From Ginglymostoma cirratum (taxonomy: Eukaryota): a stretch of DNA of 64,000 nt. The position numbers and the translations under genes are program-made. The stretch spans positions 12,964,570 through 13,028,569 of the forward strand of contig JAHRHZ010000070.1 of assembly GCA_024137785.1 (NCBI GenBank), read 5' to 3'. The notes beneath the pieces are model-generated. The model was not told the origin of the DNA, ran no database searches, and was given only the letters and a program-made list of their open reading frames with translations. Below, piece by piece: positions 1-64,000 of this stretch; position 1 is the stretch's first letter, and the number at the start of each line of letters is the position of its first letter.

Positions 1-1720
1 ACTGTTCCACGTTTCAGTTGTGTTCCTCAGAACTCTGACACAATTCTAAGGACCATGATTGGAGCCCTCTTGATCACTTCCTCCGTCCCAAGGACCTAAT
101 TTAGTCTACACCACTGGTGATCCCTTTGAAACTGAACATGACAATTTCACCTCTTTAAGCAGTGCTATCCAAATCCACCCCTATACGTTGACACCCCTGC
201 CATCCTCTATCCTGCGCTCCACATGTTCAAATCCATGATGAAATGCAACACAATTCAATCTAATATAAATGACTATTTGAGGACTAAAGAAACAACTGAA
301 ATTGGCAGATAGCCATTCAACCTAATCGGTCCTTCGACAAAGGGAATATCCCACCCTAGAATCTATCAACACTGCCTACACGCTGGCTCATGACAGTGTA
401 AAGCATTCTGAGGTGGCTTGACTGCTCACTTAGTTTCAACAAGGTAATCCACAACCATCCACTCAAGGCGATGAAGGTCAGACATAAACGCAGTTCCAGC
501 AGCCACACCTATAGTCTGAAAATGAATGGAAAGCATTGAAGAATGCAGATTTACTCATGTCCAATCACGTCTCAGATGGAAGTTCTGGATGACTGGCACA
601 CATCTGTAAGTGAGATGGCACCACTGTTGTTCAAGAGTTGGCAGGGTAAACAGCAGCATTTTCTGTCTATCTTTCTCTGGCCAGGCTTTCACATCACAGA
701 CACAAAAAATTAAACTGTCAAGGGCTGTGCTTGAATGAGGTCATGGATGCATTTCTTTTTGGCTGCTGGTGCAGCAGAGGCCAGCTTGCAATGTAAATGA
801 GGCAGCATCTATGGCAGAGTCAGAGCTGAGCTAAAACTTTTCTATTTCATTACTCAGTAACTAAAGTAGGGTGGGGGGGGGGGGGTGAGTTGCGCAAACA
901 ATTTCACAAACATTTCCTAAAGAAGTCAAAAAATATCCATAGAAAAAGTGATAAGCACAAGGATGTTTTGTCTTAATATGCTTGCATTCCACAATTGTTT
1001 TTTCTTCAAAGATACAGATCCCAGTGTTTGTTCAGCATGATTTCTCCAAATGAATTGACCCAGGTCAAATACACAATCCACTGCCCCACTGTAGGCTTTG
1101 GTGGCAAAAGAACAAAGAAAACCTGGGAAACAAATTGACTAGGAAGAAGCACAAAAGAGCCACAGCACTTATTTCCTTTGCTTTGATTAAAGCACCACAC
1201 TTTTGAGTAACTGCTTCCTGTTGTCCTAATGTTGGACAGAGAGAGAGTTATTACCCTGCTGTGATTCTACTGAAGACGGTAAGTACTCCCAGATCAGCAG
1301 AAGCTAAAAGTAATTCTGACTTCCTGTGCACTGACATGGGAACGCAGCCCACCTGCTCCGTGTCACCCCGACTGGGAATCTGAGCTGTGGCTCACGCTTT
1401 GATCTCACAATTGTAAAAATTTCCAAACTTCCACAGATAGTTGTTTTTCCTGGGGAGGAGCATAAAACTGAAGATCTACCAACTGGAAAGAAGGTGGAGA
1501 TGGTTAAAGCCATTCGTTGCTGATTCAAGAGCAAAGTTTGGTGAGAGGAGACCTCTGTGGGGTAATCACAGTTCAGTCTCCAGGGTAAGGGTCACCAGAT
1601 AAAGGCCAGTGACATAAGATTCAAACTGATTTCCATGACAAAGCGAGAATGGTACCAGATTCTGAATGTTAAAATAAACTCTTGTTTTGCTTCCCAACAG
1701 TGAGAACAGAAGTCAGTGTT

Positions 1721-1800
1721 AGAGACAAAAAAACTGCAGATGCTGGAATCGAAGGTAGACAAACAGGAGGCTGGAAGAACACAGCAGGCCAGGCAGCAAC
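1721..1800 (-). mobile_element. Penelope terminal-repeat fragment
   Basis: aactgcagatgctggaatc...gaacacagcaggccaggcagca; flanked by aagtcagt direct repeats. Confidence 0.72.
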
Positions 1801-2564
1801 AAGTCAGTATAAAATCAGCACTCCGATGTTGCTGTTCATTATTCTACTGAGCCTCAGGATTACGCTGTCCCTGATGTCTATCTATGAACAACAGCACTGT
1901 TAACTGCATTTGTTATAAACACGAGACAAATTTTATCCTGCTCAGTCTGGGAAGAATTCAATGTTTGGCATACTCCACACTGAGTATGTGGTCTCTGCTC
2001 TGCAAGGATTAGACTGTAACTGCCTTGGAACATATCAAATTTTATCTTTGATGTTAGTATGGAGCTGACAATGCCATTCATTTATCAACTGATATTATCC
2101 ATGGTGCTCTGCCGGATCAGTGGAATGGCTGAGCCAGAGTAGCACCATCCTGGGTGTAGCTGGGTAGCAGTGAGACTGCTACAATTCCCCTCAACAGCTT
2201 TGAGGAGAGAGAAGAAAGCCTGAATCTGTGACTCTTGCAAGTGAAATAGATGTTTGGACAACAGGTGAAGATAGGATCAGGCTTGGTTGTAATTCCCTGG
2301 TAGAATAACTCATTGATTTTCAAAAGTTAGTTATTAATTAAAGTCAATTGGACACCAGAAGGTGACTAATGCCCAGGAAACCATAATCCAGCAAGAAATC
2401 AGCACCTTCAGGAGAAGAAGGGTGGCGAGGGGTGATATATAACAATGATAATAATACTTTTTTGTCCCCAATGGACACACAGATAAAGTTTACCCACCTT
2501 CGTAAGCATCATCAACATTTCTACAATGCTCAAATGTACTCAAAATAGATTTTCAGGAAAGATT

Positions 2565-2937
2565 TCTCACTTGCATTTATATAACACCTATCACAACTGA
2601 AGCTGTTATCATAACCAATAAAACACTTTTGAACAGTAGTGTAATGCAAGGAATGCAACAGCTAAATTGTACAGAACAGGCTTTGACAGACAACAATGTG
2701 ATAATTATCAGATAATCTGTTTCGAGATTATAACAGGAGGTTAAGTATTGGCCGGGATGCCAGGAATTGCTTACTTGATGTTCTTCAAAACAGTGGTGTG
2801 AAATCTTTTATGTTCACATGACAGAGCAGACTCACTTTGAGTTAACATTTCATCTGAAATACAGTACCTCCAACCCCCAGTAGGGTTTGAACTCTCAACT
2901 GTCTGACTTAAAGCAAGAGTGTTATCAATCGATTGAC
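2565..2937 (-). mobile_element. Deu-domain SINE (SacSINE1-like), degenerate
   Basis: tRNA-like head at the right end (gagagttcaaaccc), Deu-like core (cagatgaaatgttaa..aaaagatttcacaccactgttttgaagaa) and L2-like tail (tatataaatgcaag). Confidence 0.7.
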
Positions 2938-3394
2938 TGCTGATATTTACCAATGAAACAAATATCCAAATTTCCCTCTGGAGTTGTATTTGAACTCTGC
3001 CTCCGTACGTTTGGTGAGGGGGGTATAATTAGCTGATCTAGTGCCCTAGTCTCAGTTTTTGAGGCCCAGCACAGTATCTGGGCACAGTTTCTGTGCCTAA
3101 TCTTGACTCTCAGTCTCATAGTGGGGCTAGGTTTTATCTAAGAGGACAAACAGTATCAAGATAACAATTGTGTCTGATCTTCATCATTAACTCCGCTGTT
3201 AGCGATATCCAGAGTGCCCTTCTGTGGTGGAATGTAAAAACTGCAAATGCTATTAATTATCTTAGCTGTAAACAATTAATTTTTAACCAGAATCTGGCTT
3301 GACATTTCTTAGAAATATTTCAGTCTGAATGCAATCTTATTGTATTCTATTGATTAACACATCATCAACAAAGGAATAGTTTACTTTAGCACGT

Positions 3395-4025
3395 AACAAC
3401 TATTGCATTTATATAGTGCCCGAATACGTTGAAAAATCTCAATGCACTTTGTGGCAACTTAATTAGGTTAAAATGGTGCAAAACTTTAAAAGACGACAAT
3501 AGAGTTGACCAAACCTTGTTGAAGGGCAGGAGTTTAAATGAGGGAGAAGGAGTGGCAGAATATTTTAGGGAGGTAAATCCAGACAGAGGAATCTAAATGG
3601 TTCAAAACATTGGGAGGCTGTATTGCGCAGAAGACTTGAGTCTGAGGAACTTGGAGTTCTGAGGTGAATTATTAGATCTGAGGGAAGACCAAGGCCTTGA
3701 AGGGACTGAAACACAGCATGAACTTTTTAACTAAAGGGATGAGGGAATTTTAGGGTCTTTGTAGTTCAATAAAGTCAGGAGTGACCCGAGAGCTGCACTT
3801 GTTGAAGGACAGAACCACAGACGTGGCTTGGTCCTGTGCTGTACTGTTCTATGTTCTAATACCACAGACTTTCAAATCAGCTCGAGATTACAGGAGTCCA
3901 ATTTGGGACCATTGCAGTAAGTTCATCTGGAGGTGACAAAGGAAGTGGTAAAAGTTTTAGTATGAGATGAGCGGCGAAAGAATCGAGGTGTGCTATGTCA
4001 ATATGGGTGATTTTTGTGATCTAAA
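3395..4025 (-). mobile_element. Old L2-type LINE 3' remnant
   Basis: ttgcatttatatagtgcc tail followed by purine-rich degenerate sequence. Similar tails at about 27085 (-) and 28250-28310 (+). Confidence 0.5.
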
Positions 4026-5410
4026 GGTCACAGTTCTTTCTTTAACATTTGTATTTGAATTCCGTCTTAGGAAGCTTTGACTTAAGGAAGGGGAGTCTAG
4101 AGTGGTGGTGGAATATTTTCCACTCAGTAGGCCACCAATCTTTACCCAAAAAGTAATGAAAAATGTATTTTTTTTCAAAAATCTGTACCTCAGTAACAGT
4201 GAATCAGTTCATCCAAGCTATGGGTGTTCCAAGTCAACAGGGAATGAGTGATTCAGACTGGCTGGAGCCCAGTCACATCTACCAACTTCAGAAATGTCTC
4301 CAGTCTCTAACTGACTGCCCTTTATTTGGTTGTTGGGTTCAGTTCAGATCAGCGGCAAGTTTAATAAAGTAGTATTTCTCCATTTTAAAAATGTTTGACA
4401 TTATTGTGCTACATATGTTAAAGATCACTACTATTCCATAGCTGAGACACTTAAGAGTAAGATTTCATTGTGGACCCTCCTTCAGCATTTAAAAAAACAA
4501 TTTTGTTTGGTTCCATATATTTAAGTTAAACTTTCAAATTCTCATACCTAAATTTTCTCATTCAGCAGCCATAACTGTTAGTTGGATCAAAGAGTGGATT
4601 CAGTCGGTTGTTTAAAGTACAATAACTTTTTGAGGAGATCTCTAGTTTAACCTTTATTAGCAAAGTGTGCAGCAACATGGAATGTCACTGCAACTGGGAC
4701 TCAAACAAGGAAAGCAAAAGATATGCACACACACACATAAAACATGGGAGTTGTTTGAAAAGGACAAGTGACATCATAGCAATAGTGTAAGGAGTAAAGC
4801 ATCATAGTGATTTGTGTCAGATATTGCAGAACTGATGCTCAGTCCTGAGCTGCACTATAATGCTTTTATCCATACAATGCGGCTTATTGTTACGTATCCC
4901 ACACTGACACTCCTCCTTGACAAATAATGTAGAAACGTGTTGAGGGACAGGTACACGATACAGAATGACTAATTCACCAAAACACCAATTTCAGTAAACT
5001 GAATTTTCAAGAAAGGATGAGAATGGAGGCTCGCAAAATCACTGTGTGAACAGGATGATTAATTGCTCAGCTGACATCAACACAAAATCAAATGATCCTG
5101 TCGGTCTCAGACAGAACAATGAGCTAAATGATAGAATCTGCATACAGTGACAGAATCCAATTGGTCACAGGGCAATCACATGAGCAGCAAGACGCCACAT
5201 GCAAAGAAGCAGGAAAATGATGGACACACAGGGTCACATCTGTCATGGACAAAGCCACAGCGACAGCAGCAGCAGACAGCTCATTTCGGCCAGAAAGCAT
5301 AAACAAACACAAATTATTTGATTTGTTTAAAAAAAAGTCTTTTTACTAAATTTTAATTAACAAAGTTTCACAAGGACACATATGGAAAGAACCCACGGCA
5401 ATTGCCATAT

Positions 5411-5416
5411 CATGCA
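5411..5416 (-). promoter_or_regulatory. UGCAUG RBFOX motif about 20 nt downstream of the 29-nt micro-exon
   Basis: Plus-strand catgca. Further copies at 5198-5203 and 6547-6552. Confidence 0.5.
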
Positions 5417-5435
5417 AAACCATTGATAGTCATAC

Positions 5436-5464
5436 CTTGGCTCATTCTAGTCATCCTTGTAGCA
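5436..5464 (-). CDS. kcnma1: kcnma1 29-nt micro-exon (N)ATRMTRMSQ leading to the DEC-type C-terminus
   Basis: ttttctctaaag|T GCT ACA AGG ATG ACT AGA ATG AGC CAA G|gtatga; in phase with the donor at 6678; matches mammalian NATRMTRMGQ. Confidence 0.93.
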
Positions 5465-6652
5465 CTTTAGAGAAAAAGTAAGTAAATATTCTAGGTAAGT
5501 TTACAATTTTCTTAAACTATCACATCTTGGACTCAGCACTTTCACTGACACTGTCTTATAGAATATTAAAATTTCCTGTAAACGACAGTGTCAGTGCAAG
5601 TCTACTTTGGTTAGTAGTTTTCTTTTAACCATAACGCACACCCACTAGCAAGCCCATGCTATGAAATAGTGGTATAGTGTAAACATTATTTTAGGAAAGT
5701 ATTACCAAACAGGGGAAATATAAAGTCATCTTACAAATACTGGCTTCCTAAATAAAAATGCATTCCCACACAGAAAGCAAATGTCCTGCTTCTATGAAAA
5801 ATCAACAAATCAGCAAATGCCAATCGTATTTATGACAATCACACAAAGAAGCATGTTTAACTGTCTTTGTGAATACAAACTGTAGTATGCAATGGCTACT
5901 GTATAAAAGTGCCTGACAGACTATTTTCTTTTCTTTACTTCTTTCTGCCAAAATTCACATCATTCAACCATCCCAGAAAAACATGACTGACTATTTACCT
6001 TAGGAAATATAAACTTAATTTTTTTTAAAAAAGTGACATTGATTCTTTGGGGGCACAAAAATAGTTGACAATTTAATAGTCAAATCAAGAAAATAGAGAA
6101 TGCTTTGCATGTTTCAATAAATTCTATTCATCTCCTCCGTCCCCCACCAAAGCTCTTTCAGCTGTATTTTTGCTAATATGAATATGCTATTGAATCGGTG
6201 ACAATGCAGAAATGACATGAATTTAAAATTCTCTGTCCTTACTACTATTAAGAGGACAATAGTAATTTTTCTTAGGAGTTGCCTATTTGGATGTAAGTAA
6301 TTTTCAGTTTAAGATAATTATAAGAATATTACTCTTTTCAGTACTCTTAATGCTGTGCATTAAATAATTACTATTATTATGCTCTGTGTAAAGTAACAAA
6401 CATTAAATAACTATATGATTTAAATATAAGCGTGTCAGTAGTTGTTGCTCAGAGTTAACTGGTGTCGGTAATGATTGGTTTTTAGATCCATCTGGTTTGT
6501 TGCTGTTGTGCTGCAGGAGATGAACGATGAAATCTGTTGACAAACACATGCATACACACAAACATGTGCAGACATATGTGATACAGTCCGTGACAAAGGG
6601 AAGCTCTGCACTGGGGAATGGACAGAGGTGAAAATTCACAAACAGTTTTTCA

Positions 6653-6902
6653 TCAGACAGCAGGGTCAAGCACATACTTCTGCTTTTCCCGGGGATCCCG
6701 AGTCTTGTTGCGGTTTGGACGGTTGGTGGTGGTTGGGATGGAGTGCACAGACGAGCTTTTCTTACTGGAAGTGTGTGAGGAATGAGACGAGTGTGATAAG
6801 CTGCCACGAGATTGGCCAGCATTATGGTCAAATTGCATTAAACAGAAGATCACATCCGTTGAGACTAGTTCGAATTCATAATGTGGATTAGCAATCACGT
6901 AT
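6653..6902 (-). CDS. kcnma1: kcnma1 C-terminal exon [82 protein letters not shown]; internal donor after 6678 for alternative tails
   Basis: Matches the KCNMA1 tail. Acceptor tttcttcttcctctccag completes the Arg codon CG|A. Internal donor CAGAA|gtatgt; read-through gives the equivalent of the mammalian QEERL tail, with stop TGA at 6653-6655. Confidence 0.97.
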
Positions 6903-7174
6903 CTGGAGAGGAAGAAGAAATATAAATGAACCATGTAAATTGTCCAAGGGCTTGGTACATTATGATGCACGTAACGGCCACAGTATTGCATACCCATTTC
7001 AAAAATTTTTGCTTTTGTCTAAAGTTGCAACATGGAGATAAAACTTATATCAAAATGCAATGCTCAGAAACATCATTGTATTAATTGTGTATGATGGTAT
7101 TCCTATTGCCATATGGTAACTTGGGCAGGATTGGTTAGAACAGTAGTTTTATATCCTAACTGATATTATTCTCC

Positions 7175-8523
7175 ATTGATTTTCTTTATGCAATGTAACT
7201 TCAGCTTCATGGTGTTAGCTGTAGGGCAGCTATAAACCAAAATTACCATATTTACCTAATAACTCTGCAAATGGAGTGCACAGTTGAACAGGATTTTTGA
7301 CCTGCGTTGGGTTGGTCAAATTAGGTTAAAATTGCCCACCAAAGTTTCCATAAGGTGCTTCACGTTAGGAAAGTGAGAATGCACACAATCCACTACTCGA
7401 CTACTGTACTTAGAAATGATCATCTGTCTGTTGTGACAATCTTTGATCCGGGAGCAAGGAAAAGGTGCAATTTCTTTAAAACATCTATTTTTGTAAAAAT
7501 ATCCGCAGAATGTGGAAATGATTTTCATGATGGTTGAAAGAGTTTTTTTTAAAAAAGGTTGCACTATTGTTGAGTAATCAATTTTAATTTTCTTGAATAA
7601 TAAGAAATACTAGCCGGTGTAATCTGGAACCCTTACACTGAAAGCAGTATCAGCAAAAAAGGAAGTTAAGATTTAGAAGCCATGTGGGCCAAGGCAATGA
7701 AGAGTTGTGGCAGGGCAAACACTAGAAAGGCACATTTGTAAGGAACAATGTGTGCAATGCAGTTATAAAGGTCAAAAATCGTAGAATCATAGAATCATAG
7801 AATCATAGAATCTCAGTGTGGAAGCAGGCCATTCAGCCCATCGGATTTGCACCAACCCTCCGAAGAACATCCCACCCAGACCTACTCCCTACCCTATTCC
7901 CATAACCTATAAAAACTGAAGACAGAATTAGAACAGTGATCGAAAGTTGATAAATTGCATGTATATGCTTTTCAGAGCTGCACGGACTATTTAAAAAGGA
8001 ACTAGTAAAAGGAGTCACTTGGGATTATATCACTTTAAGTCTTAAATTCAGCTCTGGAAGAGTGTTTTTTGGGTAATGACTATACCACTTGGATGGAATA
8101 GTCAGTGACTCAAAGACCAAGTCTAGCGAATGAGAAAAGTGAAAGATTCTATGTTCCAGACGCAGAGTGGGAATGACTAAGAAATTGTATATAGTGTCAG
8201 AACTATGCAGTAAGTGATAAAAGTATTCATCATCTGCTACCACAACTGCACAGAAAATGGTAAAGATGTTTGGAATCTAGTGAACAGTCTTTGTTGTAAT
8301 GACTATTTCATATGCAATTCATAGTTCACAACTACTTAACTTGCCTGCTAATTTACGCTAAAGTAAAAACTACACAATGTGGAATCTTATTGGGTGTAAT
8401 TTCTTCATTTATGGGTCATGAGATAAATTTGGTAATTTTGGGTTACAGTTGCTCTACAGGGCTCATAACACCATGAAGCTAAAGTTACATAAAGTTACAT
8501 ACAGTTGCATAAAGAAATTCAAT
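7175..8523. repeat. About 100-bp terminal inverted repeats (7175-7277 and 8403-8523) enclosing 1.1 kb; probable old non-autonomous DNA transposon
   Basis: attgattttctttatgcaatgtaacttcagcttcatggtgtta..ccaaaattacca is the reverse complement of tggtaattttgg..taacaccatgaagctaaagttacat..ttgcataaagaaattcaat. Confidence 0.7.
7782..7908 (-). mobile_element. HE1/CR1 3' end with (TAGAATCA)n tail
   Basis: About 3.5 octamer repeats, then the reverse complement of the HE1 tail. Confidence 0.8.
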
Positions 8524-8939
8524 TTAACTCAGAACCTTTTAAGCAGTATTGCATCATGATGATGTACTTGCAGATTATGTGAACACTGAAGATCACAGAA
8601 CATGTAGGAAAATTAATAAATGAAGGAACTGCAAGGCTCTTCAGAGTGCATCAAGTACATAACAGGACAAAGGCTGGAACTTTGTTTTTGTTAGAGTGAT
8701 ATGTTTAACAGGTAATTTGTGCAGAATGCCTGAAAAAGATAATCGAATCTGAAAAGAAACCTCCCCTAAATGCTGTGTAATAACATTAGTTAGACCTCAC
8801 TGAAACTGACAATGTTTGTACTTATACAGAAAGCAACACTTCAAACACTGTGACAATAACGTCTCCTTCACTTTCAACTTTATTTCGGACAGAAAGCAAG
8901 ACAGCTTTTTTGGGGAATATCTCCAGTAATCAATGCAGT

Positions 8940-9002
8940 GTTCACCACAACCTATCTTTTGTTCACCACAACCTATCTTTTGTTCACCACAACCTATCTT
9001 TT
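8940..9002. repeat. Perfect 21-bp tandem repeat, three copies
   Basis: GTTCACCACAACCTATCTTTT three times, with no spacers. Confidence 0.95.
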
Positions 9003-9009
9003 GGTTTTA

Positions 9010-9170
9010 GATGGAAAAAAAGAGTTAACGTTTCAGATCCAGTGACTCTTCTTCAGAACAGTCATCTAGACTCAAAATGTTAGCTTGTTCTCTCTCCATG
9101 GATGGTGTCTGACCCGCTGTGATCTCTGGCAATTGTTTTCGGTATAGATTCTGCGTACTTTGCTCCTACT
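9010..9170. mobile_element. Older Penelope terminal-repeat fragment in two orientations
   Basis: gagttaacgtttcagatccagtgactcttcttcagaa (reversed hammerhead-like core), followed by a plus-strand degenerate copy. Confidence 0.55.
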
Positions 9171-11221
9171 TATAATCTCATGGGTTGAATTTTAATCACT
9201 AAGAGGGCTGGGGCAGATGGGAAGGTAAAAAGGCATTAAATTCTCAAACTTGCCTCTTATCCTACTCCTGGTTTTCATGTTGGCAGATTGGAGGGTGAAC
9301 AAACAAGCTTCTCTGAGGAAGCAGAATACTTACTAAAATCTTGCCTCTATTTTTAATGTTAATAATGCATTGTGGCCTAGGATTGCTGGGAAGTATAACG
9401 ATGCAGGAAAGGATAAAACCATGCTATATCCATCTGTATTGCACTGTTTGTGGATGTGAAGGACCAGGAGTGAATCCACTAGGCCCAACAACCTAACAGA
9501 CAACTGGAACTCCATAATGTTGATACCTACACCTGGGGATCTCTGAAGCCCCTTACAATGTCAGAATGTCATTCCAGCTAGTGTGCTTGGAAACCAGTTC
9601 AAAAAGATGTCAGCAGCTTCTTCCCACTAAATTTAGCAGGTCCTGCAGGAAACCCTTACGTTTGGGTTTTCAGTCAAAGATTCTCACCCACCTGCTTTCA
9701 TCACAGCTTTCAGTAACTATCAAGAACATCAGAGACATATGGAGTAGTCACCCATTACATTTAGTTCTTTTATCTAATAACAAATGGCAAAACAGACCTG
9801 TTGCTGGGAATACGCAGTGTTGTGACAGCAAAGAACCCTCCAGGTTTTACTGCTCCAGTAACTGTTTCCACAAACTAGTCTTGCTTTTGAATTAGAAGAA
9901 GCCTGTACAATTCTGGCATTATTAGTCATTATTGTTTGAACTGACCATGTTTGTTATTAGAGTATACAGTATAATTCGTGATGTTGCATCAACAGAAGAC
10001 ACAGTCTGTCTGACAGGAACTCCACCAATTGGGCACTGATTATTGGGCCTGATGAAGAAAGCCACAGCTCAACAAGGAAGGCACCACAAAAGGTAATTAT
10101 ACCTACAGTTCCAGTTGTGTCCATCTCTGCATGCAAATTCTTCCTGCTTCGCTGCTCCAGAGTCCAACACTCTGCTCGTTTCAACCTACACATACTATTT
10201 AATGTAATTTTCTTCTGAGAAACCAGATCTGCCTGAGATTTAAATGATCGCAAGCCAGTCTTTGTATTTAATGTATGGCCTTTATTATAAGTCATTCAGA
10301 AGTTACAACTTTAGGGCTGTGAACTTAAACATGGCCTTAATTAAGGAGGTGCCCATATGAAAGGTGGTGGGTAAAATGGCTTCTGCACAAAGCTTTGTTT
10401 TAGCCAAGATAATCTCAGAGGTCACATGGCCATAGAAACCAAAGAACACAAAAGGCATAAATGCATAAAGGCACATCCATAAAAAGAAAGGATAAACGTT
10501 GAAGGTTACCCACACACACTGTTTAGAACGAAAACCATCCATGCATGAACTGAAAACTAATTGTTCTGTGTAGTCTGTCTGTTTTTTTGTCTGTCTGCAA
10601 TGTCACAAGTCATGCACAACTCTTTAGGTTCTTATTTTGATATTTATCACAAGCACAGCACTGGTTGGTATGGTCCTTTGTCTCACTGCCCATATTGAGC
10701 CCGTAAAGTACTTCACTTGCCTTCTTCAGATTAGACGTAATTATTTGACATCTCGAATGAATGTGCTTCAGCATTTCTTTGCTCGTCACTTCAGGGATAG
10801 TGTCATTATCACTTTAAAGATAATGACACTAATCTCTTTGAATGAGATGCCATCTTGGGCAATCACTTCATCTCTGCAGGCCCAACACATTCCTACAGTG
10901 ACAGCTGTGTACTTAATGGTTTCAGGCCACTCCAGCATCGCTACTTCTTGCAGTATTTGGGTTAGTATCTTACTACATAGTTTGCTTGATCTGTGCCAGA
11001 TGTATATCAGAATCAGAGGGCAGAATCCTACAGGAGCCTTTATGCTGTGAAAGGGTTACGACTGCGGTGCCACTACGTTAACAGTGAAAGGCAACTCTGG
11101 ACTGCCAGCACTTGTCCAGGTGCACAGCCAGAGTTCCAACGTGGTGCAAGTGGCCATGATATCTCAGTCAGTGGTCAGTTATCCCATATGTGCGAATGTT
11201 AGGATCAAGCTAGCATTGGGT

Positions 11222-11347
11222 GAGAGTCATTGGCCTTAAAACATTAACTGTGTTTTGCTCTCCCCAGATGCTGCCAGACCTGCTGAGGTTTTCCAGCAGT
11301 TTCGGTTTCTAATTTAAGTCTTCAGCATCTGCAGTATTTTGTTTTTA
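11222..11347 (+). mobile_element. Older Penelope terminal-repeat fragment
   Basis: aaacattaactgtg..ctctccccagatgctgccagacctgctgaggttttccagca..cagcatctgcagt; similar to 41130-41210 and 62565-62670. Confidence 0.65.
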
Positions 11348-11599
11348 GTTCAGTGTTTAGTCTTTCTTGCAGTTGCTTTGCAACAGATAGGAACAGTTAC
11401 AGAAAGACACTTTGAAGTAGCTTGCGACAAGAGATTAACAACATTTTTTCTCTTTCAAACAGAAACTAACTAAAATGCTCACAAGCAAAGACAATATAAA
11501 TAATAAAATAACCAAACAACCTTTCTCAGGCTGAGTGTAGCATTCTTTACCATGCATTAATGTTCTGGTTGCAAGATGCTGCTGCATGAGGGTTGTTCC

Positions 11600-13900
11600 A
11601 AGTCTTCTTTTTCTGGCATCACACTGCAGTGACTTCACTATTGACCATTGCAATCATTGTCATCACTAATTATCTGATGAGAGTGAAAACTGCTTCTTGT
11701 TCTGTGCTCCATACCACTGAATATCCTTTGCAGCCAGCTTGCATAAAGATTTATATGCAGATAGCAAATTTATCAAGAATTTGGCCAAATAGTTCACAAG
11801 TCATCAATCCCCCTTCTCATTTATTGTTGCTGTATTTTTGCTCCAGACATGCCTTAGAAGGATCAGGATAAACCGCTGTTAGCCACAGTCATTGACCTAC
11901 GTATTTGACATCAATCGACTTCAGTTCCAGTTCTTTGTTGTTCTGCCTCAGCTCCATATGACAAGCTCTCTTTGGCAGTCTCATCAGATTCTGACCACGA
12001 TCTGTGATGGCTTCTCCCATTGTATTTCAATATCCATAGACCTGCAGTTTATCCCACACAGCTTCCAATCCTGGAAAATCATTGACTATCTCATGCTGTC
12101 TGCATTGATTTTCTTCTGGAGTGGCAGAAATGCCAAATGGCAGTTGTAACTACCAGTGTGTGCAAACCCTTATTCTGAGATTACGCTCTCTGGTCACAGC
12201 CTCTCTGACAAAGAGAGGCAACTTCCCAGCATTTACACTGTGAAGCCCCTTAAGAATCTTACATGTTTCATTAAGCTTTTTGCTCAATCTTCTGAAACCT
12301 GAGGAGTACGGGCCCAACCTACTGAACGTTTCCTCATAAGGAATATGTTACACTGTTGCTGAATCAGTCTGTTTTTTATGGTTACTCCCATATTTTCAAG
12401 ATTCTCCTTCTTATCTTTCAGGCTGGACTTGAGGGCAGCTGGAATTCTCCTTAGATGGTCCAGAGTTGCTTTCACACTTTCATTTACCTCAAGATGAAGC
12501 AGGTGGCACGGTGGCTCAATGGGTAGCACTGCTGACTCAAAGCACCAGGGACCTGGGTTCAATTCCACCCTCGGGCGACTGTCTGTGTGGAGTTTGCACA
12601 TTCTCCCCGCGTCTGTGCGGTTTTACTCCGGGTGCTCAGATTTCCTCCCATAGTCCAAAGATATGTAGGTTAGGTGGATTGGCCATGCTAAATTGTCCCA
12701 TAGTGTGCAGGCTAAGTGGGTAAGCCATGGGGAATGCAGGGTTACAGGGATGGGGTGGATCTAGGTGGGATGCCCTTCAGAGGGTTGGTGTGGACTCCAT
12801 GGGCCGAATGGCCTGCTTCTACACTTTAGGGTTTCTATGACGTTGACCTGGAAGACACTCAAGACCTGCGAGAACAAGTTTTTAATTTGTCAATACCTTG
12901 ACACCATGAAAAATACTGGAAATTTCCTTCCAATTATGTAGTGTTAGGAGTCCAAGCAGTTGACTTGTTTTATCTAGATGAGTGGATTTTGCTGAGGATC
13001 CATTATCTGGAAGTGCAGATCTTCTTTCTTCCAATTGCATTAGACTTTCAGCTCAGTTTGTCCTCTTGGGGTAAATATTGTTTCTTCGGATGGCCTCAAC
13101 TTTTACCTTCACAATTTCATTGTCTTGAGCAACTTTACATGCCCGTGAAATGCATGATATTTCATGTAACACTAATGTTTATCAGACATTTCACATTAAT
13201 TTGATATTTTCCTGCAGTCACAAACCATTTTTTTTAAACTTTGAGACTTGTTGGCACCTACGTGTTCTAGTGTGCAGAGTGATTTGTCAGAATCAACATC
13301 TGATGTCTCACCTGCAACTGTACTAATATGCTCCTCTTCTTTGTGGTGAAACACTTGTATGCAAAATGATTTCACTTCTTGCTGTTAGAAAACTGTTCTT
13401 TCTCATGCTGGACATATTTCCTTCTGTAATATTTATATCCACTACTCTGGCCTTGATCTTTCTGCTGGTCCTTTTGATAAATAGCTCTTCTTTTTCTCCA
13501 CTGTCTTGCACTTTGAAAGCCTGAACCGCCTCACAGCATAGTGCAAAGCTTTGTCAGTTCTCCCATCAGTGCTCTTCAGCTGATGATTAACCACTTAAGA
13601 GTTTCTGTACTTGCCAATAGTTTTCTTGATAGCAAGTTTATTTTCCCTCAGCAGTTGAGCAGACACACAGGAATTTCTTACTCTTAGGACAATGGATGAG
13701 ATTATCTCACTCAGCTTCAAAATCCAGTCACACACCTCACCATAGCTCCATACGGATCAATATTTTCTGGAGCTGAACATGACCTTTAATAAATAACATT
13801 AAGAGCGGGTTCAAAGGGGGTCTTCAAGGCCTCCAACATTTTACATGACTGGCTTTTCTGCAAATGAGCTCTAGGATGGCACTCCTTGCCCAGCACCAAG
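11600..13900 (-). mobile_element. Possible very old LTR-retrotransposon pol remnant (RT, RNase H, integrase order)
   Basis: Weak motif echoes on the minus strand: CEAVQAFK and IILHTSVS..GAY (like RNase H ILHTDAS..GAV), and EAITDRGQNL (like integrase SDxG). Many stops. Confidence 0.3.
12502..12840 (+). mobile_element. HE1-type V-SINE (tRNA-derived, elasmobranch)
   Basis: A/B boxes ggtggctcaatgg..gggttcaattcc; V domain tgtggagtttgcacattctccccg..ttggccatgctaaattg; CR1 tail gggccgaatggcctg. Confidence 0.92.
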
Positions 13901-14901
13901 AACAGAGTTGTTACTCTTCATTTTTTCTGATTCCTTAACTCTGTGGCAATTTGATAGACTGGATCCAGTACTGGACTACTGCCTCACCAAGGAGCCAATG
14001 ACCTGTAGAATTAATTCTAACTGTTTTCTGCAATTTACCTCTTTTAAGGTAATGAATATTTACTTAATGGAAGCTGCACACTCCTGATACTTCATGTAGT
14101 GGATAATTTTTTTTTACCAAAGAAAATCTCAAATGACACATAACTGTAAGTCAGAGTACAGGAAAGGTTGCAGTGCACAGAGGCATTTCTCTAAACAGGT
14201 AATTCCAGGCTTTCACTGTTTCAAGCGAAGAAATGCTTTTGGAAAGCCAGAAAGGAAATAAGAGGTCCAGTAGTGTTTGTCTTGCTACCTGTTGTGCTAA
14301 TGCTTTTCAAACCTAGACTTTATTCTCAGGATAAATAAAATTCAGGTGAAAGAGAAACAAACATTCTGAGCTTTCGAAATGTGAAGAAATACAGTACATA
14401 AAAGGACTTTTGGGATAGTTACCATTGTTTTGGCCTAGAATGATCAGGATTGATTTCTCGGCATTTGAAAATTTGTTAAATTAAGTGTATAACATCGAAT
14501 TGTGTTGGAGTCCCCTTGGATGCCATTGTCTGTGTTCATGGCATCTGTCACAGCATTTTGTTGTAAACAAGTCAAATTTGATTTAATCCAATTCTTCTAT
14601 AAGACAGCAACAAATAAATACCACAGATAAAACTCTCATCTTATGTACTCCCTGTCTACAGTGAATGACATTCTGCCAGCATTGCAATTTACGCCATTTC
14701 TCCTTAAAACTTGGCATTGCTCAACTCAAATCCAACTGAATTAATTCTTTCAGTGCACTCTGACAGCAAGGGCCTTACAGATGATTTACGTCATTGAGGT
14801 AGTAATGACACAAACCTAAGATTTTATCAAGAGCAAAATAATTTAGGTCAAAGGGACACAAACATCATCATCAAGACGTTGAGAGAAGCATTTGGGACTT
14901 A

Positions 14902-15048
<147 letters not shown>

Positions 15049-15867
15049 TTATATCTGCATGTCTTAGTTTTCAGAGGCTATTCTTGAGCAATACCACTGT
15101 CACCACCTCCCAACCATTTCCTCAATTCAAAATGTAATTTGGAAAAATGAATTGCAGCAAATGAGATACACAGACATTTGCTTTATAAACTGGATATTAA
15201 TAAGTAAACAAAAAGTTTATGTGACAAAGCAGATTCAACAAAGTTCAATCATCTACAAGTAACACGTGTGGGAATGTCTGTGCCAGTAGTGTAATGTTAC
15301 AATTCTGCCAGATGTGGAGAGACTAATCACATGCGCTATTGAGCAGCATCACCATGAGAGATGTTTCCCTTATTACTTTGCTAACCACAAAATACACAAC
15401 CACTTCTAACAGCCACCATTCCTAGCTTCAAGCAAATAACTCACTTCAAGCAACACAGATTGTAAATGCATTTACATTGCACATCACAAACTGTGACGCT
15501 GTGCAAGTCAAGTGTTACTTCAAAGCATCCTGGAGAGTTGGCTTCAAATTATTTTCATTTTGCAGCATGTGCAATGATTTTCAGAAAAAGTCTGACAACT
15601 TTGGCCAAGAGTTTGGTCACAGTCTGAGGGCAAACTGCTCAAAACAGTGTTGATTTAGCAAATAAATTTGATTTTGCTCAATTTCTGCTCAAGTTCATTT
15701 GCATAGGGTCAAACCAAAAATCTTTAGGGATAGGTAATATTTCAGGATGCATTTGCAATTTAGCATATATTTCAATATATTTAAAAATTATGTCCTGATG
15801 CAGTTTTATTCATCCAGTGCAGAAAGTATACTTATCATTAAAAATAACCAGTGTGCCTGGTTCACTC

Positions 15868-16065
15868 AGAGGTAGTAGGAACTGCCGATGCTGGAGTCTG
15901 AGATAACAAGGTGTAAAGCTAGATGAACACAGCAGGCCAGGCAGCATCAGAGGAGCAGGAAAGCTGATGTTTCGGGTCCGGACCCTTGTGAAGAAACGTC
16001 AGCTTTTTTACTCCTCTGATGCTGCCTGGCCTGCTGTGTTCATCCAGCTCCACACCTTGTTACCT
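15868..16065. mobile_element. Fold-back Penelope terminal-repeat mini-insertion
   Basis: Two inverted arms meet at the hammerhead region. Imperfect 20-bp direct flanks ccagtgtgcctggttcactc / ctagtgtgtctagttcactc. Confidence 0.85.
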
Positions 16066-18346
16066 AGTGTGTCTAGTTCACTCTCTGTTAGCGACCAGAT
16101 TGTAAACAGCTTTAAAAAATATACATAACCATTTACTAGTTAGGTTGGTATAGTCTGTTCCTCGGTAAATAACAAAAAAGACTCTTACAAGATGCCTATC
16201 GCAGCCCCATGCCTAAGAAAAATTTAAACTTCAGAGCATGCTTGAGGCACTGCAGTTAGCGGAAATTCATCAGGGTCATTAACTCCAGGAATGGTTGGTT
16301 TGGTGGCAAATCAAACTCCTAGTTCACAAAAGCTGGCAGAAACCCAATTGGCACTGGACAAATTTGCTTTATGAATTTTTTTTATTCCTTGCACAAATTT
16401 TGGGAGAAATGCACTGGAAATACAAGTGCAAGCCAGCAGCAAACACCAGGTATTTATCATTAACAATTACCAATGTTGGTGAAGAGCAATCTTCTAAATT
16501 GGCTGTTTGCGGCCATTTGTGCTGAGCTGAAATCCAGGTGATTGCTTACTCACCACAGCGAGCGACTAAAGTAAAAATGACAATGCACTTTTGAGGTTTC
16601 ACTGTTCGAAGTAGGCACCAGATTCCAAGAACATGCATTCAACCTATTGAACCTCTCTAAAAGTATGAATAAACCTTCATCATATCTCATCTGCTGAAGC
16701 ATTTCAAGATATTTTCTGAGGTAATCCTCGCTGAAATACTCCCTTCAAGGTTTCTTATATATATTACACAAATCTATAGCTTGGAAGAAATCATTTCAGA
16801 GAATTAAAGAATGTGTTGCCATCTGAGTCTGTCAAGAGTAAACTAGAAAGAGCCAATCTTCTTTTTTCTTCTATTTATTCTACAAAATATTTTGGTTCTA
16901 GTACCAGCCATTGATGAACATCAGCAGCAAGCAACATGAGAAAAGGAGATACTACCCATGACACTGAAAGAGCTGAATTAACTCACAGTCAGAATGACAT
17001 GATTGCTAAAGTACTCTGGGTTAATAACTGTATATCCATTAATGTCAATTCAGAATGCTCCCTTGACTGAAACCTTTGTGATATTCTTTTTCTATGGGAT
17101 TGAATGATGATTTGATGGTGGTGAAATTAAAAACACTAATCTGCTGTGGATTGGCACTTAAAGGATCAATTCACAAAGAATATTTTAAAGCACATTTACA
17201 TTCTAATAGTCTTCTTTACAGACTAGAGAAAGTATCAAATAATTGGCACACTGAACCCCTGTATTTAGTAAATCATGTAAACTCCAAAATATTCATTTTT
17301 GTTCAAAATAGTCTTATTCTTAGTTCTTCCAGGTTCACCATTTTCACAGAAAGGACACAAGAAAATCAATATCTCATATCACTTTTGCACATTGTGACTT
17401 CGCATTTATGTTACATGTTTCACTCTCCAATCTGCTCTCATAATCCTGCCATAAGATTGAACAGTCTTATGAACTTTGCGTAAATGATTTATAAGTCATA
17501 GTCAATAGAAACATTACTTTTGTCTCCGTTCCATTCTTACTTCAGCTACTCCTCCTAGAAAGGGTGGACAGGTGCCATCTCTACTACTGGTCAAGGAAAG
17601 AACTTCTGTCCAAGACAAGACTGGTCCTTTCTTGACAACCCACACCTCTTCCTCTGGAACTGAATGATGTGTTCCATGTCACTGTTCCATTCAGATGCTT
17701 AACTACCGGGCTTCAAGCACAGGAACTGCATTTTGGGGAGTCAGATTCTCAACCACTTAACAATCCATGTATTGTCATACAGTTTGGCACTGCCACAGAT
17801 CTGAGTTGATCCAGTTTTAGCAAAGAGTATATGCGACACCTTCAGCCAAAACTACCACTCAAAAAGATCATGGATAATTTTCTACATTAAAACAATTTCC
17901 TAATCTATTCCATATCTTTTGATTGCCCAAATTTATATTGATCTCAATGAGCATCCAACACTCTGTGTTAAAGAATTCCAAAATTTCATAATGCTCAGTG
18001 AAGAAATTTCTTCTCATTCCAATCCCAAACGTTGATTTCTTAACCTTAAATTCTGAGTTCTGACGCTAGACATGCCAGCATCTACCCTGTCATGTGCACT
18101 AGGAATTTTATATATTTCAGGATATCTATTTCTCATTTTGCTCCTGCAAATTTTGACCAATCGACCATAAATCAATGTAGTGAATTTTTGTGCACCCTCT
18201 TTAAAGAATATCCTTCCTTGGATAGGGAAATCTAAATCGTACATAGTCCCCTAAAGGTCTGACCACACTGGAACTTCATATAGTGCTGTTTTAAGGAAAT
18301 TGTATTGAATTGAAAGACTATGAGATAGAAATGGTTTTGTATTTTA

Positions 18347-18696
18347 GTGACTGCATGGTGGCTAGCACTGCTGCCTCACAGTGCCAGGGACCGAGGTTCG
18401 ATTTCACCGTGGGCGACTGTCTGTGTGAAGTTTACATGTTCTCCCCGTGTCTATTTCCTCTGGTTTCCTCCTGGTGCTCCAGTTTCCTCCCGCAAACCAA
18501 AGATGTGCAGGTTAGGTGGATTGGCCATGCTAAATCGCCCATAGTGTTCAGGGATGTACAGGCTAGGTAGACTAGCCTTGGGAAATGCAGGGTTATGGGG
18601 ACGGAGTAGGTGGGTTGGTCTGCTCTTTGGAGGGTCAGTGTGTACTTGATGGGCCGAATGGACTGTTTCCACACTGTAGGGATTCTATGATTCTAA
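18347..18696 (+). mobile_element. HE1-type V-SINE
   Basis: Same head, V domain and tail as 12502-12840; ends gattctatgattcta. Confidence 0.92.
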
Positions 18697-19148
18697 TTGC
18701 CCCTGAGAAGTAGTGAGCCACCCTCTTGACCACTGCAGTTCATGTAGTGGAGATACTTCCATTGTGCTGGTAGGGATAGGATTCCAAGAATTTGGTTCCA
18801 GGAATCAGGTCTCGGTCCAGGTCCATTTTGCTGCTTTCGGACATGGGCTGATTCAGTATCTGAGGAATTGTGAATGGAGCTGAACATTGTTCAAGCGTCA
18901 GCTAGCATCCTCACGTCTGACCATATGATGGAGGGAAGGTGATTGATGAAGCACTTGAAGGTGATCAGGCTAAGGACACTTCCTTGAGGAACTCCTGCAG
19001 AGATACCATGGGGCTGAGATGACTGACCTTAAACAACCACAACCATTTTTGTTTGTGCTAGGTATGATTCCAACCTGTGGAGAGTTTGCCTCAAATTCCA
19101 TTGGCTCTAGATTTGCTAGGGTGCACTGTTGTTTTGATGCCACGCTTG
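18697..19148 (-). mobile_element. Rearranged fragments of the same CR1-group family
   Basis: Reverse-complement matches to the tail (ttgcccctgagaagtagtgagcca) and to the RT region (tcagtatctgaggaattgtgaatgg..tgatggagggaagg..actcctgcagagat). Confidence 0.75.
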
Positions 19149-19545
19149 ATCAAATATTACAATATTTAAAAGACATTTGAATAAATATATGAATAGTAAA
19201 GGTTTGCAGGGATATGGCAGATTGGACTACTTTAGTTTGGAATTACGTTCAGTGCGGACTGGTTGGACTGAAGGATCTGTTTCCGTGCTGTATAACTATG
19301 TTCTTGATGTCAAGAACAGTAACTTTCACCTCACCTCAATTTCAGCTTGTGGTGACATGGATTGTGTACTTCACCAGAAAAATTCTCTTAATTATTGAAC
19401 TATAAATGTTTGCTGTTGGGATATGAAGAAAATTCATCATTCAGAGGGCTATGTTCTTCAAGTGGGGTGCATTGCTAAATGATTTGATTCGTTGGTGTAG
19501 CTTCACTATTGTACTTAGTTTTGAAAATACAACATATCAGATACA

Positions 19546-19704
19546 AGATAACAAGCATGGGGCTGGATGAACACAGCAGGTCAAGCAGCATCATAGGAGC
19601 AGGAAAACTTGACGTTTCGGGCCTAAATCCTTCATCAGAAAATTCATCCAGCCCCATGCTTGTTATCTCGGATTCTCCAGCATCTGCAGTACCTTTTATC
19701 TCTG
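19546..19704. mobile_element. Inverted (two-orientation) Penelope terminal-repeat mini-insertion
   Basis: Minus-strand unit with hammerhead core (19608-19641) followed by a plus-strand 3' end. Flanks tatcagatacaa / tatcaaatacaa resemble a TSD. Same subfamily as the 54.5-kb element. Confidence 0.85.
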
Positions 19705-20019
19705 TATCAAATACAAACTGGCTGACATTCACTGAAAATGAGCATTTTCTATTTACAATGCATTATATCAGGTACTAACATAATAACCTTTTCATATTCT
19801 TCATGGGTGAAGCATTAAAATACATTTTTTGCTAACTTTCCCTCTTCTCTTTTGGCCCTTTTGGATATGACTCCATGACTATCAGCTACCCTTTCATACA
19901 TTCTTTAACTGTGGGCTCAGTCACTGAGCAGTTCATTCAGCAGAAGGACATTGGAGACGATTGTTTCCTGTCCTCACCAACATCCAGTTCTAGCACGGGC
20001 TGTGAAATAGGAATGAGAT

Positions 20020-20385
20020 CATAAGATCACATAATACAGAAGAGGCCTTTTGGCCCATTGTATCTGTACCGCCAAAACAAAGCTAAATCTACACTAGCGC
20101 CACTTTCCAGCACTTGGCCCATAGCCTTGAGTGTTACTACATTTCAAAGTACATTTCAAAGACATCTCAGTACTTTTTAAAAGTTGTGAGGTTTCCTGCC
20201 TCAACTAGCCTCCTAGGCAGTGCATCCTCGCCACACTGGGTGAAAAACATTTTCCTCAACTCGCCTTGAAACCTTCTCCATTTCACTTTAAAAGTGTGTC
20301 CCTTTGTTATTAGTCCTTCAACTAAGGAATAGCTGATTTTTGCCCATTTTGTGCATGTCCCTTATAATCGTATACACCTCTACAT
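20020..20385 (-). mobile_element. CR1 3' end remnant; others at about 12130-12345, 17870-18290, 19160-19305, 22880-23037, 35545-35720, 35790-36045 and 56740-56990
   Basis: Typical CR1 tail (acagaagaggccttttggcccattg..cctcaactagcctcctaggcagtgcat..ctgggtgaaaaa). Confidence 0.65.
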
Positions 20386-21145
20386 ACAGATCTAGAAATC
20401 CTGAATGACTGATTAATCTTAATCCAGGGGCTTCCAGACTGTACTGCCCTTTACAGTAGCCGGTTTCATCTAACTCAGTATGTGTTCAGGGTCAAATTAA
20501 CTGTAACTTCACAAATTAGCCCCACAACAGATGGTAACAAATGAGCCACCAAGGGTGTATTTCTAGGATCTTGATAAAAGTTATTAACTGCAAGTTTTAA
20601 TTCTCTTTGTGCTATGTGTGACTCCATTCTCTGACCAAGAGAATGGTGAGCCACATGCTGTCAGATCTCCCTCAGCCTTTGATCACTTCTTGTGGCATTT
20701 ATGGCAATGGCACAGTGAGATCAGTTTGTTAGTTTTCTCTCTCTCACTGGGAGAACTGCCTGGCCATGGCTCTGCTTGTCCCTTCCCAGAGAAAGGGCTG
20801 CATTACTAAGCTCCATGACACAGCATATTTAAGCACCGACGGCTCAATACAGTAAGCAATGTATTACTAATCCTTTCACAACAAATTCCAAATTACTTAT
20901 TACAATGTGTTAAATTACACAGAATTTAGACAAACACAGGCCATTCAACCCAACAGGTCTGTGTTGGTGCCTATGGTTCCACCCAAACTTCCTATTTCAT
21001 GTAACCTCATCAGTTCTCTAATCCTGTTTCCCTCATGTCGTGATCCAGCTTATGCTTAAATATACATAAATTGCCTCTGCTGAGTAATAGTACTAGATAC
21101 CTTTCATTGGAACAGAGTGGCATACTGAGCAAAATAACAGATTCA

Positions 21146-21346
<201 letters not shown>

Positions 21347-24300
21347 CTATGGAGATAAAACAAACTCTTTAAGCGAACGCTATTAAAGTCATCACCAAAG
21401 AAATTCAAATTACGCTTTCGAAGGACTTTGTGCAGTTAAAACTAACGTGCTGTCACTTCACATATTTTATCTGGGAAGTGAAAAGACAGCAGACTCCAAT
21501 TACTCTGTTTTAGTTGTATGTCCCATTAGGTCCTTTCACTATATATCTTTTCTTCCACACACAAATTCAGGTCAGTTTTCTTCTAGACAGAAATTGTAAT
21601 GATTAATTCCCTCTATAATTGCTGTTAGTGGCAATGCAAAGTCTCCCTCTCTCAGTGTTAACTTCACAACCAATATGAGGCTGAGAAAGATACAAAAGTA
21701 GAAGACTCTGGACAGGTTTACAGCCTGTACGAGCTAGAGTGCCTTTTTTCCTCATCACTGATTCAGCTGGGAACAGCCTTTATGCTGAGAATGTCGCTGC
21801 ACATTACCACATGTATACTCTTGCAGTCCTCTCCTGCTATCACATCTTGCAGCTTTACAACATGAGCTGACAGAAATCAGACTTAAGGATGTATCAATTA
21901 AACATTTTGATTATTTTTTAAATAAATGGATGATGAGGGTAAAGTCCCAGGTGGGCTTGTTTAAAACACTCAAGTGCACTGGCAAGCACAATTTATTAGG
22001 TGCACAGCTACTTCAAGATGACAGCCTGCCAGCATCTATAACCATTCCGTCCTGTCAGGTAAACAATCAGTCTTAGAAATATTTACTTAATGTCAATATA
22101 ATAAATTTAAGCTTCATTAGAGATGATTGTTTTAGTAAAGGAGGCACTGTCCCTTTTATAAGCCTCCACAGGCTATATTTAATACTGTATAACATCCTCA
22201 TTACAAAATGCTCTGGCTTTCTCACAAAGTTGAATGGATTTCCAAAACCATACAAGGACACGGGATATAGTTCCATGGGCATCAACAACCCTCAGTTGTT
22301 TTGTTCGAGTGGAACCTTTTTAAATATTTGTTTAAAGACAACCTTAGTGAGGTATTTCTCCCACTGGTAGCCTCTTAGCTTGGGCCAATTTCATCTTAAC
22401 CATAGATCTGAAGATATACACTTCCCCACAAGAACTGACCATACCAGAGTCGGTATACTGGGTGAAAGATTCCCAGAATTCCCTTCCTTATTTGGAGGCA
22501 CACAAGGCATAAACAGCAGAGTCTGAACAATTGCCCTGATTCATTAGGTAACAGACTTTACAATTAAAATGCAGTCCTTTAAAATCTGCTGGCTTATTTG
22601 ATCTTTCATAACTCTAATTATTCTGCCACTAAATTAAAGATGTGCCATGTGAAAGTACGAGGCCCAACTGCTGCCAAATAAAAAGGTCAGCATATAATTA
22701 CTATACAGGGTAAGAAGGTGACAAATGCAATGAAGCAACCCAAGATCAAATGACTTTCTTTTTGTCTTTAAGCAAAAGTTGTTTTGTACATGTGGGATGA
22801 AAGTGTGATGTTTGGTGAGCAAGCATGTACATGCATGTTGACCATATTAACATTTATTGCAAAGATGAGGGGTATTGAGTACATTTAAGACTGAGATAGA
22901 TATGTTCTTGATTATCAAGGGTTAAGGGGAGAAAGCAGGAGAATGGGGTTGAGGAACTTATCAGCCATGATTGAATGGCGGAGCAGACTCAATGGGCTGA
23001 ATGGTCCAATTTCTGCTCCTACATCTTATGGTCTTACATAGGCGCTCTAGCTCGTACAAGCTGTAAACCTGTCTTCTACTTCTGTATCTTTCCTGTGAAG
23101 TTAACACAGAGAGGGGGAGAATTTGCATCGGTTTCTTACCAACTTTCCACCTGAGGTTGTGTCAGATACCAAAACCACATGAGCTCTGATATTAACTTGA
23201 GGCACAACTGTCATGGGTGGTATGCATGGGACACCATATGGCAGAAAAAAAACCCCAGCAGACAGTTCATTGCAGGTCAAGGTCATTTTAACTGTGGGGA
23301 TTCACTAGCGGAAAAATATTACAGACAGCAGATGCGAGTGGAAAACCAAGTGGAAGGTTTGCAACCACCTGGAGACCTAAGGAAACAACTCCTAGCACAA
23401 AACAAGTGTTAGGAGTTGAGGTGGGATGGGTTTTGGAGCCTCCAAAGCACGGTGGTTAATGAGATAGAGTAACTATTTTTGATGATGTGTCAGTATGTCA
23501 GCTTTCAGCAGTTAAAGAGAAGCTGCAGCATGAATGGAATCTTGAGGCCACTTTAAAATCTCAAGCTGGCCATCTGGTCAGCTGGGACAGCCCTTTCTGC
23601 TCAGCAAAGCTGGTGTTGAGCAGGAGTGCCTCAGGAATGCATTGCTCGTCCTCCACCTAGCTTAAAGCTTGACAGTGAAAGCTACTAACCCTGTGAACTG
23701 CCCGAAGTAGAAAAGCCCAAGTCTTGCATTATTAGAAAACTTTCTATTTTGGGATAATCAATATTCTACTGTATTAATTTTGAAGGTACCTCAGTTTTGC
23801 TCATTTTTGAAAAGGAAACCACAAGTGTAAAATCTGCTCTTTTTATTACAACAAGCAAATCACATCCTGTCAATCACAGTGTCGTCAAGTCTTTCAGCAC
23901 CAGTTTTTGACTCTGTGATTGATTCAGAAGTAGACTATCTAGCTTTGCAAGAGAAATGTCACCAAGTATGATAACACCGCCGTCTCTTGTAAGGAGAGAC
24001 AGGACCTGTAGAACATCCATCCCGGCTTCATTCACACACATCCTCAAAAACAAAATGCATTCAGGAAGTGGAGGAAGTTTGCTAAACCACATTTTTCAGA
24101 AAAGGTTTCCCAGAAACAACTGGAGATAATAATGGAAAGCAGAAATTACCAAACAAATAAAACCCAGTCTTTACTTATCCAGCAAAAGTGCACTTGCCGG
24201 TTAGCATCCATGCCCCCATATCCAGCTTCTATATTCACATACACTTTAGCTCTGATCATAGCCTGCTTCTATTCTTACTTGCGCCTTTGACGGGCAAGAA

Positions 24301-24716
24301 AGAGTTGAAAATCTTAACGACTTGAGAACCAACTATGAGAAGTGCCAACTTCTCCACCATCACTCAATATTAATGATGCTGATTCAGGCCCTGGCTGCCA
24401 ACACTACCAATACAAATGAGGACCACTTAAAGCTCAGGTGTCATTGTATAATGATACAAATTTAAGACCTGCAACAGAGTGGGAGCTCTGAAACATGGCA
24501 GGAGGACCAAATGTGCCAGAAAAGGTCAAGGTAAGTTATAAAACTGTGCCTGTCATTGAAATTCTTGCGGTCCCTGCAGAACCTTGAAAAGGCCCTTCCC
24601 AGTTCCAATCCCTGCACACCTCTGTTCATTGGATATTTCCCCATGATCAGACTGCCCTGATTACTGTATTACATAAAAAGAAAAAGAAACCATTCTCCCT
24701 CCTCAATGCCATTTGG

Positions 24717-25077
24717 GGTGGCAATATGACAGAGTGGTTAGCACTGCTGCCTCACTGTGCCAGGGACACCCCAGGTTCGATTCTAGCCTTAGGTGACTGC
24801 CTGTGTGGAGTTTGCATGCTCTCCACATATCTGCTTGGGATTCCTCTAGGTTCTCTGGTTTCCTCCTACAGTGCAAAGATGTGCAGGTTAGGTGGACTGT
24901 CCATGCTAAATTGCCCGTACTGTCCAGGGACGTGCAGGCTAGGTGGGTTAGCCATGGTAAAAACACTATGATGTGGAGGTGCTGGGTTTGGGTGGGATGT
25001 TGTCCAGAGGGTTGGTGCAGACTCGATGGGCCGAATAGCCTCCTTCTGCACTGTGGGGATTCTGTGATTCTATGATT
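24717..25077 (+). mobile_element. HE1-type V-SINE
   Basis: Same structure; ends gattctgtgattctatgatt. Confidence 0.92.
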
Positions 25078-27140
25078 TGCAGGAAACCCCTCCAGTCAAA
25101 ACCTCCCTCCTGCTCACGCAGCTATGTAGATGGTCTGCCTTGTGTCATAGAGGACTCCACTCGACCTCTTTTAATGTCACTCAAGCATTACGTTCTGCAC
25201 AACACTACTGCTGACTTGGCTTTTTTCTATCGATTCATTGCCCTTTCCGTCTCCTCCCAGCCGCACAATATTGACTTCTTTGTATATATAACATTGCAAA
25301 GCTTCAGGGAATGAAATCTCCAAGAGCCAACAGTAAGGTGAGAAATAAATTGAACTTTTCACAGTCATCACTCCTAGTGAATCTTAAGAACCAAATCTTT
25401 GGGACAAGTGGGCTAATCTCAATAACCTGGCATTTAGTCTTCCTCAATGCACGAAACATTTATACCACAGGACTGTTTCACCAACAAGAGGAAGACAACT
25501 ACAGCTGTTGGCAGAGATGAAAGATGGCTGGCAACAGATGGTTGTATCTCTGTCACACTTGCCAGCTGTCCACAGAACGTCACCTTATATGAAGATAGTT
25601 GGCAACAAACATTAAAAAAAAACTGAAAAATGTAAAAAAGGAGAACATTTCTATGCTTCCTTCTGAATAGTGGGGAAGCCACAAACAATACAGATCCCAC
25701 GGAAAATATCGAATTGGTGATGACAGCCATCTTTAACAGCCCCTACCATAAGAGCCAGGAATCATGTGGAATGGCCTATAATCAATAGGAGCCCCCATAG
25801 TCAGAAATGTTGGAACAATTGAAACACAGCTGTATTTTCTACTATTAGAGGAGCAAAGAAAAAAAGAGCTGATTTTACTTTGGGAACACGCAGCAGGATA
25901 TTGAGTGCCCTCTGCTCAGCCAGTAAAAACAATGAGCAGCTCCAGGGATCATGTGATTGTAAGTGAATTACAGACCCACAGCTCTTAGTGAAGCAAGCTC
26001 AGCATTAACATGTGACAGCTATCTACGATTTGACAATGCTGTCAGCCGAGATGATAGATGAGAGTTGTCTGCTAATCATCAACACCTTTGTTCAATGTGA
26101 AATGTTGCTTGAATGATGTTTTGTTCTAACTGTTTTTCAAAACCAAGCAAGAGCCCAAATTGAGACATTAAATCAGCATAGTGTTTCAATGCCCAGAAAT
26201 ACCTCCTCGCTGCTGGCATTTTTTGGACCATGTCAGCCAACAAAATGTATATTACTCCAGTGTGGTAGCACGCTGGAGCCCACACAGCTTTCAAGGATCG
26301 TTACTTGGGTGGCTCAGTGCTGCAGTGACCTTGTTAAATCATCTAATGTGCACAGTACAGCTCTATTTGATGGCAGTATATGTGAAAAGTGTGTTGACAG
26401 AAACTTCACTTGGCTGATACTGCAGCAAGTCAGATTGTCTGATCAATCTGACAGACTCATTTATAAACTTTTGCCTATTAGTGCAACTTGGATTCAACTT
26501 AAATTTGCATCTGGTGCCAGCACTGGATTTATGGATTCTCTATTTTTGTTGTTGTTGTATGGTACATTACACCATATTTCTTTCAGAGGCAGACTCAATT
26601 GTTGTAGAAAACGCATCAGAAACAATGCAGCATTTTTTTCAAAGAAAACCAGTTCTTTAAAGCACAAAAAGCCAAGTTCAATATTTCATGCTCAAGTTCA
26701 CAAATTAACGATCGCTCTGCATTTTGCTTTAAAATTCACAGGAATTTGCAGTTCCTGTGCTCGTACACTGTATAAACTAGAGATTGCTCTAATGCCAGAA
26801 TAATGGGGCTATACTTCACAAATTGTCAGTTGCATTTACATCCATGTCAAATGGAAATGAAACCATGCCTGTTCTACTTAGTAGAAAGTTCCAAACATCC
26901 TTGATCTGAAGGTGCAGCAAATACTGAAGAGTGAAGGAAGATCCCATCCACTATAGCTAGTTTCTTACTGTTCATATACAGCTTTACAATCCCAACCATC
27001 TCCTTCTCTTGCCCGACTCAGGGTAGCTCATGGTTTCTCTCACTACACACTATCCCATCCTACTGCTAATTAAGCAACATTAACAGTTTGCAATTACATA
27101 GCACCTTTAACCTAAGGTTTAGGAAAGCAACCCTAGAACA

Positions 27141-27237
27141 TTTCTGAAGAAGGGTCCAGACGTGAAATGTCAGCTTTCCTGCTCCTCTGATGCTGCCTGG
27201 CCTGCTGTGTTCCTCCAGCTCCACACCTTGTTACCTC
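27141..27237 (+). mobile_element. 97-nt Penelope terminal-repeat unit with degenerate hammerhead
   Basis: tttctgaagaagggtccagacgtgaaatgtcagctttcctgctcctctgatgctgcc...ttgttacctc. Confidence 0.82.
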
Positions 27238-27649
27238 AAACTTACAGCCTTGGCCACCAACGATGCACTAATATTAATCAGAGATACTCGGGGCCAGAAT
27301 TAAAGGAACACAGGATGTGGGCAAGGAGGAGTTTACAGAGATAGGGAAAAGTGAAGTATTGGAGGGATCTGAAAACAGATATGAATACTTTAAAACGGAA
27401 ACATTTGTAATCAGGAGTTAATGTAGAGGGAGCACAAGAACAATGGGTTAACAGGGCTCTGATTAAGAAGAAATGTTTTAGATGATATGGATGTGCTGTT
27501 GGGCTATAGTGACTTGAAACAGATTCTGGACTGTTAATTAAATGAAACTTGCATCTCCTTTCTAACAGAGTTTTCCACACCTGGCTTCTGCAATTTCTAG
27601 AATGCAGGAATGTATGAATGATTAAAGATTCAACAGGAGACAGTCAGCC

Positions 27650-27831
27650 AGCCATCTTAGGTTTGTTCACTCCACTCACACCAATTGTATGATGCTTTGA
27701 TCTTTCTGCCCATAAACTCAGTGTCTGTGTGCTCACCTCTCATTGCACCTGACGAAGGGGCTGTGCTCTGAAAGCTTGTGATTTCAAATAAACTTGTTAG
27801 ACTATAACCTGGTGCCGTGTGATTTCTGACT
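27650..27831 (+). mobile_element. Second-family Penelope terminal fragment with hammerhead-like core
   Basis: cacCTGACGAaggggctgtgctctGAAAGCTTgtg with palindromic AAGCTT stem III; stem I cac/gtg. Confidence 0.7.
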
Positions 27832-29522
27832 TAGATGATATGCAGTTTATGAAGAGTAGAATGTGGTAGGCCAGTCAGGAATTCATGGGAATAGTAATTT
27901 AGATGTTTCATCAGCATCTGGGCTCAGGCAATGACAGTCATGGGATGCTTTGGTGATGGTGCAAATATACGGCTCAAAACTCAACACAGAGGCAAGTATT
28001 TCACCAAGACTGAGGACAGTCTGATTGACCCAACAGACCGTTGATGGAGAATCTCAACAAAGGTTCTCTTTAGTATTGCATATTATGCTTACCTTATATT
28101 CACCTTAGGGTGCTCACTGACTACTATCCCTCTAACTCTCTATTTCCTATCAAGTCATTCTTTAAGAGCTTCCTCAACCTTCAAGCTTTTGTTTAGCTGT
28201 CCTGATATCTCTGTATCTGATTCAGTGTTAAATTTTGTCTGAAAATACTCCTGTGAGGCACCTTGAGATATTTTTAAAGGCACTATATAAATGCAAGCTG
28301 TTACTCTTGTTGAGCATTCATGTGTTTGCTAGAATAGCCTGAAATGGCTGCTGAATGAAATATTTAATGTTCAATAAACTCAGGCCTTGTCCTGACAAAT
28401 TGAGAGGATGGCTGTCAAAGGTGACTCTTCCAGCCATTACATTTCAGCTGCATTGGAGCACTTAGCTAACCGAGTTCCATTATTTCTGAAATCCATTCAG
28501 TAAGAATCACTGGCTGACTTAACTGTTGTGCACTCTTATTATTTTGAAGAGATGCTTTGAAAGCTTTTGATCGTTTTCAAAGTAAACCCAGCTTTCTACA
28601 CTTGGCGCTTTATTTTGAGAAAACAAGAGCAGCCCTTAAAGCTGTAGGTTTTGTTACAATCAAGGGCCTCAAAGGATCAATCCTGCAGTATATTTCTCAC
28701 AGTTCAACACCACCATAAAACTTTACACTTCAATACTTTTACTACAAATTGTGTTAAACTAACAGGCCAGTTACACTCTGCAATTTGCATCAATTGTGAA
28801 GCAGCTTTGGCTTCAAGCTGACGTGAACTGCAAACTTCAACACTGGAACAAAGTTGTCCAAATTGGACTGAGACCAGCAGTGTGCTTGGGCCTTGAGGTA
28901 GTGTGCTTTCCCACTGTTTCAGTGTCCAGCAGCTGCACTATAATGTGGTTAGTACGAAGGGAATTCTAAACATATCCCTAATGGTTGGACTGACTGCTGG
29001 GGAACTTCTTAAAAAAAACTTTATTTCCACCTTTTAATGCAAGCAACTATCCCGTTGGCTCTTAGTTACCATTAAAATTTAACTGGTGTTTGAATGCCTG
29101 TAAGCAGAGCTCAAGTGCTTCAGCTCTTCTGGCTAAGGAACAGTGTGGATTCAGCTGCACAACTTGCATTGCTGATCCCTTAACACTTTGACCAGGTAAT
29201 TAACTCAGACTGCTATCTGTAATATCACGCTGCACCCAAAAGTCCAACACCATTGCTTTTTTAAATCTGAATGAGAAGGACCAGCTCTTTAAAAATCTGC
29301 TTCTTAATTAATTGAAGGGATGCCTTCATTTCACATACAATTCTAATGTTGTTACTTGCATTTTACTTTGGCCACGTTGAGCCACAGCAGCAGACTTATT
29401 AAAACACACAGCATGTGAGATCTTCAAATGCCCAAAGGCTTGACCAAACCCTGCTAAGCTTTGGGTTTTAAAAGACCAACGGATCTGTCAATGAGTGATT
29501 TACAGTGAAGGGTCTATTTTTA

Positions 29523-29795
<273 letters not shown>

Positions 29796-30315
29796 TCAAT
29801 AGGTTATAAGGCATAACGGAAGTTATTGAACAGTCAACATTAGCTTTAAGAAACCGGAAATTGTTACGTATTAAGATTTTGCTTTAACTTATTACATATT
29901 TCAGTGCAAAGTGCAAAGCATAGCAAGCAAGTAGAAGTTATTATTTCTTTTACAACCCCTGAACTCTGTCTTCAGAGCAAATCTAGCAAAAATAAACAGT
30001 TTGAAAGAAGGTTTGATCTGAAGTCTTGTTTTGATTTTTTTCCCCCTCTATTCAGGCTTTCTGCGAGAGCTGTGGAAAGAACTGTCAATCAACATGACAG
30101 AGGTTGATGAATAGGCTGAAGCTGCAGAAATGAACTGCAAGCAAAATACTATGGAAACAGCTGCAAGGACAGAACAGTGAGGTCAAAGAGCAAGAGATAT
30201 TCTGTGAAAATAATAATCGTTAAAAATAAATTAGAAGGACACAACTAAGGCAGCCAACCTCAATCATAGCCAGCAAAAGAAAGACACTAACACTGGAGAA
30301 ATCTCTCTCAGCCAA

Positions 30316-30352
30316 ATGAAAAGAAGTAGTGATGAGTGAAGTGAAACTGTGG
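30316..30352 (-). promoter_or_regulatory. YCAY cluster (putative NOVA-binding intronic splicing enhancer) downstream of the Ca27-type exon
   Basis: Minus strand reads ccacagtttcacttcactcatcactacttcttttcat: six YCAY tetramers 25-60 nt after the donor. Confidence 0.6.
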
Positions 30353-30376
30353 ACAAAGGAGAAAGGGGCTGCTTAC

Positions 30377-30460
30377 CCAACTCAGTTATCATTGGTATGT
30401 TGGCTCCAATGTTTTTTTCCTGACTGAATGAAACCAAAGGGAGCAATTTGCCAGGTTTAA
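30377..30460 (-). CDS. kcnma1: kcnma1 alternative Ca27-type exon (V)KPGKLLPLVSFSQEKNIGANIPMITEL, 84 nt (28 codons), phase 1-1
   Basis: Resembles the mammalian Ca27 insert AKPGKLPLVSVNQEKNSGTHILMITEL. Polypyrimidine tract ending tcattattag, donor G|gtaagc; frame-preserving; lies just before the Ca-bowl exon. Confidence 0.93.
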
Positions 30461-33400
30461 CTAATAATGAATGAGAAATTGGTAAACAGGAGAGTACAAA
30501 GGCACAAAAAAAAACATACAGGTAATAATTTCAAAGAGCACCAAAATACAGAACCAAGTTCATTAAATATTTACTATCACAAGAAACAGTTTCTAAGCAA
30601 AGAATAGCTTTTCATTAAGTAGATATCAAAGACAACAGGATTGAGCATACATTAAAAAAGCAGTAAAAATCTTTGTTTGAACATCTTTAAGAACCACTAT
30701 ATATCTTTGCTAGCCACATGGGAAGGTTTGTTTTTGACATATTCTTCCAATTTTCTCTAGTCCTTTCTTGAAGGTACCGAATCACAAATCAATAGCACTG
30801 CCCATCTTGCCACACTTCATCCACATGGTACTTAATTTTTGAGGCCAGTGGGTAAAGCAGGTTGCTCATTTAAGGGATATCACAGCCAAATTTGACATGG
30901 TTTATGTCAATGTAAAGACTTGACTATTCAAAGGAAACATACTGGAGAACGAACAGAAGCAGCGATACTGGCTGACAATTTCCCTTCCTAGTTTTCTCAG
31001 CTGAAATCAACAGATGCCACAGATGGGAATGTGGTGCAAGATCTTTATACTGTAGGTGGTAGAACTACCTGGATGAATTTTCCCCTGTTAACCACCTTCC
31101 CCACCCCCTCCCCCTGCCTCCCCCAACTCAGAAAATACAATACTTTTAAAGAAAACGCTTGTTGTCCTTGAAAGAAAAACTTCAAAGAAGTTATTATTAT
31201 GAAAATTACCATTGTCAGTTAGTTTCTGTCAGCAGAAATCACACATCATACATGTATAAACAACCCCTGCCAAAATGCGCAATATTTAATAGTCAGGTGC
31301 TCAGTGACTTGCTTTGCTACTGAGAATACAGATTGTGTGTGTCAGTTTGTGTGAACTTGAGAAAAATACCAAGGATGCATTCACACAGTGTGAATATTTT
31401 AGATGGGAGTGTGCTATTTATTGTCCACACAATATTGACAGCTAAGGGCTCATGTTGGAGAATGATTAAGTAATGGTGGCCTCATCACAGGAAAACATGC
31501 ACAACTAAGGACATTCATCTCTGTTTACCAAAGGAGACTTCGTGTCTGGACAAAGTAGCACTTGGCTCAAATGCCCGACTAGTAATTAATTTTATTTTCT
31601 CACTTCAGGTGCCTCCTGGCTAGAATTCAGTATGGAACAGGATGCCACCTGAAATGTATTAATGCCTGTGGCCACAACCAGTGAACGGATCTCTGATGAG
31701 ACACTGAAGTTCTCCCTTAAACAAACATTTTGGAAAACCTCTCCAACAATAGAGATGGAATCTATTTATGTGATGACAATAGAATGGAAGGGACAGTACA
31801 ATATTCTATTTGTAAGTCAAAAACAAAATAATAATTGACAGCTACTTCATATGTATGTGTATGATTCAGATATAATGGCACATTTAATTCAATGACCACG
31901 TCTTTACTCATTAGAAAATTCAAAATCCCTCTTTCTCTTCACGTTCAACAGGTTGCTTTCTTCAAAACTCCTTCATTGGGGATGAAATATTAAATCAGTG
32001 AACATAGTCTTGAGTGAACATGCACTCCCATTACTCCGACTTGAAAATATTTTGTCAAATATCCAGTTGTCAGCTGTGGGAGAAGAGTTGCTCTGAGGCC
32101 CTCATTGCTTTAGTATATGCACTAACTAGATAGTGCATTCATAAAGCACCCACATGCAGCAGTGATCTGAGATGAAAAACTAGCTTCCATTGTAGCATTA
32201 TCAAACCAGGTGAGAAACCTTTTGTAGCTCACCCAAGTGTGACAACAGCAATTTGATGTCATTTAATATCTCTGCAATTTTTGCAAGATGACAGGACCCA
32301 AGACACCAACTCTATCATGTAAAGCAGAGATGAATATGCAAGTGCTGAAGCAAAGAGTGCATAGATTTTGTATTAGGTTGTTTCGACACAAACAATTACA
32401 GAGAATATATACAGAAGTTTTAGAATTATGGCAAAACTGCTAAATTTACACAGCATTGTGATATTAGTACGTTAGAGAAAAGGGTACTGCATGCTACATG
32501 TGTATTGTAATATACCCACATTGGACATGTGGTCAGGTCATCAATACATTACAAATGATCTGGACTGTAGATACAAAGAACAATAAATCAGCTAGAAAGA
32601 AAAGCACAAGGGGAAAGTTCACATTGATAAAGATCGAAATGGACACTTTTGCTTTGCCGCAGCCAGTCTCTTAGAGGGTGGACATGAAAATACCTGTATT
32701 ATAAAAAGGGACACTGTTAATTCTAACATATACATAGGATCCAAGTTTTGATTAGTAAGAGATTGATTTTGCTTATGGAAACTGAGGTTCATTGGTAAAT
32801 TCATAGAAATGTCTCGGCAATGGCATGTTAACTTCTCAAGTCAACTCCAGGATGGCATGTGAATCTAAAATCAGATGGGAGGTTAACATGCTAGTCAGAA
32901 GTTGTTTTCCCTGGAGCCTAAAGATTAACCAGTCTGTCTCTGTTACGTTGGAAGTCAAAAGGCTATAAAAAACCACAGATGACTGTAAAGAAAATTAGTT
33001 CTGGATCAAGACTGTAGAACAGAACGCAAATGAATTATTATGTTAAAGTCAAGTAAAATGGCTCACAAAAGTCAGACAGCATTGTGAATTAATTATTTTA
33101 ATATATCATTAGACAAAGCTAAGTTGAATCTGATTTTAACATGCTACTACGTATGTTTACCACACTGTGACAAAAAGGAACTTAATGATTCAAGCAAAGC
33201 TATGTTTCAGCTTGTTTGCCTTGGACTTCCTTTAGCGAAACCGATGAAACATACATGCAAAATAGAACGGTTCCAAACCAATGAACATAGGTGTTTAATT
33301 GTTATCTTGCAGATTAGGGCACAAGTGAAAACAGGGCAGTGCAAATCAAATCTCTGTTGCAAATATCTAACTCCTGATTCATGTCTTTTTGGTATTTAAC

Positions 33401-33534
33401 TTTCAATTTTAGGAATAAAAGCTGAAAAGTTAAAAAAATGCAATAAGTGCAACTAAAGCATTAGAAATGGTGCTTGAACAGGTTAGACACATTTGTATAA
33501 CTGAATTAAGCTAGAAGAGATTGTTTTGGGATTT

Positions 33535-34345
33535 TATATTCATTCAGGAGGTGTGGATTTCATTGCCTGGACCAACGTTTATAGCCCAACTCTACGAGAA
33601 AGTGGTGGTGAGCTGCCTTCTTGAACCATTGAAGTCCATTTGGTGTGTATGTAGCTACAATGTTGGTATGGAGAGAATTCCAGGGTTTTGACCCAGTGAA
33701 ACTGAAGGAGCAGCAATACACTTCCAAGTGAGAAAAGTGAGTGGCTTGGAGAGGAACTTGTAGATAGTCTTCCCATGCATCTGTAGTCCCTGTCCTAAAT
33801 GATAGTAGTCGTGGGTTTGGAAGTTGGTGTCTAAGAAGCCTTGGTGAATTTCAGCAGTGCATCTTATAGATGGTCCATACTGCTACGACTGAATGTTGGT
33901 GATCGAGAGTGTGGATATTTTTGGATGTGGTGCTAATCAGGTGGGTTGTTTTGTCTTAGATGGTGTCAAATGTCATGAATGCTGTTGAAGCTGCACTCAC
34001 CCATGCAGGTGAAGAGTATTCCAACACATTCTTGACTTTTGCCTTGTAGACAGTGAACAAGCTTTGGCAAATCAGGAGGTGAGTTATTTACTGCAGGATT
34101 CCTTTGACCTGCTGTTGTAGCCATAGTATTTATATGGCTAGTCCAGTTCAGTTTTTGATCAATGGTAACCCCAAGGGGGTCAATAATGGGGGATTCAGAA
34201 ATGGTAATGCCATTGAATGTCAAAGGGTAGTGGTTAGATTCTCTCTTATTGGACATGGTCATTGCCAGGCACTTGCATAGCATGACTGTTACTTGCCGTT
34301 TGTCAGCCCAAACCTGGATATTATCCAGGTCTTGCTGCATGTGTT
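33535..34345 (-). mobile_element. 3' fragment of the same CR1-group family as 51056-54253
   Basis: ORF 33966-34379 (MQQDLDNIQVWADK..ITISESPIIDPLGVTIDQKLNWTSHI) is homologous to 53440-53650; shares the 3' tail. Confidence 0.9.
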
Positions 34346-37300
34346 GTGAAGATTTGATGTGCATCTCACAATTCTGCACCTGAGCTTGTTATCAAGTGGG
34401 TTTGAATAGAAAAAAAGTGAAGTCATGAGCTACGTTCAATTTTAAAATGATTTTGCTAAAGATTGTACTATACAGTTCAAGTATTCAAAAGACTGAGGGG
34501 GACTGGTTAGTTCAATTGGCCAGATGGCTACAGTATGGTTCAGGATAATGCCAACAGCACAAGCTCAATTCCCATTCGAACTGAGGTAGACTTGGAACCT
34601 ATCTTTGCTCCAGCCCCATGCTTGACATGATGCCCCTCAAACTATGCAACCAACTGTTTCCCTTCATTAGAGATGCCTACAGTCCCTCATGACCTGTGGC
34701 TTATTATCTACCTACATGGCTTCAGTAAGGGGAATTGAATCAACTATTGATTCAGCTAAGAGTGGAAAAATGCATATTCAGGTCCGAAAATGACACAGGA
34801 GTTATCAGTCACATATAGTCCCAAAATAAAGCTAGGGGAATTGGCTGAGCACATGTTCATCTAGTTTCTACATTTCTAAGTGGTTACTATATAGACTGAC
34901 AAAATCAAGTTGCCACGGCAGATAAACACCACCATATGAAGCTTTGTCAGGGCTATTGAATAAAACTGTTTTCGCTAAACCTGCTGCATTACAATAAAAG
35001 TAAAGTTCACTCTTTGTTTTGTACTTCATATATTATATACAAATAATACATTTATGGTCATTAAAATAATTAAGAAGAAAAAGCTGCAAGATCTTTTAGA
35101 TATTATTCATTAATTAAAAGCATATTTCATGTACTTCCCAATATTCTGAGAATTTGTCTGAAAAATAATATAGATAACGTTTTCCAGGGATTATAAATTA
35201 AGCGTCTCTACACCAAGAATTACCTTCCCCCAGTCCTTCGATATATATTGTCTACTGTTGCCTTTCATGTTGTTTCTTAATTAGGTTCAAGCAACCCTTC
35301 ATCTTAACTTGATTTTCAATCTCTAATTTTTTTAATGACATTTGTGAGAGGCAGCTGCACTGGAACTGAAAGTGCTTCACTTTCAACATCAAGTGCTGCT
35401 AGGTCACATGGAGCACAGGTAATGAGTTAACAGGATATAAAACTCCCTCTCGTTCAACTAACAATAGGAGCTGACTGCCTCTGTGCACTAGTTACAGTAA
35501 AAATCATAAACTTTTTCATGACTTCATTGGATTATTGTGAGGAGAGAATCTCTCCGAACTTTTGAGAAAAATTGTATCATTTGGATAGGTACATGTATAG
35601 GAAAGGTTTGGAGGGATACAGGCCAGGAGCAGGTAGGTGGGACTAGTTTGCTTTGGAATTATGTTCCATATGGATTGGTTGGACTGAAGGATCTGTTTCT
35701 GTGCTGTGTAACTGCATGACTGTGTCAAGGCACGATTTCTTCTTGTTGATCTAACTATTTCCATTGGGCTGGCTGTTGTAGGCATTTAAGAAATTAGAAC
35801 ATAGAACAGTACAGGCCCTTCAGCCCATGATGTTGTGCTGACCTATTATCCTACTAAGGTCAATCTACCCTACCCTGCATATTTTACGATCCTCCATGTG
35901 CCTATCCAAGAGTCACTTATAAGTCTCTAAAGTATCTGACTCCATGATCACTGCCGGCAGTGTATTCCACACGCCCACCACTCTCTGTTTGAAGAACCTA
36001 CATCTTGACATCACCCCTATACCTTCCTCCAATTACCTTAAAATTTATTTCACTTTCATCCTCTTGCTCACAATAGGGTGAGGCTCTCATCTTGGCAAAC
36101 TTTGATCTAGAGGTGACTATTAGTCCAAAATGTATTCTGTGCCCTGTGAGTTGAATCTTTGTCAACTAGTTTCATGCTGGAAACTGCTAAAGGTTAATTA
36201 AGGATGAATTCCCCCAGGATGGTCTAATCTCTCATGGGGATGCTGCTACTCACCTAGAAGCAGCTTCTCAGTGAGGCGGCTTGGGTCATTGCAATCTGAG
36301 ATCACACCAACAGAAAATGCCGCACTGACAGTGCCTGCTGCTGGGAGGCATTACACCTCCGAATCATTGAGGTGTGCCCGCCTGGCACCAGCAGTCAAAA
36401 TTATCTTCTATCTCCTCTGGGAGCGCACTAATAAATGAACGTGTCCTCTTATTACCCTTGCAACCTGAGCAGCAGCCAAATCCCTCTGCTGACCCATTGA
36501 TTGGGCTGGCAATGAGACCAGCAAGCCCATCATTCTTTACTGAAGCAGCCAATCAAGAATACAGCACCACGAAGATTGCTGTCATGGCCCCACTGCCTGC
36601 CTGAATGGGCTTAAAAACCTCATTTGGTCCTGATTTGGGGATGAACCCTGCTTGGAAAATCTCTGTTTAGATCTCTATTCCCCTAACCAGTCACAAGTCA
36701 GAAAGAAATACAGTGAATGATAAAGAAGGAAATCAGGTGAGTTAGATATCAGATCAAATTAGATAAAGGAAGTGAAATAAAGAGACCAAAAAAAAAGTTG
36801 GATCGAGAAAGATAAAGGAGAAAGACTTAACATTTAAAATACCTCTAACAACAATTTCCAACCTGTCAGAGTGAGACTGCAGAGTTTCACTTGCTCCCTT
36901 TGTGGGAATCCATGGCTGAGTCAGGACAACAAATGCCCTAATAATAGTCCTTATGCTCTGAAATAGCAGCCCTAACTATCTGCAGAAAATTTAATTTGTA
37001 TATATGGTGCAATGTGTTGTTGACTAGCTCCCATTTTGTGAGGCTAATGGCTTAAATTGCTCAGCATTTTGTGGCAATTTGCAATTCATTGCGTATCTCT
37101 TCTTGCCTCAAATTGCTGGCTTATTTACATACTATTAACTGCATGTGCCTTACTTTCCCAGGAAAATCTGGGTCAAAGCTATTCACTATGTTGCCCAGGC
37201 AACTTTGCTCATTAATGCAAAGACTCCAGAAACTATTGTACCTTTAAAAGAAAGTCAAAAGGTTGCTGTATGTTTTCATCATGATAACCAGGTCCCACAC

Positions 37301-38934
37301 AAAAAAGGAAGAAGGATTATTACAATTATTGAAGATTTCATGTGACATGTTTAATATATCCTGTTCAGAGCCTTTATCATAACTAACTACAATTATATCC
37401 TAGTGAACTTGCAGTAATCATGTCACAGTGGTTAACCTCTAGTGCAAATACTGACATAAATGACTGCACTTCAAAAAGTAGTTCATTGTGTGAGACACTT
37501 CATAGATATTTTAATGTGGGAAGGTTTTAAATGTGAGTCTTATTCCTATAGTGTGGAAATTAATCAAGGATATGAAGCAGATTGCCAGCACCAGCACTGA
37601 AATAAAAAGAACAGTATAGAGGGAAAATATTCTGAATTTCTACTTGACTATGTACAACTTCAACACAATTTATTACAAAATAACAATATAAAGTTAACAA
37701 TCTGTTTGTAAGTGGTTAAATCAGCTAACACGAGCAATATTAATTAGATTTAGCTAAACGTGCTGGTTAAGTGTTGCTTCCTGCACACATTTTTCTCTCA
37801 AAACAAACGAAATAAACATACCATAAATATCCAGACCTACTTATATGAGCATGGCCTATTTATTCAAGGATTGCAGATGGTTGTTGGAGGGAACTTTTAC
37901 TTAGGACAGATATGGCATTAAAGGTTTCATATCAGTCCAGCTACCTCTTCCAATTTCTCTTCCCGATGACTTCAATGGAAGAGATTCTGGAGAGATTTAC
38001 AATGAATGATCAATTCACTATTACTCATTTTGCACTACCATTGTAAGTTAAAATGAGACCTGTTAATTAGGAAATAAGATAACAAAGGACTTGGAATATC
38101 TTGAAGACCAAGGAAGAGAAATAAATTCAAAGCAAGACAGCACTTTTCTCAAGCTTGTGTCAATCGGAGAAATTATTGGGCAGAAAAGTTATATCTAGCC
38201 CATCAACATGGTCATTTTATGCATAACTTGTTTTATATTTTATGAGGAATTCATGAAAGAAAACCTGTAATTTGTTACAATCAGAGCACAGTTTTATGCT
38301 TGTGATGCGAAAGTTACACAAATTTGATCTCATTGCACTTGAATGTTCATTAGTCTTTTTCAGCAGACTGAAGAGGTACGCATCGTGACACAGGGTGGAT
38401 TACTGATTTCAATTCAGATGTCAAGACGCTTTATTGTTTTGGTCCTTGGATTTCATCTTACGACAAATCATTAGGCAGTAAAGATCAACCTCAGACTGTA
38501 GAAGTTAAAAGATTCAAAGGACTGGTAAATTAAACCTGAGAAACTGTGTGATGCAGGCCCAACATTTGTAATATTGCCTTATTGCAAATATCAATTTGGC
38601 AGTAATTTCACAAAAATAGTTTTTTCCAAAGGCATTTCTTACTCATGCAGGACACTATTTACATACTTTGAGGCCAAACTCATCCTTTGCAACACTGGGG
38701 ACAGATAGAACCTGGGTACACAGTGACACTTTGCGTACCAACAGTCTATGCACAGCTTGATGTAGCCATACATAAAGGTGCCTTTTCCCTCTTATTCAGA
38801 GTTTGTACATGGTGTCAACGTGCCCATGGCCCATCTTTGACCTCCAGATGAAGTGCAAGATGGCTCAGGTGACTGACATAATTGATAATTTCTAAATCAC
38901 AACATCAGGCATAACACATTTCCATAGCACAAAT

Positions 38935-39255
38935 ATAATGATAACATTTCCTACTGACCTACATTTTACCATCATTAAGGTATGAAAGGAAGTAGCTAAA
39001 GTGATAGTGAATGCACTAGCGGTAATCTTCCAAAAATCCTTAGATATGTCCTAGGGGACTGCAAACTACCAATGTAACACCTTTATTTTAAAAGGGAAGC
39101 AAATAGAAAATAGGCAACTATAAGCCAGTTAGATCAGCTGCCTGTTGATGGAAAAATGATAAGAGTCTATCACAAAGATGTAAGAGCATGAGCCAACATG
39201 GCTTCATGAATGGGAACTTGTGCCTGACAAATTTACTAGAATTCTTTGAGGAATT
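38935..39255 (+). mobile_element. CR1 RT fragment
   Basis: Degenerate KEVA..IV.AL.VIFQ.SL, NVTPLFK, NYKPV, QHGFM and CLTNLLEFFEE coding sequence. Confidence 0.75.
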
Positions 39256-39289
39256 CGAATTTAAACTTAGAATTCTTAGGCCATTCAGC

Positions 39290-40985
39290 CATTCGAGTCT
39301 GCTCCACCACTCGATGAGATCATAGCTGATCTGATAATCCTCAATTCCACTTTTCTGCCTTTTCCTCTTGATTCTCTTGATCCCCTGACTGATTAAAACC
39401 TGTCCATATTGGCCTTGAATATACTTAATGATTCAGCCTTGAAAGCCATAAGACTTAGGAGCAGAATTAGACCATTCAACCCACTGAGTTTGCTCTGCCG
39501 TTCAATCATGGCTGATATGCTTCTCAACCTCATTCTCCTGACTTCTTCCAGAACCCTTGATCCCTTTGACTAATTAAGCCTATTTATCAGTGTCTTAAAT
39601 ATACTCAATGACATGGCCTGTACAGCCTTCTGAGGCAATGAGTTCCACAGATTAACCACCTTCTGGCTGAAAAATTTCTCCTCATCTCAGTTCTAAAGAG
39701 TCATCCCTTCACTGTGGCTATACTTTTGGGTCCTAGTCCCTCTTACTACTGGAAACATCTTCTGCACATCCATTTTCTCCAGGCCTCTCAGCATTCTGCC
39801 AGTTTCAATGAAAGCCACACTCCCTACCGCCTCATCCTTCCAAACTCCATTGAATACAGACCCAGAGTTCTCAGTCATTGCTTATTTGACAAGCCCTTCA
39901 TCCCCGGGATCATTCTTGCCAACCTCCTCTGGACCCCTCCAATGTCAGCACATTCTTCCTTAGATGCAGGGCCCAAAACTGCTCACAACATTCCAAATGC
40001 AGTCTGACAACAGCCTTATACAGCCTCAGTGCTACATCATTGCTCTTGTATTCTGACCTTCTTGAAGTGAATACTAACATTGCATTTGCCTTCCTAACTG
40101 CCAAAAGAACCTACATGTTAATCTTAAGAGAACTAGGAGTCCCAAGGTTTCTGAAACCTTTCCCTGTTTAGAAAATAGTCTCCACTTCTATTTTTCCTAC
40201 GAAAGTGCATAACTTCACACTTTCCCACATTGTATTCCATCAGCCATTTCTTTGCCCACTCTCCTAGCCTGTCCATGTCCTTTTGCAGCCTTCCCACTTC
40301 CTCAGGACTACTTGTCCCTCCAACTATTTTTGTTTCATCTGCAAACTCTGCAAATATTCCCTCAGTTCCTTTGATTGTTATTTATAACACGTGGTTCTAA
40401 CACTGAACCCTGCGGAACTCCGCTAGGCACCAGCTGCCACCTGAAAAAGACCCCTTTATCCCAACTCTCTGTCTTCTGCCAGTCAGCCAATCCTCTATCC
40501 ATGCCAGTACACTGCTCCTAACACCATGGGCTCTTACCTTATTTAGCATCTCTTGTGTGGCACTGATCTTCTGGCACACCACTAGTTACAAGTTGACAGC
40601 CTGAAAATTTCCAACTCTTTACCGTCTATTAGTTAGCCAATCCTCTATCCATGCTAATATATTACCTCCAATACCAAGGGCTCTTATCTTATTAATTTGC
40701 CAAATGCGTGATACCTTATAAACAGGTTCTGAAAATCCAAATATATAACATCCAATGCTTCAGCTATCTTCCTAGTTACCTCCTCAAAAGATTCTAATAA
40801 ATTTCTCAGGCATGATTTCCCCTTTATGAATCCACACTGACTTGGCTTGATCATAATATACATTTCTAAAATAGACTCTAACATCTTCCCATCAACAGAC
40901 ATTAAGCTAACTAGCCTATAGCTCCTCGTTTTAGTCTCCTTCTCTTTTTATACAAAGGTATTACATTGGCAGTTTACAATCCTGT
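39290..40985 (-). mobile_element. CR1 (HER1-like) LINE remnants: RT region and nested 3' ends
   Basis: Translations SQCGFIKGKSCLRNLLESFEEVT..DVIYLDFQ, AHGVRSSVLAWIEDWLTGRRQRVGIKGSFS and RLYKAVVRLHLECCEQFW. Confidence 0.9.
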
Positions 40986-40999
40986 GGGAAAGAAAAAGC

Positions 41000-41210
41000 C
41001 AAGGAACTGATGATGCTGAAAGTTAAAAAAAAAAACAACAAAAAAAAAATTGCTATAAAGACTCAGCAGCATCTGTAGAGAGGAAGCAGAACTAACATTT
41101 CAGGTCCCATGAACCCTCCTTCAAAACGGGGCCCAAAAAGTTAACTGCTTTCTCTCTATAGATACTGCCAGACTTCAGAGTTTCCCAGCAACATCTGTTT
41201 TTGTTTCCAA
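41000..41210. mobile_element. Inverted Penelope terminal-repeat insertion within a CR1 remnant
   Basis: gcagcatctgtagagaggaagcagaactaacatttc... followed by inverted gttaactgctttctctctatagatactgccagac. Confidence 0.65.
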
Positions 41211-42269
41211 TCCTCTGGGGCTTTTCCAGAAACCTGAGCATTTGTGGAAGAGTACTACCAGTGCATCCACTATCTTTGGCAACGAGGGCCATTGTAATAC
41301 TTGCAAGCAAGTTACAGATGTTGTAATAACACTGATCGACGTTAGAAAGATGACCGATTATAGGTTCAATAAAATCCTATTTAAATATACAATACTATTG
41401 ATACTAGGATGACAATTGGTCAGCACTGCTCAAGTTTCCAACTTGATTTGCAAAAGGTAAATGCATGACAGAGAATCGAATCTTAATGACTAAGGATTGT
41501 TTCGAAGTCTGAGTTGAATTTGCTGATTTTGCCTGGGGTGGACATAACTGTACATAATATCTCCGAGTTCGGGGAAAACAGATAGAAGCAAGAGTTGAAC
41601 TTAGAACCCCTAGGCCTGAATGACTGGGTTCGCTGCATCTTCAATAACATTCTAACATATATGGATTTCCTTCAGAAGTGAACAGTCATCTTTCAACCTT
41701 TGATCAGTCCGGCTGCAACAATCTGTATATAAACATTACAGCAGATACCCTTGAGCATAATGAATCTGAATTCTGTCCATATCATTGAACAATTAGCTAC
41801 AGTAATAGACAGTGGGAATGTCAGCCATTGACCAACAAGTCTGTACTGCAGGCCCCAAGGCTGCAGTCTTGTATTTCTTACATTTGGCCCAAGATTTTAA
41901 AGCTTCCAGCTCCTGTCTTAACCAGAATAGCACTGTCTAACACATTTTAATGAAATCATTGCTCTTAGGTTCGTGGAAACATCCTCATATCAAGCATTAA
42001 GAATATTGAGATGTAAACGGTAAGCCTACTTTTACAACACATGATGTTACATTAGCAAGTTTTGTTGTGAGGTAAAACTGAACATTATTTTTGGGAAATT
42101 GGAATGCCAGAATTTTAAAAGTTGTGCTCTTATGAATGCCACATCTCAAAATTTCACTGTATTATCTCAAGTCATTTTTTGATCAGGTAAAAGCAAACAT
42201 TAAAGATAGACCTTTTTAAGTATTAACAGCTTTCTTTCAAATCATTCACAAAATGTTGATACTATTGTA

Positions 42270-42760
42270 TACAATAAGGCCGGAACTTATTGCCCATTCC
42301 TAAATTCTGATGAAGGGTCTAGGCCCGAAACGTCAAGCTTTCCTGCTCCTATGATGCTGCTTGGCCTGCTGTGTTCATCCAGCTCCACACTTTGTTATCT
42401 CAGCCCTTAAGAAGCTGTTGGTTAACCGTACTGTAAATCTGCGGCAGTTCATGGAGAGAAAGTACATTCACATGTAATGTAAGGAGCTCCAGAATATCGA
42501 CCGAGCATTGATAAAGGAATGGCAATATATTCCCAAGTCAAAAGATGCGCGACTTGGAGACAAGGCAGTTGTTATTATATTCCCATGGGCCTGGTTGTCC
42601 CTATCCTAGGTGGCAAAAGTAACAGATTTGGAAATTGCTGTCAAAGGAACCTTAGTGAATTGTTGCAATGTATCTGGAAAATAGTATGCCCCGTCGCCAG
42701 ATTGTACTACTGGTGGAAGGAGTGAAATGTTTAAGATAGTGGATGTAGCACCAATTATCT
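42270..42760 (-). mobile_element. Degenerate 3' end of the same CR1-group family, interrupted by the 97-nt hammerhead unit
   Basis: ttattgcccattcctaa, cccttaagaagctgttggt and cttggagacaag match the reverse complement of 53870-54240. Confidence 0.65.
42305..42401 (+). mobile_element. 97-nt Penelope terminal-repeat unit with intact hammerhead core (42307-42334)
   Basis: ttCTGATGAagggtctaggcccGAAACGTCaag...ttgttatctc; closely matches the terminus of the 54.5-kb element. Confidence 0.88.
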
Positions 42761-43016
42761 ATAGACAGAGTATGTGTGTGGCTTTTCTGGTATATTTCCC
42801 TTCAGCAGCATTAAAGTTTGCAAATACCAGCTACAAAAGCAGTCATTAAGCATGAAACTTAATCTTAAATGCTTTACTTGAGGGGACTGTTGGTGGATTG
42901 TGACAAATGGCAAATATGTCAAGTGATTGATATGTCAGTATGACTAATACTCACCCCGTTCATGATTAATGGATTGACAAAAACACAGCCAAGAGGAGGA
43001 AATTTGATCATCTTAC

Positions 43017-43130
43017 CTAATTCAGTCATCATTGGGATGTTGGCCCCAGTCGTGACAGACGTTTGTCGGACTAGGCCATGGACTGGACTATTGTCAGGAG
43101 AAGGTCTGTCCATTCCTGGAGGTGTGAATC
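43017..43130 (-). CDS. kcnma1: kcnma1 (BK/Slo1 alpha) RCK2 exon [38 protein letters not shown], 114 nt, phase 1-1
   Basis: Translation matches the vertebrate KCNMA1 segment [38 protein letters not shown]. Acceptor cactggccag and donor G|gtaaga on the minus strand. Confidence 0.97.
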
Positions 43131-46100
43131 CTGGCCAGTGAAGAAATAGTTCAGTCAGAAAATCACAAAACCTCCCTTTGATAAACTTAACTGCCTTATT
43201 GAGAAAAAGAAAATCTAGATGCATTCTTACACAAGTAAGTGATCCACCCAACCAATTTCCTGATAACACAGAGATTTACCTGCACTAAGAGCAATGGACC
43301 TTGAGTCATACAAGTTTGACTATATAGCAATGATGAAAATTCTAATTTTTTTTCTGCTACAAAACCATAATTGAATAACACGTGTACGTTAGCACAGTTG
43401 TCAGAATGTTACTTTATTTGCGTAGCATCTCCAAAAAGAAAATTAAGGAACAGAAAAGTGTTACAACAAGCTCTCATTTTAAAACTCTCTGATGTGCCAC
43501 ATTTTACATTGTAATATGGGTTGCTGATAAATACACACAAACCCTCTGAGTTGATAGAGTCCCATCACTGAAACATAATATTTGTATGCTCCCGAAGGGA
43601 GTATTATGGTGAAGGGCTACAGTACAAAGGAAGCTGTCAACATCTTAAGTTCAGAGAAATGGAATATGCTTTAAAGTCAAACAACCTCCCCTCAGCGTCA
43701 CCTCCCTTCCCCCAAAATTGTTAAGAATTCAAATCGAAGTGGGAATCTTAACTGATTAGACACCCCTCAATTTGGGAACATGTGCAGCACAGGAAAAATG
43801 AACTCCTGTAGCTTCTTTTAAACCAAGTTCCCCCCAACCAACCCTCTCCTTTTTAATGTTGGTAGATCCAGAACTCATGTAACCTTTTATTCCAAATTTA
43901 TTTTTGGTTTGTTACATTAATGTTTCACCAAACAGACAAGCCCACTAGCAGCAACCTGAAATAATTTCATCAATAAAAGTCACTTGATACTTATTTAGTA
44001 TTTACAGCTTCCCATCATGTTGCTGATATTAATATTACATGTTCTCCATTTGGGTTAAACATAGTGAACATAAAACCCTTTTTATCAGAAATGTTAACGT
44101 TCAGAGACCTAAAAAAAATCCCCACAAACATGCCATTTCTTTGAAGTCATGGAACTTGACATTTTTCATTTTCCATGTTGACAAGTCAACACCTAAAGCC
44201 AGTAATGCTGTATACATAATACATAGACTTCAGGTTTTTTGAGAGGGCTTCAGGCCATTAGTTAATGCTGACACAATAAAACCCAAGCTGCTGGCTTTTG
44301 AACTGTTTTCTTTAAAAAAAATCTCTAAGTTTTAAAGAAATCACATTCTTTCAATTGTTTTAAATAACACTATCTGAAATGTCCTTTTCAAATGGAAATC
44401 CTCCCCAAATATTAACTACATATTTGATGTTTCCAAAAAGATTTGACTTAAATAAAGAATGGTATTCAACAGAATGCTGAGAAAGAAGCTTTTTTAAAGG
44501 TCGGGTTCAGTTAAGTCGATCAAGTTGTTATATTTATTCAAGACTTTGTCTTTTTAAATAACTTATGTTAACAGTTGTTGTTGAAAGGTATCTGTAATGT
44601 ATCTTTCAGGATTATAAATAACAAAAAAAGCAACAACCTTTACTGTTGCCATGTAAATTTGTTAGCTGCTGTTTTGTTCTTTAGCATGTTGAAAAGCTCA
44701 AATCATACAAATTGCCTGTAACTACAGAAAAATAAAACACAAAGGAAGAGTGAGTGAATGAGGAGATCAAAATACCTGGAAACAAAACAATTTAAATCAC
44801 TAAACCAGAACAAAATGAAATGTGATTTTAAAAATAAATCAAAAAGGTTTAGCAGATTGATTTCTATTATCTTTCACCCCACTGTCTTATTTCATGCAAT
44901 TGTTCTGTATACAATTCCTTTCCTGTCTCAATAAAAATGAAGTAACTTTGCATTCTGAATGCTGACAGATTCGTTTTAATAAACAAAGGTATCTCAAAGT
45001 CTCCAAAAAAACCAAGACTTAATGAAAAAAAGCACTAATTATTACATAGTCCTTCTGCATTCAAACCAATATTTCAAAGTCTATTTTTTGTGCCATTAGA
45101 ATAATTCATACAATTTCCATACAGATGGCACATATATTTGTGGGGTTGAAGAGTATCACAGCATATAGGAGTTCTTTTATTATTGTACTTGAGGAAAGTC
45201 GAACCATTTATTGCTTTTAACACTTTAGCCCACAGAGAATTCCTGCAGAAAAGGCTGTCTTATTCTATGTATTTCACCACTCAGACAAAACAACTCCCAT
45301 GTTGTTTGAGACTCTTAGTTACTGTAGTTGTGCATGAGAGCTAATATGGAAATAATAAAAAAGGAACCTGACAGTGGTCCTCTGTAGTATTGGTGACAGA
45401 CATCCCAAAGTATCTAAGGATACTTCTGTGGAGGACACAGATCAAAACACCAACCGGCATATTTTAAGATGTTAATCATTTTGCAATATCCAGCAGATAG
45501 TGAACAAAAACAAGTGTTGAATAGAGGAACAATCAGTGATCATGATAAATAAAATTCAGTGACTATATTAAATACTTTTTAATATCACATTAGTATCTCC
45601 TGCAACATAAATTATGTAAATTTCACACCAAAGCTTATGTGAAAATTATGCAGATTATAACTTGATTAGGCTTTTATCATGAGACCCAATTTGGCTTTTT
45701 TATCTATTAAGCTTCAATAAATGAGGCATCTGAATAGCTCCCTTGAGCAACTGCAGTAATAACTACACCAGCAGTTATTTCAGCTTTTGATGTCAAAGTA
45801 ATTTGACGTTAGCAGAGAGAGTGGGGATGGAGGAGAATGGAATGATGGTTGGGGATGGGGAGAAGAGGGCAGGGTAAAGATTGTTCATCTTAATGTATAA
45901 GTATATACTTTAGGTACTATAATCCAAAGTGATTTTGAAAAATCAAGAACATGGAAGATGGTGACAGCACACCCAAGCTATCCCAGAACATACATAAAGT
46001 AATTGCAAAATGATGCTGATTTAAGTACAGGAGTTGAAATATGGCCGAGAAATGTGCTGCCAGAATGGACTATCAAATGGCAATGTAGTCGCTATTCAGT

Positions 46101-46799
46101 TCTACTCCTCCATGTTGGGCACGAAGCAGTTTATATTCTTTCTTAACCTTTGCTGAATCTTCTCCTAATTAAGGGTTCTCACACTCACAAAGAAAATGAA
46201 AAAGACCAGCTACTGAAAAGAAATGTAGCATGACTAAATAACATTTACATTCACAAAACAACATCTTTCTGAAATTAAAAATTGGCTTTTTTATGAGGTG
46301 TTACCTCTTCGTAAGAAGTTTTTGAGAAAGCCAAGAGAAAGGCCTGCTTGAGGAGAGCTCCATAAAAGTGCTTATGATAACCTCTGTGTTAATGCACCTA
46401 GCTTGTTGAATAAGTACAGGGTTCAGGCTAATCTCAAGTCCATGCATGACACAGGCCACGTCTTTCAAACCTGTCCATGTTATGTTATGTGCTTCTTGTC
46501 TGGTTCATTCAGTGGAGGGGCTGAGCTTTTCCTATTACATTCTTGAGTTTGTGTCGAGGAAAATCCCATGTATTCTTGATGGCATTCATTGGGCAGAACA
46601 TGAAGTGGATATTTTGTTGGGTTTTACCATTTTGGAACACCCATTTTAATATAAATATGTACACAAAACACTTTAGAAAGTATGAAGAGCTGTTAACAAT
46701 AATTTGATTTTGCAGACAAATGCAGATTATATTACACACGTCAAGAAGCCAAAGCAACAAACTGCTACAATGAGTTTACATATCTCCAGTCAACACTTG

Positions 46800-48172
46800 G
46801 TATATCTATTTTATATCTTGACATGAATCTATGACCTCAGTGCCTTTGTCTGGAAGGAAGACAGCCTGCCTGGAGATTTCACAGGCACTGTAATTGTGAC
46901 CATCTTCAGGAAAGAAGACAGGTCTGAGTGTGGAAATTACAGAGGGATTTCCTTACTGTCCACCTCCTCAACAGCCTCCTCCCAGTATCTGAAGAGCTCC
47001 CCGTCGAGTCTCAACGTGGCTTCTGCCTGTCAAGGGGCACAATGGACATGACTTTCAGTGCATGACAAATCCTTGAAAATTGCAGTGAACAGCACCAATC
47101 TCTGTACGTGACCTTCCTCAATCTCACAAAGACCTCTGACTTTGTCAATCATTGAAGGACTGTGGAATACCTTTTTCAAATTCGGCTGCCGACAGAAATT
47201 TGTCACCCTTCTCCATTTGCTTCATTACGACATACAAGCCATTATCCTCAGCAACAGATCCACCATACGTCCGACGCAAGTGCAAACTGGGGACAAGCAA
47301 GGGGCTGCATCATTGCACCAACACTTCTCTGTCTGTCTTTCTCGCTGCAACACTCCAGCTATTTGGAAAAGTGAAGCTAGCGTCCAGGATGAGCGGGAAA
47401 CTGTTCAACTTTTGTCTGCAGGCCAGAACCAAGACCACTCCAACTTCTGTTAGTGAGCTGCAGTATGCAGACAACACTTACACATACACACACTCAGAGG
47501 CTCAGGAACTTGAGGAACAGAGCGTTCGAAGTACAAGACCTCAAACCCAGCAACAAGTGCATGGTCTACAGAGAAGCCGTCGCCCCCAACTTTGTTGTAT
47601 GCAGCAGAAACTTGGTGCAGCAGACACATCAAATTCCTGAAGGATTATCACCAATGCTGCCTTCACAAAATTCAGTAAATCCATTGGCAGGATGTGGTAC
47701 CAATGTGAAAGCCCTGTCCCAGACCAACATTCCCAGTATTGAGGCACTAGCCCTGCCTGACCAGCTGCAATGGGCAGGCCACAATGTTTGCATGCCCAAC
47801 ACATGTTCCCCTAAACAAGTGCTCTACTCTGATCTCCACAATGGCAAATGGCGGGCAGAGGGACAAGGGCTCCCCACAAGCCTCCTTAAACAAATGCAAG
47901 TCCCCATTGACACTTGGGAATTACTTGCCCTAGAACACACAAACAAAAGATGAAGCATCCATAATGGCATCAACCACTTGGAGCACATGGAGGCTAAGTG
48001 CAAGCAGCAGAAAGTGTGCAAAGAATGGAGAGTATCCCACACACCCAAGTCCCCGGACACCTCCTACACTATCTGTGCAGAGTCTGTGACTCCAGGATTG
48101 GACTATTCAGCCAGCGCAGAACTCACCCTTAGAGTGAAAGCAAGTTGTCCTCAAACGTAAGGGGCTGCCAGA
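46800..48172 (+). mobile_element. RTE-clade LINE, 5'-truncated and degenerate
   Basis: IVTIFRKEDRSECGNYRGISLLS, ESQRGF..RGTMDM, ELQYADN, LQWAGHNVCMP..PKQVLYSDL. Confidence 0.88.
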
Positions 48173-48291
48173 GAAGAAAAAGATGCATAAGATCTAAACC
48201 TGCAGTTCTGAAAATAGCTTTTCTTGAAGAACTCAACATGGGTTCTTTTTTTGGTTTGTGTAATTTTTGTGAACACATCTTAGCATGGCAA

Positions 48292-48472
48292 CATGAGATA
48301 GTAGGAACTGCCGATGCTGGAGTCAAAGATAACAAGGTGTGGAGCCGGATGAACACAGCAGACCAGGCAGCATCAGAGGAGCAGGAAAGCTGACATTCTG
48401 AAACGTCAGCTTTCCTGCTCCTCTGATGCTGCCTGGCCTGCTGCATTCGTCCAGTTCCACACCTTGTTATCT
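48292..48472. mobile_element. Fold-back Penelope terminal-repeat mini-insertion
   Basis: Inverted arms of about 70 nt. Direct repeat ATCTTAGCATGGCAA at 48277-48291 and 48469-48483. Confidence 0.87.
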
Positions 48473-49479
48473 TAGCATGGCAAGAAGACTTGAATAAGGA
48501 GTAGTACGGAAGCAAAGCGCTGCCAGTTTCATCCCTTGTTTACTTACAAATCCATTGCACTTTACATTCAGGGGAATTACTATTCTGATTGTGCACTGTC
48601 TACTACAAAGTGACAATAAAATTTGGTGATGCAACATAATCAGTATCTTCTATAGCTCAACAGAGCAGACAAAGCCAAGTTTCAATGGTTTGTCTGAAAG
48701 ACAGTACTCTGATAATGCAGCACTGTCACTGCAGTGCTGCACTGGTACCTCCACCCAGACTGTGTGTGCCAACCTTTGCAAAGGAATTTTAACCTCGGCC
48801 TAGCAAACTAAGTGTTAAAGCAGCTTCCACTGAGTCAAGGCAAGATTGACTGGCCAGCTTTAATTTTCATTGAAATTAGTGGAAATTAAAATCAGACAGC
48901 TTCTATAATGGATGCTGATCCACAAAACCAAATTGATGCATTGATAGAAGATAGAATATCTAAACCCAAGAGTCCATCACGACGTGCGATTTATGAGTTA
49001 TAAAGCAGCCAGAACGGTGACAGGTTTCATCCTTGAAGTACATCGCCGAGCCAATTCAATCAGGTGGCCTTCATTGTCTGATGCAAACCCACAATTTAAT
49101 GAATTTGCTTTCCAAGTTGACATGCTGAGATTTTCACTCACACCCTCTGGGATGCTGGTTGAATATCACCGCTACTAAGTTACTGTACCCTTATGCTCAT
49201 TTGAAATATTTTGCACATTCTGATATAATAAAACAGAAAATAGATGATAAAATCAGCATAAAAATAAATTGTTAATCTACACAGAATTAGTGCCTTTTGA
49301 CATGAAATGGAGAAATGGGAATAGTTTGGATAGTCTTGGCAATGTGACTGTAGACATTTGAACCAAAATCTTACAGAAAACCCTCCTGATGGATCAATGC
49401 GAAACATGTTGAAAATATCCAGGAAGACAAAAATAACCTTTTCCAACAAATGCACAACAGATGCCATATCAACTCTAAA

Positions 49480-49601
49480 CTGGAGAAGCACAGCAGGTCA
49501 GACAGCATCTGAGGAGAAGGGAAGTCAACGTTTCGGGCAAAAACTCCTTGTCAGGGCTGACTCTAGCTTCCAGCATCTGCAGTCCTTACTGTCTCCAAGT
49601 C
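49480..49601. mobile_element. Penelope terminal-repeat mini-insertion (related subfamily)
   Basis: cacagcaggtcagacagcatc...aacgtttcggg, then inverted ccagcatctgcagtcc. Direct repeat TCAACTCTAAACTGGA at 49469-49484 and 49602-49617. Confidence 0.78.
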
Positions 49602-49784
49602 TCAACTCTAAACTGGATCAGCAAAGCCATATAGATTTATTTTTGTCAGCAAGGTTTGTTACAGAAAGATAGATAGAGGAGGAAAAGGAGAGGTAGGGAC
49701 AATGAAAGGAAGTGTACAAAAGCCAAAAGGATTTAGAGACAAAAGTGTGCAAGAGATAAATGGAGTGCAAGGTTACGTTGAAAT

Positions 49785-49998
49785 GTAGTTACCCTAGTCC
49801 TAGAGAATGATAAAGCTGCTCTCTCATGACAGACAGAGACAACTTGTGGTAAGTTTAACCAGAGGGGCACCATGCTTCAGGTGAGGCTGGGAAGAAACAA
49901 CATTCCTAGTAACCTTATCCAGCGCTGGAATCCAACCTGTGCTGTTGATGTCAATCTGCATTGCAAACCAGCCATCCAGCCAATTGAGCTAACAGCCT
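49785..49998 (-). mobile_element. tRNA-derived SINE; a related degenerate copy lies at 34496-34700 (+)
   Basis: Head gttagctcaattggctggatggctggtttgc..aacagcacaggttggattcc is shared with ggttagttcaattggccagatggct..caacagcacaagctcaattcc. Confidence 0.6.
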
Positions 49999-50069
49999 CT
50001 GACAAGTAGTAAAATAGTGGGAAGTGCAGACGAGTCAACTAGCAGAAAAACAGGTTCAGGAAGAAAGTA

Positions 50070-50166
50070 GAGATAACAAGCATGGGGCTGGATGAACACA
50101 GCAGGTCAAGCAGCATCATAGGAGCAGGAAAACTCGACGTTTCGGGCCTAAACCCTTCATCAGAAA
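50070..50166 (-). mobile_element. 97-nt Penelope terminal-repeat unit with hammerhead core
   Basis: Nearly identical to 54566-54662; flanked by the direct repeat AGAAAGTA (50062-50069 and 50162-50169, partly overlapping the element end). Confidence 0.88.
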
Positions 50167-51055
50167 GTATTTTGCATGGGAGACCAACAAGCTATATCCT
50201 GAGCATGGCCAAATTCCAACAAAGTAAAACAGATGCAGTATGCGAAGACATTCCCACGTATAAACATGGCAAGTTTTGAAGTAAGTATTATGAATGTATT
50301 ATTTGAATAACATATGCAGAAATATATACAAATTGCTGTTTCCATTAAAATTTGGATTTTCAGTTTGAGACTCATTGCATTAAATTAAAAGAAGAAAAAA
50401 ATGGAATATCCTAAAAAAACAGAAATAATAAAATAGCTGAAGAATCAGTTGCTACAATGAATCCAGGAATGTGAATAGAGGTACTAAATATACTGTCAGT
50501 TCAGATGCTTCAATCACCATTGATGCAAAGTGAGGCATTAGCAGTTCTAACACAGTATGAAGAGAATATTGATCGGCTTCTAAGTGTAGCTGAGGAGAAA
50601 TTATTTAACTCCTTCCCTTACATGCGGATTAAAATTATATTTATATATTATTTACTGCAGTTCTTCCTCAACGATATGACAGAGGTATCAATAGCGTAAT
50701 TATGTAGGCACATGTTAGGTTAATAATGTGATCAGATAACAATCAAAATGAGCTTTCAGTGTTGACGAATGTATTTATTTGGTAATTTCTATATGTTGGA
50801 AATAAATAAAACATTTATTCACATAGCTTATTTCGTACAGAAACTGGACGGATGAGAAAAGCCCTCAAAGTCCTCCAGTGATGGGTGTTGACAGCTTAGG
50901 TTATGGAGATCATTTGAAAAGTAATCAAAATGTCATGAGATGAAAGTATATTGAGACTGGCTAAAGTCAACCACTCTTCCAACATTGATTTTATTTTAAA
51001 TGGTTCTGTGTTTTAAAAAAAAAAATTTTCGTGATAATAACGACAATACCACTAG

Positions 51056-54000
51056 GCGATGGCCTAGTAATGTTATCACTAGACTATCAATCCAGAAACT
51101 CAGCTAATGTTCTGGGGACCCAGGTTCAAATCCCGCCATGGCAGATGGTGGAACTTGAATTCAAAAAACAAAACTCTGGAATTAAGAATCTACTGATCAC
51201 AATGAGGTCATCATCGATTGTCAGAAAAACCCATCTGCTTCATTAATGCCCTTCAGGGAAGGAAATCTGCCATCCTCACCTGGTCTGGCCTACATGTGAC
51301 TCCAGACCCACAGCAATGTGGTTGACTCTCAATTGCCCTCTGAAATGGCCGAGCAAGCCACTCAGTTGTACCAATTGCTACAAAACCTCAAAGAAATGAA
51401 ACCGGATGGATTACCTGGCGTTGACATAGGCACTGAGAAAGACAATGGCAGAAACAGCCCTGTCGACCCTGCAAAGTCCTCCTCACTAACAACTGGAGGT
51501 TAGTGCCAAAATTGGGAGAGCTGTCTCACACACTAGTTAAGCAACAGCCTGACATAGTCATACTCACCGAATCATACCTTACAGACAATGTCCCAGACAC
51601 CACCATCACAGTCCCTGGATACGTCCTGTCCCACCGGCAGGACAGACCCAGCAGAGGGGGCTGCACAGTGGTATACAGTCAGGAGGGTGTTGCTCTAGGA
51701 GTCCTCAAAATTGACTCCGCACCCCATGAAGTCTCAAGGCTTCAGGTTAAACATGGGCAAGGAAACGTCCTGCTGATTACCACACACTGTCCTCCCTCAG
51801 CTGATGAATCAGTACTCCTCCATGTTAAACAACACTTGGAGGAAGTACTGCGGATGGAAAGGGCACAAAATGTACACTGGGTGGGGGATTTCAATGTCCA
51901 CCACCAAGAGTTGCTCGGCAGCAGTACTACTGGGTCTGCAGCAGGTCATGAGGGAACCAAGAGGGAAAAACATACTTGACCTCATCCTTAGCAATCTGCC
52001 AGCTGCAGATGCATCTGTCTATGACAGTATCGGGAAGAGTGACCACCGCATAGTCCTTATGGAGACGTAGACCGCCTTCACATTGAGAACAACCTCCATC
52101 ATGTTTTGCGGCTTTATCACTGTGCTAAATGAGACAGATTTGGAACAGATCCAGCAACTCAAGACTGGGCATCCATGAGGTGCTGTGGGCCATCAACGGC
52201 AGCAGAAGTGTACTCCAGCACAATCTGTTACCTCATGGCCCAGCATATCCCCCACTCAACCATTACCATCAAGCCAAGGGATCAACCCTGGTTCAATGGG
52301 GACTTCAGGAGAGCATGCCAGGAGCAGCACCAGTCATACCTGAAGATGAGGTGTCAACCCGATGAAGTCACCAAACAGGACTACTTGCGTGGCAAACAGC
52401 GAAATGTTAGATAGAGCTAAGCGATCCCACAACCAAAAAGATCGGATCTAATCTCTGCAGTACCGCCACATCCAGTCGTGAATGGTGGTGGATGATTGAA
52501 CAACTCACTGGAGGACGAGGTTCTGCAGATATCCCCATCCTTAATGATGGAAGAGCCCAGCACATCAGTGCAAAAGATAAGGCTGAAGCTTTCACAGCAA
52601 TCTTCAGCCAGAAGTGCTGAGAGCATGATCCATCTCGGCCTCCTCCAGTGGACCCCAGCATCCCCAGTCTTCAACCAATTCAATTCACTTCACGTGATAT
52701 CAAGAAACAGTTGGAGACACTGGATACCGCAAAGGCTACAGGCCCTGACAACATTCTGGAAATAGTACCGAAGACTTGTGCTCCAGAACCTGCCACTCCC
52801 CGAGCTAAGCTGTCTCAGTACAACATTGGCATCTACCCGACAATGTGGAAAATTGCCCAAGTATGTCCTGTACATAAAAAGCAAGACAAATCCAGCCCAG
52901 CCAAATACCACCCCATCAGTCTACTCTCGATCATTAGTAAAGTGATGGAAGGTGTCATCAACACTGCTATCGAGAAGCACATGCTCAGAAATAACCTGCT
53001 CAGTGACGCCCAGTTTGGGTTCCACCAGGGCCACTCCGCTCCTGATCTCATTACAGCCTTGGTTCAAACATGGACAAAAGAGCTGAATTCCAGAGGTGAG
53101 GCTAGAGTGACAGCCCTTGACATCAACGTTGCATTTGACCAGATGTGGCAACAAGGAGCCCTAGCAAAATTGGTATCAATGGGTATCGGGGGCAAACTCT
53201 CTAGTGATTGGACTCATACCTGACACATAGGAAGATGGCTGGTTGTTGGATGTCAATCATCTCAGTTCCAGGGCATCTCGCAAGAGTTCCTCAGGGTAGT
53301 GTCCTCAGCCCAACCATCTTCAGCTGCTTCATCAAGGGCCTTCCCTCCATCATAAGGTCAGAAGTGGGGATGTTCATCAATGATTACACAAGGTTCAGCA
53401 CCATTTGCGATTCCTCAGATACTGAAGCAGTCCACGTTCAAATGCAACAATATCCAGGCTTGGCTGAAAAGTGGCAAATAACATTCATGCCACACAAATG
53501 CCTGGTTATGACTATCACCAATAAGAGACAATTTAACCACCGCTCCTTGGCATTCAGTGGTGTTATCATCACTGAATCCCCCACTATCAACGTCCTGGGG
53601 GTTATCATTGACCAGGAACTCAGCTAGACTCACCACATAAACACAGGGGCTACAAGAGCTGGTCACAGAGGCTTATAATACGATGGTGCGTAACTCACCT
53701 CCTGACTCCTCAAAGCCTGTACATCATCTATTAAGCACAAGTCAGGAGTGTGAAGGAATACTCCCCACTTGCCTGGATGAGTGCAGCTGCAAAAACACTC
53801 AAGAAGCTTGACACCATCCAGGACAAAACAACCCACTTGATTGGCACCACATCCACAAGCATTCATTCCCTCCACCACCGAAGCTCAGTAGCAGTAGTGT
53901 GTAGTATATACAAGATGCACTGTAGAAATTCACCAAAGATCCTCAGACAGCACCTTCCAAACCCACAAACGCTTCCATCGAGAAGGACAAGGGCAGCAGA

Positions 54001-54253
54001 TATATAGGAACACCACCACCTTCAAGTTCCCCTGTGAGCCACTCACCATCCTGACTTGGAAATATATCATTGTTGCTTCAGTGTCGCTGGGTCAAAATCC
54101 TGGAATTCCCTCCCTAATGGCATCGTGGGCCAACCCACAGCAGGTGGACTGTAGCAGTTCAAGAAGGCAGCTCACCACCACCTTCTTGAGGGCAACTAGG
54201 GATGGGCAATAAATGCTGGCCAGCCAGCAACGCCCACATCCCACAACTGAATA
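51056..54253 (+). mobile_element. Near full-length CR1/L2-group non-LTR retrotransposon (AP endonuclease + RT, disrupted) with a tRNA-like 5' head and no ORF1
   Basis: EN motifs PDIVILTESYL, GYVLSHRQDR..RGG, GDFNVHH, LDL, SDHRIV. RT motifs KATGPDNI, WKIAQVCPVHKK, YHPISLLS, QFGF, VPQGSVLSP, FINDY. B-box GGTTCAAATCC at 51123-51133. Several frameshifts and stops. Confidence 0.92.
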
Positions 54254-54627
54254 GGGATCAAAAGCGAACATTTGTTACTCATCCTTACTGTCTTTGAGTG
54301 ACTTGTTAGGCCATTTCAGAAAGGATTTCAGAGTCAACCAGATTGCTTTGAGTCTGTAGTCACACGTAAGACAGATTTCCTTCTCGAAAAGGCATCAGTG
54401 ATTTTTAAGACAACCATGGAAAACTTTACATTCGTCATTATTCGGACTAGCTTTCAATTCTAAATAGAGCTTATTAATTAGAGTTTCATCAGCTGCCATG
54501 GTGGAATTTAGAGATATGTTTGCAAAGCATTAGAGATAAAAGGTACTGCAGATGCTGGAGAATCCGAGATGACAAGCATGGGGCTGGATGAACACAGCAG
54601 GTCAAGCAGCATCATAGGAGCAGGAAA

Positions 54628-54663
54628 ACTTGACGTTTCGGGCCTAGACCCTTCATCAGAAAT
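54628..54663 (-). ncRNA. Minimal type I hammerhead ribozyme motif in the Penelope terminal repeat
   Basis: uuuCUGAUGAa-GGGUcuagGCCC-GAAAC-GUC-aag: catalytic core, stem II and palindromic ACGU stem III, as known for PLE hammerheads. Confidence 0.8.
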
Positions 54664-54931
54664 GGGGGAGGGGAAGAGGGTTCTGAAATAAATAGGGAGA
54701 GAGGGGGAGGCGGATAGAGGATGGATAGAGGAGAGGATAGGTGGAGAGGAGGCAGACAAGTCGAAGAGGCGGGGATGGAGCCAGTAAAGGTGAGTGTCGG
54801 TAGGGAGGTAGGGAGGAGATAGGTCAGTCCAGGGAGGACGGACAGGTCAAGGGGGCGGGATGATGTTAGTAGGTAGGAGATGGGGGTGGGGCTTGAGGTG
54901 GGAGGAGGGGATAGGTGAGAGGAAAAACAGG

Positions 54932-56635
54932 TTAGGGAGGTGGAGATGAGCTGGGCTGGTTTTGGGATGCGGTTGGGGGAGGGGAGATTTTGAAGCTTGT
55001 GAAATCCACATTGATACCATTGGGCTGCAGGGTTCCCAGGCTGAATATGATTTGCTGTTCCTGCAGCCTTCGGGTGGCATCACTGTGGCATTGCAGGAGG
55101 CCCAGGATGGACATGTCGTCTGAGGAATGGGAGGGGGAGTTGAAATGGTTCGTGACTGGGAGGTGCAGTTGTTTGTTGCGAACTGAGCGCAGGTGTTCTG
55201 CAAAGCGGTCCCCAGGCCTCCGCTTGGTTTCCCCGATGTAGAGGAGGCCACAACGGGTACAGCGGATGCGGTATACCACATTGGCAGATGTGCAGGTGAA
55301 CATCTGCCTGATGTGGAAAGTCTTCTTGGGGCCTGGGATTGGGGTGAGGGAGGAGGTGTGGGGGCAGGTGTAGCACTTCCTGCGGTTGCAGGGAAAAGTG
55401 CCGGGTGTGGTGGGGCTGGAGGGGAGTGTGGAGCGGACAAGGGAGTCGCAGAGGGAGTGGTCCCTCCGGAAGGCAGATAAGGGTGGGGAGGGAAAAATGT
55501 CTTTGGTGGTGGGGTCTGTTGGCAGATGGCGGAAGTGTCGGAGGATGATGCCTTGGATCCGGAGGTTGGTGGGGTGGTACGTGAGGACGAGGGAGATTCT
55601 TTTTTGGTTGTCATTGCGGGGACGGGGCGTGAGGGATGTGTTACGGGAAATGCGGGAGACACGGTCGAGGGCGTTCTCGACCACTGTCGGGGGGAAGTTG
55701 CGGTCCTTGAAGAATGAGGACATTTGAGATGTACGGGAGTGGAATGTCTCATCCTGGGAGCAGATGCGGCGGAGGCTAAGGAATTGGGAATAGGGGATGG
55801 CATTTTTGCAGGAAGGTGGGTGGGAGGAGGTGTATTCCAGGTAGCTGTGGGAGTCAGTGAGCTTGAAATGGACATCGGTTTCTTGGTGGTTACCCAAGAT
55901 GGAGACAGAGAGTTCCAGGAAGGAGAGAGAAGTGTTGGAGATGGTCCAGGTGAACTTCAGGTTGGGGTGGAAGGTGTTGGTGAAGTGGATGAACTGTTCG
56001 AGCTCCTCGTGGGAGCACGAGGCAGCGCCGATGCAGTCATCAATGTAACGGAGGAAGAGGTGGGGTTTAGGGCCAGTGTAGGTACGGAAGAGGGATTGTT
56101 CCACGTAACCTACAAAGAGGCAGGCATAGCTTGGGCCAATGCGGGTACCCATGGCCACCCCCTTTGTCTGTCGGAAGTGGGAGGAATTGAAAGAGAAGTT
56201 GTTGAGTGTGAGGGCTAGTTCGGCTAAACGGATGAGGGTGCCAGTGGATGGGGACTGGTCAGGCCTCTGGGACAGGAAGAAACGGAGGGCCTTTAGGCCA
56301 TCTGCTTGGGGAATGCAGGTGTATAGGGACTGGACGTCCATAGTAAAAATGAGGTGTTGGGGACAGGGGAATTGGAAGTTCTGGAGGAGGTGGAGGGCGT
56401 GGGTGGTGTCACGGACGTAGGTAGGGAGTTCCTGGACCAAGGGGGTGAAAATGGAGTCTAGGTAGGTGGAGATGAGTTCGGTGGGGCAGGAGCAGGCGGA
56501 GACAATGGGTCGACCAGGGCATTCAGGTTTGTGGATTTTGGGAAGGAGATAGACGCGGGCGGTGTGGGGTCGGGGAACGATGAGGTTGGAGGCGGTGGGT
56601 GGGAGGTCACCTGAGGTGATGAGTTTGTGGATGGT
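54932..56635 (-). CDS. Penelope-type reverse transcriptase + GIY-YIG endonuclease (N-terminally truncated, 568 codons including stop)
   Basis: Motifs LPKIHK..GRPIVS, TMDVQSLYT, QTKGVAMGT, FLRYIDD, and NVVYRIRC..CGLLYIGETKR..RFAEH. The frame stays open for 65 codons upstream of the called TTG start at 56440. Confidence 0.95.
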   Translation of the reverse strand, partial: TIHKLITSGDLPPTASNLIVPRPHTARVYLLPKIHKPECPGRPIVSACSCPTELISTYLDSIFTPLVQELPTYVRDTTHALHLLQNFQFPCPQHLIFTMDVQSLYTCIPQADGLKALRFFLSQRPDQSPSTGTLIRLAELALTLNNFSFNSSHFRQTKGVAMGTRIGPSYACLFVGYVEQSLFRTYTGPKPHLFLRYIDDCIGAASCSHEELEQFIHFTNTFHPNLKFTWTISNTSLSFLELSVSILGNHQETDVHFKLTDSHSYLEYTSSHPPSCKNAIPYSQFLSLRRICSQDETFHSRTSQMSSFFKDRNFPPTVVENALDRVSRISRNTSLTPRPRNDNQKRISLVLTYHPTNLRIQGIILRHFRHLPTDPTTKDIFPSPPLSAFRRDHSLCDSLVRSTLPSSPTTPGTFPCNRRKCYTCPHTSSLTPIPGPKKTFHIRQMFTCTSANVVYRIRCTRCGLLYIGETKRRPGDRFAEHLRSVRNKQLHLPVTNHFNSPSHSSDDMSILGLLQCHSDATRRLQEQQIIFSLGTLQPNGINVDFTSFKISPPPTASQNQPSSSPPP

Positions 56636-57248
56636 AGCATTAGCCTGAATCTCTGGATTACTAGTTCAGCAACATTATCACAACACCAGTGTCTTGCACC
56701 GAAAATTCAGAAAAGCATCTTTAGGATGGAGGCTTTGACATGCACGTTAAGTACTTGGCCATTTTCTAATCACCGCAGGACAAATGAGAATGAATTCAAA
56801 TCGGAATTCAAGAAAAACTTCTTGACTTGAAATGTAGGAACTCACTACTACTAACAGTGGTTGAGATAAGAGCAGAGTTTTACTTAAGGGGAATCCAGAT
56901 AAACATGAGGGATAAAAGGATGGAAGGATATGTTGACAGGATGAGATGAAGAGGGATGAAAGGAGGCTCCTTTAGAGCACAAACAATGATCGGTACGATA
57001 GAGTGGAGAAAGGTTGATGCATTAAATGAAATTAAGAAATTTCTTTTTTTGGAAGGGGAGGCCCAGTTAGAGTGATTTTCATCTTAACACCTGAAACCAA
57101 AAGAATATGCTTGGTGTATGGAAATTAATTCTGCCAATGACCGCTGGTTTGAAACTCTGTTATACAATTTGATCAAGCCTGTGGTGGGCTCCGAAAGCTG
57201 AAGTTTCCGTAGTGTAAGGGAAAGGGACAGCCACGGTCCATTTTATAA

Positions 57249-58132
57249 TCCTGATGTGGAGGTGCTGGTGTTGGACTGGGGTCAGAAATCACATAACACC
57301 ATTGTTGAGGATGTACTAAACAAACCTTAGATGCTGTTAATTCTTTAATCAGTTAGAAGGTTTTAATTGATTAATGTATATATGTAAATCCCTGAATTCC
57401 TTTCAAGTTACGGTCCTGAGAGAACTGAAGGCTTTATCAGTGTAAAGAAGAGGTGACATTTTAGGTCAGACAATGCATGTTGGATGTGAGATCTTGTTCA
57501 GAATCTGCCTGTGTCTTAGTTTGGAGTCAGTCCGGCTTTATCTCCAAAGCAGGAATTTATAAAATACCATGTTGACTGCCTGTCTATAAATTGTGTGCTT
57601 TTTGAACAAAATGAAATGTATCTGCAAATATAAATTTACCCCATAGACTGACTCAGACACACTCGCTCTAATCCTCCTCACACACACATACACGTGAATC
57701 TATGGGGTGAATTTAAAATTGCAGATACATTTTATTTTGTTCAAAAAGCACACAATTAATAGACAGTCAGTCATGGAGATAAAGCCGGTCTGACTCCAAA
57801 GTAAGACACAGGCAGATTCTAAACAAGGTCTCATACCAAACATGCATTTCTGGCTTAAAATGTCACCTCTTCTTTATACCGATAAAACCTTTCGCTCTCT
57901 CAGGACCGTGACTTGAAAGGAATTCAGAGACTTACATATATTTATTAATCAATTAAAACCTTCCAACTGATTAAACAGCATCTTGGGTTTGTTTAGTACA
58001 TCCTCATCAATGGTAGAACCTTTGATCTTTTACTTATAAATTCTGTGTCTGATACTACCTCTCTCACTAACACCTGAAGGAGGACCGAGGCTCCGAAAGC
58101 TTGTGTTTTCAAATAAATCTGCTCGACTATAG
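57249..58132. mobile_element. Second-family Penelope-type 3' region inserted as a long inverted duplication
   Basis: Arms 57299-57647 and 57699-58013 are reverse complements. Terminus cacctgaaggaggaccgaggctccgaaagcttgtg..aaataaa..gactata matches 27745-27830. Flanks ccattttataa / ccattttacaa. Confidence 0.8.
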
Positions 58133-59236
58133 CCATTTTACAACGCGCGAGTCATACAAGACATCAGCTCCCAAAACACACATTAAAACCCGGGGTCCTC
58201 TACTGGAAACTGTTTAAGACACCCGTCAATTTTAAATGCAAATACAGCTGACATTTGAAAGGCCCTGCTTGAAATTTTTCTTCTGTTTTTACAGCATACA
58301 CATTCTCGTATCTGAGAATGCACTTCAGGCATCATGAATGGAGTTTCATCCTCCTACTTGTAACTGTGCCTGCTGATCCCTGGGTGGCATCACAAATAAC
58401 AGAATCAATGCCTCTCTAACCCTTTTCTCTCGGCAAAAGCGTGATTTGCCAAGAGGTTGCGACCTCCATGCATAGGTCTTGATAACCATTTCTAACAGTC
58501 CATACAGTCTGTACGACTGTGTGAATATTGAAGCCGTTGTCTTTGTCATCATCATCAAATTCCTTCTTAATGCCAAAGACCGCTGTTAGGTTGCTTTTCT
58601 AAAGAAAAGTTCAAGTGATATGGGCAGGGCAAGTCTTTGCAACTGTGACTGATTGTACACAGCTAGGCTTTGCTGGGTGTGGGTCTATGCGTGAAGACAT
58701 GTGTGAGTGTGATCATTAAAGGAGATAGGATGGGGCTCAGCAATGGCATTCCACTTCATGCAACCAGTGTGCTAATACTCAGGCTCACAGATGAACAGTA
58801 GTTACTTAGGAGATCTGGAACTGCAAATATCAGTGCCAGTGGAACTAATAAGATGCCAAAGGAAAAAACTGATAGATTAATTTGCTTTGTAGTTTCTCTA
58901 ATGGATCAGTAGGCAGATTCATCAAGTCAGGTAGCATAAGACATGCAGAAAATTTCAGTCTGTGCAAACCAGTTGCTTTCAGCTGAATAGATATAGAACT
59001 GCAACAATTGGCCCTAAGTGTTCAAAATGAGGTGAGGAGACATAGGGGAAAATCTGCTATTGTTGGCATTCTTTGTTGGTGTCCAATGTTTCAGCACAGA
59101 TCGGAAAAATGCACTTGTGGAGATATCTTCGGGTGCAATCATGATTTTCCTGACAACAGATTGCCAGAACTCACTGTTAAACATTTGCATAGAATTTTCA
59201 TGACTTCAGCACACCCCAAAGCTATACAGCTAATGA

Positions 59237-59412
59237 CATAGATAGCAAGAATTGCAGATGCTGGAGTCAGAGGCAACACAGTGTGGAGTTGGAGGAACAC
59301 AGCAGGCCAGGCAGCATCAGAGGAGCAGGAAAATTCTAAAGAAGAGTCCCGACCCAAAACATCAACTTCCCTGCTCCTTTGATACTGCCTGGCCTGCTGT
59401 GTTCCTCCAGCT
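59237..59412. mobile_element. Fold-back Penelope terminal-repeat mini-insertion
   Basis: Inverted arms ggaggaacacagcaggccaggcagcatcagaggagcagg / cctgctcctttgatactgcctggcctgctgtgttcctcc. Direct repeat CAGCTAATGA at 59227-59236 and 59408-59417. Confidence 0.85.
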
Positions 59413-59454
59413 AATGAACTACTTCTGATATGAATTTAAGTCATGCTTATCATT

Positions 59455-59765
59455 TCATCACAACAGCAATGAGATAATCATTACAAAATTTGTTTTTTTT
59501 ACAAAGAAATGTTGATTGAGGGAAAAATATTGGTCAAAACATTGAGATGAATTCTTCAAAATAGTGTCTATCTACCTGGGATCTTTTATGTTCACCCACA
59601 AGAGGTAACGAGGATTCGGTTTCATCTAAGAAATAAACTTTCAAGTTTGCTCAATACTTGTTCAGCGCCGGGATGGACTGTCATTCTGGAATTTTGTAAT
59701 CAACTCTCTAGAACAGACCTTAAACCCACAACCTTTTGACTCTCCAGTAAATGCTACCAACTGAT
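59455..59765 (-). mobile_element. Deu-domain SINE, degenerate
   Basis: Homologous to 2690-2937 (ttcttcaaaatagtg..gggatcttttatgttcaccc..acccacaaccttttgactc). Confidence 0.65.
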
Positions 59766-61544
59766 CGATGCAAGGCTGATGACTGCCTGTGAAGCTGTAC
59801 TTCAGCAAGAAAACCAGAATATTCAAAATGAGTGAAGAAAGTGGAAAGATTGACTAGCCACAACAAAAATCCAACAAATGTAAATTTGATCCTCTTCTCT
59901 TTCCTTTAAATTCACTCACGTAAACCAAAAAAAAATGAATTAGATGGCAGAAAGTGGCAAATAACTCACAAAAACTAATGAATATGGAACAGCTTTAATC
60001 ATCCACCCCACAAGTTACGCTGCAACACGTGAAATATTTTCATGCTTAGAAAGCCCCTGCATGAAAACAGAATTACTGTCATGTTTGTGAAATTATACCT
60101 TATTTATTCATTTAAAAGGTGAAATAGTCAACATTATAAATCATCACACTCTCTTTATATTCATAGAACAAATATATTACACAGAAATAAGTCTGAGTTT
60201 CATGTCACACCTGAAAAAAAAATTAGCACATCAATCATGAAGATAAAATATTTTGTGTAAATCGCACCACTTCTCAAAACTCACACTGATTCCTTACTAT
60301 ACATCATTTTGTCCCCTTTTTACCATATAGTCAATTTTCTGGTATTTTTTGGTTCACGAAATAGGAAATGTACCAGGTACACACTTCATCTCATTTGTAC
60401 AACATTGGGGATCTTCTTTGTGGATCATTGCCTTGACATAGTGGAAATGGTTTGTGTGCTCCAATGATCCTTTAAGCAAAACTGTTGGGAGCACCTTGCC
60501 CCTACCTTGGCCATCCACGGAGGCAAGGGCTGGGAGTATAAAGGAGGTGCCAGACAAAGTATGGTCCAAAAAAATTCTCAATGATAGAACAGGCAAAGGA
60601 AAACTGCGTTTCTCACCAGCTGTGAAGGCAGAAGAAGACTGTAGTGGCATAGTAGTCCCGGTCAATTTGGCTCAACATAATCATCAATCTGTCATGGATC
60701 ATGCAACCAGTGGCAATGTTCCAAGCTCCCTTTATTAAATGAAATCATGTACAGGTTTCTATCAGGGTGTGTTTATCAGGTTCTGAGGTGATGGAGAACC
60801 AGCGACAGTGACAGGGACAGGGTTATGGCTGGGGGAGAACAGAGTCAAGAATGTATCCACAGACAACAGATGCATGAACGTCATTAGACATTTTGGTTGG
60901 GACAGGGATGCCTTTGGCCAACAACATCTGTGACTGATCAGCTGTTGCTCAAATACTATGGCCTTAAGAGGTATATTTTGTCCTTTTTTAAAAAATTTGG
61001 AACAGTAGATGCAATTTAAATGGCAGGGTTGGGGGTGGGGAGGGGTGGGGGTCCCTCAAAACCAGGATTTTCAGTTTAAGCTTCCTAAAGTTGTTGTGTT
61101 CTTGAAGCTGGATGCGGAAGCTCTTATTCCTCTCTCTGTTACAGCTAAAAGCCAGGGTTTTCTTCCTGCTGCTAGAATTGCACATGAATCAATCTATTTT
61201 ACTGAATTTGCCTTTGCCAAGGGTGTGTTAATGGGATGTTGCTACACTGTAACAGTTACACATAAAATAACTTTATTAAGTCAATTCTTTTATTTCTATT
61301 TTGTCTGTATTTTAACTGTTGTGTAAAAATAAAATGTGTTTTGCTTAAAGTCGAGTAGTTTAAAATAGGCAAAAATTAGGATCTACGCTATCTTCTTAAT
61401 ATATTTTGAGGGGCTTAGTTTGGTCCATAACAATCATTTTCAAGATAACTTTTGCTTAATCTGGATGGAGAAGAGGCTAGAGAAGGTGCCTTAAAAATAG
61501 GTTTCTCTCTTGCTTAAAAACCACATTCAATGAGATCACCACCT

Positions 61545-63795
61545 ATGTAGTCAAAGAAAGGAAACATTAAAATTTGTAACTTGGAATGTTAGAACACTCC
61601 TGCACGATCTCAAAAATGAACATCCGGAAAGAACAGCAACAGTACCAAGTGAACTACCAAGACTCCAAATGGACATTACTGCCCACAGAGAGACCTGCAG
61701 CTCAGGGGAGGGCCAACTGAAGGAACAAGTCGGCAAATAAAACTTCGAGAGAAAGGTGAGAATGACATTGACCTTTGTAATAGTTTTGCCATCCAGGATA
61801 GGATCTTGGATACACTTCCAGAGTTACCAAATAGTACAAATGAAACATTGAGGACACTTATAGCCAAACTCTTGACTGAGATCAAGATGCTAAGCAAAAG
61901 CTCTGTTCTAACCTTCAAGAAGATCCTTTGGAGGGCTTTGATACCAGGATTGGCCTTGACTTTGATTCTGGAGAGGAACTATATGTGGAAAGCTTATGCA
62001 AATGGTGTCCTCTTGTCGTCAAAGCGTGCTCAACATGGCCTCATTATCTCAAAAAACTGCAGATGCTGGAAGTCTGGGTGATTGCTTTGCCGAACACCTA
62101 CGTTCCGTGTGCAAAAATGACCCTGAACTTCCGGCTGCCTGTCACTTTAACACACCAGCCAACATATTCTCTGGCCAATATCTCTGTCTTAGGCTTAGTG
62201 CAGTGCTCCAGTGAAGCTCAACACAAGCTGGAAGAATAGCACCTCATTTTCCGCTTGGGACCCTGCAGCCTTCTGGAGTCAATAATAAATTCAATAACTT
62301 TAGAGCTTGAGCACCTTCTCCCATGTCCCTATCCAGTCCTTGACATCATATAGGCTGCTACCACAAACAACCCATTATCAGCCACAATTGGGCCCCATTA
62401 ACAGCTATTCATTCTCCCAGCCTGACATTTACCACTTCCTTTGTCTGCCCAACTATTTCTCTCTCTCTCCTTGGGCTCCTTCACTATCTATTGTTTACTC
62501 CTTCTCCCTCACCCCACCCCATCTTTAGCATATATACAAAGCTTTATCCAGTCACAATTGGTCCTGAAGAAGGGTCACACTGGGCCTGAAACATTAATTC
62601 TGCTTTCTCTCTACAGATGGAGACAGACCTACTGTGTTTTTTCCAGCAAATTTTTTTTGTTGTTTCTCATTATAACAAACAGAAGGATTAACACAAAACC
62701 CAATGGAGGCACTTAGATCAAAGCACTGGCACGTCCTGGATTCTGTCTTTGTTGGAATCCAACATCTAAATGATTTCTGGGTCACTCGATTCATTTAAAG
62801 GCCTGAAGTCTACTCAACAGGTCTTCAATAGTGAACATTTACCTAAAACAAAGGCTCAAGCGAAGATCAGAATTTCAAAAGCAACTCAATCAATCTGGAA
62901 AATATTTGTATGTCCAAATCAAGTTCAGGTCAATGGGATCAAATGAAGTCAGCTGTACTAGACCCCTGTTGCAGACTATTGGACTTCAAACATTGTCAGC
63001 AGGCCTGGATTGATGAAAATGATGCAGAAATATGCGACCACCTCACGTAAAAACAAATTGCTTTTGCTTCAATGCCTGGCAGACCAACTAAAGATTACAA
63101 GTTAAGAACACAACATTCCAAGAGCTCAAGACAGAAGGCCAAAGACAAAACCAAAACATAAACGACCAGTGGTGGGAAGTCAGTCTGATATATCTAAATG
63201 TATCCTGACCATCATGATTACCAAAGGTTTTTTCTTTCTGAAGCCACCAACACCATATAGAAGAACCAAAATCAAGTGGACAAGCACTTCTCTTCTTGAG
63301 AATGATTATCCTATTCAACAACTCTGAGAAGAACAGCTCCTCAAATGTGAATACCACAGTGGCAGCTGATATTCTTCAGGCTATGATACAAATAATGGGT
63401 GAACCACTGTCAATGGGACAGCTGCAAAGGCAATCAGACGAAAATACTGTCGTCTCGATAGCATTCCAGCTGAGGTCTTCAAAGCCGGTATCCTTTCTGC
63501 TCACATCAAGATACCATGCATGCATTCTATGGGTTTGGGATGTTCCTACACCCCAGCGATTGCTTACATCTACAAAAAAAAGAGATAAATCAGAACAGGG
63601 AAAGGACTGAGATCTTTCCCTGTTGTCCTTGATAAGAAAAATTGTGGCAAATGTTGTCCTGATCACCTATTGCATGTGGCTGAGAAATTCCTGCCGGGGC
63701 ACAATGTGACTTTGGGCCTTCCAGAGAAACCTCTGACGTAGTCTTCGTTACCAGGAAAACTCCAGGAAAATGTCAACAAAAAATCCCGCCATTGT
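61545..63795 (+). mobile_element. RTE-clade LINE remnant (endonuclease start and RT fragments), interrupted by a Penelope fragment
   Basis: KETLKFVTWNVRTL at about 61558 (RTE endonuclease start); DSIPAEVFK, YKKRDKS and ETSDVVFVTRK at 63450-63780. Confidence 0.75.
62070..62670 (+). mobile_element. Penelope 3' fragment (GIY-YIG C-terminal part, 3' UTR, hammerhead-like terminus)
   Basis: LGDCFAEHLRSVCKNDPELPAACHFN is homologous to the 54.9-kb ORF; ctgaagaagggtcacactgggcctgaaacatt near 62565. Confidence 0.85.
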
Positions 63796-64000
63796 TCAGA
63801 GAGGCGCCAATGGCCACTGTATTTTCATCTTGAATGTCCTGGGCTTCTAAGTGGGCTTCTAAGCATCTAAGCAATGCTTCTACGTTTGCATTGCAGCTAG
63901 TAAAATGAGGCCCACAAGATTCATTCCCAAATCACCCGACTGAGAAAAGGGATATGTTGTGATGTTCAGTCACAGAAAATCACACGCTCAATTTTCCAAT

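What the first reader, a model, noticed from the sequence alone, without database searches (positions are those of the whole stretch)
30377..43130. Ca27-type exon is a near duplicate of the preceding exon's 3' end and could replace it
Seen: the last 32 nt of the two exons are 27/32 identical, with all five differences at third codon positions ([10 protein letters not shown] vs GANIPMITEL). Both exons are phase 1-1 and end in G|gtaag. The mammalian pair (GVNIPIITEL / GTHILMITEL, from memory) is more diverged. Inference: Ca27 arose by exon duplication, and in sharks selection keeps the RCK2 strand next to the calcium bowl interchangeable. Mutually exclusive use would give a channel 10 aa shorter that lacks the RQTS site (equivalent to the mammalian RQPS PKA site). 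This is relevant because BK channels tune elasmobranch electroreceptors.
Basis: partly seen in the sequence, partly recalled or inferred. Interest (0 to 1): 0.7.

Follow-up and report, generated by a model that had tools for sequence, protein, structure and literature searches.

The report
BK channel exon swaps a strand
A known optional exon of the BK potassium-channel gene ends in a near copy of the previous exon's last ten codons; in the shark and ray protein records examined it is always added to that exon, never used instead of it, and its copy is predicted to take over the core protein strand beside the calcium sensor.

Summary
On the minus strand, KCNMA1 exon A (43017-43130) and the Ca27-type exon B (30377-30460, 28 codons) share 27 of their last 32 nt, and both are phase 1-1. 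The likeness stops at those 32 nt.

Replacement by splicing is not supported in sharks. Of 61 shark and ray models, 45 are A+B, 16 A-only, 0 B-only. The pair lacks the features of the gene's real mutually exclusive pair. B is the known Nova-type cassette (Slo27/SS4, skate exon 29). The likeness is not shark-specific: shark B keeps the ancestral invertebrate motif, and a catfish pair is also 9/10.

The copied ten residues are the only ordered part of exon A in human structures. An AlphaFold2 model of the A+B protein puts B's copy in the RCK2 sheet and A's copy in a disordered loop. In an electric knifefish, two diverged kcnma1-like models show A's strand decayed with B intact, and A absent with B alone. 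Best reading: additive splicing, substitution in the folded protein. No RNA covering these exons was available.

The parts
43017..43130 (-). KCNMA1 exon A (114 nt, phase 1-1), the constitutive exon before the site; equals human residues 845-882 in the cryo-EM constructs
43057..43068 (-). RQTS codons in exon A; the serine aligns with human S869, a reported phosphorylation site; kept in A+B channels
   Evidence: position; alignment; residue number counted from it; S869, second-hand
43017..43048 (-). last 32 nt of exon A: first copy of the RCK2 strand ([10 protein letters not shown])
30461..43016 (-). intron between A and B, 12,556 nt, GT-AG, rich in high-copy repeats
30377..30460 (-). exon B, the Ca27/Slo27/SS4-type cassette exon (84 nt, 28 codons, phase 1-1)
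30377..30408 (-). last 32 nt of exon B: second copy of the strand (GANIPMITEL), predicted to sit in the sheet when B is included
30316..30352 (-). six YCAY motifs within 37 nt, 24-60 nt past the exon B donor; likely Nova splicing enhancer (inferred)
29622..29752 (-). calcium-bowl exon C (131 nt), 624 nt after exon B

Best explanation
Exon B is the known Ca27-type cassette exon of KCNMA1, likely born by an old duplication of exon A; in the records examined it is spliced in addition to A, likely under Nova control, and its ten-residue tail is predicted to take A's place as the RCK2 core strand next to the calcium bowl, which would push A's copy into the already disordered loop. Shown: exon anatomy, frame compatibility, additive use in annotated proteins, strict conservation of B's tail. 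Inferred: duplication, Nova control in this species, the strand swap. Including B would therefore do two things: swap a few side chains of one core strand and lengthen a flexible loop by 28 residues. The RQTS site stays. This explains why B's tail must stay strand-like, and why a large insert at a strand-helix junction is reported to have modest effects on gating.
For: (1) Additive use: of 414 vertebrate-type records whose linker could be cut out, 322 are A+B, 91 A-only and 1 B-only. Of 61 shark and ray models from 15 species, 45 are A+B, 16 A-only, 0 B-only. (2) Human residues 834-870 are unresolved by cryo-EM and exon A is 845-882, so the copied tail is the only ordered part of A. (3) AlphaFold2 model of the shark A+B region (399 aa, mean pLDDT 80.9): strand at 221-225 in B's copy, block pLDDT 90, running into helix 228-233; A's copy (190-197) lies in the segment 172-214 with pLDDT under 50. 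The model matches human Slo1 at rmsd 1.4-1.7 A among the top ten hits. (4) In 22 distinct 28-residue B variants the Gly, both Ile and Thr-Glu-Leu are invariant. (5) In distant family members the loop before the strand varies freely, while the strand nearly always runs straight into the calcium-bowl helix motif. (6) Natural experiment in Brachyhypopomus gauderio: P0231 keeps A+B with A's strand broken and B's intact; P0242 has B alone. (7) A Slo3-like paralog in this genome has one copy of the strand with the same phase-1 intron. (8) YCAY cluster after B: 2 of 5000 shuffles reach six. The exon after A is a brain-enriched Nova target in mouse, with the same pattern in chicken and zebrafish.
Against: The model depends on the alignment: MAFFT put the last four residues of single-copy homologs under B and the first four under A, and AlphaFold2 has seen strand and helix contiguous in training. 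One good model, no controls. No solved structure contains exon B (0 hits). The isoform counts come from automated, non-independent gene models, and only 120 hits were listed from each of three searches (of 148, 1436 and 7989). The knifefish models are partial (465 and 405 aa), fast-evolving, and could not be checked against their genome. The proline of the motif is invariant in A but varies in B (Pro 14, Gln 5, Leu 3 of 22), which may mean B's tail is less constrained. Four six-motif YCAY clusters occur in the 64 kb strand, and the cluster was noticed after the fact. One paper reports that this exon right-shifts activation voltage, so its effect is not always slight.
Confidence: 0.68

Rival explanations
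1. One reading: sharks make a sizeable, regulated B-only mRNA in which B replaces A, giving a channel 10 residues shorter without RQTS.
For: It is in frame. A knifefish paralog model shows B alone can follow the upstream exon. Inverted repeat arms flank exon A and could favour skipping. The rat RT-PCR across this site primes inside exon A and would be blind to B-only (primer table, compared by eye with exon A).
Against: 0 of 45 B-bearing shark and ray models lack A; 1 of 323 B-bearing records overall, and that one is a diverged paralog. Nothing forces exclusivity: both exons are multiples of three and 12,556 nt apart, unlike the gene's real pair of two 92-nt exons 85 nt apart. Exon A has the better donor (7/9 against 6/9 consensus matches). 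The flanking arms are high-copy repeats and none touches a splice site.
Confidence: 0.08
2. Additive splicing, but A's copy stays in the sheet and B loops out between strand and helix, or the two copies exchange dynamically, which would tune gating kinetics.
For: A's tail stays invariant in species that include B, although A-only isoforms explain that. B's proline varies. The model shows one bridge residue at 196 in A's copy. The insert is reported to speed activation in a calcium-dependent way (second-hand).
Against: The model is confident in B's strand. The strand-helix junction is nearly always contiguous across the family. In P0231 it is A's copy that decayed.
Confidence: 0.17
3. The high likeness in sharks comes from recent gene conversion or shark-specific selection for identity between the two tails.
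For: Most sharks and rays are 9/10, above birds (6-7/10) and mammals (6/10). The likeness ends sharply at 32 nt.
Against: Four of eight degenerate third positions differ, which argues against recent conversion. Shark B is 9/10 to the invertebrate motif and shark A 8/10. A catfish pair is also 9/10; Heptranchias and Hemitrygon are 8/10. The sharp edge coincides with the edge of ordered structure.
Confidence: 0.07

Closest known systems
KCNMA1 Ca27 / Slo27 / SS4 / site-3 'calcium-bowl' exon (mouse exon 24a; skate exon 29; sawfish exon 21)
   Same: Same position directly before the calcium-bowl exon and clear sequence homology to the rat insert. Described as a cassette insert. Present in adult skate ampullary cDNA and sawfish rostral skin (that exon 29 is B is inferred from its position).
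   Different: 28 residues rather than 27. Tail nearly ancestral. The candidate Nova cluster lies in the intron after B, whereas the mouse cluster is inside exon A. None of the passages I read describes the exon as a duplicate or proposes a strand swap.
Tandem duplicated exon substitution (mutually exclusive homologous exons), e.g. the two 92-nt exons after S6 in this same gene
   Same: Two neighbouring homologous exons, same phase, old and under purifying selection; one homologous segment ends up substituting for the other.
   Different: Homology covers only 32 nt. Lengths differ (114 and 84 nt). The intron is 12.6 kb, double inclusion is in frame and is the recorded form. The true pair is equal in length, 85 nt apart and frameshifting if both are used. 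Here the substitution is predicted to occur in the folded protein.
Nova-regulated neuronal cassette exons with a downstream intronic YCAY enhancer
   Same: Dense YCAY cluster just past the donor; the orthologous exon is a Nova target with brain-enriched inclusion.
   Different: Binding and tissue pattern were not tested in this species; conservation of the cluster in other sharks could not be checked.

Membership tests
KCNMA1 Ca27/Slo27 cassette exon | lies directly before the calcium-bowl exon, after the constitutive exon A | tested here: met
KCNMA1 Ca27/Slo27 cassette exon | homologous to the 27-28 residue insert of other vertebrates | tested here: met
   100% to other sharks, 83-90% to bony fish and frogs; rat insert as printed
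KCNMA1 Ca27/Slo27 cassette exon | included or skipped while exon A stays | tested here: met
   in relatives' annotated models only: 45 A+B, 16 A-only of 61
KCNMA1 Ca27/Slo27 cassette exon | spliced into mRNA in this species | tested here: inconclusive
   the two possible RNA runs gave no cover of the exons
Mutually exclusive tandem duplicated exons | the two exons are homologous | tested here: met
   only over the last 32 nt
Mutually exclusive tandem duplicated exons | same phase at both ends | tested here: met
Mutually exclusive tandem duplicated exons | the two exons are not used together | tested here: not met
   322 of 323 B-bearing records carry A as well
Mutually exclusive tandem duplicated exons | a mechanism that enforces exclusivity (very short intron, frameshift on double use, U2/U12 mismatch, competing RNA pairing) | tested here: not met
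   12,556-nt GT-AG intron, both exons in frame; no inverted pair touches the splice sites among the 25 of 33 pairs listed, pairs under 25 nt not sought
Nova-enhanced cassette exon | YCAY cluster just downstream of the exon | tested here: met
   six motifs in 37 nt; 2 of 5000 shuffles
Nova-enhanced cassette exon | Nova binding and neuron-enriched inclusion in this species | not testable with these tools
   no CLIP or tissue RNA for this species; shown for mouse, chicken and zebrafish orthologs

The most novel reading that the evidence does not exclude
The Ca27 exon is a duplicated-strand cassette: adding it in the mRNA swaps a core beta-strand of the BK calcium sensor in the protein, in all jawed vertebrates. 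Once B is always included, A's copy becomes dispensable. An electric knifefish has likely taken that path to the end, with one kcnma1 duplicate in which A's strand decayed and another in which B has fully replaced exon A.
Probability: 0.5. Interest if true: 0.55.

Novelty: new variant of a known kind. Interest (0 to 1): 0.4.

Why it matters
The exon has been studied since 2000 as a plain insert, and no solved BK structure contains it. If its tail replaces a core strand, residue-level readings of Ca27-containing channels change. That includes a human reference isoform used for patient variants, which carries this exon: variants in A's tail would be masked in neurons that include B, and variants in B's tail would hit the core. 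It also gives a route by which an additive cassette can turn into a true exon replacement.

Tried and rejected
RNA test: the run search listed no holder on record as RNA. The two guessed-RNA runs laid on 25001-45000 had zero depth in the bins holding exon B and most of exon A and showed only repeat-derived joints; this is no evidence either way.

First AlphaFold2 job (full length, 30 close homologs) failed at mean pLDDT 27 and was discarded.

Seven apparent B-only proteins were a pattern error; they carry exon A. The '308 of 308' tally missed diverged B exons, including the two knifefish models, and is superseded.

P0236, an unnamed protein with a 28-residue linker, was rejected as B-derived (1620 of 20000 shuffles score as high).

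The slow tree did not finish. The FastTree run groups the two knifefish copies on a long branch near the root and does not resolve their origin. Their link to otophysan kcnma1b rests on the exon B sequence alone.

No solved structure matched exon B. Earlier findings of this scan: none.

No lamprey or hagfish record turned up among the named hits, so the duplication is dated only to before the shark/bony-vertebrate split and, if it was not lost in the paralog, after the Slo1/Slo3 split.
Full report
WHAT IS THERE. The window holds the 3' part of KCNMA1 (BK channel alpha subunit) on the minus strand. Exon A (43017-43130, 114 nt) matches human residues 845-882. Exon B (30377-30460, 84 nt) is 100% identical in protein to the Ca27-type exon of several sharks and rays. 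The calcium-bowl exon C is 29622-29752. The exon upstream of A lies about 35 kb away, outside the window, and ends in phase 1. Exon A's peptide is identical to models from Chiloscyllium, Hemiscyllium and Stegostoma, so the source is likely a carpet-shark relative.

THE OBSERVATION. The last 32 nt of A and B are 27/32 identical; the next best match in the window is 20/32. All five differences are at third positions, four of them synonymous. Four of eight degenerate third positions differ, as expected for an old split under purifying selection rather than recent copying. Upstream of the 32 nt, and in the introns after the donors, nothing beyond chance remains. A-only, A+B and B-only are all in frame.

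IS B USED INSTEAD OF A? I could not count junctions. No run on record as RNA was listed, and the two guessed-RNA runs do not cover the exons. I used annotated proteins instead: 526 in all, from three searches that each listed 120 hits (of 148, 1436 and 7989) and three cluster look-ups. Two of the searches were seeded with exon B, so B-only forms had the same chance to rank as A+B forms. In 414 vertebrate-type records the linker could be cut out; the other 112 were invertebrate, fragmentary or unmatched and were not counted. Result: 322 A+B, 91 A-only, 1 B-only. Among 61 shark and ray models from 15 species: 45, 16, 0. These are automated, non-independent models and can miss rare isoforms. The same gene offers a control. 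Its real mutually exclusive pair is two 92-nt exons, homologous throughout, 85 nt apart and frameshifting if both are used. A and B are unequal, 12,556 nt apart and in frame together. The papers I read treat the exon as an insert, but the rat assay primes inside exon A and could not have seen B-only.

IS THE LIKENESS SHARK-SPECIFIC? Mostly not. Identity of the last ten residues of A and B is 9/10 in most sharks and rays, 8/10 in Heptranchias and Hemitrygon, 9/10 in a catfish, 8/10 in frogs and reedfish, 7/10 in most carp-like fish, 6-7/10 in birds and 6/10 in mammals. The commonest invertebrate motif is GANVPMITEL. Shark B matches it at 9/10 and shark A at 8/10. A Slo3-like paralog on contig C3 has a single copy ending at the same phase-1 intron (the Slo3 label is my inference). 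B therefore likely arose on the KCNMA1 branch before sharks and bony vertebrates split.

WHY THE TAIL IS KEPT. In the human cryo-EM structure residues 834-870 are unresolved. Exon A is 845-882, so only its last twelve residues are ordered, and the copied ten lie within them. Across distant Slo proteins the loop before this strand varies widely, while the strand nearly always runs straight into the calcium-bowl helix motif. An insert at that junction is tolerable if it ends in its own copy of the strand. In 22 distinct B variants the Gly, both Ile and Thr-Glu-Leu never change; the Pro does. An AlphaFold2 model of the shark A+B region (residues 719-1117 of P0133, 128-row alignment, mean pLDDT 80.9) places a strand at B's copy (221-225, block pLDDT 90) followed by the helix, with A's copy inside a segment under pLDDT 50. 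The model superposes on human Slo1 at 1.4-1.7 A in the top ten hits. The caveat matters: the alignment put the second half of the single-copy strand under B and the first half under A, so this is a feasible, favoured model and not an independent proof. No solved structure contains exon B.

A NATURAL EXPERIMENT. P0231 keeps A and B, but A's strand is interrupted and altered while B's is intact. P0242 goes from the upstream exon straight into a 28-residue segment and then the calcium bowl. The first 18 residues of both segments, which exclude the shared strand, match the exon B of characiform and catfish kcnma1b-type genes at 10/18 (0 of 20000 shuffles reach either score) and do not match exon A. 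This is the decay pattern the strand swap predicts, and it shows B can stand alone at least in a gene model. Both models are partial, about 77-79% identical to the nearest teleost copies outside the linker, and unverified against genome or RNA.

REGULATION. Six YCAY motifs lie 24-60 nt past B's donor. Two of 5000 dinucleotide shuffles of the first 100 intron bases reach six, but four such clusters occur on this strand of the window. Jelen et al. (PMC2014790; passages and supplement file 2, part 2) list the exon after A as a Nova target more included in brain in mouse, chicken and zebrafish, with the mouse cluster inside exon A. Shark exon A has only three scattered YCAY. Nova control here is inferred.

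ELECTRORECEPTION. [quoted passage not shown] The latter paper states that rays use BK and sharks Shaker-type channels in electroreceptors, citing Bellono 2018, which I did not read.

WHAT IS IN PRINT. The exon is known. Reported effects are faster calcium-dependent activation with little steady-state change, or a right shift in one study (PMC3840924 and PMC4055454, passages; Ha 2000 and Tian 2001 seen only as cited). PMC9741552 lists KCNMA1 among genes with duplicated-exon substitution without naming the exon in the passages and supplement parts I saw. I also read passages of PMC3393747, PMC10018040, PMC4191425, PMC10486799 and PMC11309989. Ten searches, seen as listings, gave no paper that calls this exon a duplicate of A, proposes a strand swap, or mentions the knifefish copies. 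The library lacks most subscription papers, including King 2016 and, from recall, a review by Fodor and Aldrich on BK splice sites, where the point may have been made. bioRxiv supplements were closed, and figure alignments such as the sawfish Figure S6 could not be seen.

VERDICT. Replacement by splicing in sharks is unlikely (about 0.08 as a sizeable isoform; trace amounts are not excluded). Additive splicing with a predicted strand swap is the best account (0.68). The exon is known, the mechanism appears unreported in what I could search, and interest is 0.4.

Noticed in passing
proteins P0231 (XP_076855994.1) and P0242 (XP_076855999.1), Brachyhypopomus gauderio: Two fast-evolving kcnma1-like models in an electric knifefish: one with exon A's strand decayed and exon B intact, one with exon B and no exon A. 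Possibly a lineage-specific BK duplication.
   Followed up: partly
L004 (G000:C70:13175100-13175900), minus strand: The gene's true mutually exclusive pair: two homologous 92-nt exons 85 nt apart after S6, the site linked to low conductance in skate BK.
   Followed up: partly
L003:3898-3928 (G000:C3): A Slo3-like paralog carries one copy of the strand followed by a phase-1 donor, about 1.1 kb before its calcium-bowl exon.
   Followed up: partly
window 57298-58014: Nested inverted arms (89-91% complementary) form a roughly 700-nt foldback in the intron upstream of exon A.
   Followed up: no
window 42293-42401 with 48327-48391, 50078-50165, 54574-54673, 59270-59332; and 33597-34308 with 53462-54186: High-copy repeats in inverted orientation on both sides of exon A; could favour skipping or back-splicing of A, but such pairs are common in long introns.
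   Followed up: no
window 5437-5466, minus strand: Short alternative C-terminal exon matching the Scyliorhinus model P0006; the preceding exon can also run on into its intron to a stop.
   Followed up: no
exon A of Amblyraja radiata and Leucoraja erinacea models: The RQTS motif reads RPTS in these skates, so the putative phosphorylation site already varies within elasmobranchs.
   Followed up: no

Follow-up and report, generated by a model that had tools for sequence, protein, structure and literature searches.

Non-LTR retrotransposons, or LINEs, are described as products of RNA polymerase (Pol) II, and Pol III as an enzyme that limits the length of what it transcribes (PMC10886601; PMC5786205). 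The closest described system to the element treated here is the Zenon LINE of elasmobranchs, which has no ORF1, ends in a poly-A tail and was grouped with crustacean elements (PMC13343379). In the same account ORF1 is missing from all Zenon elements, and its absence at the present locus is therefore not surprising (PMC13343379). The copy at 51053-54254 of the window, i.e., the whole 64-kb stretch of Ginglymostoma cirratum DNA that was analyzed, is a dead copy of this abundant elasmobranch Zenon LINE, full-length but decayed, lying on the plus strand and 91% identical to the family majority sequence. The first-pass annotation had allowed that the family might already be catalogued, and indeed it is, as published elasmobranch Zenon (PMC13343379). 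As far as the literature was searched, the family is known but its tRNA-derived head and its purge of T-runs are undescribed. Judging from sequence, we put the chance that the full 3.3-kb Zenon message is made by Pol III at roughly 70%.

All parts of the window copy are on the plus strand. The element had been placed at 51056-54253; the location is right, but the true start is 51053, the family beginning about four G residues earlier, at the G run before TAGGC where the family homology begins. The copy opens with a tRNA-Ser-derived head (51053-51144), delimited by alignment to the tRNA-Ser(GCT) of the genome, in which box scoring gives an A box at 51060-51070 and a B box at 51123-51133. The B box GGTTCAAATCC had been correctly located at 51123. 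The A-box-like TGGCCTAGTAA is likewise at the position given, 51060, but it is decayed in the window copy, the intact form of the family majority being TGGCCTAGTGG. A conserved 5′ UTR domain (51145-51370) follows, and then an ATG-initiated upstream ORF of 35 codons (51396-51503), which overlaps the main frame in another frame. The family majority has one stop-free endonuclease-reverse transcriptase (EN-RT) frame of 977 codons, spanning 51344-54197, and its first in-frame ATG is codon 171. An APE endonuclease region (51473-52100, weak PF03372 match) and a reverse transcriptase region (52621-53624, PF00078 over the cut-off in two pieces) are both broken in the window copy, whose alignment to the majority contains 13 indels, 10 of them frameshifting; the majority itself carries the endonuclease motifs N-G, TE, GDFN, and SDH. 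The KVLL endonuclease frame does begin at 51473, about 100 nt past 51370, as had been noticed, and the remark that no room is left for ORF1 is correct as to ORF1, although the 35-codon upstream ORF is present. The 3′ tail (54190-54254), a 53-nt UTR plus the end of the ORF, is common to a related SINE. The family terminus is AATGAAT followed by an A-rich tail, which is short in most Zenon copies and eroded in this one. As the eye had found, 51053-54254 contains a single sense T4 run, at 52104-52107, a private mutation absent from the family majority, and A runs are common (18 A4+ vs. 10 C4+ and 8 G4+); the T4+ runs in three flanking stretches of 3.2 kb number 15, 20, and 24. Elsewhere in the window, the minus strand holds older Zenon fragments, as well as a piece of the related SINE, at 33596-34343, 18825-19154, 42488-42686, and 54295-54375.

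The simplest alternative to a composite family, a SINE and a truncated LINE brought together by chance at this one locus, is refuted. A search of the same genome with 51050-51650 returned 12,252 first-look candidates, and the head and the endonuclease start were both spanned in 40/40 scored loci, the window copy included; the same junction recurs in the published consensuses, so that the junction is family-wide, as the first-pass annotation supposed. After exclusion of 16 copies with insertions or truncations, 23 nearly complete uninterrupted copies plus the window copy were aligned, yielding a majority sequence of 3281 nt to which the copies are 91-95% identical; the ATG of the upstream ORF is retained in 22 of the 24. 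Of 34 copies selected by their body rather than their head, 13 have their 5′ start at base 1-7 and 19 have lost their 5′ part at scattered points; the head is split by a nested insertion in the other 2, and no alternative common upstream sequence was found among them. Nor was a longer, ORF1-bearing form found among the genomic copies searched, as the first reading of the element implied. Exact target-site duplications of at least 7 nt were absent from 25 complete copies, and folding of the family 5′ UTR was unremarkable (z −0.4 to 1.1). A search of the same genome for diverged sister subfamilies returned only the same Zenon family, and hence provided no independent in-genome replicate. Two Zenon copies on separate contigs (L144:3636-4289 and L147:4252-4496) carry a Penelope-related insertion after head base 70 with duplication of bases 56-70; the shared site may reflect target preference or duplication.

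Among 27 distinct tRNAs of the same genome, tRNA-Ser(GCT) gave the best alignment to the head, with a score of 70 vs. a shuffled maximum of 39 ± 3.7. Box scores in the majority are 9.9 (A) and 17.3 (B), as against tRNA medians of 9.0 and 16.8, and the pair of boxes reaches 27.3 vs. a shuffled maximum of 11.1. Default ARAGORN and Rfam made no tRNA call on the head; a hit under relaxed ARAGORN was discounted because, among 59 unrelated loci, even stricter relaxed parameters returned 22 hits. The head is of tRNA-Ser origin; it retains the promoter boxes but has lost the cloverleaf. Such a head could in principle be a processing signal, at whose tRNA-like fold RNase P would release the element from Pol II read-through RNA of the host. 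That the 5′ end is sharp and coincides with the tRNA's first base would suit this explanation, as would the 5′ self-cleaving ribozymes described in R2, RTE, Ingi, and other elements (PMC5786205). However, the head neither folds nor scores as a tRNA, and processing would leave the purge of T-runs over 3 kb unaccounted for, which makes this explanation quite improbable.

This purge is found in the coding strand, where T-rich words are depleted beyond codon-preserving expectation, and on that strand only. The family majority contains 2 TTT runs vs. 48, 47, and 40 runs of A, C, and G, respectively, and no T4. Base composition or codon taste might be thought sufficient to explain this, the head being then a passenger from one old template switch between SINE and LINE. 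The sense strand is T-poor (20%), and the T4 count, the measure to which the annotation had attached its argument, matches chance by itself (0 vs. 1.6 expected in codon-preserving shuffles, P = 0.17). Yet with protein and codon usage fixed by synonymous permutation, the frame has 2 TTT vs. 11.5 expected and no window with four T in five vs. 9.6 expected, and 0/3000 shuffles were as low in these two measures. The deficit persists under dinucleotide shuffling, is confined to T and to one strand (A, C, and G runs in the frame match expectation), and does not appear in controls with the same T content. For the CR1 and Penelope majorities of this genome, with 20-22% T, the T-run counts are 26 vs. 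25.0 expected and 14 vs. 14.9, respectively, so that the contrast with other shark repeats suggested at first pass is borne out; explanation by composition is accordingly very improbable. The CR1 control family was taken from a canonical CR1 reverse transcriptase fragment at 40166-40693 (minus strand) of the window. The two remaining TTT belong to conserved motifs, GDFN and QFGF, and Phe is encoded by 16 TTC and 1 TTT.

Windows with four T in five include the weak terminators T3VT, TVT3, and T2VT2, at which human Pol III was found to stop (PMC3141230). The 3281-nt majority is free of T4 and of every weak class tested in that source, whereas its opposite strand has 12-16 of each four-T class; taken one by one, none of the single terminator classes is significant (P 0.05-0.8). 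Outgroups came from 80 LINE loci on metagenome contigs, 59 of which were kept after removal of 21 with N or a frame shorter than 400 aa. No frame among the 59 lacks four-in-five windows, and only one, the short L243, lacks T4. The lowest TTT ratio among them is about 0.74-0.75 vs. 0.17 for the family, and the nearest relative, L220, has 67 TTT vs. 64.6 expected. One T-rich outgroup, L251, matches the family in z-score (−3.7 vs. −3.4), though at a ratio of 0.75. Most outgroups are T-richer than the family, with T at or below 23% in only 3/59. The 840-nt majority of older Zenon tails had too little power for the T-run test.

T-runs reappear in genomic copies as fast as expected under neutrality (9.2 vs. 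9.7 in simulation), and C>T changes at run-creating sites show no cold spot (median 0.037 vs. 0.043), from which it follows that the purge acted on the masters. Shared C>T variants are weakly avoided at run-creating sites (0/105 vs. 24/748, P = 0.04), and shared variants from any base to T make T-runs in 3/34 cases, near the 11.8% opportunity. One shared variant, present in half of the copies, creates TTGTT, a class almost inactive as a Pol III terminator (PMC3141230).

The family could still be a normal Zenon transcribed by Pol II, with the tRNA head as a captured relic or a part of the Pol II promoter and with U-runs avoided on account of premature polyadenylation, splicing, decay, or export. 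LINE transcription is generally ascribed to Pol II (PMC10886601; PMC5786205), capping would solve the problem of translation, and the Phe content of the family, the lowest of 72 at 1.8%, is partly clade background, the neighboring clade having 2.0-3.8%. Against this, the Pol II-type controls of the same genome and the 59 outgroup frames tolerate T-runs, the boxes keep tRNA-level scores though the cloverleaf is lost, and the starts of the copies cluster at head base 1, so that transcription by Pol II appears unlikely. The retained internal promoter and the removal of terminators, strong and weak, from one strand only are two independent marks that point to Pol III, and from the tRNA-Ser-derived head with its A and B boxes together with the T-run purge, the full message is likely to be a Pol III product. 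The need to translate an uncapped RNA without an in-frame ATG counts against Pol III.

If Pol III is the enzyme, the internal A and B boxes would be bound by TFIIIC, and Pol III would initiate at the first G, read through 3.3 kb because no internal terminator is present, and halt at the first T-run beyond the 3′ end. A terminator arising inside a master would truncate its RNA and leave that master without offspring. The uncapped RNA might perhaps be translated in a cap-free manner, from a non-AUG start or via the overlapping upstream ORF, for which the conserved 5′ UTR domain is a conceivable helper. LINE protein binds the 3′ tail of its RNA, and insertion proceeds by target-primed reverse transcription; the Zenon protein would also mobilize the related SINE. 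It is reasonably probable on the same evidence that sharks and rays harbor a once highly successful autonomous retrotransposon of this kind, with a 3.3-kb coding RNA made by Pol III, cap-free translation, codons rewritten against weak terminators, and a SINE arising by internal deletion.

The terminator itself is supplied by the flank in many SINEs. No fixed terminator was found at the Zenon 3′ end in 88 copies, T4 occurring near the end in 10/88 and further out in 11/88. An arrangement of AATAAA plus terminator, as in T+ SINEs, was rejected, AATAAA being present in 18/88 tails and accompanied by T4 in only 2. About 1 in 9 copies ends in AATGAAT, a T-run, and an A-run (e.g., L017, L047, L093, L140, L146, L202, and L213). 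Such ends might resemble Pol III RNA that was terminated and then adenylated; in a crude count they are not enriched relative to T4 in the flank.

In the related SINE, ~355 nt long, Zenon bases 1-293 are joined to the last ~62 nt, and by eye its alignment to bases 1-293 of the LINE is about 90% alike. A second join near base 317 was also seen, and a SINE fragment lies beside the window copy (54295-54375). Either the SINE head was captured by the LINE or the SINE was deleted from the LINE; the relation may run in either direction. The first reading had seen a SINE-type central domain at about 51225-51370. The domain exists and is conserved, being common, as 51145-51370, to the related SINE and seven published elasmobranch Zenon consensuses, but no match to a named SINE domain was found. 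A Deu domain was considered and rejected, as two core motifs of EbuSINE2 had no match in the 64-kb window and 329 loci, and short motifs of the body were absent from two SINE supplements. Since the body lacks the Deu core motif of EbuSINE2, identity with SacSINE1/DeuSINE is not supported. A second tRNA-headed SINE family, which we take to resemble HE1/V-SINE, occurs in the window at 12502-12845, 18341-18695, and 24717-25072.

Other repeats in the window include a young element at 54850-56665 (minus strand) with a 577-aa open frame and copies 95-96% identical, which is presumably Penelope-like, judging from its RT/GIY-YIG-like motifs. The terminal repeat of this element is scattered over the window (15869-16065, 19541-19703, 27135-27242, 42293-42403, 48295-48475, 50066-50166, 54532-54673, and 59239-59412), and its hairpins give sub-threshold Rfam miRNA hits. 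At 57344-57975 there is a long nested inverted repeat with arms about 90% complementary across ~280 nt.

Transcription of Zenon by Pol III, if true, would break the textbook division between coding LINEs made by Pol II and non-coding SINEs made by Pol III, and would mean that a 930-residue enzyme can be encoded in a 3-kb message produced by vertebrate Pol III. It would also turn the translation of uncapped Pol III RNA, and the origin of SINE bodies directly from a LINE 5′ UTR, into testable questions. The purge of TTT and four-in-five T windows offers a simple sequence screen of repeat libraries for further cases.

The family has the traits of Zenon in the CR1 group, namely an APE endonuclease and a reverse transcriptase in one frame, no ORF1, and a poly-A-type tail. 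A reverse transcriptase tree built without a named Zenon reference places it outside canonical CR1 and beside crab proteins with support of 0.62, a weak grouping that agrees with the placement reported for Zenon (PMC13343379); the closest non-elasmobranch proteins are about 42% identical. By eye, the first 400 letters of RhiTyp_Zenon-1 are near letter-for-letter those of the family majority; the two are 3293 and 3281 nt long, and both lack ORF1 and have an A-rich tail (PMC13343379). The tRNA head opens 7/7 published shark and ray Zenon consensuses, again by eye in the first 400 letters, but is absent from the first 400 letters of Zenon from hagfish (two rows) and coelacanth (one row; PMC13343379). 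The main text of that paper contains neither “tRNA” nor “polymerase III,” and the head, the T-run purge, the upstream ORF, and the SINE partner are undescribed there (PMC13343379). The literature search gave no description of a Pol III-made LINE or of the Zenon tRNA head.

Several other elements share single properties with this family. RTE-1_DAn and related elements are autonomous LINEs said to hold tRNA-like sequence, but belong to another clade and host, and the part of the source that treats them makes no claim of Pol III transcription (PMC5786205). Lepidopteran Zenon gave rise to a short two-ended deletion derivative, Persaeus, which differs in having, as described, neither tRNA homology nor a Pol III promoter (PMC6740152). 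The TRIMp3 elements Cassandra, Helenus, and Ajax are alike in being non-SINE retroelements with Pol III promoters from small RNA genes, yet they are non-autonomous, LTR-type, non-coding, and at most about 1.3 kb long (PMC10886601). tRNA-derived SINEs (SINE2) come nearest in layout, with a tRNA head containing A and B boxes, a conserved body, and a LINE-type tail as in Zenon, but they are short and non-coding, whereas Zenon is nine times longer (3.28 kb) and encodes EN-RT.
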